Assembly: GCF_004010195.1 (NCBI RefSeq) | Contig: NC_057755.1 | Location: 6,307,474 to 6,371,473 of the forward strand | Source of the DNA: Chiloscyllium plagiosum | Lineage: Eukaryota | Direction: 5' to 3' | Length of the DNA: 64,000 bases | Part shown: positions 1 to 64,000 of the stretch, piece after piece | Layout: the number at the start of each line of letters is the position of its first letter | How positions within the stretch are numbered: position 1 is the first letter of the stretch | Program-made: the position numbers and the translations under genes | Notes under the pieces: model-generated | The model's input: only the letters and a program-made list of their open reading frames with translations | What the model was told of the DNA's origin: nothing | Database searches by the model: none

Positions 1-1030
1 TGCCTTCTTACTGTCTACTAACCTCCTCATTTGGTTCCCTAACCCTTGCCACATTAGATTAAACCGTTTATAATAGCGTTAGCAAAAACACCCCCTCAGC
101 CATTGGTTCCAATCCGCACCTAGGTGCAGACCATCCAATTTATATTGGTCCTACCTCCGCCAGGACCGTTCCCAATATCCCAAAAGTCTGAACCCATCCC
201 TCCTGCACCATCTCTCAAGCCACGCATTCATCCTGCCTATTCTTTAATTCCTAATCTGACTAGGTAGCAATCCTCCCACGCATTCATCCTGCCTATTCTT
301 TAATTCCTAATCTGACTAGGCAGTGGTAGCAATCCTGAAATTACTACCTCTTAGATCCTACTTTTTATCATGGCTCCTAACTCCCTAAATTCTGCTTATC
401 GGAACATACTCAGTTTTTAAACTGTATAATTGGTGCCTATTTGCACCACTACAGCTGGCTGTTCGCCCCCAACTTCAGAATGTTCTGCTGCCAATCTTAG
501 ACAACCCTGACCCGTGTACGTGGGAAAAACCATACCATTCATAAGGGTTGTTCTCTACCACAGGGCCGCCTATTTACTGCACTTACAATTAGAACCCCAA
601 TGACTGCAGCCATTCTACTTTTCTTCCCTCCCTTCTGCATTGCAGATTCAGCCACGGTGCCATGAACCAAGATACTGCTGCCTTCACCTGGTGAGCTACC
701 TCCCCAACAGTATCCAAATCGGTGTTCCTGTTTTGGCGGGGGATGATCACAGTGGACATCTGCACTGCTTTCTTGCTCTTTCTTTACCTTTTGGTCACCC
801 ATTCCCTTTCTCTCTCAGCAATCCTAATCTGCAGTGTGTCCAGTTCGCTAAATGTGCTAACCACGAACTCCTCGGCATTGTGGAATATCCAAAGTTAGTC
901 CATAGCCATCATGAAGTCTAACAAGAGCTACAGTTGGATACACTTGCTGCACGTGAAGGAATCAGGAACATCAGTCGTGTCCCTGAGCTCCCACATTGAG
1001 TAAGAGGAGCATAACATGGATCTGAGATCA
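1..1030 (-). mobile_element. Degenerate CR1 LINE 5' region (ORF1, SGNH-esterase-like)
   Basis: AAVIGVLIVSAVNRRPCG matches the VIGDSIVRGTDRRFCG segment seen in the better-preserved ORF1 copies at 10475 and 31622. Confidence 0.7.
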
Positions 1031-1847
1031 GCTCCAATTTTTGTCCTTTAGCTTATCTTAGTCTAACTATAATATCAAATAATAGGTAAACAACAAAAAG
1101 TGAAAAAAGAAAATAATTTAACAATTACATGATACAAAAACAGAATATCCTTAACTTATCAACACTCCATAGTTCATATAACTCTCATGATACATCAGAT
1201 ACATTGTTATTGTATTGTACAATACCAACTAATAATTCCCACAGATATCAGGCATCATTTCTGACTCTATAATAATGTCTGCCCTCAAGGAAAATTATGC
1301 AAAATTGAGGCAATGTTGACTGAGGTGTCTGCTCAAACTGATGTCGTTAATCAATTTCAAGCCTGAAATAATACATAACTTTAACATTAGAGGAGACAAT
1401 CTGAGAGGAGATGAATTTTCTCTCTCTCTTTCTATTTACAATATTCATTGTTTTGTTTTAAATTTTCTATTAACTATGCCGTATGCAGTTTTAATGTGAT
1501 TAATTGTTCATTCATAAGAAGACGTCCCTGAACACAAACAAATTGCTGTTGTGAATGAGACTTTAAATAACTGTAAGTTTATACTTTATTCAGGATCATG
1601 AAGAAAGCTTTTGATCCTGATCCTCATTGTTTATTGTCTTTCAGCTTTGAATTTGTTGGTGTTCGTGATCTTGTCCCAGGGCAATTTTAGCTCTAATGCT
1701 ACAGTTAACGCCACCTATTGTCCCTTGGTACATCAACTCGAACTGTGATTTTGACTGATACATATATACATGGTATCAATAACATGTAATTTTAAATAGC
1801 TTCTTGTTTCAAATCCCCGTTAGGGTTAGGCTAATCTTGCAGAAATT

Positions 1848-2275
1848 TCAATGCAGCGTACAGCCAATATTACAGACTAGTAAATAAGCTTAAAAATGAG
1901 GCCATGAAAAATACATTTGGTGTAATTTGACTTTCATATGTGTAAAATGTTTCCCATAAAACTTCATCCTTGCATAGTCAATGTAGATAAGTTAGTCAAA
2001 CTGAACGAAAACGTTGGGGTCATGAGAGAGAAGTAGATTTCTGAGAAGAACAGTCAAGCATCTGATTCTAACAAACTGTACTTCAACATGAACCAGAACC
2101 GGTAAAAAATTGGATGTGGATGCCAAAAAGCAATGTGGTCATTGACTATGCAGAGACGAAGTTTTGTGGGAAAGATTTTACACAAATGAAAGTCAAATTA
2201 CACCAAATGTATTTTTCATGGCCTCATTTTTAAGCTTATTTACTAGTCTGTAATATTGGCTGTACGCTGCATTGA
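1848..2275. repeat. 136-bp inverted repeat with a 156-bp spacer
   Basis: 1848-1983 is the reverse complement of 2140-2275. The outer ~90 bp match perfectly and the inner 46 bp have about 6 mismatches. Confidence 0.93.
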
Positions 2276-3857
2276 CCATTCCCGTTCTGACTGACCTCAG
2301 TCACGGTTTGGCTGTGCTTAGTCCCTCTCTGACTCCCCTCTGACACACTATGACTGACTATATCTGGTAGCTATATCAGAGTTCACTGTCATGGCCATTC
2401 TCTTCTGCGGTCCAGCTGCCTCTTCGAGTTTTATCCTGTCAACAACCGCTCTTTTTTTAAAAAAAGAAAATTGTATCTGTCTCCTTTCAGCACCTGCACT
2501 GCATCCTTAATTCGCAACCAATATAAGTCAGGCAGTCTTGTGTTGTAGTTTTTCATAATTCAGTCTTCAGTTTTGGTGAATCTGCATTGCTTTAACCTCT
2601 TATTCCAGGATGCAAGCCCCAGAAACACTGCAGATTTTAACAATGTATACATGTTTCAATTAGCACGATACTTTCCTGATATTAGAAAACGATTGGGTTC
2701 AGACAGTGTTTTGATGTAACTACTTAAATGCATTTCTGACAGCAGAGAAGGTCAGCTTGAAAAAGCAATACGTTCCAATTTTCCCTGAAATAACACACGT
2801 TCACGGCAGCATATGATTTCTTCACGTTGGAGTTGTGAAATGCAGAACCTGAATCAAAACAGGCCAGCGAAGACTCTGAATGCTGAGATTCATGACCTGC
2901 TGATGTAGAATGGAGGTCTCACGACTTTGGAATCATCCTTTTTCCCAGTGAATTGCCCAGACCACTTTCAAATGTAACACCATTTTGCTTTCTGTGTTTC
3001 TGCTCGCTTTCCCTTCTTTTTATTTGAACCTCCACACATCATCGATGGTAGTTATTTCATATCATTAAGGTTTAATCTTCCTCCATTTCCAAACGCCTTT
3101 TAATCACTGATAATACAACTGGAAACTCAGATTGCAATGCAGAAACTCTAAGATCAGTTTCCCTGGGGTTTGATCATGGGTGTTAGTTGGGTGAATAGAA
3201 ATCATCAGAAGTTGAGGATACTCAGTACTTCAAAGTAATTTCTGTTTCTCTTTGTTTCAGATCTCCAGCATCTGCAGTGCTGTTTCTTTTTGCCAGAAGT
3301 GTTATAGACGGATACAATTACAGCATTTACAAGACATTTGGTTAGGTATAAGAATCAGAAGTGTTTAGAGTGATATGGGTCAAGCTCAGACAATTGAGAC
3401 TGTTAGCCACTAAGAATCCTCATTAATAGCTATTCATTGCATTAGCTGCATCATTATCCACTCCTTTGTCTGTTCAAATGTTCTTCTCTCTCTCTTCGGG
3501 CTCTATCTACAACTATCATTTCCTCCTTTTCCCATTCCACACCTTATCTTCTGCATAAAATCCATTCTTTCCTCGCTATAATCTGTTTCCAGACAGGTTC
3601 CCTGGATCAAAACATTAACATTAATTTCTTTCCACAGATGCTGCCAGAGTTGCTCAGCTTTTCCAAATATTTGTTTTTGTTTCAGCTTAGAAAACCTGGA
3701 CATCGAGTTGGACTGAAGTGTCCGTTTCCAAGCTGTATAACACTATGCCTGCTCTACAATAAAATGGCATGACTGCCCTATCAATTGACACGAAGATATA
3801 TTCAATTCTCAAACACACATTAGGAAAGCCTAAGTGTTATTCATTGTCTGTCCTATG

Positions 3858-4720
3858 TTATGAGATGTTCGTTACACTGCAGGACTCGATGTCTTTCTTG
3901 TTTGCAGTGCAAAAATTGTCAGTGTCTAATGAAGCGCAATGTTCAGAGATTCCTTCCTTGGCCCTTTTCACTCTGAAAGAGCTATTTGAGGTGTCCACTG
4001 ATACTCGGATTCCCTGGCACCCTTTCGCTATCAGTTGGATTATGACCCAGCTATTTTCCTCGTTCACTCCAAGATTGAGCTCATCTATGACTTCAAACAC
4101 CTCAAAGGGCGGGATGAGGACTTCATATTCAGAGCGAGTCACTGCAAATCGACTGATTGGAACACCCAGCTTGGTGTCTATCTCAAGCAACGTGTTTCTG
4201 TGTGAGTCCCTGGCCATGAATCCCATTGCGACTGACCGATCCAAAGACGTGGAGGTGAATTGCCCCAGCCGGATGGAATCCCCCTTCGATGCTTCCAGCT
4301 CTATGTGAACACCTCGGAATGTTTTGTGTGGCTTCCTCTTTAACTTGTCCAATGCGACGGACAGGAGGTAATGGAAACATTTGAAATGGAACTTCTGCTG
4401 ATAGATGGTATCATTTGTGCCATACTGCCTGGTTGCTGCATTAAACTCCTTGTACAATGCTGACTCTTGGGTATAAGCGTAAATTGCCATGATGTGTTCC
4501 TTTCGCAGTCCGAGTGGAACTTTAGAGTGCTGCTCCACGCGCATATCTGCCTGATCCCAAATTTCGAGGAGGTCTGTTCTGTGAGCCCATTCCTGTCTGA
4601 TGTAGTCAGACGCTGCTTGATCTGCTTCAGGGTTTTGTGTGAATATATAAGCCGCAGAGTCGTGGGCCATGTTCAGTTGGACGACATTGTCAACAGGATC
4701 AACAGCTAGAATGTTTCGAA
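3858..4720 (-). CDS. ARTC-family (ecto/secreted) NAD+-arginine mono-ADP-ribosyltransferase, paralogue A, catalytic exon
   Basis: The 270-aa ORF 3858..4670 has TFRG (Arg 4314-4316), GQFTSTS (STS 4245-4253) and SEYEVLIPPFE (ExE 4122-4130), plus the ART-typical AIYAYT and FHFKxFHYLL segments. The frame stays open upstream (RNILAVDPVDNVVQLNMAHDS) to a pyrimidine-rich acceptor ttcactggcttcccag ending at 4721. Confidence 0.93.
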
Positions 4721-4794
4721 CTGGGAAGCCAGTGAAATGTTTTGATTAATTTATGTATCGCCATAACTTTTCACAAAATTGCACTATGCCAATC

Positions 4795-5095
4795 TTTATG
4801 AAATCATAATGGGAACAGATGAAGTTTTTAGACAAGATCTTTTCCCCAGCGTAGGGGAGTCCAAAGCGAGAGGGCATAGGTTTAAGGAGAGAGGGGCAAG
4901 ATTTTAAATGGTGTAAAGGGGAAAGCTTTTCATACAGAGAATTGCGTGTATGTGCAATGAACTGTCAAAGAAAGTGGTAGAGGCGGGTATCTTTACGATA
5001 TCTAACAGACATTTAGACAGGTAAATGCATAAGAGAGATTTAGAGGGATGTGGCCAAAAGGGTTTGTTTTGTGTTGCCTACCTCTATGTCTCTAT
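4795..5095 (+). mobile_element. CR1 LINE 3' end fragment
   Basis: Contains the agagggcataggtttaag segment (RGHRFK-type ORF2 C-terminus) and a tail like the other copies. Confidence 0.7.
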
Positions 5096-5414
5096 AATTT
5101 AATTCTGCCATGAAAATATTCTAAAGCTGCGTTTTTTCCCAACGATGTGAAAATGATATGCAAAGATTATACTAGATAAGAGTAGTTCTCCTTTCTGTTA
5201 AAGTGAGCATCTTCTTAATTGGACATGGTGTTGTTAGTTTAACACACAAAAGAAAATGACACTGTTGCTCGTGCCCAATTGGAAATATCCTTCTTAACCT
5301 TTTTGATATGATTAAAAAAAAATCAGGAGATACAAGCCAAGTTTATTTCTCATCAGACAAGCTGCCTCTAACAGGCATTGGTCTGGAAAATGTTCCCAAG
5401 AATTAGGAAAGCTT

Positions 5415-6780
5415 TCCCTGGTAATTTTGGGCTAGTGAGCCTTACTTCTGCTGTGGGTAAGATGTTGAAAAAGATTAGAAGAGATAGGATTTGTAATGAT
5501 ATGAAAAGGAATAATTTGATTAGGGAAAGGAAACACGGTTTTGTGAAGAGTAGGTCGTGCCTCACTAAACTTATTTAGTTCTTCGAAAAGGTGACAAAAC
5601 AGGTGGATAAAGGTAAAGCGGTTGATGTGGTGTGTATGGATTTCATTAAGGCATTTGATAAGTTTCCACACAGTTGGCTATTGTACAAAACAGAGAAATT
5701 CGGGATTGAAGGAGATTTATTGGTTTGGCTCAGAAAGTGGCTAGCTGAAAGAAGACACTGGGTGGTGGTTGATGGGAAATGTTCATCCTGGAGCTCAGTT
5801 ACCAGTGGTGTGCCGCAAGGATCTATTTTGGGGACACTGCTGTTTGTCATTTTTATAAATGATCTGGAGGTGGGCATAGAAGGATGGGTTAGTAAATTTG
5901 CGGATGACACTAAGGTAAGCAGAGTTTTGATTGGTGACGAAGCATGTTGCAGATTGACAAAGGAACATAGATAAGATGCAGAGCTGGACTGAGAAGTGGC
6001 AAATGGAATTATATGCAGAAAAGTGTGAGATAGTTCACTTTGGAAGAAGTAACAGGAATGCAGAGTACTGGGATAATGGTAAAATTCTTGGCATTGTAGA
6101 TGAACAGAGAGATGTCGATGCCCAGGTGCATAAATCCCTGAAAGTTGCCACCCAGGTTCATAGGGTTGTGAAGAAGTCATATGGTATGTTCGCGTTTACT
6201 GATGAGGGATTGAGCTTCGGAGCCACGAGGTCATGATTCAGCTATACAACACACTGGGAAGGCCGCACCAGGAGTATTGTGTGCAGTTCTGGCCACCACA
6301 TTATAGGAAAGATGGGGAAGCTTTGGAAAGGGTTCAGAGAAGATTACTACGTCGTTGTCTGGTTTGAAAGGAAGGTCGTAGAAGGACAAGACGAGGGAAT
6401 TGCGGCTATTTTCATTGGACAGAAGAAGATTGAGACATGACTTAATCGAGACTTTGAAGATGATCAGAGGGTTAGATATGGTGGACAGTGAGAGCCTTTT
6501 CCCTCGGATGGTGAAGGCTAACAAGAGGGCATATAGCTTTAAATTGATGCATGATAGATTTAGGACAGTTATCAGCGGTAGTTTCTTTAGTCAGAGAGTA
6601 TTAGAGGCGTGGAATAGCCTGACTGCAATAGTAGAATCGCCGACATTAAATGTGTGTGGGACAGACATATTAAAAATAATGGAACACTGTAGGTTAGATG
6701 GGCATCAGATTAATTTTACAGGTCGACGCAACATCAGGGGCTGAAGGGGCAGTACTGTGCTGTAACATCTATTTTCTATG
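5415..6780 (+). mobile_element. 5'-truncated CR1 LINE (RT domain, frameshifted)
   Basis: ORF fragments [39 protein letters not shown], followed by a ttctatg tail. Confidence 0.93.
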
Positions 6781-7129
6781 TAATTCTCCCAACATAGTTA
6801 TATCCTCCCATCATAGCAAAACCAATTTTCCAGATGAAGTCAGACACCTGATGTTTGTAACTTAAGTCTAGTTTCCCTACTTATGTATTAAAATTCCATA
6901 GCAATACCATAACATTCGATTAGTTTTTTCAATTGTTTGACTTACCTGCATACTAACATTTTGTGCTTGTGAAACAGGATGCATGGATCCCTCTGCAGTT
7001 CAGAGTCTCTAGTCTTTGAGAGAACATGTTCCATTGTTCATCTTCCTGTTAAAATTTCCATCTTCACCTTTTCCAACATTATACTCAATTTCCCAACCAC
7101 AACTGTACAATTATACTCTACACGATTAC

Positions 7130-7825
7130 ATGTTGACCACAAAACGCGTAGGCCTAAGTTATATGGAGACGTTGAATAGGATAAAACTTTGTTCATTGCA
7201 AAGTAGGAGAATGAGGAGTGATCTTCTTGGAGTGTATGAAATCAGAAGGGGCATAGATATGATGTATGCATATAACCTTTTTTTCAGTGGTGACGGATTG
7301 AACGACTAGACGTCATTAGTTTAAGATGAGAAGAGAAATGTTTAACAACAACTGAGGGGCAACGTCTTCTCTTAGAGTGTGATGCCTATATGGAAGGAGT
7401 TACCAGAGAATGTGGTTGAGGCAAGTACAACGCCAGAAGAAATTGAGGGCCGCAGATGCCCAAGCTCAGAGTCGAGATTGTAGTGCTGGAAAAGCACAGC
7501 AGATGAGGCAGCACCCGAAGGTTAGGAGCATCGACGTTTCGGGCAAAAGCCCTGATGAAGGCTTATGCTGGAAAGGTCGATTCTCCTGCTCCTCAGATTC
7601 TGGCTAACGTGCCGTGCATTTCCAGCCTCACACCCTCGACGCAAGTACAACACCAAATTTCAAAAAATAATTGGATAGGTACATGAATCGGTATGGTTTA
7701 GAAGAATGTGGATTAAATGTGGACAATTGGAACTTGCTGACTGGACACATACTCAGCATGGACCAATTTGGACCGAAAGGCAGATTTCCATGTCGTGTTA
7801 ATGTATGACTCTATTCTATGACTCT
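7130..7825 (+). mobile_element. CR1 3' end interrupted by a Penelope-like insertion
   Basis: SLQSRRMRSDLLGVYEI fragment and a (gactcta)-type tail near 7805-7825. Confidence 0.75.
7436..7640. mobile_element. Penelope-like terminal (pLTR) fragment, head-to-head inverted, with a 15-bp target-site duplication (TSD)
   Basis: Flanked by gcaagtacaacgcca (7421-7435) and gcaagtacaacacca (7641-7655). The two arms are inverted, with CTGATGA at 7552. Confidence 0.8.
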
Positions 7826-7949
7826 CACCCCATGAGAAAGTAAACTTTGTTCGGATGAATTGTTTTGAAATAGAATCAATGAATGACTGAATGGCTTAGC
7901 TTCATGCTCTACAGCATATGTTTTGAGAATTTAAATAGCCTCTTTCTTA

Positions 7950-10900
7950 CGCCGCCCTGTCATACTAATCTGAAGTCAATCCCACCTACATTATTCCATG
8001 TACGTCCATATGCCTGTCCAACGACGACTTAAATGAACTTAAACTTGGCGCATCTACTACCGTTGCAGGCAAAGCATTCCATACCCTTACTACTCTCTGA
8101 GTAATGAAACTACCTCTGACATCTGACTTATACCTACCTCCCCTCACTTTAAAGTTGTGTCCCCTCGTGCTTGCCGTCCCCATACTTGGAAAAAGGCTCT
8201 CCCTGACCACCCTATCTAACTCTCTGATTATCGTGTATGTCTCTTTTAAGTCATCTCTCAACCTTCTTCTTTCTAACGAGAACAACCTCAAGGCCCTCAG
8301 CCTTTCCTCGTAGGACATTCCTTCCATACCAGGCAACATCCTAGTAAATCCCCTCTGCACCCTCTCCAAAGCTTCAACATTCTTCTGATAATGCGGAACT
8401 TTACACAATACTTCAAGTGTGGGCGTACCAGACCTTTGTGCAGCTGCAGCATAACCTCCTGGTTCCGGAACTCAATCCCTCTATTAATAAAGGCCAAAAC
8501 ATTGTAAGCCTTCTTAAGAACCCTGTCAATCTGGGTGGCAACTTTCAAGGATCTGTGTACATGGACACCGAGATCTCTCTGCTCATCTGCACTCCCAAGA
8601 ATCTTACCGTTAGCCCAGTACTTTGCATTCCGATTACTCCATCCATAGTGCATCACCTCACACTTGTCCACATTAAACTCCATTTGCCACCTCTCAGCCC
8701 AGCTCTGCATCCTATCTAAATCTCTCTGCAACCTACTATCTCCTTCATCACTATCCACAACTCCACCGACCTTAGTGTCGTTCGCAAATTTACTAACCCA
8801 CCCTTCTAAGCCCTCATCCAGGTCATTTAAAAAAATGACAAACAGCAGTTGACCCAACACTGACCCTTGTGGTACGTCGCTAGTAACCGGACACCAAGAT
8901 GAACATGTTCCATCAACTACAACACTCTGTTTTCTTTCAGCAAGCAAATTACTGATCCAAATTGCTATGTCCCCCACAATCCCATTCCTCCACATTTTGT
9001 ATAATAGCCTACTGTGGGGAAACTTAACGAACGCCTTGCTGGAATCCATATACACCACATCAACCTGTTTACTCTCATCTACCCGTTTGGTCACTTTGTC
9101 AAAAACTCAATAACTTTCGTTAGGCATGACCGACCCTTCACAAAACCGTGCTGACTGTCCCTGATCCGATTATTCTTTTCGAGATGGTTATAAATCCTAT
9201 CTCTTATAACCTTTTCCAACACATTACTACCTGTTTGGTCACTTTGTCAAAAAACTCAATAACTTTCGTTAGGCATGACCTACCCTTCACAAAACCGTGC
9301 TGACTGTCCCTGATCCGATTATTCTTTTCGAGATGGTTATAAATCCTATCTCTTATAACCTTTTCCAACACATTACCGACAACTGAAGTGAGACTCACTG
9401 GTCTGTAATTACCAGGGTTGTCTCTACTACCTTTTTGAACAAGAGCACCACATTTGCTATCCTCCAGCCCTCAGGCACTATTCCTGTAGACAATGATGAT
9501 TTGAAGATCAATGCCAAAGGCTCGGCAGTCTCTTCCCTTGCTTCCTAGAGGTTCCTATAATAGATCTCATCCGGCCCTGGGGACTTGTCTATTTTCACAC
9601 TCTGCAGTATTTCTAATACCTCTTCCTTGTGAACCTCAATCTCTTCTAGTCAAGGTGCAAGTATCTCTGTATCCTCCTCGCCAACATTTTCATTTTCTAT
9701 ATTGAACACTATCGAAAAATATTTATTTAGTGCTTCCCCATCTCCTCTGATTCCACATACAACTTCCCAGTGTTATCCTTGGTTGGACCTAATGTAACTT
9801 TCGTCATTCTTTTATTCTTGACATACCTATGGAAAGCCTTAGGGTTAACCCTGATCCTATCCGCCAACAACTACTCATGTCTCCTCCTGGCTCTTCTGAG
9901 CTCTCTTTTTAGGTCTTTCCTGACTTCCTTGTAACCCTCAAACGCCCTAACTGAGTTTTCACATTTTGTCCTAACATAAGCCTTCTTCTTCTTCTTGTAC
10001 AGGGATTCCATTTCCTCAGTAAACCAGGGCTCACGCGTTCCATATCTTCCTCCCTGCCTGACAGGTACATACTTCTCTAGGACACACAGGAGCTTTTCCT
10101 TGAATAAGCTCCATGAGTTCTCTTTTTAGGTCTTTCCTGACTTCCTTGTAACCCTCAAACGCCCTAACTGAGTTTTCACATTTTGTCCTAACATAAGCCT
10201 TCTTCTTCTTCTTGTCCAGGGATTCCATTTCCTCAGTAAACCAGGGCTCACGCGTTCCATATCTTCCTCCCTGCCTGACAGGTACATACTTCTCTAGGAC
10301 ACACAGGAGCTTTTCCTTGAATAAGCTCCACATTTTTAATGTGCTCATCCCCTGCAGTTTCCTTCCCCATTCTACGCTTCCTAAATCTTTCCTAATTGCA
10401 TCGTAATTTCCCTTCCCCCAGTTCTAATTCTTGCTCGGTGGAGTACACCTATCCCTTTCCATCACTAAAGTAATTCACTCCCTGAATTTCTGCCTCAAGT
10501 CCCCATCTCTCTTCCGACCTATGTCGTTGGTGCCAATGTGGACCACGACTTGGGGCTGCTCTCCCTCCACCCGAAGGATCCCAAAAACACGATCAGAGAC
10601 ATCACGGACCCTGGCACCCAGGAGGCAACACACCAACTGTGAGTCTGTCTCGTCCCCACAGAACCTCCTATCTGTCCCGCTAACTATCGAGTCCCCAATG
10701 ACCACTTCTCTGCTCCTCTTCCCCCTTCACTTCTGAGCAGTAGGTGCCCCACTGCTTTCCCCTAGTAAGTCATTCCCCAACAGTATCCAAAACGGTATAC
10801 TTATTGTTGAGGGGAATGGCCACAGGAGATCCCTGCACTGCCTGCCAGTTCCCTAAATGTCCCCTAAATGTCACCCATCTGTCTTTTTCTTTTATTTGGG

Positions 10901-11310
10901 GAGTGACTACCTCTCTGTAAGTCCTGTCAATAACCCCCTCTACCTTCCGAATGATCCGAAGTTCATCCAACTCCAGCTCCAGTTCCATAACGCGGTTTTC
11001 GAGGAGCTAGTGTTGGGTGCACTTCCCACAGATGTAGTCAGGAGGGACACTAGTGGTGACCCTTACTTCCCACATAATGGAGGAGGAATATTCCACTGCC
11101 GTAAACTCCATTCCCACTATTCTAACTCCCGAAGTGACTACTAAAAAAAAAGGATTAGGAAAGAAACTAGTTACCTTACCTTGTCAATCTGGCTCCCACA
11201 ACTTACCTTTTAGGATAGAGGAGGATGTTGGGTGGGAGACATTACCCGAGTAGTGTCTCGGGTAACGCAACCACGCAAATATAAACTGTTGTACTTACCC
11301 TTCCTAGAAG
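7950..11310 (-). mobile_element. CR1 LINE with 5'UTR, ORF1 and ORF2, internally deleted and duplicated, inside the intron of ART-A
   Basis: ORF1 fragments VIGDSIVSGTDRRFCG, HIGTNDIG and ELELELDELR. RT fragments DVPQGSVLG and SKFANDTK. ORF1 is fused to mid-ORF2 near 10470, so most of the endonuclease is missing. Confidence 0.93.
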
Positions 11311-11590
11311 TCCTTCCTAGAGATTCTTCAGGCACACAGTAACGAATCTATTGAACTCATTGCTACAGAAGACTGTGGAGGCCAATGTTTTCAACGTGTT
11401 TAAGTGTGATGAGTTATACATGAAACGTCGACTTCTCCACCTTCTGATGCTGCCTGGACTGCTGTGTTATTCTAGCCTCCTGGTTATCTATTTTGAACGT
11501 ATTTATGACAGGGAAAGATAGGTTTTTGATTAGTGACGGGATCAAGGGTTATGGGTGACGGCAACAGAATGGGGTTGAGAAACATATTAG

Positions 11591-11717
11591 GAGAAAGTGA
11601 GGACTGAAGCTGCTGGAGATCAAAATCGAAAAGTGTGGTGCTGGAAAAATACAGCAGGTCAACCAGCATCCTTGAGCAGGAGAATGGACGTCTCCGTCAT
11701 AAACTCTTCATCAGAAT
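11591..11717. mobile_element. Penelope-like terminal fragment with an 8-bp TSD, inserted in a CR1 3' relic (about 11330-11780)
   Basis: catattag at 11583-11590 and 11718-11725. The insert begins gagaaagtgaggactg, like the copies at 7436, 23457 and 34655. Confidence 0.78.
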
Positions 11718-11978
11718 CATATTAGCCTTGGTGGAGCATACTTGAATGGTGGATTGGCTTAATTATTTTCCGATATCTTATGAGCAATGCACATAATGAT
11801 TTCATACACTCCTCGGGCAATAATTGCTGGAAACTGAATGAGCTCCTCTATTCCAAACTTTACACAATACACAAATCACAAAAAACATGAGTGCTTTGCT
11901 TAAAATATCATCACCAAATGAATGACTTTTGGAAACTCACTTCAATGAGTTTTGTTCTGACACAGTGAAAACACTTAC

Positions 11979-12024
11979 TTTTAAAATGAGAAAGGAACAG
12001 CACTATGTAAACCAACAGTTGCAT
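11979..12024 (-). CDS. Signal-peptide exon of ART paralogue A (MQLLVYIVLFLSHFK, plus 1 nt)
   Basis: ATG at 12024 with a purine at -3, then 46 nt and a GTAAGT donor (11978-11973). Phase 1 joins in frame to the acceptor at 4720, giving MQLLVYIVLFLSHFK-I-RNILAVDPVD (302 aa in total). It is homologous to the exon at 48439-48484. Confidence 0.82.
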
Positions 12025-12289
12025 TTCTCCAGAAGTGACGTCCCTTGCCGTGAGCTCTTCGAACAGTTGGATTCTTTTAAGGTTTTGGTTCTACTGTTTT
12101 AAACTTTGCCTTGTCTCTCCGTGTGTGGAAATTATCAGTTGAGTCAACACAGAAGCACAGCGCTGACTGATCCTGAAACCAAGATGAGTAAGAACATGCA
12201 AATTGATCAAGACCTCGAATAAACTGGTGGAATGACATAACATTCAGAATTAATGCAGTGCGGCGTAAGGTTTTCCTGCCCATTGAATC

Positions 12290-12530
12290 CACACCAAACC
12301 TTCAAAGAGATCCAAACTAAATCTCGACTACTTTGTCCATGCATTGCCGAATCCGAAGACACTAAGGGCAATTTAGCATGGCCAATCCGTCTACCTTGCA
12401 ATTTTTTGACTGTGGTTGGAAGAGCGAGAATGTGAAGTGTCCATACAGACAGCCACCTGCTCTTGCAAATGAATCCGGATGAGTGCTACTATGAGGTGGC
12501 AGTGCTAACTACTGAGACACAGTACTGCTC
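12290..12530 (-). mobile_element. HE1/V-SINE-like tRNA-derived SINE, degenerate
   Basis: gggcaatttagcatggccaat core plus a tRNA-like head, shared with about 8 other copies in the window. Confidence 0.65.
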
Positions 12531-13664
12531 ACGTGCCTGATTTCCCACCATGAATTTGCAAATCTGCTCTCTCCTATTTTGTTTTCATCAACTTGGCTGT
12601 ACATCCAAATGTCGGCACACGTGTGACGGGAGATCTATTATAGAATCATAATGGAAAGAAGCAATCCTTTAGCCCATCAGGTTTGCCCCTCCAAAGAGAA
12701 ATATCTACCAGTTATATTGATCAATGAAATGCTTACCACTCTGCTGCAGGCAAAATAAAAATACTGTGAATGCTGGAAAGCTGAAATAAGAACTGAACAT
12801 GATCGAGAACATTACATTTTGGTTCAGCTAGATTCTTGTTCAGAAATGCCAGATATATTGAAGTGAAAACCAAGAAGAATCGCTGTTGGACACGAGATAT
12901 TCACTCTGTTTTTCTCACACCATAAATGCTGCTAGACCTGCTGGGTTTCTCCAGCACTTACTGTACCTAGGTACCATTCATTTGTCACCTATTCTATCCA
13001 AGATCAATGCATTGACACTATTTTGTGTGAAACTCCATTTGATCGTTTGATCTGCACTGAAAGCTGCTGCTAACCATTTTACATGTCATCTACATATTTA
13101 CGCCAGATATTTTCAACCATTTTGTGACCAGAGACTATTTAAAGAACACATTTGCACATTAAAAGACTTTTTCATGCAGATAAAGAATTGGACAGTTTTA
13201 ACGATGGAAATACAAAAATAAAAATCCATCGTCATGCACAGCATCACTAAGGAACTGCTGTAAATCTTACATGCAAATTGTCTTCATTTTCTGCCAAATT
13301 TGAAATCCTGGAATTCTGTTTTGTCTCATAGCTTCTGTAGTATGAAACAAAGGTGTGAGAAATGATGGGTGGCCGATGGGAGTGCATGGAGAAATGCGTC
13401 ATAAATTGGAATAGAACACAATTTTGGAAAAGGAAATGATAATCCACAATTACATTTATTGTCGTTGTCATCAAACTGTTCCCCGAGGTTAGAGCTCATA
13501 CAGAAACTGCAGGTCATCAAATGAAATTTCAGGAGAATTGGCTTACATCATGAGATATAACCAAGTGACTTATTACGTTGTGCTGATAAGTGAATGATCA
13601 TCAGAAACTAGAGCATTTCAGTGTTCAGAAAAGGAAAGCAGGGGGACAACTGATTACAATGTAT

Positions 13665-13990
13665 AGAGATAAACAGAACTTGCTGGAGATCTGTAAGTAA
13701 CAGAAGCAGACATTGCTATTAATTAGAAACAATCAAAAGCAGAAATTTCTGGAGAAACATAGCTGGCCTTGCGGGATCCATGGAGAGAGAAACGAAGTTA
13801 ATGTTTGGAGTTCAATGATCCTTCTTCAGGACCTAATCACACGTCACGAATCAATGCAGTGGAAACGTTAACAAATTTTCTCTCTCCACAGATGCTGACA
13901 AACCTGCTGAGTTTCTCAGCATTCTGTGTTTTTGTTTGTTTCAGAAATCCAAGTTCCTTTGTCTTCGTTTTGGTTTCCAATACAGGAACA
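13665..13990. mobile_element. Old Penelope-like terminal fragments in inverted arrangement (similar relics at about 3440-3690, 12750-12965 and 37150-37250)
   Basis: tctctccacagatgctg..acctgctgagttt motif present in both orientations. Confidence 0.55.
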
Positions 13991-14592
13991 TATAAACATT
14001 TTAGAAATTGTAACAGTTTCTGCAGATATGCGAATAGGAAGATATTGGCAATATAACATAGGCTGCTGAATATATAATGAGAAATATGAAAATACAGAAT
14101 TAACAAAACATGATTGTATCTGGCGATAGAATTTCAGCAAAACTTGCTGGCAGAGAAACAATCGACAGAAAAGAGTGAGAACCTTCAAAGCGAAAAGTCA
14201 CAAAGATTTTCTGAGGAAGAGGAAGGTTATCATTGACTTCTCCTCACAAATGCTGCCAGACCTGCTGATCTTATTCAACAGTTTCTATCTTTGTTTCTGA
14301 CAAGGATATTTGATTGCCTTCGACTGAAACATTGAATGCAATAGATCCAATGTTGCTGACCATACGAAACCATGTGGGAAAATATGTATTAAGAAGGAAC
14401 CATTGTTGCTGCAATTGGATACAATGGACAGATTTCTTTGTATGGTTAGAGTAAGCCAAATGTACGCTCGTGTGAAGATATTAACTCTGTGGGAATTAAA
14501 AATAAAACATCAAAGCAGAGCGTAGTTTAATGTGAGACAATACTCAATGTACTGACGCAGAGCACATGAACTGCAATGGGTCTGGAAGACAA

Positions 14593-15500
14593 AGAACAAA
14601 TAACAAAGAAAATATACAACCCAGGAACAAGCCATTCAGCGCTCCAAGCCTGTGACGATCCAAACCTACTGTCTAAATCTGTCGCCCAATTCCTAAGCAT
14701 CTGTATCTCTCTGCTCCCCACCTACTCATGCAACTGTCCAGAAGCATCTTAAATGAATCTACCGTGCCGGCTTCTACACCTCTGCTGGCAACACATTCCA
14801 CTACCATCTGTATGAAGTAATTGCCGTGTGTATCCCCCTTAAACTTTCCACCTCTCACCTTGAAAGCGTGACCTCTCGTTATTGAATACTTAACCCTGGG
14901 GAAAAGCGTGTATCTATCCACCCTATCTGTACCCTTTGTGATTTTGTAAACCTCAATCAGGATTCCCCTCAATCTCCTTTTTCATAATGAAAACAACCCT
15001 AACCTACTCAGCCTCTCGTCATAGCTAACACTTTCCATACCAGACAATATCCTCGTAAACTTTCTTTGCACTCTCTCCAAAGCGTCCACATCCTATTGGT
15101 AATGTGGCGACCAGAACTGTACGCAGTATTCTAAATGTGGATGAACCACGTGTTATACAATTTGAACATGACTTGCCAGCTCTTTTATTCAATATCCTGT
15201 CCAATGAAGGCAAGCATACTATATGCTTTTTGACAATTCAATCCACCTGTGTAGCAACCTTCAGGGAACAATGGACCTACACTCCCAGCTCTCTCTGCCC
15301 ATCAACTTTTCCCAAGGCTCTTCCATTCATTGTATAATTCGCTCTAGAAATGGTCTTGCATAAATGCATCACCTCACATTTGTTTGGACTGAAATCCATC
15401 TGCCACTTTTCCGCCCAACTCTCCAGTCTATCTATATCCTACTGTATTCTTTGAAAGTACCTTATGCTTTCTGCTACTCCACAAATCTACGTGTCATCTG
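14593..15500 (-). mobile_element. 5'-truncated CR1 LINE with a 6-bp TSD (agacaa)
   Basis: RGILIEVYKI and TRGHAFKVRGGKFKGD fragments. agacaa occurs at 14587-14592 and 15501-15506. Confidence 0.9.
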
Positions 15501-18500
15501 AGACAACTCACCTGTAATCTGTCAAGGGGCATTTGGGTATGAACAATTAATGGTGGTCCAGCCAGTGACACGCGAAATGACCCAATTTCCTGGTAAACAT
15601 GTATTTACTTTATTATGCAGCAGTTCCCGTTGATGAATCATACTCTGTGCTCGTTGTCTCCCCCATCTTGTGAGCGCTGTGTGTGCAGCTCCTATCTGCA
15701 GTGTTTTAATTACCACATCATTTGTATATTGACAGTCTGTCTCTCTGCAATAAATGCTAGCCTAGCCAGTAACAAATATTCTCAAAGAAGAAAATGGATC
15801 ATAAAAAGCCAATTGCTGAAGGAATGGTCGCTATTCACTTTGAGGGTTCTCACTCTATTTTCTGTCGATTGTTTCCCTGTCGGCAAGTTTTACTAAAATT
15901 TTATATCCAGGTACAAATTGCTTTCATTAATTCCATATTTTCATGTTTGGACATGTTTCAAGCCTCAGAAAATGTTAAACGTTGGACATTAGGAAAAGCA
16001 GCTCAGATATTAATGTACCCTGTATTTATCATGTAAGATAGATTTGAGGCGATATGCCAGTTTTAAAAATTAAGAAGACTGAGGAAATTGTAAGAAAATG
16101 GAGGAGTGAACCACGTTGCAGTGAGTCGCGTGGCTTATATACGCCAGACCATGTAAGGACGGCAGTTTCTTTCATTAAAAGGTATTAATGAACATTAAAA
16201 GTTTTTGTTTTAATTTGACGGTTGTGACATCAGATTCTAAATTCCAGACTTTCTCTTTTTTCTAATAGAAACAATTTAATTCAAACATCAACTTGAAATT
16301 TAAGCCCAGGTCGCCGTCTCGATGTATAGATGTAGATTTAATAGCACGAGGCCATCAACTTGAGTTGGCTGAGCTTCAGAGATGAAACATCAGAGCCACT
16401 TAACACTCCATTTCCCCTCTCAACATCGCCTCCTCAAGGTCATAGTGATGCACACTATATGGCGATTATCATACAAGTCTTAACCACTCCCCGTCATCTG
16501 GTGCAACCATTTGTCATTACATTGAAGCTGCACTTCCTGAAGGGCAGCAGAAAATAAGAGCAGCTTTCACTTGTTGTGTTGGTGGCACCATCTTTCGGGC
16601 AATGTCACCGAATAAGGCTATGGTGTACTGTGCATGGATTGATTGTCAACAGTCAAAAACGATAAAGAAAGGATTTATTTCAAAAGAATGATTTGCCTGA
16701 AAACCATTTGGAGAACTTTAGGTTGCACGTTATCTATGCAAATGCAAACTGTTTCTTGCTTTTAAGAAACATCTGCTATTTTTAACAGCAATAGAGCTGT
16801 GGTTCAGATCTGAAAATAAGAAATCAGTCGACTGAAAAGGTCTTAGTGACAATCTTTCGACAGTCTTTGCCCAGTATCATCAGGTTGAGTTGAATAATCA
16901 GAATCACTTTTTTTTTAACTGTGTGTTGAAATCAGTTTCTTTAAAAAAAACTTCCCCTCTGTTCCTGTCAAGATCCTGGTGTCCAGTTTAAAATAGCCTA
17001 TCGTTTGAACAATCATTTCTCCTGCGTGCTTTGCCAGATAAGGATTACACCAGTGCAAGCTTTGTTGTTAACTGGTGCTGAATGTGGTCAATGTGTGAAG
17101 CTCAGAATAACAGAAAGAAGGTGGTTCTTCGCCTATTGCGTTAAAAAAAGACGTTCACAGGATGTGTATACTCAACCTGAAACTCTGTAAAGAGTTCTGC
17201 TTCTTTTTTTCTGAAATGGAGAAAATATGTGAAATAATGTTTTTCATGATCCATTATTGTCGAAGTGTCAAAAATATCCACAGCATTTTAATTGGCACGG
17301 AATTTTGGGTTAGTTCACGTTTTAACACCCTGTTCTGAATCAGACCCCTCTCAAGCACACATGTCCATGATCCTCAATTTTGTTAGGCCCAATCGACTCA
17401 CCTTTCAAAATTTGATCTGCAGTGGAAGCCAAAACGTGCACGGTATCGTATTCACTCTTCAAAATGAAACATACTGGAACACTGCATCAGACGTTCACTT
17501 TAGTTTAATTCAAGTTAAGGACAATTTGATTACTTCTCATTGCTCAACTCTCTGTCGCCTTCTCTCTTTATCTTGCACTTCCTTTGCAGAGGTCACACAC
17601 TTATTTCCTTCCTGAAAAACCTTGCCTGTATTTTTCTCTCTCTCTTTCTCTCTCGGTTGGTATAGTCTTCTCTCTCCTCCTGTCTCTCATCCAAACATTT
17701 TCTCATTCCCCATTTTAGTTTTCTCCATCATTTCTTTACCTGGTATATTTTAATTTCCTCCACTCTCTTCAGCTTCTTCCCGTTATGCTGTTTTCCCCAT
17801 TCCTCCTCTTTCTCACTGTGTCTTAAATGCTTTCTCATTTCCATGGGATTCATAAATTATTGTGCACAGCTTTGATCACTCACTTGAGAAAGTCTAAGAT
17901 TATATCAGCTGCCGTTCAGAGAGGATTTACTGAATTAATCACTGGGAAGAATAGATTGACTTAAGAGGAAAGGTGGCTAAAAATGGTCTGAATCCATGAG
18001 AGTTTAGAGGTGATTCTTTTCAAACATGAAGCAATCGGATTGGGAGTTGACAGGGTTAATTCCGTGAAATTGATTCCCCAGCAAGTAAGAAACTGTAGCT
18101 TGGATCTCCCAATTCAGAAGATAGGAGGGGAACTTATTTTCTGTCAGTGGGGCATCAGTGGTATATATATCTTTCGTGGTGAACAATGGAGTTATTCAAC
18201 ATCTTTGAGACAGTTGCGAGAGATTCCTGCACTGCTTGCTTGAGCGTCATTAATTTTCAATCTCTCAATCTGTGTCTCTGGTTTTCCTGTACTACTTTTG
18301 TCATTTGAGATTCATTTTCTTGCTTTCTTTCATTTTATTCTGACCTGCCCTTTTGAATTGCAGATCGTGTCGATTTGGCTAAATCCTCATCGAAATTTCA
18401 AAAACACCAAAACCCCATTTTACTCACCACCTTATCTCCAGCTCCGCCTCAGCTGTCAACATTGCCCAAATTCTGAACTCACCAGCACGTGGAACTGCGA

Positions 18501-18669
18501 GTAATCTCAGGTCTGTCCTATAATTTTGCGGCGAGCTCCCCAAATTGACGAGAATGTCAATCCTATTCTGATCTGTATTTTTGGTTAAAATGAATACCCC
18601 GGATTACCGCACTATGAATGTGAGGATGCAAGGTTCAAGAACTGTCCACAGATGCTTCAAAAGCAGCAT

Positions 18670-19385
18670 ATGGCCAAGTGTTATTGCCACTTAGCTATTA
18701 ATCTAGAGATCCAACTCCTGTACTGTGGATGCGGGTTCAAATACGCCATGACTGATGAGGAATATTTATTCAATCAAAACTTGCACGTAAATGTCTAGTG
18801 GTGACCATTGATGAGAACATAGAACATAGAACATAGAAGAATACAGCGCAGTACAGGCCCTTTGGCCCTCGATGTTGCGCCGATCCAAGCCCACCTCTAA
18901 TTATCTTGTACACCTCTATCAAGTCACCCTTAAACCTTCTTTTCTCTAATGAAAACAGCCCCAAGTGTCTCAGTCTTTCCTCATACGATCTTCCTTCCAT
19001 ATCAGGCAACATCCTGGTAAACCTCCTCTGCACCCGTTCCAGTGCCTCCACATCTTTCCTATAGTATGGCGACCAAAACTGCACACAATATTCCAGATGC
19101 GGCCGCACCAGAGTCTTATACAACTGCATCATGACCTCAGGACTCCGGAACTCAATTCCTCTACCAATAAAAGCCAGAATTCTTAGTGATCTTTTGGGAA
19201 GGGGACTTCCATCCTTCCCTGGTCAGGCCTACATGTGACCCCCAACAAAATGGCCGATTCTCAGGTGCCTTCTTGGTAATTAGCAATGGACAATGAATTC
19301 TGGACCAGTGGTGCTGGAAGAGCACAGCAATTCAGGCAGCATCCAACGAGCAGCGAATTCTGGACACCAAATCCGGTCAATCAAT
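18670..19385 (+). mobile_element. tRNA-derived SINE of a second family, split by a CR1 insertion (related copies at about 16130-16360, 19620-19760, 22515-22650 and 23225-23450)
   Basis: B-box-like gggttcaaat at about 18733 and core gggaagg..ccatcctt..ctggtcaggcctacatgtgac. The resemblance to MER131/MetaSINE-type cores is from memory only. Confidence 0.55.
18814..19178 (-). mobile_element. Young 5'-truncated CR1 3' fragment with an (AGAACAT)n tail and an internal deletion
   Basis: Uninterrupted LYKTLVRPHLEYCVQFWSPYYRKDVEALERVQRRFTRM, with tail repeats at 18814-18837. Confidence 0.92.
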
Positions 19386-19799
19386 TAAAGAATGTGGGTT
19401 GCAGCATCTAAATTCGTGTTGTAGGATGGAAAGATTCGACAAAGTGCTGGTTCAGTGATAGTAAAGATGACGTCGTAAAGTCTCATGGCCGACAGACAGG
19501 CGTGTAAGTCTCCTTATGCAGGTCGTAGACGTTTAAATTCAAGTAGGTGAAAATCTCATCGTAAGTCGCTGCTGGCATGTCAATGGAAAATAAACAAATG
19601 GCTCTCTTATTCTATTTGCAGATTGAAAGCTGTCATCCTGACTTGGTCTGACCTTCATGTGAATCCAAACTTGGTTCAATGTGATAAAGTCTGAACTGCA
19701 CTCTGGATAAGAAATGCTGGCCTAGAAAATAACACCCACCTCACATGATTGAAGTGATAATCTTGAATTTCAAACACAGAAGATATCAAGAAGGTTCTT

Positions 19800-20860
19800 C
19801 AGTTTTACAATATACAACAGGAGCTTAGGCCCCATTGCTCCATGCCAGTCAACAAGCCGATCTGCACAATTCCAATTGCAGCAATTGGTCTATAGCCTTC
19901 TTTGCTATAGCACTTCAACTAATCATCAAAATACTTCATGAATTCTGTGATAGTTCCCGTCACCATTATCTGTTCAAGCAGTGCGCTCAGGATACCTCTC
20001 ACCTTCGGGGCGGAAAAAGAACCTGCGAAGTCTCCTTAACCACTTTGCATGTACCTTGAATCCAAGTCCCCTGATTATTGATCTCTCAGTGGAATGAAAT
20101 GAATCTTTTTTAATCTGTACATGCTGCTTATAACACTCAATCTGGTGCCCCTAACTCCCTAGCTCTTCCTGCTCAAAGGTAAACGACCCCAGTTATATAG
20201 AGCTTTTGCAGCGTAGACAGTCTGTGTCCACAGCTGAAAGGTTTCATTCCAGGAAATGTCGTAGTGAATATATTCTGCAACCTATCCAGTGGTTTCACAT
20301 GCTCCACATAGTGAGTCGAAGAGAATTGCACCCAATACTAGGATTTGGGATGTCACATTGTGTCTGTACAGGACATTGATGTGATCACGTTTAGAATAAC
20401 CGTGTACAATACTGATCGCCCTTTGACAGGAAAGATATTGTTAACATTGAGATAGTACACAAATGATTTACAATAATGTTGCCAGGTATGGAGGGTTCGA
20501 ATTAGAGGGAGAGGCTGAATAGTTTCCCCTGGAGTGCAGGAGACTGAGGGGTGACTTTATAGATTTTGGTAAGATTAAGTGGGCCATGGATAGCGTACAT
20601 AGCCAAAGTGTTTTTCCTCAGGTGAGTGAGTCCAAAGTAGAGGGCAAAGGTAAACGTTGAGAGAGCAAACATTTGCAAACGACCTGAGGGGTAACCTTTT
20701 TACATAGAGGTTAGTGGGTACGTGTAATTATCTGCCAGACATACTGATGGAGGCGGGTACAATTAGAACAATTCAAAGGCATCTGCATGGGTTCGGAGGG
20801 ATATGGGCAAACTGATAGCAAAAGAGTGGAGATGAATTGAAGTTATCTGACTGGTATGGA
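19800..20860. mobile_element. Two old CR1 3' fragments back to back (minus about 19800-20340, plus about 20345-20860)
   Basis: Degenerate ORF2 C-terminal motifs (ggagactgaggggtgactttatag, agagggcaaagg). Confidence 0.65.
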
Positions 20861-20865
20861 TGGAT

Positions 20866-21195
20866 TTAGAATTAATGTAGAAACAGACCCATCGGCCCAA
20901 CAAATCCACACCGACCCTCTGAAGACTATCCCATCCAAACACATTACTCTGCTTTTACCCCAGACTAATGCCACTTGCCTACACATCCCTGAACATTATG
21001 AGCAACTTAGCATGGCCAATTCACCTAACCTGGACATCTTGGAGTGTGGAAGGAAACCGGATCACCCAGACAAAACCCACGCAGACACAGGGCGAATGTG
21101 CAAACTCCACGCAGACAGTCGGTCGAGGCTGGAATCAAACTCGGGTCCCTGGTGCTGTGAAGCAGCAGTACTAAGCATTTAGCCACAATGCCATT
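20866..21195 (-). mobile_element. HE1/V-SINE-like SINE
   Basis: Reverse complement reads gtggctaaatgcttagtactgctgcttcacagcaccagggacccgagtttgattcc, then gtggagtttgcacatt, then aggtgaattggccatgctaa, and ends in a CR1-like tail. Confidence 0.85.
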
Positions 21196-22894
21196 TTACT
21201 TCTGAGGCTGCGATATTCTACGTGAATTTTCATTTTTTGCATGTTCTCCGTTGTCTCTTCTATCCTTTGCGCTCTCTGGAAACCAGAACTGTGCAGAATA
21301 ACCTTTAGGTTACACAGAATCGGAACAGACAATGGTAACTCTCCGTGCAAAATGTGGATGGGAACCTCATGTCATAGTGTGAAATAGAGACTGGACCTTT
21401 ACACAGGAGCTCCCAGGGAAACCTTGACAAGTTCACTGTAACTTCCTTGATTATTGTTCCACTCCTCTAGAAATGAACTCCAGAGTTTCCATTTTTGTAA
21501 CATCCATCTTAGCCCACATTACAATCATTAGCAATCCGCATCTCGCTAACACACAAGGACAAGTCCTTCAATCTTTATCCCCAATTCTATTCAAACTGAC
21601 TGCCCAAACAGGATGCGTCTTCAACGGTCTCACAGCCCCACCAAAACGTACTCCTGCCTGGTCAACTCCGACTCCAAGACTCCTCCTACATTTCCAAACG
21701 CATTCCCCAGTGGAAGACCATTTCAGACAGGTAGTCAAACCAATAGCTGGCTCACTTGTTGAGCTGTACTAATTGCGGCCTAGCAGAACCTTGATACTGC
21801 TGCAGGAAGCAATGACTCAGACCCAGGAAACCCCCGGCAATTCTGACCCTGCATTGAGCGATGTTGGCAGAAACAACAGGCCACTCTCCCCACTCCTCAC
21901 CGCTCTCTCCTTTTCCACAATTGGACCAAAGATGCAGTTTCCATGTGACATGATTTTATGACTCTACTCCAGTTGTGGCCCAGTTAATTTCTTTGAAAAA
22001 AAACTCTCTTGTTGTAAATAATGTCTTAACTCGTAATGACAAGTATCTTCTAGGCCTTGCTAATCCTCTTTTTCACTTCCTTTTTGCGAACAAGTACATG
22101 TGAAGTGCCCAGCCAGTTCACTCTGACCGTCTGGACTTCATAGAGTCTTAATTATTCATCAAGTACTGTGCCCCCTTGTCCATCCTCCCAATTGCACCAG
22201 GTGACGATTTTCACGATTGCCAATATGCTGTCAGTTGAAGTCATTCGAACTTGTTATTTCTTATGAAAACAGTTTCAAGTGTTCTGTCAGCTTACTCACC
22301 AAACTTCCTCCACTTATTAATATACACTGCAAACACCATCCATGGTGATGTCTGTTTCCATGCAATCCTCTATGTGTTTCTTGACGCCTGGTCTCCTTCA
22401 ATTTCACACTCCATCATATCTACGCTTCACCTGCTAAGCTCAAATTGGTCTTTATGTCACACTTAGTTTGAAATAACCAATGCCATGGGCGATAGTTTGG
22501 GTTGATTTTTTTTTTTCAATTCATTCATAGGCTATTGGCGCCATTGGCCAGTCAATCATTTTTTGGCCATTGCTGTGGGTCTACAGTTAAAGAATCCAGG
22601 ACTTGAGGTGAATTTATTTACTATCTGGAGTCAAGTCTCTGAGCTGGCTGGAGACTAGGTTGTGGTGTGGACTGGATTGGAAATGTTATTGGTTTGAACA
22701 TTCTATTTCTCTATTTTCTACTTTACTCATGTGATCTATAATGTTGTACATTTCATATACTTATTTTTGTTCTTTTTCTAACAACTTGCAGTGCAGAAAC
22801 TATACCTTGTACCTAAGATGAGATCGCAAGTGGTGACTTGTAAGTATTTCATTGTAATTATATATGTACAATTGACAACAAGCCTAATGCTAAT

Positions 22895-23215
22895 TCGAGA
22901 AGTGATATCGTTCAGAGGGAGGCAATTCGGCCCATGTGCACTGTACCAACACCTCAAAGAGCACTCACCTAATCCCTGTAATCTTGCATTTCCAATTACT
23001 AAACTACCACGTCTGCACATCCCAGTACCTCCGGCAATTTAACATAGCCAATCGGCATAATTTGCTCATCTTTGGATGCTGAGTAGAAACCAGAGCACGC
23101 AGTGCAAAACGACACAGACACAGGGAAAATGTGCAAACTCCACATGGACCGAGGCGGGAATCAAACCTGGATCCCTGACGCTGAGAGGCTGCAGTGATAA
23201 TTACTGAGCCACCCT
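22895..23215 (-). mobile_element. HE1/V-SINE-like SINE
   Basis: A-box ggtggctcagt, B-box ggtttgattcc and the gtggagtttgcacat core. Confidence 0.8.
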
Positions 23216-23456
23216 TGTCACAGAGTTGCATGATCCAGTAAGGATGGCAGATTTTCTTCCCTAAAGAGGCAGATATTATCTCACTTAACAATGAATTCAT
23301 GATCAGCATTAGACACATAATTCTAAAGTTCCTTGAATTCAAATTGAAATTCCTGAAATGGTGGAATTCGAGCTCAGACCCCGAGAACATTATTGAGTTT
23401 TCTGGATAAACAGTCCAGCAATAATACTACTTAACAATTGTGCCGCCTCAAGTACT

Positions 23457-24334
23457 GGGAGATAGTGAAGATTGCTAATGCTGGAGATCGAAGGTGTTGG
23501 GAAAGCACAGCTGGTCAGGCAGCATCCGAGGAGCTGGAGAATCGATATTTTGAGCATAAGCTCTTTATTTGGAATGAGGCTTGTGGGCCAAGAGTGCAAA
23601 GAGCTGGCGGGGTTGTGGGGGGGGGGGGGGAAATATAGTTGAGCATGCGATTTGTAGATGGATGTCGGAAAAACGTGATAGATCAGAGAGGAAGGTGGAG
23701 TGGATATTTCGGAAGGAAAATGGACGGGTAGGACAAGTAAAGAAGGCAGTGCCGAGTTCGCAAAGTGGAAGATGAGGCGTTCTTCCACCAGGTATTGGGT
23801 GGCAAGACTTTGGTGATGGAGGAGGCCCAGGACCTGGGGGAGTGGGAGGGGGAGTTAAAGAGGGGCATACGCTCTGTGCCCTAACACTTTTTCTCTTCCT
23901 CCCACTCTACCAAGGGCACGCAGGTTTTGGGCCTCCTCCAGCGCCAAGCCCTTTCCACCTGACGCCTGGAGGAAGAACGCCTCACATTCTGCCGTAATGC
24001 CCTACAACCACATGGGACCACTGTGTATTTCACTACTTTTCTCATTTCCTCTCCACTCACCTTACCCTAGATCCAATTTTCCAAGTTGGCTCCGCCTCTT
24101 GACCTGTTCTACGTCTCTATCTGCCCTCCCACATCTCCGAAATATCTCCTTCACCCACACTCCTATCCACCTATCTCATTCTCAAATACCTTTCCCCCAG
24201 CCCCACCCCCCTCCCATTTATCTTTCAACCAGCTTGGCTCATTGTTGATGGAAACCTTAGGCTTGAAATGTCAATTCTCCTGCTCCTCGATGCTGGCTGA
24301 CACGCTGTGTTTTTCCAGCACCACACTCTCGATT
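23457..24334. mobile_element. Penelope-like element relic: two inverted 3' halves with the GIY-YIG endonuclease C-terminus, and an ~11-bp TSD
   Basis: FNSPSHSP and EERLIF peptides on the minus strand, and RLEEERLTF..LQPHG on the plus strand. Flanks are cctcaagtact (23446-23456) and cctcaaatact (24337-24347). Confidence 0.82.
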
Positions 24335-24564
24335 CACCTCAAATACTAATTGGGGAAGCAGATACTCTCAATGGGAGCCCAGGATCCGATGGCACCTTGT
24401 GCTCTTATAGCCACTGTATATATGCAGTGAGTCCAGTTGAGTTTCTATTCATTAATAGACAAAAAAGAAATTTCTTGAAATAGTCAGCAGGTGTGGCAGC
24501 CTCGGAGGAGAGAAATCAGAGGTAACGTTTCAGGTTGATTTACACTTCCTCAGAACCTTTTTCG

Positions 24565-25995
24565 GGTCGCTCTTCATGTTTTGCCTCGTTCACTCTGGCT
24601 CTCTCACCTGCTCACTCTTTCTCTTTTCTTATGTCTCTCTATCTTTCTATCTCTCACTTTCTCTCTCTCTCTCTCTTGCTCTTTCAGTTGCTATTTCGCT
24701 CTCTCGTGTTTTCTTCTCTTCACTTGCTCTCTCGGCTGGATTTGCTTTCTCTCGCTTTCCCAATCATTCTATCTCTCTTACTCTCCTGCACTGTCTCCCA
24801 TTTTTTCTATTCACTCACCCTATAACTTACTGCCACCGTATCTCTCTCTCTCTTTCTGTCTCACTGTTTTGCGTTCTCGCTTGCTCTATTGTTCGTTCAC
24901 TCTTTTTTTGCACTCTTGCTTTCTCTTACCATCTTGGTCTTCTTCTGTTCTGCTCCCTCATGTTCAATCTCTCATTCTCTTTCATTCTCCACTTGCTTGC
25001 TCTCTCTCACTCTCTATGCAGTTCCTCTCTCTTCCCCTCACTACTTACTTGTTCACTCACTCACTGTCTCATGCCCTCTCTCTCTTGCTCTCTTTCTGTC
25101 TTGTGCTTGCACTTTCTCTCTCTCTGTTTCATGCTTCACCTCTTTGCTCGCTTTCATTCACTGCCTCACACTCCGTCACACTTTCATGCTCTCTCTTTCT
25201 CTATTGTTCCCTCTCCACACGCTTTCACACTGGCTATCGAACTCTGTCTAGCTCTCTGCCTGCTTGCTTGCTCCCATACTCTCCCTCTGCATTGCCTGCT
25301 CTCTCACCTGCTCACTCACAACGAAACATTTATTTGTTATTTCACACACATTCTCTCAGATGCACTCCCACTCATTCTCTCTCGTTTACTCTCTCACTCT
25401 GATTCAGATTTGCTCTGTTGCGCTGCCTCTCAATCATGCTTTCTATCTCTCACTGTCTCTCGAGTTCTCTCCTACTCATTCTCTCTCTCAAGCACTCTCT
25501 TGGAATCTCTTCAGTGTCTCTCAATATCTCAGCATTCTCTCTCAGTAACTCTCTCTCAACTGCGCTTTCTTTCTCTTGCTCTCCCCATTTCTTGCCATCT
25601 TGCACGGTCTCTGTTTCAGTCTGTTTCTTACTCTCACACACACTCTCTCTCTCTCTCTCACGCTGTGTCCCTTCATTTCTCTATCTCGGCCTTGTCATTC
25701 TTCCTCTCTCTTGCTCACTTACTCTGGCCCATTTATCATTTCACTTGTTCTCTCCCTGCATTGACCTCACTTGTTCTGTTTCTCGCTGTCTCTCTCTCGT
25801 TAGTTTGTTCTAGCTCTCCAGCTCTTTGACTGTCTGTTTGATCTCTATCTCTCATCCTCTCTCTCCTACACTTGTCTCTCAGTAACTCTCTCTCCACTCT
25901 CTCTCTCGCACTTTATCTTTCTCGTGCTCTCCCTCTTGCTCTCTCTCAACCTCACTCCTTCTCCACTTTCTCTCTCTTGCGCGCTCTGGCATTCT
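24565..25995. repeat. 1.4-kb degenerate (CT)n polypyrimidine tract
   Basis: Directly visible CT/CTCA/CTTG low-complexity sequence. Confidence 0.95.
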
Positions 25996-27034
25996 CAGAG
26001 GATGTTTTCAGAATATTCTTTCTGAATGGAAAGTAGATGCACTGACTTCCGGTACTTGCAAATCAGACGTATTTAAATTGTCCATAAGCAAGGAGGGGAA
26101 AAGTTATCCAGCATCGGCATAGATTTTGAAATGATGAGCTCAGCCATGAACGTACTGAACAGGGGAGGAGTCTGTGGCAGCTGAGTGGACAACTTCTTTT
26201 GTTAATTCAATGCTCTTATGGTCATTGGTCCTTACATTTACGAGAATATGCATCCACAAAATAGTAGCATATCACATTTAAAACGCAAGGACATGGCTGA
26301 GATGCAGTTAGGAATAAATATGACATTCATATTATTGTCGGTAAATCACTATAAGCTGCATTTAAGTTGACTACTTATTACGACATCCACAGATATTAAA
26401 ATGCTGAAGCAATGATTTAAACATTATTGCATAAAGCAACCAAAACAATTCCTCTTGTGTAACCAAATTAAGCCTCACAATTCAAATTGGCTATTAAACA
26501 ATGAATGGTGAAATTTAGCCACGATTCCAGTCAGCAGCATTTGCCTCTGTGTGCCTCCAGTGTGCGATCTTCTACAGCAATGTTCTTTGAATTTCTGCTG
26601 CTGAAGAAGTTGAATTCATCTTGCATTTTCTCTTTTTAAACTCATGGTGTGACATTATTTGTGACACTTCTGAGGCCACTAAGTGTGTCGTTGCCTTTCT
26701 TGCCAAAAGTGAAATTTAGCTTCTCACCACCTCGCTCCTGTTTCTTGTCACAGAAAGTGTTCGCTGTTTCTCTGAACTACAACTATTCCTGCGATTACCT
26801 CGTTAAAGTCTTCTGCAGAGCAATCTTTTATTGTTCTGGCCAGTTTCCAAGTAGTTTACTTACGCAGGTTGAAATCCTTCTCTTCCCAGAGATAGATAAT
26901 ATTTTTAATTCATTGTCCCATTATCTCCAGAAAGAACATATTCCACAAACAGTTGTTGTTGACATTTTCATTGGAGTAATTACTAAAGTTCTGAAGTCTA
27001 CATTGTCACAATTACCAATGTTATAATTTACAGA

Positions 27035-27320
27035 GATTCTTATCCCTACATTGCAGGAAGAGGTCATTCAGCCCGTCAAATCTGCTCTATCACTCCGAAA
27101 ATGTTCCTAATCAAACACATTATTACATCCTATATTCCCAATCATCTAGTTAGCATGGTTAACCCACGTGCTTAGCAAGTCCCTGGATACTATGGGCACT
27201 TTAAGATGGTCAGTCCCCCTAGTCTGCACATTTTGGGGCAATGGGCGGAAACGGAACAACCTGATGTAAACCCATGCAGATGTGAGGAGAACGGACAAAC
27301 TCCACACAGGCAGAAACCTA
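27035..27320 (-). mobile_element. HE1/V-SINE-like SINE, 5'-truncated
   Basis: acaaactccacacag and aaacccatgcaga core motifs. Confidence 0.65.
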
Positions 27321-28099
27321 TGTACGTATCGTAATGTCAATAGTTCTTTTTTAATAGAATCTCGACAGTGTGGCTGCAGGCTTTTTAACCTAACAAGTGC
27401 ACACTGCTCTTTGAAGAGTATCCCAAATAGATACACTCTCCTACCCTTGAATCAACATGACACTCGACGATCTCTGATTGAGTTCTTTAGCCACATTGAT
27501 TGGTAATGAGAATTGTTTGAAGGTAGGTTGTTTGACATTTGAAAATTTGAGTGCTGCTGAAAAGAAATACGTTTAATCAAATTTCCAATATTGAGTGCAT
27601 CAGGGCTTACAGAGCTACACAAGAAAAAACAAAAATGACAGCACATGCATTGTTCCTATTACAGTTGAACAAATATTATCTGGTTCATTTTTCAGTGCAA
27701 TGCTGGAGTAATCACAGACAACTTGCCAGTATAAAAGTTGAATTAAGCTTGGCAGCTAACTGTCTGTCATTTCTTTTAAAATGTCTATTATCCATGGCAA
27801 CCATGGCTAATGTCAGCCAGAGCCTGTTTGCCAAACTATTTGAACTCCCTTTACATGTGGCATGCAACAGTAAATTCCAAGTACATTGATATTTATTCAG
27901 AACAGATTGACTGCTTGGGACAAGTGTGTGGGTGATTGTTTTCCAGCGTTCTTCAACTAATATCAATTAGCCAGCTGCCAGCAGCAATGTGCTGAATCAT
28001 GATTGCTGGGTGTTCAGTATTCTGGGAACAGAAGGCTTGCATAAGCAAATTTCTTTAAAACTGGTCATTGCGATAAATCGCAGTAATTTTCAAAATGAG

Positions 28100-29695
28100 G
28101 AGTGCACTATTATTTTTGTACCATGTACTGTCTATTATCAAGAACTTCTAATCAAGCACTTAACATAAAACATGAAGAATGCACCATCACGTCTATACTA
28201 CATACTATCCATGATCAAGCATTGATAATCAAGTTATGTCATATAAAACATGAGTCGTGTAGTACCAGTTATTTTTCATGCACTATTATCAAACACGAAT
28301 AATGCACCTTTAATTATATACCATGCTGTATCTAGATTAGATTATATTGCTAACAGTGTGGAAACAGGCCCTTCGACCCAACAAGTCGACATCGGCCCTC
28401 AGAAGAGCAATCCACCCAGACCCATTTCCCTACATTTACCCTTTCACCTGACACTATAGGGCAATTTAGCATGGCCAATTCACCTAACATGCACATTTTT
28501 GCACTTTGGCAGGAATCCGGAACAAACCCACGGTGACACAGGGAGAATGTGCAAACTCCACACAGACAGTTGCCTGAGGCGGGAATTGAACCTGGGTCTC
28601 TGGCGCTGTGAGACAGCTAACCACTGTGCCACCGTGTCACCCACAGTTATCAAGCATCGATAATCAAGTATGCTATATAACACATGTACCATTTTCTGTT
28701 AATTATGTACCACATACTACCAATTAGCCAGAATTGATAACCAGGCATAAAGGATAAAGCATAACGTATGCAGTAGCATATATAACCATGCACATTTTAT
28801 GAGCAAGCATTGGTAATCAAGTACACTATATAAAAAATGATGCATGCAAGGCCAGTTGTATATCATGCACGATTATCAAGCACTGATAATCAATTATGTT
28901 ATGCAGAATATGAATGGTGCTCTATCAGTTGTATGCCACGTTATGTGGATTAGCGAGTATTCATTATCAAGCATATAATGCAAAGTTGAAATTGCGCACT
29001 TATAGGTCTATGCCAAGCATTATCTGTTATCAAACATTGATAATCAAGCATGACAATTTAAATACCATGCTCTGTCTGTTGTCAAGTATGTTGCATAAAA
29101 CATAAATCATGTTCTTTTGGTTATTTACCAGGCATATCCATTAATGAGCATTGATAATTAAGCATGTAATATAAAACATGAAGAAGACACTACCATTTAT
29201 CTATTATGCACAATCTATTATCAGCCATTGATAATAAAGTATTTTATAGAAAACATAAAGCACGCATTCTTAGTTATATATCATACACTATCGATTAGCG
29301 AACATTGATTATCAAGCATATAAAAAAAACTCAAGCATGTATCATCAATTACATGACCGGCACATTTATCAAACATCGATAATCAATAATATAATGTAAA
29401 GCACGAAGAATGCACTATCAGTTCAATAACGAGCACTTTCTATCATCACGCATTGTTACTCAAATATCTTATATGAAACATGGAGCATGTTATATCAGTC
29501 ATATAATATGCACTATGATTAAGCATTGATAATCAAGCATGCAATATAAAAAATGATGCACTTTTATCAGTTACATGCCATGCACTAATGATTGCGAGAA
29601 TTGTTAACCAATAATGTACTTTAAAAGTTGAAATATATACCATCCATATGCGCCATGCACTATCTATTATCAAACATTTATAAACAGTTAGCTAT
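28100..29695. repeat. Degenerate AT-rich minisatellite, period about 73-78 bp, interrupted by a SINE; a short further stretch at about 30930-31065
   Basis: Recurrent ttatcaagcattgataatcaagcat..atataaaacatga units, with taatcaag-like anchors near 28148, 28226, 28661, 28814, 28887, 29041, 29380 and 29530. Confidence 0.85.
28332..28645 (-). mobile_element. HE1/V-SINE-like SINE (well preserved)
   Basis: Reverse complement begins cacggtggcacagtggttagc, then acccaggttcaattcccgcctcaggcaactgtctgtgtggagtttgcacattctcc; tail (atcta)n. Confidence 0.88.
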
Positions 29696-29702
29696 CAGCC
29701 TC

Positions 29703-30508
29703 TTATTGCTGAGCCAGGAAGGTTTTCTGCCTCGTAAGAGCTGACCAAGTTTGGAGCAGTTGCGTTTGGAGCAGTTGCGTGTCAACTGTCATCCTGATAC
29801 CCTTGCTTCCCCTCGAAGCAAGTATAATCTTGATCCACTTCTTACTGCCTTGCTTTTCCCACTCCGGCATGTTTTCAACTTCAAAGACCTCGGTGGGTGG
29901 AATGACGACTTCTTCTTCATGTTCCATATCCGAAAATTCCCAGATGAGCACTCCTAGTTTGGTCCTTATTTCGAATAGCGTGTTGGCATCCGACCTACTG
30001 TTCATGAAGCTAATGGCTATTGAACGCATTAACGAGGTTGAAGAAAACTGGCCCAGGCGGACGTCCTCTCCCTTTGTGGCGTTGAATAGGATCCGAACTC
30101 CCCTGAAGGTGATGTGCTGTTTTTGCTGAAACTTAGCTAGTGCTACAGAGAAGAGATAATGGAAACTTTTGAAATGGAAGTTCGTTTGATAGATGGTGTC
30201 GCTTGCTCCATACTTTCTGGTGGCTGCATTAAATTCCTCATATAAACTGGATTCTTGAGTGTAAGCGTTAATAGCCATCAAATGCTCCCTGCGCAATCCT
30301 GCTGGCATAATGCAATTTTGCCCCAAGCTTCTGTTTGCACGTTCTCATACTTCGAGAAAATCGCTTCGGTCTTGCCATTCCTTTCTGATATAATCAATTG
30401 CTGCCTGGTCGGTGGTGTCTTCCTGGGTGAATATATAAGCGGCCGAATTCTTTGCCATGTCCAGTTTGATCCATTTTCCCGTAGCTCTCAGAGTTGAAGT
30501 TCGCTGGT
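29703..30508 (-). pseudogene. ARTC paralogue B catalytic exon with one premature TGA (probable recent pseudogene or null allele)
   Basis: The acceptor ctttctttcacag ends at 30509, exactly 50 nt before LDMAKNSAAYIFTQ, the same spacing as in A. An in-frame TGA at 30347-30345 aligns with Trp of A. TFRG (Arg 30102-30104), FSSTS (STS 30033-30041) and HEEEV (ExE 29910-29918) are intact. Roughly 55-60% identical to A by eye. Confidence 0.85.
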
Positions 30509-31064
30509 CTGTGAAAGAAAGTGGATTTTACTCCGTCATGCGGCCACACCGTAGATACAAATGTGTCGGATCCCCATTGCCTCAATGTTAAGAACCCTAC
30601 AAATTAGATGGTGGAAAACAACTACATTATTCTGCCATACAATGTACTCTATTGCAATCAGATGGCTGCTTCTACAGCAAGACTGAACTCGTATCCTGTC
30701 ATTCCCACTTGTGTCCCTCGGGAGAGACAGCCCATGTAGAATGTCCAAGAGTGGTCAATTTACTGGGAATCAGTATCGGAATCAGACCTTTACTATTGAC
30801 GCATTAAATCACGTAGGTGATTCGAGAACTGCATAAAACATTAGTTAGGCCACAATGTGCAGTTCCGGAATCCACATTATAGGAGGGGTGTGATAGCACT
30901 GAAGAGGAGATTCAACAAGGTGTCTCTTGTGCTATGATTGACACATCATCAGTAATTAAACATGTAATATAAAGCATGTTCTATCAGTTTTCTATCATTC
31001 ACTAACTGAGATAAAACATTGACAATTAAGCAGTAATACTTAACATGATACATGCATAATCCAC

Positions 31065-32485
31065 GCCTTAAGTTCACCCATCTTATTTCTGATACTCCTT
31101 GCGTTGAAGTATATGCACTTGAACCCATCTCTGTGTCTGCAAGTATTCCCTGTCAGTGCTACCTTCTTCACAGCCTCCCTATATTCTTGGACATCCTGAA
31201 AAACAGCTAACCTACTTCTGGACTACAAGTCCGGATCCCATCCCCCTGCCAAATTAGTTTAAACCCCACGAAGAGTGCTAGCAAACCTACCTCCCAGGAT
31301 ATTGGTGCCCTTCTGGTTCAGGTGCAACCTGTCCTGCTTGTACAGGTCCCACCTTCCCCAGAATGCAGTCCAATTGTCCAAATACCTGAAGCCCTCCCTC
31401 CTACACCATCCTTGCAGCCACGTGTTCAACTGCACTCCCTCCCTGTTCCTTGCCTCACTGCCATGTGGCACCGGCAGCAACCCAGAGATGACGACTCTGT
31501 CCGTCCTAGCTTTTAGCTTCCAGCCTCACTCCCTGAGCTCCTAATGTCCTCCCCACCCCTCTTCCTACCTTTGTCGTTCGTGCCAATGTGCACCACGACT
31601 TCTGGCTGCACACCCTCCCCCTTAAGGATTCTGATATGGCCCGAGAAGTCTCGGACCCTGGCACCCGGGAGGCAACAAACCAAACGAGAGTCTCGCCCAA
31701 ATGTGCACCACGACTTCTGGCTGCACACCCTCCCCCTTAAGGATTCTGAAGATATGGTCCGAGACGAATCGGACCCTGGCACCCGGGAGGCAACAAACCA
31801 AACGAGAGTCTCGCCCGTGTCCACAGGACCACCTGTCTGTCCCTCTAACTATAGAGTCTCCTATAACTAGCGCACTCCTCCTCTCCTCCTTTCCCTTCTG
31901 AGACTCAGAGCTGGACCTCGTGCCAGAGACCCGGTCACTGCAGCTTACCCCTGCTAGGCCGTCCCCCCCAACAGTATCCAAAGCGGTATACGTATTGTTG
32001 AGGGGAACGACCACAGGGGATCCCTGCACTGCCTGCTTCCTCCCCTTCCCACCTCTAACTGTTACCCATCTACCTCTGTTCTCTGGCGTAACTATGTCCC
32101 TGTAGCTTCTACCTATCACCCTCTCGGCCTCTCGAATAATTCTCAGTTCATCCAACTCCAGCTCCTGTTCCCTAACGCGGTCTGTGAGGAGCTGGAGCTG
32201 ACTGCACTTCCTGCAGATGAAGTCAGCAGGAGCATCGGTGGTCACCCCTACCTCAAACATCCTGAACGAGGAACATTCCACTGCCTGCGCTGCCATAACT
32301 CTACACTTAGTCTCCAAAACAAGAACACTATGTAGCTTACCTTTTTTTATGTTAGAGGAGGAGGGAGGGTGGGAGACACTACACATGTAGTGTCTCGGGT
32401 TCCTTCTCCACTCAAATAACAATCATTTACCTTCCCGACCGGCTTTGCGCTCCGACTTCACTTCCGCCCAGTTACCGCCGCGGAG
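31065..32485 (-). mobile_element. CR1 LINE 5' portion: 5'UTR, largely open ORF1 (Cys/zinc-finger-like, coiled coil, SGNH) and first codons of ORF2
   Basis: ORF 31622..32422 has VECSS..FICRKC, ELELDELR and VIGDSIVRGTD. WGRWDLYKQDRLHLN follows, then FKCIYFNARSIRNK near 31125-31080. Confidence 0.92.
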
Positions 32486-32489
32486 ATAG

Positions 32490-33270
32490 TAAGTGTCAGT
32501 AAGTGAGGGAAAGTACAATTGTGCAAGTAAAGGAAGTGAATGGTTGAGTGAGTGAGTGAGTGAGTGTCAGGGATGAGTGAATGATTGAGTGATGGCCAGT
32601 GCCTGAATGCAACTGAATGAATGAGAGATGGAATGAATGAGTGAAATTGAATGAGTAAGTTAGTGAGTGGGTAACTGAGTGAGTGGGAGAGTGTGTGAGT
32701 GGGGGACTGAGTACTACTGGGTGAGGGATGAATGGAGTAAGTGCTACTGAGTAAGTGAGCGACTGTGCTAGTGAGTGAATAAGAGCCATGGAGTGAATAT
32801 AAGTGAGTGAGTACCAGTCTGCGAGTGAATGAGTGAGTTATTGTGAGTGAGTGAGCAATAAGGAATGCAAGTGAGTGAGTGGTGATGAGTGATTGAGTGA
32901 GTTTGTGAGTGAGTTAGTGAGTAGAGTGAGTGGTTGTTTGAGTGTCTGTGTAGGAGTGAATTCGTTAGCAAGTGAGTAATTTAATTCCAGCAAATATTGA
33001 AATGAGTGAACGAGAAGAGTGAGTGAGTTCGAGTGATGAATTAGGAAGTGAGTAACTTCGTTAGCAAGTGAGTAATTTAATTCCAGCAAATATTGAAGTG
33101 AGTGAACGAGAAGAGTGAGTGAGTTCGAGTGATGAATTAGTAAGTGAGGAACAGGGATAAGTTAGTATGTGCTTTAACTGAGTGGGAACAGAAAGTGAAT
33201 GAATAGATGGAAATGTGTGAGCATCACGGTGTACAAGTAAATGCATGGGTGATTGAATAAGTGAGTGAGT
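32490..33270. repeat. Degenerate (GAGT)n tract, resuming at about 35990-36330 after a CR1 insertion
   Basis: Directly visible; includes a 96-bp internal duplication (32961 and 33057). Confidence 0.92.
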
Positions 33271-33289
33271 CCCAATGCAATTGTTACGT

Positions 33290-35890
33290 GACTAATTACG
33301 AGAATGCTAAATCTGCACTCAGAGAGGACATACGAGAAGGGTTATCCACTGACACAGGATGGGTAGACCTTAAAAACAAGATGGATGCTATCTCTCTGAT
33401 AGGACTTTACTGTGGGTCCGAAAACAGCCACCAAGATTGTAGAGAATAAGTATGTCACAGATTTTAGAAAGATGCAATACAACAAAGTTGTCAGAGTGGG
33501 TGACTTTAACTTCCCCAATATTCACTGCGACTCCCTTCAAGCAAGAGGCATGAACAGGGCAGAATTTCTTAAGTGCATCCAAGAGGGTTTCTGGAAACAG
33601 TATGTGGATATTACAACTGGGGGAGGGGCCATAATGATCCTTCTATTGGCTAAGAGACTGGACATTTCAGTAGGAGAATAGTTCAGGAACAGTGATCATG
33701 ACTCCTTAATTTTTAAGATAGCTATGAATTACGATAAATCACCACATTGTAGGAAGGTACTAAATGGGGGAAATGGGCAAATTAAGCCAGCTTCAGGCAG
33801 GAGCTCGGGAGTGCTAATCTGGAAGAGCGATTATTGGAACTCCACGTTTAACAAATGGGATTTTTTTTTTCAGACCTGCTGATCGGAATTCAGGAAAGAC
33901 AAGGATGGAAAAGTAATGGACGCTTGGATGACAAGGAGGGCTGTGAATTTAGTCAAAAGGTGAAACAAAGAGAAACCTATGTAAGAAGCCAGAATTGAAC
34001 AGGGTATAAAGAAATTACGAGACAAATTCAACAGGGAATTCGGAGAGCAATAGGACGCCAAGAAATGACCTTGACAAGTCAGGTTAAAGCGAATCCTGAA
34101 GTGTACATTAAAAACAAGGGGATAACAAGGGAGAAGGTGGGATCCCTCAAGGCTAAAGTAGAGAACTTGTGCTTGGAAGCAGAGGATGTAGGCAACGTCA
34201 AAAGTCAGCCCGTACGTTACGTCACTTTTCACCCAAGAGAAAGATATAGAGGGTAGTGAGAATAGTGTCGAGCATATTAATATTCTAGGGCATTTTTAGA
34301 ATAATAAAGACGTGAATTGGGTTTCTTGAAGAGCTTTAAGTTGGATAAGTTCTCAGGGAACAATGGTGTCTTCCCCAGGCTGTTGGCAGAGGCAAGGGAG
34401 GAGATTTCTGGGTCCTTGATCAAGATCTTTGCATCCTCGGTAGCCTCTGGAGAGATCCCAGAGGACTGCCAAGTCGTTAATGTTGTTCCCTGTTCAAGAA
34501 GAGAAATAAGAATAACCCCACAGACTGCAAATCATTGAATTTCAAATCAATGTTTGGGAAGCTATGAGCGGGAGAATTCTTAGAGATATGTCTTACGTAC
34601 ATTGGAACATATGATCCAATTATAAACAGTTAGCATTCCTGTTTATGGAACAGGCGAAAGTGAGGACTGCAGATGCTGGAGATCAGAGTCAGTATAGCAG
34701 GTCAGGCAGCATCTGAGGAGCAGGAAAATCGACGTTTTGGGCAGGAGTCCATCATCAGCCCTTCCTGCTTTTCCAGCACCACGCTAATCTTGTCCATGTA
34801 TGGAGCAGGTCATGTCATACTGACTTGGTTGGATTTTTCGCGGGGTGACAAAGAATTTAATTAATGGCATAGCAGTGAATATTGTCTAAATAGATATTAT
34901 TAAGGCATTCAACCAAGTTCCTCATGGTACACCCAGAAGATTAAAGTTCATGGGATCCACCGTATATTGACCACGTTGATTCAGAATTGGCTTGGCATAG
35001 ACGGGAGGCAGTAATACTGGAAGGGTGTTTTTCAAAGCTGGAGGTCCGTGACTAGCGGTATTCCACACGGATATGTGCTTGGTTCGCTGCTGTTTGTGCT
35101 ATATATATATATATATATGAAAACGACTTGGTTGAAAATGCACGTGGTTGAAAATTAACGTGGATGGTAAGATTGCAGACAACACTACAGTTAATTGCAG
35201 GTCGCTAAACAGCATTGATGTACAGAGTGATCTTGGGATTTTAGTCCATACTTCCTGAAAGTGGACAAAGAGGAGATAGGGTGATAAAAAAAAGACACAT
35301 GGCCTGCTTGACTTTATTGTTTGGGAATTTGAGTGCAATAGACAGGGTGTCATGCAGCAGCTTTATAAGACTTTAGCTAGGCCTTACTTAGAGTACTGCA
35401 TTCAAATATTATCACCAGTTTGCAGGAAGGATATGGGAGCTTTGGGCAAGCTGCATGGATTAGACGGTATGAGTGATAACGAGAGGCTGGAAAGATTGGG
35501 TTATTTTGCCGGGACCAGTGGACGCTGAAGGGAGACTAGAGAGAAGTCTATAAAATTATGAGAGGCATAGATAGAGTTGGCAATCAGAATTTAGTTCCCA
35601 GAGTTGAAATGCCTAATAATAAGGGGCGTGCACTGAGGGTGATCGGGGAGATGTGAGGGGCATTTTTTTTTAATACAGAGATTCGTAGGAGAGTGGAACA
35701 CTCTGTCAGGAGTGGTGATGGAGGCAGATATGATAGGCACGTTTAAGGGACTGTTGATAAGTGCATGAATATGCAAGGAATGGAGGGGTATGTACCAAGG
35801 GCAGGCAGAAGATTTGTTTAATTTTGCGTCATGTTAGGCACAACATATTGAGCTGAAGGTCTTCTGTTGCTATCCTGTTCTTTAACATAA
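33290..35890 (+). mobile_element. Old CR1 ORF2 relic (endonuclease to 3' end) with a Penelope-like insert at about 34655-34795
   Basis: VGDFNFPNI and DKFSGNNGVFPRLL fragments. The insert is flanked by tatggaacagg (34644) and tatggagcagg (34799). Confidence 0.85.
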
Positions 35891-38427
35891 AGAAAAATCG
35901 TAGCAACGTCTGTGGGATGAAATCAAACCTAGAATTTCAGTCGAGTAGCACTTCCTCAGAACTGTCACCTTCTATGTTTTATGTCCTATGACTGAGTTAG
36001 TGAGGTGAAAGGGTCGGAGAATGAATAAATGCCAGTGCGTAAGGGAGAGTATGAGTGAGTTAACCCCAGCAGTGAGTGAGCACATGTTATGAGTTAATAA
36101 ATGAGTGAGCTAGTGTGAGTGAGTGAATGTGTCAGCGAGTGAGTGAGTGAAAGGATGGGTGAGAGGGTGAATGAGTGGGGCGTGGTTGAGTGAGTGCAAA
36201 TGAGCATGTGAGTGAGTGTTTGAGTGAGTGAATAATTTGCCAGTGAGTGTCAATGAGTGACTGCTAGTGAATAAGTCAACATGTCAGGGAGTGCTTGAGT
36301 AAATGAGTATAAGCCAGTGAGTGTATGACTGTCGAGGTGCAAGGATTGATTGCAGTGACTGGCTGGATAGATATTTGAATGCATACATAAATCCAGGGTA
36401 AGCTGCAGCACATTGTCTGCGGAAGCCTGGTGGTAGGTTTCGAAGCATGTATGGTGGATCTATTTTAGCTCGGGTCAAGGAGCCCAGGTAAGGTAATGCG
36501 GTCACATCTGGGGAATTGCACTGCTGGATGAGGTTTGGTTGGAAGTGAGGATGATGTGGTGAATTCTTCTGCTAATCACTAAGTAGCAGCATAGACTCGG
36601 CTTTGGAATAATTTGAGGCTACCTCTTAACCATCACATAGTGAGCTTAAATCCCCCGACATTGAATTCAGTTTTTAGTTTAAAGGACAGGATGAGGGCAT
36701 TGGAAAGAAAAAAACAGAAAGCATGGGGAACCCCAGCATTTGTAGAGATGGACAAGCACAGAGTAACGGTTTCGAGTCCTGTGACACTTTGAAACAGTGC
36801 ATTTGTGCAGACGAGGATTTCCAATGTTTCTGAGTGCACCATGTTGTCTCTATAGACAGTGCTCTGTCACTGTTGCGATAATTTAATATCAGTACCAGAG
36901 TATTAGAGAAATTCATACAGCGACAACGTTCCAAAAGAGAATGTCATAAATATTACAACGAATGATGTTCATAAGACTGTGGGGAAAGGGAAGAGTAATA
37001 GTCGGCTCATTCTGTTAACCATTCCATTATGCACAATCGGATCCTTACTTGTTGTGTCTTATTATGCTCTTATTATCATTGAAGGTTGTTTGCAGGTAGA
37101 TTGGAACCCAACAGCGAGATAAAGAAGAAGAGTGACTGCACTGCAAGCTTTAATTTGGCTTTCTCTCCACAGACGTTTGCCAGATATGCTGAGTTTATCC
37201 AGCAAACTCTGCTTTTCGTTTTAGATTTCCAGCGTCTACAATTCTTTTTTTTTTAATTTATTGCACAAATAAGGGAAATACACTTCTATTGGCACCCACC
37301 AATCGATAATCACAGAAGCCTGGTTCAGGCAACTCTGTGGATTTTTGTTTTTTGCGCTGTATTTATTAAGAAAGGAAAATTACATAATCCAAACTTGTTT
37401 TCACATAGTTCTGAAAACGAGCAGACTGTCTAATTTGTAATTGGATGTTAAAAGAGACAAAATAAGAACAAGGAAATCTCTTATTGGTTAGAATAATTAT
37501 GCTGAATTAAAAGAGCTTTGACAGGAGTAATCTTCTTCAAAAATGTTAATGCCCAAAGTTCTTGCTTGGTTTGGCTGCAGGCGAGAGTATTGTGTGCCGA
37601 TTTGCAAGCCACATCATAGGAGAGATGAGACATAACTGGACGGGATGCAGAGAGGATTTAACAGGATATGTCCTTGGGCTCGAGAATTTCATACATGCAC
37701 GAACATCAGCATGACAATATTACTCCTATACCCCTCACCCCCGAACCCAGATGCTTTCTCAATCAGCCCCCTATCCTTAAACCATTGACATCTAGTCTTG
37801 GACTCTTCAATCCAGGATAAATGACCTTAGCTAAATGACCTCATTCTTGCCGTCACCATCCGAGGACAAAGGCTCTCACTGTTTACTCCATACAATCCTC
37901 TGATTATCTTATGTGTGCTCAATTAAGCCCCCTCTCAAACGTTTTTACCTCTAACGAAAACAATCTCAAGTCACTCAGCCTTTCCTCATAAGACAATCCC
38001 TCAGTACCAGGCAACACCCTCGTAAATGTCCTCTGAACCTTTCACAAAGCTTTCACTTCCTTGATGATCAGAACGTGATGATCAGAACTGTACGCAATAA
38101 ACCAAATGTGGCCACACCAGAATTTTATACAGTTGCAGCATCAACTCGTGGCGCGAAACACAGTCCTTCTACCAATAAAGGCTCACACACCGTATGCCTT
38201 CTAAACAAACTTATCAACCTGAGTGGCAACTTTCAGTGATCTATACACATGAACACCGAGATCTCTCTACTCATCCACTCTACCAAGTCTCTTAATATTT
38301 GCTCTGTGTTCTTTATTCTGTTGATCCTTCCAAAGTGAATCATCACACACTCTTCCACATTAATCTCCTTTGCTACCTCTCAGTCCAGCTCTGCAGCTTA
38401 TCTATGTCCCCCTGCAACCTGCAACAT

Positions 38428-40874
38428 AGAACATTACAGCGCAGTACAGGCCCTTCGGCACTCGATGTTGAGCCGGCCAGTCATAACAATCATAAGTCCA
38501 TCTAACCTACACTATTCCATGTACGTCCATATGTCTATCCAATGACGACTTAAATGCACTTAAAGTTGGCGAATCTACTACCGTTGCAGGCAAATCATTC
38601 CATACCCTTACTACTCTGTGAGTAAAGAAACTACCTCTGACGTCTGTCTTATATCTATCAACCCTCAATTTAAAGCTATGCCCCCTCGTGCTCGTCGTCA
38701 CCATACTTGGTAAAAGGCTCTCCCTGTCCACCCTATCCAACCTTCTGAATATCTTATATGTCTCTATTAAGTTACCTCTCAACCTTCTTCTCTTCCTCAA
38801 GTCCCTCAGACGTTCCTCGCAAGACCTCCCCTCCATACCAGGCAACATCTGAGTAAATCTCCTCTGCAACCTTTCAAAAGCTTCCACATCTTTCTTACAA
38901 TATGGTGACCAGAACTGTACACAATACTGCAAGTGCGGCCACACCAGAGCTTTGTACAGCTGTAGCATAACCTCATGGTTCCGGAACTCGATCCCTCTAT
39001 TAATAAAAGTTAAAACACTGTGTGCCTTCTTAACAACCCTGTCAACCTGGGTGGCAACTTTCAAGGATCTGTGTACCTGGACACCGAGATCTCGCTGCTC
39101 ATCTACACTACCAATAATCTTACCATTAGCACAGCCCTTTGCATTCCGGTTACTCTGATAAAGTAAATCATCTCACACTAGACCACATCAAACTCCATTT
39201 GCCACCTCTTAGCCCAGCTCTTCAGCTTACCTATGTCTCTCTGTAACCTACAACATCCTTCGACACTATCCACAACTCTACCGACCTTAGTGTTGTCCGC
39301 AAATTTACTAACCCACCCTTCTACGCCCTCATCCAGTTCGTTTATAAAAATGACGAACAACAATGGACCCAACACCGACCCATGCGGTACAGCACTAGTA
39401 ACTCGACTCCAGGATGAACATTTCCCATCAACCACCACCCTTTGTCATCTTTCAGCAAGCCAATTACTGATCCAAACTGCTATATCAACCACAATCCCAT
39501 TCCTCCGCATTTTGTAAAATCGCCTACTGTCGAACCTTGTCGAACGCCTTGCTAAAATCCATATACACCACATCAACCGGTTAACTCGCACCTGTCTGTT
39601 TGGTCACCTTCTCAAAGAAATCAATAAGGTCTGTGAGGCACGACCTACCCTTCACAAAACCGTGCTGACTATCCCTAATCAAATTATTCTTTTCTAGATG
39701 ATTATAAATCCTATCTCTTATAACCTTTTCCAACACTTTACCAACAACTGAAGTAAGGCTCACTGGTCTACAATTACTAGGGTTGTCTCTACTCCCCTTC
39801 TTGAACAGGGAAACCACATTTGCTATCCTCCAGTCTTCTGACACTATTCCTGTAGACAATGACGATTTAAAGATCAAAGTCGGCAATCTCCTCCCTGGCT
39901 TCCCAGAAGATCCTAGGATAAATCCCATCTGGCCCAAGGGACTTAGCTATTTTCACAGTCTGCCAGATGACTAATACATCTTCCTTGTGAACCTCAATCC
40001 CACCTAGTCTAGTAGCCTGTATCTCTGTATTCTCCTCGACAACATTGCCATTTGCTAGAGTGAATACTGTCGAAAAATATTCATAGTGCTTCCCCTATGT
40101 CCTCTGACTCCACACACAACTTCCCTTACTATCCTTGATTGGACCTAATCTTACTCTCGTCATTCTTTTATTCCTTAAATACCTACAGAAAGCCTTTGAG
40201 TTTACCCTGATCCTATCCACCAACAACTTCTCATGTCTCCTCCTGGCTCTTCTGAGCTCTCCCTTTCGGTCTTTCCTGGCTACCTTGTAATCTTCAAGCG
40301 CCCTAACTGAGCCTTCACATCTCTTCCTAACAGAAGTCTTCTTCTTCCTCTTGACCAGAGATTCCACTTCCTTCATAAACCACGGTCCCACGCTCTACAG
40401 CTTCCTCCCTGCCTGACAGGTACATACTTATCTAGGACACTCAGGAGCTTTTCCTTGAATAAGCTCCACATTTCTTATGTGTCCATCCCCTGCAGTTTCC
40501 TTCCCAATCCTATGCTTCATAAATCTTTCCTAATCGCATCGTAATTGCCTTTCCCCCAGCTGTAACTCTTGCCCAGTGGTATACACCTATCCGTTTCTAT
40601 CAATAAAGTAAGCATAACAGAATTGTGATCGCTATCACTAAAGTACTCACCTACTTCCAAGTCTAACGCCTGGCCAGGTTCATTACCAGTACCAAATCTA
40701 ATGTGGCTTCACCCCTTGTTTGCCTGTCCACATACTATGTCAGGAAGCCCTCCTGCACACACTGGACAAAAACTGACCCATGTATAGTACTTGTACTATA
40801 GTGTTCCCAGTCAATATTTGGAAAGTTGAAGACCCCATGACAACTACCCTGCCTCTCTCACTCCTATCGTGAAT
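38428..40874 (-). mobile_element. Younger 5'-truncated CR1 nested in the older CR1
   Basis: Has its own agaacat tail at 38428. Long open RT fragments (SKFADNTK, HGFVKGRSCLT). Confidence 0.9.
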
Positions 40875-43377
40875 CATCTTTCAGCGGTATCCACAACTCC
40901 ACCGACCTTTGTGTCATCCGAAAAGTTACTAACCCATTCTTCTATGCCCTCATCCATGTAATTTATAAAAATGACAGGCGGCAATGGCCTTGAAACAGAT
41001 CCTTGCGGTACACCAGGAGTAACTGAACTCCGGGATGAACGTTTCCCATCAACCACCACCCTCTGTCTTCTTTCAGCAGCCAATTCCAAGCCACAAAATC
41101 ACTCTCAAACCCATGCCTCTGCATCAGTGAGATAGCCGACAGTGGGGAACCTTATCAAACGTCTTACTGATATCCATATACACATTAACCGTTTTAGTGG
41201 CATCCACCTGATTGTTCACAATCTCAAAGAACTCAATAAAATTTGTGAGGCACGACTTACCCTTCACAAAATCGTGTTGACTGTCCCTAATCAACTTATT
41301 TCTTTCTGGATGGTTATAAATCATATCTTTTACATTCCTTTACAACACTTTACCCATAACCAACCTAAGGCTCACTGAACTATAATTACCAGGGTTGTCT
41401 CTACTCCCCTTCTTGAGCAAGAGGGCAACATTTGCTCTCCTCGACTCTTTTACTGCTATTCCTGGAGATAATGACATAAACTTCCCTGGCTTCTGTGGCT
41501 TCCTAGAGAATCCTCGGATGAGTCTCATCGGCCCAGGGAACCTATCTATTTTCAGACTTTCCATAATTGCTAACAACTCCTCCAAGTGAGGCACAATCTC
41601 GTCGAGTACAGTAATTGTATCTCAGTATTTTCCTCGACAGATTGTCTTTTTCCAGTGTGAATACTGACAAAAATTCATTTAGCGCTTCTCCTCTCTCCTC
41701 AGACTCCACGCACAACATCCCATTACTATCCTTGCTTGGCCCTAATCTTACTCTTGGCATTCTTTTATTCCTGATATTCCGAGAGAAATCTTTAAGGTTT
41801 TCCCTGACCCTGTCTGCCAATGACTTCTCATGTCCCCTCTTGGCTCTTCTTGGCTCTCTGTTTAGGTGTTTCCTGGCAATCTTCCAACTCTCAAACACTT
41901 AACTGAGCCTTCACGTCTCATCCTAACATGAGCATTCTTCTTTCTCTTGATAAGAGACTTAACTTATTTAATAAACTACTCGCTTGACCACTTCCTCCCT
42001 GCCTGACAGCAACATACCTATCAAGGAAATACTGCACCTAGTCCTTAAATAAACTCCACAGATCAATTGGGTCCATTCCCTGCACTTTCGTTCCTCATCC
42101 AAGGCATCCTAAATCTTGTCTACTCGCATCACAATTGCCTTTCCCCAGCTATAACTCTTCCACGGCGGTATATGCCTATCCCTTTCCATCGCAAAAGTAA
42201 ACATATCTGAATTGTAGTCATTATCACCAAAGTGTTTACTTACATTCAAATCCAACAACTGGCCAGTTTCATTACCGAATACCAAATCCGATGTAGCCTG
42301 GCCCCTTCTTGGGCTGTCTACATAATATATCAGGAATATGTCTTGCACACCTTAGACAAAAACTAACTCATCTAAATTATTCGAACTATCGTATTTCCAC
42401 GCAAGATTTGGAAAGTAAAGACCCCATAACAACTACCCTGTTACTCTCGCTCATATGCAGAACAATCTTTGATATCGTTTCCTCTACATTTCTGGTACTA
42501 TTTGGAAGACTACAGAAAATTCCAAACAGGGTGGCCTCTCCTTTCCCGTTTGTAACCTCAGCCCATACTACCTGAGTAGACGAGTCCTCAAACATCCTTT
42601 CTGCCATTGTCAAACAGTCCTTGACTATAAATGCCACACCTTTGCTCTGTTCTTATTGAAGCATCTAAATCCCAGAACCTGCAACAACCATTCCCTTCCC
42701 TGCTCTATCCAAGTCTCTGAAATAGCCACAACATTGAAGGCCCAGGTACCAACCCATGCTGCATGTTCATCTACAGTTATTCCGGATGCTCCTGGTTTTG
42801 GAGTAGACACACTTCAAAACAGCTTCCTGTTTGCCACTGAACTTTTGCGACCATGAAACCTTATTTCTGACCTCACTACTCGCACCCTGTTGAACAATGA
42901 AACTGCCAGTTAGGCCCCAATCCGCCTGCTGAATGAATTTAATACCTCCCGAAGAGCATTCGGCAATTTTGCCCACAGATTATTGGTGCCCCTCTGTTTC
43001 AGGTGTAGACCATCCTGTTTGTAGAGGTCGCACCTACCCCAGAATGACACCAAGTTATCCAGGTATCAGAAACCCTCCCAATTGCACCATTCGTGTGGCG
43101 ACGTGTTCAACTCTTCTCTCTTCTTATGCTTTGCCTCGCTAGCACGTGGCACGGCCATCAAACCAGAGACAACAACTCGGCTTGTCTCAGCACTGAGCTT
43201 CCATCATACGTTCCCGAATTTCAGCTTTACATCACCAATTCGTTTCCTAACTATGTCGTTAGTGCCTACGTGGAGCATGTCTTGGATCTGCTCCCCCTCC
43301 CCCTAAAGGATCCTTAAACCATGATACAAGGCATCACGAACCCTGGCACGTGGGAGGCAACGCACCAACCATGAGTA

Positions 43378-46300
43378 CTTCACATTTTTGGATCATTGGA
43401 AGCTCTTTTCGGTTCGAAGTGACCTGTACAAGAAGGACGTGTTGCATGAGAATTGGTAGGGGGCTGGATCATTGGAAGCAGTTTTAGGTTCGAATTGACC
43501 TGCACAAGAAGGACGGATTGCACCGAAATTGATAGGGGACTAATATACCTGCAGGGAGATTTACTACAGCTGCTTGGGAGGATTTAAACTACTACAGTGG
43601 GGGGTGGGAATCAGGGAGATAGTGAGGAAAGAGATCAATCTGAAATTGTTACAGTCGAGAAAAGAAGCGAGTCAAACATTCAGGGCAGGCAGGGAGAAAG
43701 CAGAGAATAAAGTAGGACTGATCAATTAAACTGCATTTATTACAATGCAAGAGGCCTAACAGAGAAGACAGATGAACTTATGGTATGGTTAGAAACCCGG
43801 GACTAGCAATTACAGATACATGGTTCAGGGAAGGACAAAACTGGCCGCTTAATATTCCAGGATACAAATGCTACAGGATAGGCAGAAAGGGAGGCAAGCG
43901 AGGAGGGGAGTGGCGCCTTTGATAAGGGAAAGCATTATAGCTGTGCTGGGGTTAGATATTCCCCGAATACATCCAGGAAATTTATTTGAGTGGAAATGAT
44001 AAATAAGAAAAGGGTGATCAGCTGGAATTGTATTGTAGACTCCTTAAGAGTCAGAGGGAAATTGAGAAACAAATTTGTAAGGAGAGCTCAGTTATCTGTA
44101 GAATAATGAGGTGGTTATGGTCAGGGATTTTAACTTTCCAAACATCGAATGGGACTACCATAGTGTTAAGGATTAGATGGAGAGGAAGTTGTGAAGTGTG
44201 CAGTAGTAACTTTTCTGATTCGGTTTGACCTACTCTTGGGAAATAAGGCAGGGCTGGTGACTGAGGTGTTAGTCGGGGAGCACTTTGGGGCCAGCAACCA
44301 TAATTCTATTAGATTTAAAATAGCGATGGAACAAGATAGACAAAATCTAAAAGTTGAAGTTCAAAGTTCGAGAAAGGTCCATTTTGACAAGAACTTTCAA
44401 AAGCTATTTGAGGCAGATATTCACTGGTGAAGGGACGGCTGGAAATGGGAAACCTTCAGAAATTAGATAACGAGAGTCCAGGTACAACATATTCCTGTCA
44501 GAGTGAAAGGAAAGGCTGCGAGGTATGGGGAATGCTGAATGACAAAAGAAATTGAGGGTTACGGAAAAGAAGGAAGCATATCGCAGGCATAGACAGGATA
44601 GATCGAATGAATCCTTCGACGAGAATACAGGCAGTGGGAGAATACATGAAAGAGAAATCGGGGGGCAAAAAAGGGACATGAGATAGCTTTGGCAAATCGT
44701 GATAGGGAGAATCCAAAGGTTTTTTACAACTACATTAAGAACAAAAGGGTAACAAGGGCCCCACAAAGATCAGCAAGGCAACGGCATTTGTGTGTAGTCG
44801 CAGGAGCTGGGGGAGATACTAAGCGAGTATTTCGCATCAGTATTTAATGTCGAAAAGGACATGGAAGATATAGAATGCAAGGAAGCACATGGTGACAGCT
44901 TGAAAAAAAATCCATATTTCAGAGGGAGAAGTGATGTATGTCTTGAAACGCATAAAAGCGAATAAATCCCCAGGGACGGATCAGATATAACTTAGATATC
45001 TGTGGGAAGCTAGTGAAGTGATTGTTGGCTCTCTTTCTGAGATAATATATCATCGATAGTCATAGATGACGTGCTGGAAAACTGGAGGTTGAGTAACGTG
45101 GTGCCACTGTTTACGAAAGGTGATAAGGACAAGCCGGGGACTAAAGACCAGTGAGCCTGACGTCGAAGGTGGGCAAGTTGTTGGAGGAAATCATGATGGA
45201 CAGGATATACATATATTTGGAAAGCAAAGACTGATTAGTAATTGTAAACATGGCCTTCTGCGTGGGAAATCATGGCTCACAAAATTGATATACTTTTGTG
45301 TCGAAGTAACAAAGAAGATTGATGAAGGTAGATCGGTAGACGTGATCTTTATGGACTTCACTAAGGCGTTCGACGAGGTTCCCAGTGGGACACTGGTTAG
45401 CAAGGTTAAATCTCATGGAATGCAGGGAGAATGAGCCATTTGGACACAGAACTGGCTCAAAGGTAGAGGACAGAGGATGGTAGTGGAGAGTTGTTTTTCA
45501 GACTAGACGCCTGTGACCAGTGGGGTGCCACAAGTATCGGTACTGGATACACTACTTTTCATCACTTACATGAATGAACTGGATGTGAGCATAAGAGCTG
45601 TAGTTAGTCAGTTTGCAGATGACATCAAAATTGAAGGTGTAGTGTTCAGCGAAAAATGTTACCTCGGATTACAACGGAATCTTGGTCAGATGAGCCAATG
45701 GACTGAGAAATGGTAGATGTAGATTAATTTAGATAAATGAGACGTGTTGCATTTTGGGAAAGCAAAACTTAGGAAGACTTATACGCTTCATGGTAATGTT
45801 CTAGGGAGGGTTGCTGAACAAAGAGACCTTGGAGTGCAGTATCATAGCTCCTTGAAAGTGGAATCGGATGTAGATAGGTTAGTGAAGAAGGCATTTGTTG
45901 TGCTTTCCTTTATTGGTCAGAGTATTGAGAACAAGAGTTGTGAGGTCATGTTGCGTCTGTACAGGACATTAGATATGCCGCAGTTGGAATATTGTGTAAA
46001 ATTCTGGTAGTCTTCCTATCAGAAAGATGTTGCAAAATTTGAAAGGTTTCAGAAAAGTTTTACAAGAACGTTGCCAGGGTTGGAGGATTTGATCTTTAGG
46101 AGAGGTTGAATAGGCTGGTGCAGTTTTCCCTGGAGCGTCGGAGGCAGAGGGGTGACAACAAAGAGGTTTAGAAAATCATGAGGGGCATGGATGGGATAAA
46201 TACACAAAGTATTTTAGTTGAATGCGGGAGTTCAAAACTAGAGGGCATATGTTTAGGGCGAGAGGAAAAAGATAGAAAAGAGAACTAAGGGGCAACTTTT

Positions 46301-46530
46301 TTACACAGAGCATCTTACATGCATGGAATGCGCTGCCAGAGGAAGTGGTGAAGGCTAGTACAATTGCAACATTTAAAATGCATCTCCACTGGGTATATGA
46401 AGAGGAAGGGATCGGAGGGATATGGGCCGGGAGCTGGCAGGTGGGACGAGATTGGATTGAGATATCTGGTCGGCATGGACAAGACTGAAGGGTCTGTTTC
46501 TGTGCTGTACATCGCTAAGACTCTATGTAT
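43378..46530 (+). mobile_element. CR1 (end of ORF1 plus degenerate full ORF2) nested in opposite orientation
   Basis: CIYYNARGL start near 43730, DFTKAFDEVP, GVPQVSVL, FADDIK, and a gactctatg tail near 46520. Confidence 0.9.
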
Positions 46531-46899
46531 CTGTGAATGTCTCGTTCCCACAGAACCTCCGATCTGTCCCCGTAAGTATGGAGTCCCCAATGACTAATGT
46601 TCTGCTCTTCTCCTCCTTCCCTTCTAAGCAACTGGGACAGACTCTGTGCCAGAAACTTGTACCTCGTGGCTTACCTCGGTACCCAACCCCCGCCCCATTC
46701 CCGCAATAGTGGACAAAATGATATATTGTTATTGAAGGAATAGTCCACAGGGGATCCCTTTCCGGCCCCTGACTGTAACCCATCTGCCTTTTTCTGGTGC
46801 TTGAGGTGTGACTAGCTCCTTGTAACTTCTCTCATAACCCCTTGTGCTTCCCGAATAACCCGAATATCATCTTTTTCAGCAGCACTCTCCACGGTCCTA

Positions 46900-47500
46900 A
46901 CATTGACCATAGGTCGTTCCCTGGAATGCCTTATCAAAATGCAACACCTCACATTCATCCAAATTAACCGCCACGAGATATTCCTCATCCCACTGGCGGA
47001 ACTGGTCAAGGTCACATTGTGCTGTGAAATAAACATCTTCGCTTATCACTACACTATCAAATTCGCCGTTAACTGGAAACGCACAAACCATACTTCTGAT
47101 GTCCATATCCAAACCATTTATACAAATAGAGTAGTGGAGATTGTGAGAGAACTGGTTGAAATGTATAAAATTTGTCAGGACATTAACGGGATAGATAGAT
47201 TTAAGAAAAGACCTTCCCCCTTGATGGATGGATCAATATTCGGTGGCATGGATTTCAGGAAAGGAGCAGACGTTTTCAGGGAATGTAAAGGAAAGGTTTT
47301 TCACCCAGAGAATGAACGGAATCAGGAACTCACTGCTTGTCAGGGTGGTAGAGGCAGAAACCCTCATTCTATTGCTGAGGTGTTTAGATGCGCACTTGCA
47401 TTGCCAAGGCTATGGGGAAATAGGTTTGAATAGTTAGCTGTTTGGTTTTCACTACCACAGACATGGTGAATCGAAGTACCTTTATCTGTGCTATCGATGA
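46900..47500. mobile_element. Two small CR1 fragments (minus about 46900-47125, plus about 47130-47500)
   Basis: ECEVLHF fragment and FFTQRMNGIRNSL fragment. Confidence 0.65.
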
Positions 47501-47844
47501 GTTAAGAATGAATGTATCTGGGTGTCCAGTTTCATCGTTCACACTAATCTAGCACAGAAGTTTTTGACTGCCACACTAGCCTGAAGTTAAATGTAGTAAG
47601 CGATTTGGATAACCTCCAGCTGAAGTTATATGTCAGACTGAGTGGACGCTATCTGTTTCTACCTTAACAGGCTGCCTTAGAATAGCTTCCTTTGGATAAT
47701 CTATTCACCCCAGGGACTGGCTCTGAGCTGGCTAGTCAGAGTCCATAGAAGAAGAAAACAGAAATGCATTCGTTAATTCTTAAGTGCAAACCATCCAATG
47801 CGGTCAGTTTGCTCATTGGCCTAAAAGATTGGCTTGCAATGTCA

Positions 47845-48165
47845 TGAATTGTAGAATCTTGAAAGTGCAGAAAGAGGCCTTTTTGCCTATTAAGTCTTAA
47901 CCAATCCTCAGATGGGCACCCCATCCAAACCAAACAATGCAATCCACCTAACCTGCCACAATGCTGGACACTACAGGGGAATTTATCATCCACCAAACTT
48001 ACACATATATAGACTGCAGGAGGAAACAAGAGCACTCAGCAGAAGCGCTTGACGTCAGTGAGAGAAGGTGCAAAACCCACGCAATCCTTCATCCGCAGCT
48101 GGGGTTCAACCCGCAACCTTGGACCTGAAAGGCAGCATTGGAAAACACTTAACCATCGTACCTGA
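47845..48165 (-). mobile_element. HE1/V-SINE-like SINE, old
   Basis: atccacctaacctgc and ggtgcaaaacccac motifs with a degenerate head. Confidence 0.55.
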
Positions 48166-48438
48166 CGCGAGCAGCAAGCGTTCAACTCCTGTTCTAGCTG
48201 AAATTACCACGAAGGACTCTCTTTCCTAAACTCACAATTTGCCTGAGGCATGGTAAACTCGGGTATTTTAACAGCAGTCACGTCTGTTTAATTAATGAGC
48301 AGTCGGTAATGGTGACTTTACCTTTAGCGTTCAATTCCAGAATCCTTCAACAACTGGAGAATGCTTGTCCATTTACAAGACTAGTAACATTAACCAAAAA
48401 TATTTCTTTTGACCTTACTGCAGACAGAAAATACTTAC

Positions 48439-48484
48439 TCTCCAAATACAGAGAGAGAAGAAGGATTTTCCCCAAAAGCTGCAT
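48439..48484 (-). CDS. Signal-peptide exon of ART paralogue B (MQLLGKILLLSLYLE, plus 1 nt; in-frame upstream ATGs at 48490 and 48493)
   Basis: 46 nt from ATG to a GTAAGT donor (48438-48433), the same length and phase as the exon of A, and the same MQLL start. It splices in frame to 30508 across an intron of about 17.9 kb. Confidence 0.8.
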
Positions 48485-48779
48485 TCTCATCATCTTTGGT
48501 CTGTCTCTTGGAGAAATTATTTCCCAGACGTCTTGTTTCTCCTATATTGCCCACTCCTCCATGTTTCACCACAGAAATGAACTGTCATCACAGCAAATGA
48601 TTTTCGCCAATCTTGAAATGATATGAAAAGGAAATGTCAAACACCCAGCGTGTGAAATAGCACAATGGAACACGATCACAAACTAACACGGAAAGGTGGT
48701 GCTATAATTCCTGTGAAAATTATGTGAAAATGCCACGCAACTAGCTGCAATCTCCCTATTTTTTGCCCATTTTTCTGCG

Positions 48780-50285
48780 TGATGGCGGGAGAAATAACAA
48801 GTACATTGGTGGCAATTTTTCAAAACTTGTTGGACGCTGGCGCAGTCAGAGCAGATTGGAAAACAACAAATGTGACACCACTGTTTAAAAGTGAAATCAA
48901 CACAAGTTGGGGAGTTATAGACCAATTATCTTAACTTCTGTCGTGGGGAAGATGCTAAAGTCTATTATCAAGGAAGAAGTAGTAAGGCATCTCCTTAGAA
49001 ATTGTCCCCTTGAGCAGACACAGCATGTGTTCATGAAAGGCAGGTCATGTTTTACTTTTTTTGGAATTCTATGCAGATATTACGAGCAAGGTAGACACGG
49101 AGGCCCCAGTGGATGTGGTGTATCAATATTTCCAAAAGACTTTCGACAAGATCCCACAAAAGAGGCTGCTGCATTAGATAAGAATGGAAGGTGTTACTAT
49201 TAAAGTATTAGCATGGATAGAGAATTAGTTGACTAGAAAGATGCAAAGCTTGGGGATAAATTAATGGTATTCTGGCTGGCAATCAGTGACTAACGGTGTG
49301 ACTCAGCGATCAGTGTTGGGACTGCAATTTTTCGTAATTTATATAGCTGATTTGGAGTTGGGGACCATGTGTAGTGTGACACAGTTTACAGAAGACACTA
49401 AAATGAGTGGCAGAGGAAAGTGTGCAGAGGACTGTGAAAATGAGGGCAAAGGTCTGGCAGAGAAATACAATGTTAACAAATATCAAGTCATCCATTTTGG
49501 TAGGAGCAACAGTAACTATGATTATAACTATAATGGTAAAAAGATGCAGCATGCTGCTTTGCAGAGGGACCTGGGTGTCCTTGTGCATGAATCGCAGAAG
49601 GTTAGCCTGCAGGTACAACAAGTAATTAGGAAGATAAATGGAAGAATGTCCTTCACTGCTAAAGAGATTTAGTTTAAATGCAGGGAGGTTACGTTGCAGC
49701 TGAACTGGGTGATGGCGAGGCCACACCTGGAGTACTGTGTGCAGTTTGATCTTCTTACTTGAGAAACAATATACTGGCACTGGAACGGGTGCAGAGGAGG
49801 TTCACTTTGTTGATTCCAGAGTGGACGAGTTGGTTTATGAGGAGAGACAGAGCAGACTGCAATTATATTCATTGGAAGTCAGAATAATGTCGAGGGATCG
49901 TTTGAAACACATACAATTATGAAACACAATACAATTATAATTAAACTAGAAGTACAGAGGATGCTTCTACTGGCAGGTGAAACTAGGAAGAGAGGGCAAG
50001 GCCTTGAGATAAGCGTGAGCAGATTTTGGACTGAATGGAGGAGGAACTTCTTAACCCAGAGGATTGCAAACCTATGGCATTCCTTACTCGGTGAAGTAGT
50101 TGATACTACTTCAGTAAACGTTTTAAAAGCTAAGATAGCTTTTTTTGAACAGTAAGGGAATTAAGGTGGACGGTGAGAACAGGAATAAGTGGATCTGAGT
50201 ACACGAACAGATTATCCATGATCTAATTGAACAGTGGAGGATGTTTGAAAGGCCAGACGGCCTACTCCTGCTCCTGGTTTTTAAA
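48780..50285 (+). mobile_element. Old CR1 RT and 3' relic, starting about 300 bp upstream of the ART-B leader exon
   Basis: YRPIILTSVVGK, QHVFMKGRSC, GVTQRSVLG and FTEDTK fragments. Confidence 0.88.
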
Positions 50286-52819
50286 TTTATATTTAAAGTA
50301 ATTTTTTGTTGTTTTTTTTGTCCAAATACTATTTTTGAACTCACTATTCAATTGAGTTTTCACAATTTTTCCAGGCCTCACAATAGCTTATTGCGCGTGA
50401 ATAATTATCAGAATTGCTTTCACAATTGTTTTCTGTGAGCGCCTTCTGCTATAGACACTGCTGCTAATGAAATCCGATGCTTTTTCGCCATTTACTTTCT
50501 TTGAACACTTCATGTTTTGTTGATTTTTTAAAAAAAATGATCTGCACTTTTTCTGTGAAATGCAACATCTCCATTTCCTGTCCTAAACTGAAGTCTTCTT
50601 TTGCACCATGCCAGTAAACCCATTAACTTCTTTGGCTAGTATCTAATATACAAACTCAGATTGTCACAGAGTTACACAAATTGGGCTCAAGTTGATTTAT
50701 CAAAAGTTAGCACAACACATTTTATTTATTTACTGTGTACCTCCACTCATAAAGGTGCATTACAATCAACTCACCAACGTCTCCTGGTTTCTCACAAGAG
50801 AAGTATTTCTCTCTCATATCCATATGTATGAATAAACAATTCCAAAATTAATTTGTCCTAATCTGACTTTAACTGTGGGTTAATTTGTTAAGCAAGTTTT
50901 GTTTAAAATGGCATCTCGTGAACAGGTACTCTAGATAGACTGGCAAAAATTATATATCTCAAAACTCTTGAATTTACTGTTTAATCATGTTGTACCCGTC
51001 GGGTGTAAGTGAGAAGTCTCTGCGCAATAGCTTCTTCCAAAGGCAAAGTTGCGTTATTATTAAAGTGATTTATGCTATAAATAAAGTTTAAGCAGCGATG
51101 ATTTATGCTCCACGCATTACATTCCTATTACTAGTGTGTATTTTATAAATGATTATATTGACATCTGGATCAACTGGTATATTTGATCAAACGGAATTTT
51201 TGCTGAATTACAGCATACCAGGTCCCGCATGTGCCAGATAATAAAAAAAGCTTGCTGTGCATATTCTTTCATGGTAGTTACTGCATCGTGGATTTCAGGG
51301 TTTGAGTTAGTAACTACTGGACTTCTCTATGTGTCTGAGGTAAATGATTAACAAGTATGTGTTTCTGTAAGCATGGTGGTTTCTTTTGAAAAGTATTTTG
51401 AAGCCTGCCTCGAGAGTGAATGGGTTCCGATAAAATAATGCCCTGATGCTAACTTAAGATTGTTTATGACCCAGCACAGGACCCAAAGTTTTGCTGGAGA
51501 GGTCTGAAAATGGATTGGTTTTCAGTTTACTGAGGGATCCTTGGTTAATTCAAATAAATCTTTAGTTCGAATATTGAAATTCTAATCGTTTTCATTTTCA
51601 GTCCTGTGAAAGTGTTCAATCAAGATAGAAGTACTAAGGAGTTCGCCAAAAAACATAAGGTCAGAGTGAGTGAGCTTCTTCGATGGATGCAATAGAACCA
51701 AGCACTCGTAGAAAGAAATGAAGTCACCTTTGACTCTCTGGGACTGACGAAGATGAAGTATTGTTTTTCAGTCAGATGGAAAAGCAAAACCACGGTTATT
51801 AAAAGTAAGAGTGGTGAGGTTGACGTACCTGAAAGCTTCAGGAAGACACTGTCGCAGCTTCTAGTTTGAAATCTGAAGTCTCAAGTGTCGATAAAAACAC
51901 CGAGGTGTCGATTACACTGGCACTGGTCTGTGTATTAAAGAAGTCATGTTTGTATGCTTTACAAAAAGTAGAGTTTAGTATTATATACGAGAAAGAACTG
52001 GGTGCGATGCAAATGCTGTGTGTATTTGCTTTTACTTGACAAAGGAGCTTTCTAAAATTAATATTGTTGGGAAATTCCTTTAAAAAAACTTAATTATTCT
52101 TCTTTTTACTGTACAGCGTTAGACTTCATTGAACTGCTAGTCCTGCAGTAATTGACATTCCAAATGTCGAGCACATAAAGCATAATGGGGGATATCACAA
52201 GAGTGACAGAAGTCATGGTGCCTCCTTCAACATCAGCAATCTATCTGGTGCCAGTGTGTTTTGGGGGAAAATAAGAAACATTTTGATCTTCGAAAGAGTG
52301 CTGAACAATCCTCTGATGATGGTAGGAGAGGGAAAAATGGATACCCTGATATCAAGAATGATTTCCAATTGTCACTGGCTGAGACGTTTTCGACGGATGG
52401 CTGACGCAGCATTGATCCAAGACTTAAAAATATGAAATTTTACCGTTGAGAGGCGGGCAGTGAGAGAGGGCGAGGTTCCAGGGAATGAACCCATCTTCTT
52501 CTTTGATGAAGACCTGCAGATGTCTGACGACAGACCGAGGAAAGAAACTCAATTTGTTCCTAACATAGAGCTACAAAGCTTTGGACAAAGCAACAGAAAA
52601 TGATGTCAGCTTGGTTCTTTTGACTGGGGCAGAGTTGAAGTGTCGAAACGCCTCCTTTCTGTGATGTTGATCTCTAAGGTCCAAAGATTCAAAGCATCAC
52701 ACTATCAATATAAAGCTGTCACTTCTGATTCTCCAAACTACCAAAGAGCTTTTTGGTCATTCAATCATCATGGTCGCAGCTCGTATAATTCCTGTGTTTG
52801 TCTAATTAACTAGGATATT

Positions 52820-53800
52820 CATAAAACTGTAAGATATTGGTGCAGAATTAGGCTATTGCGCCCATCCTGTCTGCTCGACCACTTGATCATAGCCGATCAT
52901 TTTCCTGCTTTCTCCCCTTGACCTTTGATCGCCTTCCTGATCACGAACTGATATATCTTTGCCTTGAATATACACAATGTCCTACCCACGACAGACTTCT
53001 GTGACAATAAATTCCAAAGATTCACTACCCTCTGGCTGAAGAACTTCCTCTTCATGTTAGTTCTAAATCGTCGTCTCTTTATCCTAATGCTGCGCCCTCG
53101 GATCCTCGTCTCTCCTATTGTTGCAAACATCTTCCCCAGTCTCACTGTATCCAGGTATCTCAGTATTCTGCAAGTTACAATGAGATCCCCCCTCACATTT
53201 CTAACCTGTCTCTTCTACTGATCCAGAGTTCTCAGTGTCTCCTGATATGATAAGCTCTTCATCCCCAGAATCGTTCTTTGAAACCTCCAACTATCCCTTC
53301 AAACTCAACATATCTTCCCTTAAATACAAGGCCCAAAACTGATCATATATTTCAAAAGCAGTCTGACGGGATTCGTATGCAGCCAAAACATTATATCTCT
53401 GGTGTTATATCTTGGCCGTCTTGAAATGAATCCTAACTGCCAACTGGACCTGCTTGTTAGTATTAATGGAATCATGAATTAGGACTCACAAGTCCCATTA
53501 TACATTATATTTCCGAAGCCCTTTCCCATTTAGAAAATAGCCTTTGCCTTTATTACTCCTTCTGAAGTGTATGGTCTCACACTTTCCTACAGTAGAAGCC
53601 ATCTGCTACTTTTTATGCCCAGTGTCCTAATCTGTCCAAGTCGCTTTGCAGCCGCCCCACCTCTTCAACGCCACTGATCACTTCACGTATCTTTGTGCCA
53701 TCTGCAAACTTTGCATGTACTTTCAGTTCTTTTGTCCTAATCGTTAATACATTGAATCCAAAGTGGTGCTTTTAACAACCTGAGTAACCTATCAGAAACC
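52820..53800 (-). mobile_element. Old CR1 3' relic
   Basis: MRGDLIVTCRIL..FFSQRVVNLWN fragment. Confidence 0.82.
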
Positions 53801-53984
53801 TTCCTCAAGTACCTATGTTCGAAATTGTTATTGCCCACTTCCAAAGCCAATATGGGTTTCTACTTTGACTGCCGTTTGTAATCTTTCAGTTTGCATTGTT
53901 AGTAGATAAATGGTATGACTCTATTTTATCTTACATTATTTTGCAATGAATATCAGTTTTGTTGTTGAAGCAGAATCTGAAGCG

Positions 53985-54770
53985 TTGTGGCTCACTGATT
54001 AACACTACTGCCTCACAATACCAAACAGCTGCATTCGCTCCCAGCGTTTGCATGACTGTCTTTGTGGAGTTTGCACATTTTTCCTGCCTCCGTATGGTTC
54101 ATTTGGGGGCTTCTGATTTCCCCCATATTTAAAGTTGCACAGGTTTAGTGATTGGTCATGGTTCGTGCAGGATCATAGGGATACGCTGAATTTCCGTGGG
54201 ATGCTCACTGGAGGTTTGATGCAGACTCGGATGCTGCCTGAACTGCTGTGCTCTTCCAGCACCACTAATCCAGAATCCAGTTTCCAGCATCTGCAGTCAT
54301 TGTTTTTACCTCAATGGCCAAACAGCCTTTTTCAAAATTTAGAGACGTTATGATTCAATTTTTATTATTAAACAAGAGACCACGTTGTAAAAACATATCA
54401 TATAAAGTTGTAATCTTTCAAGCCAGTTTCATGTCTTGTCCAAAGATAATACAGGTTAAATTCTCTACAGTGTGGAAACAGGCTATTCGGCCCTGCAAGT
54501 CTACACTGACCGCCGAAGAGTAACCCACCCAGGCCCACTCTCCTACATTTATCCGTAAATGGCACACCTAATGATATGGGTAATTTTAACACGGTCATTA
54601 ACCTGTACATCTTTGGATTTCGGGAGGAAACTGCAGCACCCATAGAAAACTCACGAAAATAAGAGGAGAATGTGCAACTCCGCACAGACGGTCACCTGAG
54701 CTGGGAATTTAACCCGAGTCTCTGGTGCTGTGAGGCAACAGTGCTCACCACTGAGGAATCGTGTCATCCT
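53985..54770. mobile_element. Two HE1/V-SINE-like copies (plus about 53985-54225, minus about 54455-54770) with a Penelope-like terminal fragment at about 54228-54310
   Basis: gtggagtttgcacat core in both orientations, and cggatgctgcctgaactgctgtgctcttccagcaccac. Confidence 0.75.
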
Positions 54771-55012
54771 GGCACAAGCATGTTCTGAGATCATACAGGA
54801 CCAAGATTCGTCATTCCTGTCTCGTGGCTCATAGACAGAGCAATTGCCCTTCTGGTCATTTAGCATATTATGCAGTTGACAGCAGTCAGAAAACATTGCA
54901 ATCATGCCAAGTGAACAAGCGTTTAAGGCATTAAGGAAATCATCCTGCGATTATTGACCCAATACTAGTTAAATACACACATCTACGCATCCAAGTCCTA
55001 ATTAAGGAATAA

Positions 55013-55768
55013 AAAGCTATTTACCTTATTTCTTAGACACAAAATAAAAGTCCATAATTTGCTAATTATCCCTGAGTATGTTTAAATGTATTTTTGGATC
55101 GAGAGTTTTAGAGGAGGCAATGATTGTATCATTGCATAATCAAGAGATTAGTCCAGACAGGCCTGTGAATAATCCAGAGGTCTGATTTCAAATCCCAGTA
55201 TGACAAATGGTGGAATTTTAAAATCATTTTTTTTTTAAATCCCAACCATTCTTGATTGGGGAATAATTCCCTAGTTTCCGTGCTTACCTTGTTTGTCCTA
55301 ATTGTGACTCCAGATCCACAACGATATGGTTGACTCTTAACCGATGTCTGAGGAAATTAACAACGAAAATTAAATGTTTGTCAATAAATAAAGCTATTTA
55401 CCTTATTTCTTAAAGACACAAAATAAAAGTCCATAATTTGCTAATTATCCCTGAGTATGTGTAAATGTATTTTTGGATCGAGAGTTTTAGAGGAGGCAAT
55501 GATTGTATTATTGCATAATCAAGAGAAGATTAGTCCAGACACCCTGTGATTAATCCAGAGGTCTGATTTCAAATCCCAGTATGACAAATGGTGGAATTTT
55601 AAAATCATATTTTTTAAATCCCAACCATTCTTGATTGGGGAATAATTCCCTAGTTTCCGTGCTTACCTTGTTTGTCCTAATTGTGACTCCAGATCCACAA
55701 CGATATGGTTGACTCTTAACCGATGTCTGAGGAAATTAACAACGAAAATTAAATGTTTGTCAATAAAT
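55013..55768. repeat. Near-identical tandem duplication, 377 bp and 379 bp
   Basis: 55013-55389 versus 55390-55768 differ by a few small indels and substitutions. Each unit contains a SINE fragment. Confidence 0.95.
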
Positions 55769-55879
55769 GTTTGAATTTGACAGTGAAGCCCACATCCTGT
55801 GAATGACTAAGTAGCAACAAAAGGCCACCCTGCCTTCAGTCACAGTTGTGACATCCAGCGTTCACACATTCATTGACAT

Positions 55880-56200
55880 CTAGATTCATAGAATCCCTGA
55901 AGTCCAGAAAGAAGCAATTCAGCCCATCCATTCTGCATTGACCACCATAAGACCATTCCAACCACCCCATCCTCCCTCAAGTGAGTTTTACCATGGCTAA
56001 CAAACACATCCCTTGATATGTCACTGCAATTTACCATGGCCATCACACAAAACCTCCCACAAACTCTTTGAACAGGGGAGAAACCGCACACAGACATGCG
56101 AGAACATGAAAACTCCACACTGGTAGTCACCCAGGTCTGGAATCAAACCAGGATAACCAGCCCTGTGAGGCAGCACTAACAACCACTCTTCCACAGTGAC
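55880..56200 (-). mobile_element. HE1/V-SINE-like SINE
   Basis: aaactccacac core, ctgtgaggcagcactaac head and tail motifs. Confidence 0.7.
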
Positions 56201-56409
56201 TCTCTATTATTCTAAATCAAAATTTCCAAACCCTGTCTTTCGCAGTGGGACTTTAACCCAATTCTTTCCTTCTGTCCTCTGGCTACAAAATTATAAAATC
56301 CTACATTTTTCCAAAAATTCTCAACTCCAAAGACAAATCATATCAGATTCAAATCATTACTGGTTAATAAGTAAAGAGTCCAACGGATGCCGGACATATA
56401 TCCAAAATT

Positions 56410-59380
56410 AACTGAGTGTCAGGAATCCGAGGGCAATAGGTGAATGGTACTCCATTACTGGAAGCCTTGTGTCCATGATTTTGCAGAGTTAGGTTTCGGT
56501 TCTTTGTCATTTGTTCGGTATGCATGTAGAAGGTTTGATCAGTAAAGTCACAAATGATACACAAATTGGTGACGTGGCAGATGGCCATAAACAAAATTAA
56601 ACCAGAATAGTGATAGCTGACACATTTTGGAAGAACTAACAAAGTAAGGAAGTGCACACTGAATGGAGTCAGCTCAGGAAGCCGACAGGATCGGGCAGAC
56701 CTTGGTGTACAAGCCTACGGACACTTGAAAGATATCATACAAGTTAGAAACGTGGTTCAGAAGGCATTTCGGACATTTATCTTTCTCAATCAAGGCACTG
56801 ATTACAAGTGCACGTTGAATTATGATGGTAGCTGTGCATAGCACTATTTTGGTCACTGTTGGAGTAGTGTGTGCAGTTCTGCTCACCGCCCATGATGTTA
56901 TTTCGAACATAACGCCCAATTAAACAAATTTCTTCTGCCTTCCCTTGGTCAATTTCCCTCCATTCATTGCATATTCATGATCCTATCTAAAATTGCTTTA
57001 AATGCCATTTATCCTATCTGCCTCCACGGTGTTCCACACTCCTGCCACTCTTTGTGAAAAAGCTTTCCTCCACCTGTCCTTTGAAATTTCCCCCCACCCC
57101 TAAAATGCATCCCCCTAATTTCAGGTACTTTAACTCTGGGCGAAAAAAAGAGTTCTGATGGACAACTCTATCTATGCATCTCCAACATATATAGATAATA
57201 ATCAAGTCTCCCCTCAGCGTCCGCTACTCCCAGGAAAGCAATCCGACTTTTCCTAGTCTCTCCTTAGTTCATATCCATCAATCCAGACAGAATCCTGATA
57301 AAGTTTCCTGCACGGTCTCTAAAACCTCCACATTCTTCCTGTAATATAGTGAACAGAACATGGCGTGACCTGACCAAAGCCTTGTAAAACTATGAAATGA
57401 CATCCCGACTCTCGTACTCAATGCCCCAACCAATAAAGGGAACCATGATTTATGTATCGTCTTAAAACTTACTGACCCACCTATTGATGTTTCCATCTAA
57501 GTTATATATAGCCAGGAGAGGTCTCAGTACTGATACCTGTACAACACTATGACTCACGGACCTCCAGCCTGAATAGACCCTTGCACTACTAACCTCTGTC
57601 TTCTATGGGCAATCTAATTATGAAGCCACGTGGCCAAGTCACGATGGGTCCCATGCATCTTATTCGTTTGGGCGTGTCTGAAATGAGAGACCTTGTTGAA
57701 AACCTTACTAGTATACATGTAAACAGCATTTACTGCGCTATCCTCATCGCTCACTTTCATCACCTCCTTGAAAGATTCAATTATAATTTGGAGGAGCCAG
57801 TGTTCAATAGGGGTGAACAAAATTAAAAATTATACAACACCAGATTATAACCCAACCGGTTTTTTTGGAGGCACTAGGTTTTGAGGTCCTGCTTGTTTAC
57901 CAGGCGATTGTGAAGCAGGATCAAAAGACACAGAATTTGTCGCAAAAAATTACCGTGTCGTGCAGTTGAATTGCTCTATTGAACAAATTTAGATGAAGTA
58001 TTTCATCTTTTAGAGTGGGATTGGTCGTTTCGGTTCTTTAATATGTAAATCTCAGAACTTCTTTTAAGTCACATTCTCAAGATAGCTTAAGATGCTGTAA
58101 GGAAGGGTGCCATCTCAGCTCAGACAATGCAATAAATATGTGAGGTTAAATTCTGTCTGCATCCCAATTTTGAGTCAGACTGGTTCCATTTCTGAAGTGG
58201 AATTTACAAGACATTACATGCTGCATGACACTGTAATCATTTGCTATAAATTCTGTGTCTTATAATCCAGCTTTATAACCACATGATGAAGAAGCAGCGC
58301 TTCGAAATCTAGTGCCTCTAAATAAACCTGTTGGACTAAAACCTGGTGTTGTGTGATTTTTAACTCAATCAAGTTAGTAGGACATTACGTTGCCTGCACA
58401 AAGCCATAGTGACATACTTAATTTGGTCATGCTTTTTCAAATGAATGTAAATTTTATCCCTAAGAATTCTCTCCGAACGTCTCTGAACCACTGATGGGAG
58501 ATTCACTGGTCTATATTTTCCTGGATTATCCCTATCTCCTTTTTTGAACAGAGGACCTGAATTAGCTGCTCACCTGTCCTCTACTGGATAATGAGGATAC
58601 ATAGATCTTCGTCACGGCCTGAACAAATCTCCTTGTTTGGGTGTCTGAATAACCGGGAGTAGATACCAGTGTGTCCCGATGATTTATCCACCTTATCCAC
58701 CTCAAGAGACACAATACCGTTTCTTTCTTGACTTCAATATACGGTAGCATATTAGCATGCTCCACACAAATCTCACTATCCTCAATTTCCTTCTCCTGGG
58801 TGAGGACTGAGGAAAGCTATTCACTTAGGATGTCGAAAACATTCTCTGCCTCCAAAATTCCACCCTTTATCCTTGGGTACCTTCTCCCTCGTTATCCTCT
58901 TATTTTTAATGTCTGTATAGAATGTGTTAGGCTTCTCTTTACTCCTGCCAGCAAAGTCACTTCATAGTCCTTTGTTGCTCTCACTAATTCCTTGCTTGAT
59001 TCTTTGCTGCTGTCCTTATATTCCACACGTGTCTTGTCCAACTGCAGCTTCCTAAAGCTTTTGACTGAATTCATAGCTTCGCTGATTATGCAAGAGACCC
59101 TTACCTTGCCATATTTGTCCTTCCTCCTTAATGGAACATGGCTGCCCTGAACTCTCATCAATAGATCTTTAAACAATTCCCACGTGCTTTATCCGAACTT
59201 ATCTAGTCACATTGCTCCAAATTAACACTCACCAACTGCTGTCTAATACTGACATAATCTGCCCTCTCCCAATTTGTTACTTTTCCACAAAGTCCTGAAT
59301 TGTTCTTATTCATAACTACCTTAAAACTGAAGTAGGTATGATCTTTATTTCCAAAACACTCTCCCAAAATACATATGAGT
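56410..59380. mobile_element. Old CR1 relics (plus about 56410-56900, minus about 56900-59380)
   Basis: AVYMYTSKVFNKVSH and VPLRRKDKYGK fragments; heavily degraded. Confidence 0.7.
57782..58345. mobile_element. Penelope-like non-autonomous insertion with inverted termini, inside a CR1
   Basis: 57822-57915 is an imperfect reverse complement of about 58270-58345 (cctggtgttgtgtgatttttaa versus ttaaaaattatacaacaccag). The CR1 sequence resumes on both sides. A hammerhead-like motif lies at 58280-58314. Confidence 0.72.
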
Positions 59381-60456
59381 AGACTGATGAAAAGATAAAG
59401 TCTTAGCAGATTATATAGCTGCCTTTTCATGAGACAGACAGAGAGAAAGAGAGAGAGAGAAAGACAGGGAGAGTGAGAAATAGAGAAATGACTGGTGGTG
59501 GTTTAATCTGAGGGTCATTACGCCTTAGGCAATGGGAGAAGTTGAGAAGGAGAGTCTTTCGTTGGTAACCTCAGCTGCTGCAGGACATGGGTCCTGACTG
59601 TTGGCAGCACTGTGCATTTCAAACTAGCTAACCAAGGTAACCAATTCCTCCTGTGATTAAACTAGAGACGGAGTGCAAAAGAAATTAATCCACATGTTGC
59701 CTGTGCTGGAGAGATTCACCTTTGAAAAGAGACTCAATAGTCTGTGGGTGCTTTCGTTAAAGAAGTGAAGGCTGTGATGATAACTTATTGAATTTCTGAG
59801 GGGCAAGGATCAAACAGTTTTAGAGAGGCCTCTCCCCTCAGTGGAGATGTCGATAGTCAGGAACAGACCAGGGCACTGTACCATAGAATCTCTATAAATT
59901 TATGAGCCCAATCGGCTTCCTCCAGAAGGCCCCAGTAACAAATCCAAACATCCATAGCCGCTCCAATGATGACCTTCCTTCCATCATTCGTACGAATATT
60001 AGCTGTTGATTGCATATTGTCCCGCACAGTTCGCTACTCTTCTGAATCCGAAGTATGCAAATGTAGAACAATGAAGACAGCTTGTGCAGTCTGGTGGTTG
60101 GTAACATTTTGCACTGCACAAGTGCTTGGCAATGAAACGATCGAACAAGAAATTATCTAACCGTCTTCCATTGACATTCAACAAACCTAAAACATGAAGG
60201 AGCAAAGTTAGGCCATTCCACCTGTTGAACATACTAAAGATCTTCTTGCGTGCATACCCACTAACAGTACCACACTTACTTTTTGTTTGTATTGCAGATG
60301 CCCTTTTCTTCTGCGTCTTCTGCCAAAAATTCAGTTTTTCCATCATTAACTCACAAAAGGCTTGTTTCTCTTCACATTTCCCCAGTCCATCCAGATCTTC
60401 CGAAACTGTTGGCACCTTCTCCATTAAAAACTCAATTTTCAGCCTATAGATGTCAG

Positions 60457-60496
60457 AGGTAAGCACTTACCTGCAAATACAGGTAAGTGCTTACCT
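60457..60496. repeat. Perfect 17-bp inverted repeat with a 6-nt loop
   Basis: aggtaagcacttacctg-caaata-caggtaagtgcttacct. Confidence 0.95.
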
Positions 60497-60574
60497 GTTT
60501 TTGCATTATTTTCATTCCTTTCCCTGAGTTCCAAAAATAGTCATTACCAATCTGTCTGCTGCTTTTTAAAATTC

Positions 60575-61060
60575 AGAGTCATAGACAACAGAAGAGGTCA
60601 TTCAACTCATTAATCCTTCACCGACTTATTTACACTAATCCAACTTTCCTGCACTCAGCTCAAACTTTTATGTGTTATGACAATTCAAGTGCTCATCTTC
60701 GTACTTTCCCAACACTTTCAGGTTTCCTGCTCTTTCTGCACTTCCAGATAGTGCAATCCAGATTCCAACACTTGCAGGAGGAAAGTATTCTTCAAATCTC
60801 TTTTGAAGCTTCTTCACTTCATTTTAAAAACATAACCTCCCGCTCCCACCACACTCCCCTCCCCCCACAATTATTGACTATTCAACCAAGGGAAGAAAAG
60901 TTATTTTATCCACACTGTTCCTGTCCTACATAATCTTATCCAACTAACCTTTTCTGCTATGAAGAAAATAAACTGAACTTATCCAGCCTCTATTCATCGC
61001 TGAAATTCTCCACCCCAGGAAACACCTTGGCCAATCTCCTCTGCACCCCTTCCGACACAA
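60575..61060 (-). mobile_element. Old CR1 3' relic (further degraded relics at about 59660-59870 and 62700-63200)
   Basis: aatctcctctgcacccct and agagtcataga tail-like motifs. Confidence 0.6.
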
Positions 61061-63689
61061 CTACAACAAAGCAATCTTTTCTCATCAACTATACAAATCA
61101 AACTTTACTCTTTCTGTCTTCCTATTTTATTATCCTTCCTCTATAATATGCTGAAATTTTGTCTCTGTCACTTAATTAATTCCAGGTTGGTTATTTCATT
61201 CTCCTTCTGCCACCAGATCTACCATTTTCTTTCTGTGATTGGGGATGACATTCGCTTTTATAAATCTTTCAAATCAGTCTAAGGATCCATTTTTTTATTG
61301 TGACATGGCCTAATTGATTCAAAACCTGCAAAACTTCAAATCATGGTCGGTTCTCTGAAAAAAGCACGATATTGGGGTTTCTTTTTACAGCAAAAAAACT
61401 ACTGCAGCTGCCTTTCTGCGAGTAGGTCTCTGGGCATCCTGTGTCGACTCGTCATATCACATCATTTGTTCAGTGAAAATTGTATGCTGTTGTGCTTCCG
61501 GCATTGCACAGTTTTGTGAGCGTACATCAGAAAAAAAGTTGGTGTTTGTGGTTTCTGTGCTATTTTGAGACTTAATGTAACCTCCCAGACATAATTCTTG
61601 TTCCAACATTTGCCAAACATCGTGTTATTTTTCAAGAAGATGCAAGGAATATTGTTATTTTTGACGACCTTATCGCAATTCTGTTCATGCACCTAATATA
61701 TGTGAAAACGTCCTCTCTCGTTGCTTGGGACTGGCAAGGTGAATGTAAAACTGTGAGCATATATGGTGTATTTGTGGTCATGCGAGGGGAATAGCCATCC
61801 AAACGACGAAATTGCACACGTTTGGAAATGGATACAAAGCTGCATGGAAACTACTGTCATTAAATAAATTTAAACCAAAGCTGTCTCTGTAATCTTCATT
61901 ACAATGAAAACACGCCATTAATTCTTGTGAAAACACATCTGAATCTTGAATGCCATTTAGGGAGGGTAAACTATTATTCTTACTTACGCAAATGTCTATT
62001 CAGCATTGTCTGGCTGATTTTAAAGGGGTCTGGAAAATACCCAATTCAAAGGCAAACGCACACAATAACACACACACACACGCACTAACAGATGCTCACC
62101 ACGCACAAGCAGTGTCCATGGACAGACAGCAAGCTTACGTTTCGAGTCTACCTCTCCAGCATTGTTTTCGCTTTGTAGAGTAGAGATTTGGCAGTTTTTG
62201 TTTTGCGTCTGAGTATTATTCAGACAATACCCAGAAGAGTGAGCTTGTTGATTATGTGCGTGTGTGCCTGTGTGTGTGTGTGAGACAGAAAGAGAGAGAG
62301 ATACAGACAGACAGAGAGAAGCAAGCAGGAATTTGTAAATGATTGGCACGATTCCTGTTTTGACTCTAATGTGCGCCCCTATTTGCAATGATCCCATTAC
62401 TCTTGTGCTTGGATTCAATTTGTAGTCCACAAGAGTATCTTTTCCTCTGTTTCTTCTTCCAATATGACAACTTTCGTTTTAACTTACATCTCCATGTGTT
62501 TGCGCATTTTATTGCTCTATCTAAGTCCTCGCACTTTCTGAAAATTTGAAGGTTCTTCAATCCGTAACCTTTTAATTACACTATGGAAACCCAATGCCTG
62601 AATAGGCACTGAAAGTAAGAAATGTAAAGGAACTAATTCTGATGTCTGTAAGGACCTACCACACCGTTTTCTCTGGTCAGAAAACCAGAGGTTTTCTGTA
62701 AATGTAGGGAGAGGCACCTCAAGCCTGCTGCACTATTCAATAAAATCATGACAAATACCACATTGATCACATCCACTTTCTTGCCCTTTCTCGAAAACCC
62801 ATGGTTCTCAAAATAATCAAAAAACGTTCTGTATCAGCCTTAAATATACACAATGTCGCTGCCCCAAAAGCTCTATGTGGCAAGGCGTTCCAGGACTCAC
62901 AACATTCTGAGACAAGAAATTCCTCCTCAACCCAGTCTTAAATTGGTGTCCTTTTACAAATCCATCAGGAAATCTTTTCACAATGTGACAGATATGTTCT
63001 CATTAGTCCCTCACATATTTACCCTAAGACTTCCCTGTTCTCATACAACAATCCCCTTTATATACGGGCCAACGTTGTATTAGCTTTCTTAATTACCTGC
63101 TGCATGCCACTTGTTAGCTTTCTGTCTTTCATGCACAGGTTCTGACAAGTCCCTCTAATTGACTGATTTCTGCAGCTTGTTCTCTATTTAAATTCTATGA
63201 TTTCAAAACCGATTCACTAAGGTCCCCGCACAGGATGACCATGTATCAATTGCTCCTTTAGAATTTTGAATTACAATTTAGAATTTATTGTCATATGTAC
63301 TTTTGCAAAAGGAAATACAATGTTTATCTGTTCACAATGAAATCCGCTTTGTGGAATCCAAAAAGCCTTTTGTCCACTGACCAATTTTCTTTTGCTAGAG
63401 TTTAAGACAACACACTACAATCTCCATTGTCGTTCTGTTTAGAACATGGGGTTTTTGAGGTAAAAACACTACAACTATACATTAAGAACCCTATTGGCTT
63501 CGGCTGTTGTCCTTTCATCTCTGCTCTTCGTTACTTCATTACAACATGAAGCTAATTTTTCAGATAATCTATCCCAGTTAGTCTTCTGTGCTGGCTGACT
63601 TCCATGTTTTCGCAAATAGAAATTGGTATTTCCCATCATAATACGCTATGATAGCTTTTCTAACCTTCGCATTAGTCTAATTTTGCTTT

Positions 63690-64000
63690 ATTCACTTCAG
63701 GGATGTGGCGTTGCTGGCAGGTCCCAGCATTTATTGCCCACTTCCTAGTTGTTCTTGAGATGATGGTGGTGAGTTCCCTTCATGAACCGCTGCAGTCCAC
63801 CTGCTGTGTGCCTGGATAGGGTATTCCAGGATTTTGTTGCAGCAACACTGAAGGAATTACGATATATCTCCACGTCAGCATGGTGAGTTGCTCAGAGGGC
63901 AAGTTGCAGTGTTGGTGTTCCAATGTATCGGCTGCCTTTGCCCTTCCAGAGGAGAGTGTTGAGGATCTTTGGCGAATTTCTGCAGTGCATCATGTAGATA
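63690..64000 (-). mobile_element. 3' end of a LINE- or SINE-type repeat running off the window
   Basis: cagcatttattgccca..gttcttgagatgatggtggtgag; the tail resembles the second SINE family here (for example near 19280-19300). Family not determined. Confidence 0.5.

What the first reader, a model, noticed from the sequence alone, without database searches (positions are those of the whole stretch)
4011..4670. Both ARTs appear to lack the conserved ecto-ART disulfide cysteines and any GPI signal
Established: vertebrate ecto-ARTs have four conserved Cys, in the contexts DDQYxGC, CxxVxRG, TCxG and the C-terminal YNC. Seen: the equivalent positions here read MAHDSAAYIFTQ / MAKNSAAYIFTQ, PHKTFRG / QHITFRG and TKLG in both paralogues. 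Neither reading frame ends in a hydrophobic GPI-signal stretch. Inference: a divergent ARTC subfamily with a core free of the usual disulfides, closer in this respect to bacterial C3/C2-type toxin domains, yet carrying a signal peptide.
Basis: partly seen in the sequence, partly recalled or inferred. Interest (0 to 1): 0.72.

Follow-up and report, generated by a model that had tools for sequence, protein, structure and literature searches.

The report
Shark ecto-ARTs lacking canonical disulfides
This shark gene encodes a likely secreted ADP-ribosylating enzyme that, like every cartilaginous-fish relative we found, lacks the four cysteines that bony-vertebrate versions conserve, and its predicted structure would instead be closed by an extra beta-hairpin; the neighbouring copy is a broken pseudogene.

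Summary
Gene A (exons 12024-11979 and 4720-3858, minus strand; identical to a Chiloscyllium plagiosum protein) has a signal-peptide exon, an intact R-S-EXE site, none of the four canonical cysteines and no hydrophobic C-terminus. RNA-like contigs run unbroken through its stop. Copy B is a transcribed pseudogene (in-frame TGA plus frameshift, seen in two other runs). None of 59 shark, ray and chimaera ARTs has a canonical cysteine pair; none of 262 other rows lacks both outer cysteines. All 7 ART loci found in this genome are of the Cys-less type. The clade forms one side of a tree branch (SH-aLRT 94) and includes secreted, GPI-like and transmembrane-like members. It is not toxin-like: the fold matches rat ART2.2 (Z 23.2) far better than C2/C3 (Z about 11). 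Gene A keeps four tail cysteines, so it is probably not disulfide-free. Missing GPI alone is ordinary (ARTC5 is secreted). Whether the disulfides were lost in cartilaginous fish or gained in bony vertebrates is unresolved. Ten literature searches found no description. Verdict: new variant of a known family.

The parts
11979..12024 (-). Gene A exon 1 coding part: signal-peptide h-region, phase-1 GT donor
   Evidence: Matches residues 1-15 of P0001 exactly; donor GTAAGT
4721..11978 (-). Gene A intron (7.26 kb, rich in LINE relics)
   Evidence: GT...AG ends; exon 1 + exon 2 translate to P0001; RNA-like contigs end at 4720 with 149 (X3) and 30 (X5) unmatched letters beyond it
3858..4720 (-). Gene A exon 2: whole catalytic ART domain, predicted C-terminal hairpin, Cys tail and stop codon
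   Evidence: PF01129 E 1.1e-44; AF2 mean pLDDT 82, ART2.2 Z 23.2
4638..4670 (-). MAHDSAAYIFT motif in place of canonical DDQYxGC; T43 sits in the first-cysteine column; residues 40-42 form a predicted beta strand
4122..4316 (-). Catalytic R151, S172 (STS) and E213-x-E215 (R-S-EXE motif)
   Evidence: motif meaning from PMC3102197 passages
3879..4019 (-). Non-canonical cysteines C250, C277, C286, C296 and the predicted extended strand and hairpin (residues about 238-268)
   Evidence: DSSP strands; C-x3-C-x-C tail in 8 of 14 secreted-type rows, degenerate in gene A
3117..3857 (-). Sequence 3' of the stop, contiguous with the coding exon in RNA-like contigs (likely 3' UTR; AATAAA at about 3024)
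   Evidence: X5 contig 3117-4091 and X3 contig 3251-4720 unbroken
48439..48493 (-). Copy B exon 1 coding part (signal peptide), GT donor
   Evidence: an X5 contig ends at 48439 with 59 unmatched letters
29703..30508 (-). Copy B exon 2, pseudogene: in-frame TGA at 30347-30345; frameshift with a 15-nt tandem repeat at 29780-29751
   Evidence: X5 contig 30126-30374 has 0 differences, X7 contig 30160-30595 has 1 difference elsewhere, X5 contig 29622-30108 has no gaps

Best explanation
Gene A is a two-exon shark ARTC gene that likely encodes a secreted, arginine-specific mono-ADP-ribosyltransferase of a cartilaginous-fish lineage lacking all four canonical cysteines, with a predicted C-terminal beta-hairpin that would take over the job of the end-to-end disulfide. 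Shown: exon structure, R-S-EXE site, absence of the four Cys, no hydrophobic tail, distribution across sharks, rays and chimaera, and pseudogene status of copy B. Predicted: the ART2-like fold, a new strand at the AYIF motif, a last strand about ten residues longer, and a returning hairpin. Inferred: the signal peptide sends the protein out of the cell, where it uses released NAD+ to modify arginines of surface or soluble proteins, probably in immune or tissue-damage signalling as ARTC1, ARTC2 and avian secreted ARTs do. The AYIF strand likely packs on the G-x-x-V strand where the outer disulfide sits in ART2.2. C250 and the tail cysteines likely form new disulfides outside the core.
For: Exons join to P0001 exactly. 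RNA-like contigs break at the acceptor and run through the stop. 53 of 59 chondrichthyan rows have no Cys in any canonical column and the other 6 have one unpaired hit; 203 of 262 other rows have all four and none lacks both outer ones. The Pfam ART model finds 7 loci in this genome, the same 7 as the gene A query. The 33 chondrichthyan rows of a 67-row tree built without the Cys columns form one side of a branch, SH-aLRT 94. Two AF2 models show strands E40-42 and E238-268 at high confidence and match ART2.2 best (Z 23.2 and 26.5). F42, G252, V255 and V266 are invariant or nearly so in 15 clade members. Catalytic R and E are kept in 52 of 53 clade rows.
Against: No activity, secretion or disulfide data exist. 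No signal-peptide or GPI predictor was available; both calls rest on hydropathy. Model coordinates were not returned, so strand pairing and tail disulfides are inferred from secondary structure and conservation; gene A's tail (282-302) has pLDDT under 50. Gene A has lost two of the three Cys of the C-x3-C-x-C tail motif and has a long branch (0.40), so it may be decaying or diverging; two of the three ART copies in this cluster are broken. Branch support of 94 is below the tool's starred threshold and comes from the quick search; FastTree gave 0.43 for the same group. The genome search scores only the best candidates, so a canonical shark ART could be missed.
Confidence: 0.78

Rival explanations
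1. The Cys-less form is the ancestral jawed-vertebrate state, and the four-cysteine scaffold was gained on the bony-vertebrate branch. This concerns direction of change and is compatible with the best explanation.
For: The unrooted tree has a single split between chondrichthyan and bony rows, with ray-finned and tetrapod rows in separate groups, so one change on either side suffices. The chimaera rows already lack the Cys. The one distant unnamed hit, P0312, has neither outer Cys.
Against: Rooting on P0312 leaves the base open and makes bony rows non-monophyletic; its branch is long (2.14). No jawless-vertebrate or invertebrate ART was named in three searches. Some shark rows keep part of the canonical motif (SVDYYF, SADYHF), which fits either direction.
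Confidence: 0.4
2. The four cysteines are ancestral; one chondrichthyan gene lost them, then expanded while canonical ARTs were lost in that lineage.
For: Chondrichthyan rows form one group. The inner pair is lost repeatedly in bony vertebrates (17 of 262 rows with only the outer pair), so loss is a real route. Loss is simpler than gaining two matched pairs (inference).
Against: It needs loss of the outer pair, which no non-chondrichthyan row shows (0 of 262). Shark ART loci found are not on the contigs carrying NUP98 or NUP54, the recalled neighbours of human ART1/5 and ART3, so synteny gives no link.
Confidence: 0.5
3. Gene A is a decaying, non-functional member of a dying cluster.
For: Copy B and a third copy about 33 kb beyond the window carry stops. 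Gene A lacks two conserved tail Cys and keeps an unpaired C130.
Against: The 302-residue frame is open with the catalytic triad intact. An X5 contig over 4305-4720 has 0 differences, and a second species code holds an unbroken contig at about 95% identity. Orthologous-grade proteins exist in several shark orders.
Confidence: 0.08
4. A toxin-like or horizontally acquired ART closer to bacterial C2/C3 enzymes than to vertebrate ecto-ARTs.
For: Like bacterial ART domains it lacks the core disulfide cysteines; bacterial ARTs match the fold at Z 9-16.
Against: ART2.2 is far closer (Z 23.2, rmsd 2.6, 213 aligned, including the N-terminal segment 29-80 that C2/C3 matches do not cover). All named sequence hits are vertebrate ARTs. 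The gene has a signal exon and a phase-1 intron.
Confidence: 0.02
5. Gene A is membrane-anchored through a downstream GPI exon missed in the genomic frame.
For: The public model is labelled isoform X1 and its cluster has 2 members; contigs drop rare variants.
Against: Contigs from two studies cross 4091-3251 unbroken. In this clade the GPI-like or transmembrane-like tail is encoded in the catalytic exon's own frame (L003, L004). Fourteen related rows end without a hydrophobic tail.
Confidence: 0.06

Closest known systems
Rat ARTC2.2 (PDB 1gxy) and mammalian ecto-ARTs ARTC1-5 (Pfam PF01129)
   Same: Same fold over nearly the whole domain (Z 23.2, 28% identity); R-S-E triad; signal peptide; catalytic domain in one large exon (the mammalian exon layout is recalled).
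   Different: None of the four conserved Cys; AYIF motif in place of DDQY; a predicted longer last strand plus hairpin in place of the xYNC end; no GPI tail on gene A.
Secreted ARTCs: mammalian ARTC5 and avian NRT1/NRT2/NARE-type ARTs
   Same: No GPI anchor and an EXE motif (ARTC5 secreted per PMC9027952 passages; chicken NRT1 = P0036). Some bony rows also carry an extra Cys before the last canonical one (37 of 250), near the position of C250.
   Different: They keep the canonical Cys; gene A does not group with the avian or other tetrapod rows in the tree. The database name 'ART5-like' is an automatic label, and named ART5 proteins were not in the tree.
Bacterial R-S-E toxins and effectors (HopU1, ExoS, C2-I, C3)
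   Same: Shared ARTC catalytic fold (Z 11-16); no reliance on the vertebrate core disulfides (recalled).
   Different: 14-24% identity; C2/C3 matches start at about residue 81 and miss the N-terminal segment; no delivery domain; intron-containing host gene.

Membership tests
ARTC family (cholera-toxin-like ADP-ribosyltransferases) | R-[ST]-E catalytic triad | tested here: met
   R151, S172, E215; definition in PMC9027952 passages
ARTC family (cholera-toxin-like ADP-ribosyltransferases) | ARTC fold and PF01129 above cut-off | tested here: met
   152.8 bits against cut-off 22.3; ART2.2 Z 23.2
ARTC family (cholera-toxin-like ADP-ribosyltransferases) | Mono-ADP-ribosyltransferase activity | not testable with these tools
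   Needs an enzyme assay
Arginine-specific ARTs | R-S-EXE motif | tested here: met
   E213-Y-E215; 35 of 53 clade rows have E, 16 have Q and 2 have H at -2; rule from PMC3102197 passages
Vertebrate ecto-ARTs | N-terminal signal peptide | tested here: met
   Exon 1 hydrophobic stretch, 9-residue hydropathy 3.29; judged by hydropathy only, no predictor run
Canonical bony-vertebrate ecto-ARTs (ART1-5 type) | Four conserved cysteines forming two disulfides | tested here: not met
   0 of 4 in both copies; no Cys before residue 130 in gene A. The pairing of these Cys is recalled, not read in a paper here
GPI-anchored ecto-ARTs (ARTC1-4) | C-terminal hydrophobic GPI signal | tested here: not met
   Hydropathy; unbroken contigs across the stop; no GPI predictor available
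ART5 orthologues | Grouping and synteny with tetrapod ART5 | tested here: inconclusive
   Tree places the clade apart from all bony rows, but no named ART5 was included; NUP98 lies on C6, not C46; no neighbouring gene identified
C2/C3-type bacterial ART toxins | Closer sequence or fold similarity to C2/C3 than to vertebrate ARTs | tested here: not met
   Z 11.0-11.4 against 23.2; no toxin hit at E < 0.001 by sequence

The most novel reading that the evidence does not exclude
The entire ecto-ART repertoire of cartilaginous fish is built on an undescribed disulfide-free, hairpin-closed scaffold that preserves the ancestral jawed-vertebrate form. It diversified independently into secreted, GPI-anchored and single-pass transmembrane enzymes, the last a topology not listed for mammalian ARTCs. 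The 'universal' four-cysteine scaffold would then be a bony-vertebrate invention.
Probability: 0.33. Interest if true: 0.68.

Novelty: new variant of a known kind. Interest (0 to 1): 0.5.

Why it matters
The canonical cysteines are treated as a hallmark of vertebrate ecto-ARTs (recalled), and the outer pair is never wholly missing in 262 non-chondrichthyan rows here. A lineage older than the shark-chimaera split does without all four, which shows an extracellular ARTC can be built another way. It also dates a structural switch to the base of jawed vertebrates. The clade offers naturally disulfide-free ecto-ART cores for enzymology and, apparently, transmembrane ARTCs. It makes testable whether extracellular NAD signalling of the ARTC2/P2X7 kind exists in the oldest animals with adaptive immunity. 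It is a structural and evolutionary variant of a known enzyme family, not a new mechanism.

Tried and rejected
Downstream GPI exon: not seen in contigs; no run holding the stretch is on record as RNA, and X5 and X3 are judged RNA-like from intron gaps and breaks at splice sites. Raw single-cell run X10 laid 0 reads on copy B, so it is no test. The exon 1-exon 2 joint of gene A was not among the 15 joints shown of 379. Assembly error as cause of copy B's stop: rejected. Outgroup search for jawless vertebrates or invertebrates: none named; the representative search found 4403 hits at E <= 0.001 but listed only 150. Atlas searches added nothing beyond ART clusters. Synteny: NUP98 on C6 and NUP54 on C1; WBP11 search rang nowhere; 148 of 649 candidate ORFs from the window and 100 kb on each side gave only two LINE-endonuclease hits. 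Viral fold search gave only distant ART folds. The careful IQ-TREE run did not finish, so the quick tree is cited; no AU test was run. Glowacki 2002 was not held. Earlier-findings look-ups returned nothing.

Full report
What is in the window. The window is G000:C46:6307474-6371473 of a 3.56-Gb genome. It holds two ART copies on the minus strand, both hitting PF01129. Gene A's protein is identical to P0001, named by its source as ecto-ADP-ribosyltransferase 5-like isoform X1 of Chiloscyllium plagiosum. Exon 1 (12024-11979) encodes a hydrophobic signal segment and ends in a phase-1 GT donor. Exon 2 (4720-3858) encodes the rest; the joined frame gives P0001 exactly. Copy B has exon 1 at 48493-48439 and exon 2 from 30508. 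It has a TGA at 30347-30345, where gene A has Trp, and a frameshift with a 15-nt tandem repeat at 29780-29751. Both defects are present in run X5 and the TGA also in X7, so B is a pseudogene. Close relatives P0007 and P0061 in two other species are intact. A third broken copy lies about 33 kb beyond the window.

The cysteine observation. Canonical columns were anchored on chicken NRT1 (P0036). In the first alignment, 0 of 40 elasmobranch rows had a Cys at any of the four positions. Among 86 other rows the counts were 83/83, 82/86, 81/86 and 84/84 for rows covering each site. After adding 137 representatives (3 over 700 aa or already held were left out) and 59 further proteins, the final tally over 322 rows was as follows. 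Of 59 chondrichthyan rows, 53 had none, 2 had a single Cys before the catalytic Arg without a partner, and 4 (chimaera near-copies) scored only through a Cys in the hydrophobic tail; none had a pair. Of 262 other rows, 203 had all four, 17 had only the outer pair, and none lacked both outer Cys. One unnamed row, P0312, was kept apart. The rows include near-copies and partial proteins, so these are counts of sequences, not independent events. Most of the 262 are unnamed; 30 representatives were looked up. Every Cys-less one looked up was a shark, ray or Callorhinchus milii; P0125 and P0130 were assigned by similarity. Loss of the inner pair is therefore common in vertebrates; loss of the outer pair is what marks this lineage. 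That these Cys pair 1-4 and 2-3 is recalled from the ART2.2 structure; the passages I read did not state it.

Breadth. A profile of 15 clade members ranked 36 elasmobranch proteins first (E <= 6e-66), then other vertebrates from 8e-49. The Pfam ART model found 7 loci among 9 candidates scored in this genome, the same 7 as the gene A query. Five were in the tally and lack the Cys; the two broken ones (L005, L007) were not tallied but match clade proteins. A tree of 67 rows on 183 core columns, with the Cys motifs excluded, put 33 chondrichthyan and 34 other rows on two sides of one branch (SH-aLRT 94, quick search, unstarred). FastTree on 261 rows recovered the same group with weak support, 0.43. 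Rooting on P0312 left the base unresolved, so gain versus loss is open.

GPI and secretion. Gene A's tail is not hydrophobic. An X3 contig runs 4720-3251 with 149 unmatched letters beyond the acceptor. X5 contigs cover 4305-4720 (30 unmatched letters at 4720) and 3117-4091. X5 has zero depth over several intronic bins where X7 has cover, so it behaves as RNA, although its type is not on record. No break appears across the C-terminus and stop, so a major GPI exon is unlikely; a rare isoform is not excluded. Across 50 clade proteins sorted by eye from hydropathy, 14 end without a hydrophobic segment, 21 end in a GPI-like hydrophobic tail, 9 have a transmembrane-like segment followed by a short basic or Cys-rich tail, and 6 are truncated or unclear. 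In this genome L003 (GPI-like) and L004 (transmembrane-like) encode those tails in the catalytic exon's frame. Lack of GPI is thus one of three options in the clade, and mammalian ARTC5 is also secreted (PMC9027952, passages).

Structure. The AF2 model of gene A has mean pLDDT 82.1 and pTM 0.79, with low confidence at 14-25 and 282-302. The model of the horn-shark relative P0005 has mean pLDDT 91.0. Both show a strand at 40-42 (YIF) and C-terminal strands running to 268. The best structural match is rat ART2.2: Z 23.2, rmsd 2.6, 213 aligned, model 29-265; Z 26.5 for P0005. HopU1 scores 16.1, C2-I 11.4 and C3bot2 11.0. F42, G252, V255 and V266 are invariant or nearly so in the clade alignment, and V fills the fourth-Cys column in 46 of 53 rows. 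Gene A has no Cys before residue 130, so the outer bond cannot form in any register. The secreted subgroup has a Cys at the C250 position in 11 rows and a C-x3-C-x-C tail in 8 of 14, suggesting new disulfides outside the core. Gene A keeps C250 and the middle tail Cys and has two further Cys in a longer tail.

Mechanism. R151, S172 and E213-x-E215 form the R-S-EXE motif that marks arginine-specific ARTs (PMC3102197, abstract text and passages). Three N-glycosylation sequons are present. The likely product is a secreted arginine mono-ADP-ribosyltransferase acting on extracellular NAD+. An immune or damage-signalling role is inferred by analogy with ARTC1 and ARTC2 (PMC8038981, passages; PMC5705771, passages); targets and tissue are unknown.

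Novelty. Ten full-text searches (listings and abstract starts only) returned no paper on cartilaginous-fish ARTCs or on a Cys-less ecto-ART clade. PMC6628389 (passages) was not informative. The library lacks most subscription papers, including Glowacki 2002, and no supplements were read, so a prior mention is possible. The proteins are public but carry only automatic names. I file this as a member of the ARTC family, not of the canonical four-cysteine type, and as a new variant of a known kind, interest 0.5.

Noticed in passing
L004:1369-2355 (G000:C7); also P0017, P0019, P0066, P0072, P0075-P0077, P0129, P0133: Chondrichthyan ARTs ending in a transmembrane-like segment plus a short basic or Cys-rich tail, suggesting single-pass membrane ARTCs; they fall in two separate branches of the tree.
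   Followed up: partly
G000:C46:6404243-6404704 (L005, L028), + strand: Third ART copy of the cluster with four stops, closest to the P0009 type; two of three copies here are broken.
   Followed up: partly
P0312 (unnamed, 260 aa): Distant PF01129 protein with a hydrophobic GPI-like end, an EEE motif and no outer Cys; long branch, origin unknown, possible non-vertebrate ecto-ART.
   Followed up: partly
window:4706-4708: A second in-phase AG 15 nt inside exon 2 of gene A could give a shorter isoform; the public model is labelled isoform X1.
   Followed up: no
L006:487-1440 (G000:C86341): Very divergent GC-rich ART with an acidic N-terminal stretch and QEKE motif; long branch and odd composition.
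   Followed up: no
L007:1435-2130 (G000:C93728): Frameshifted ART of the transmembrane-like type on a small contig.
   Followed up: no
public contigs named: Several ART paralogues of different tail types share one contig length in Pristis (6), Heterodontus (5) and Rhincodon (4), pointing to a mixed gene cluster.
   Followed up: no
window:5400-12000, 31600-32400, 38500-47000: Dense LINE-like reverse-transcriptase relics fill both introns; a TC-rich low-complexity tract lies at about 24400-25900.
   Followed up: no
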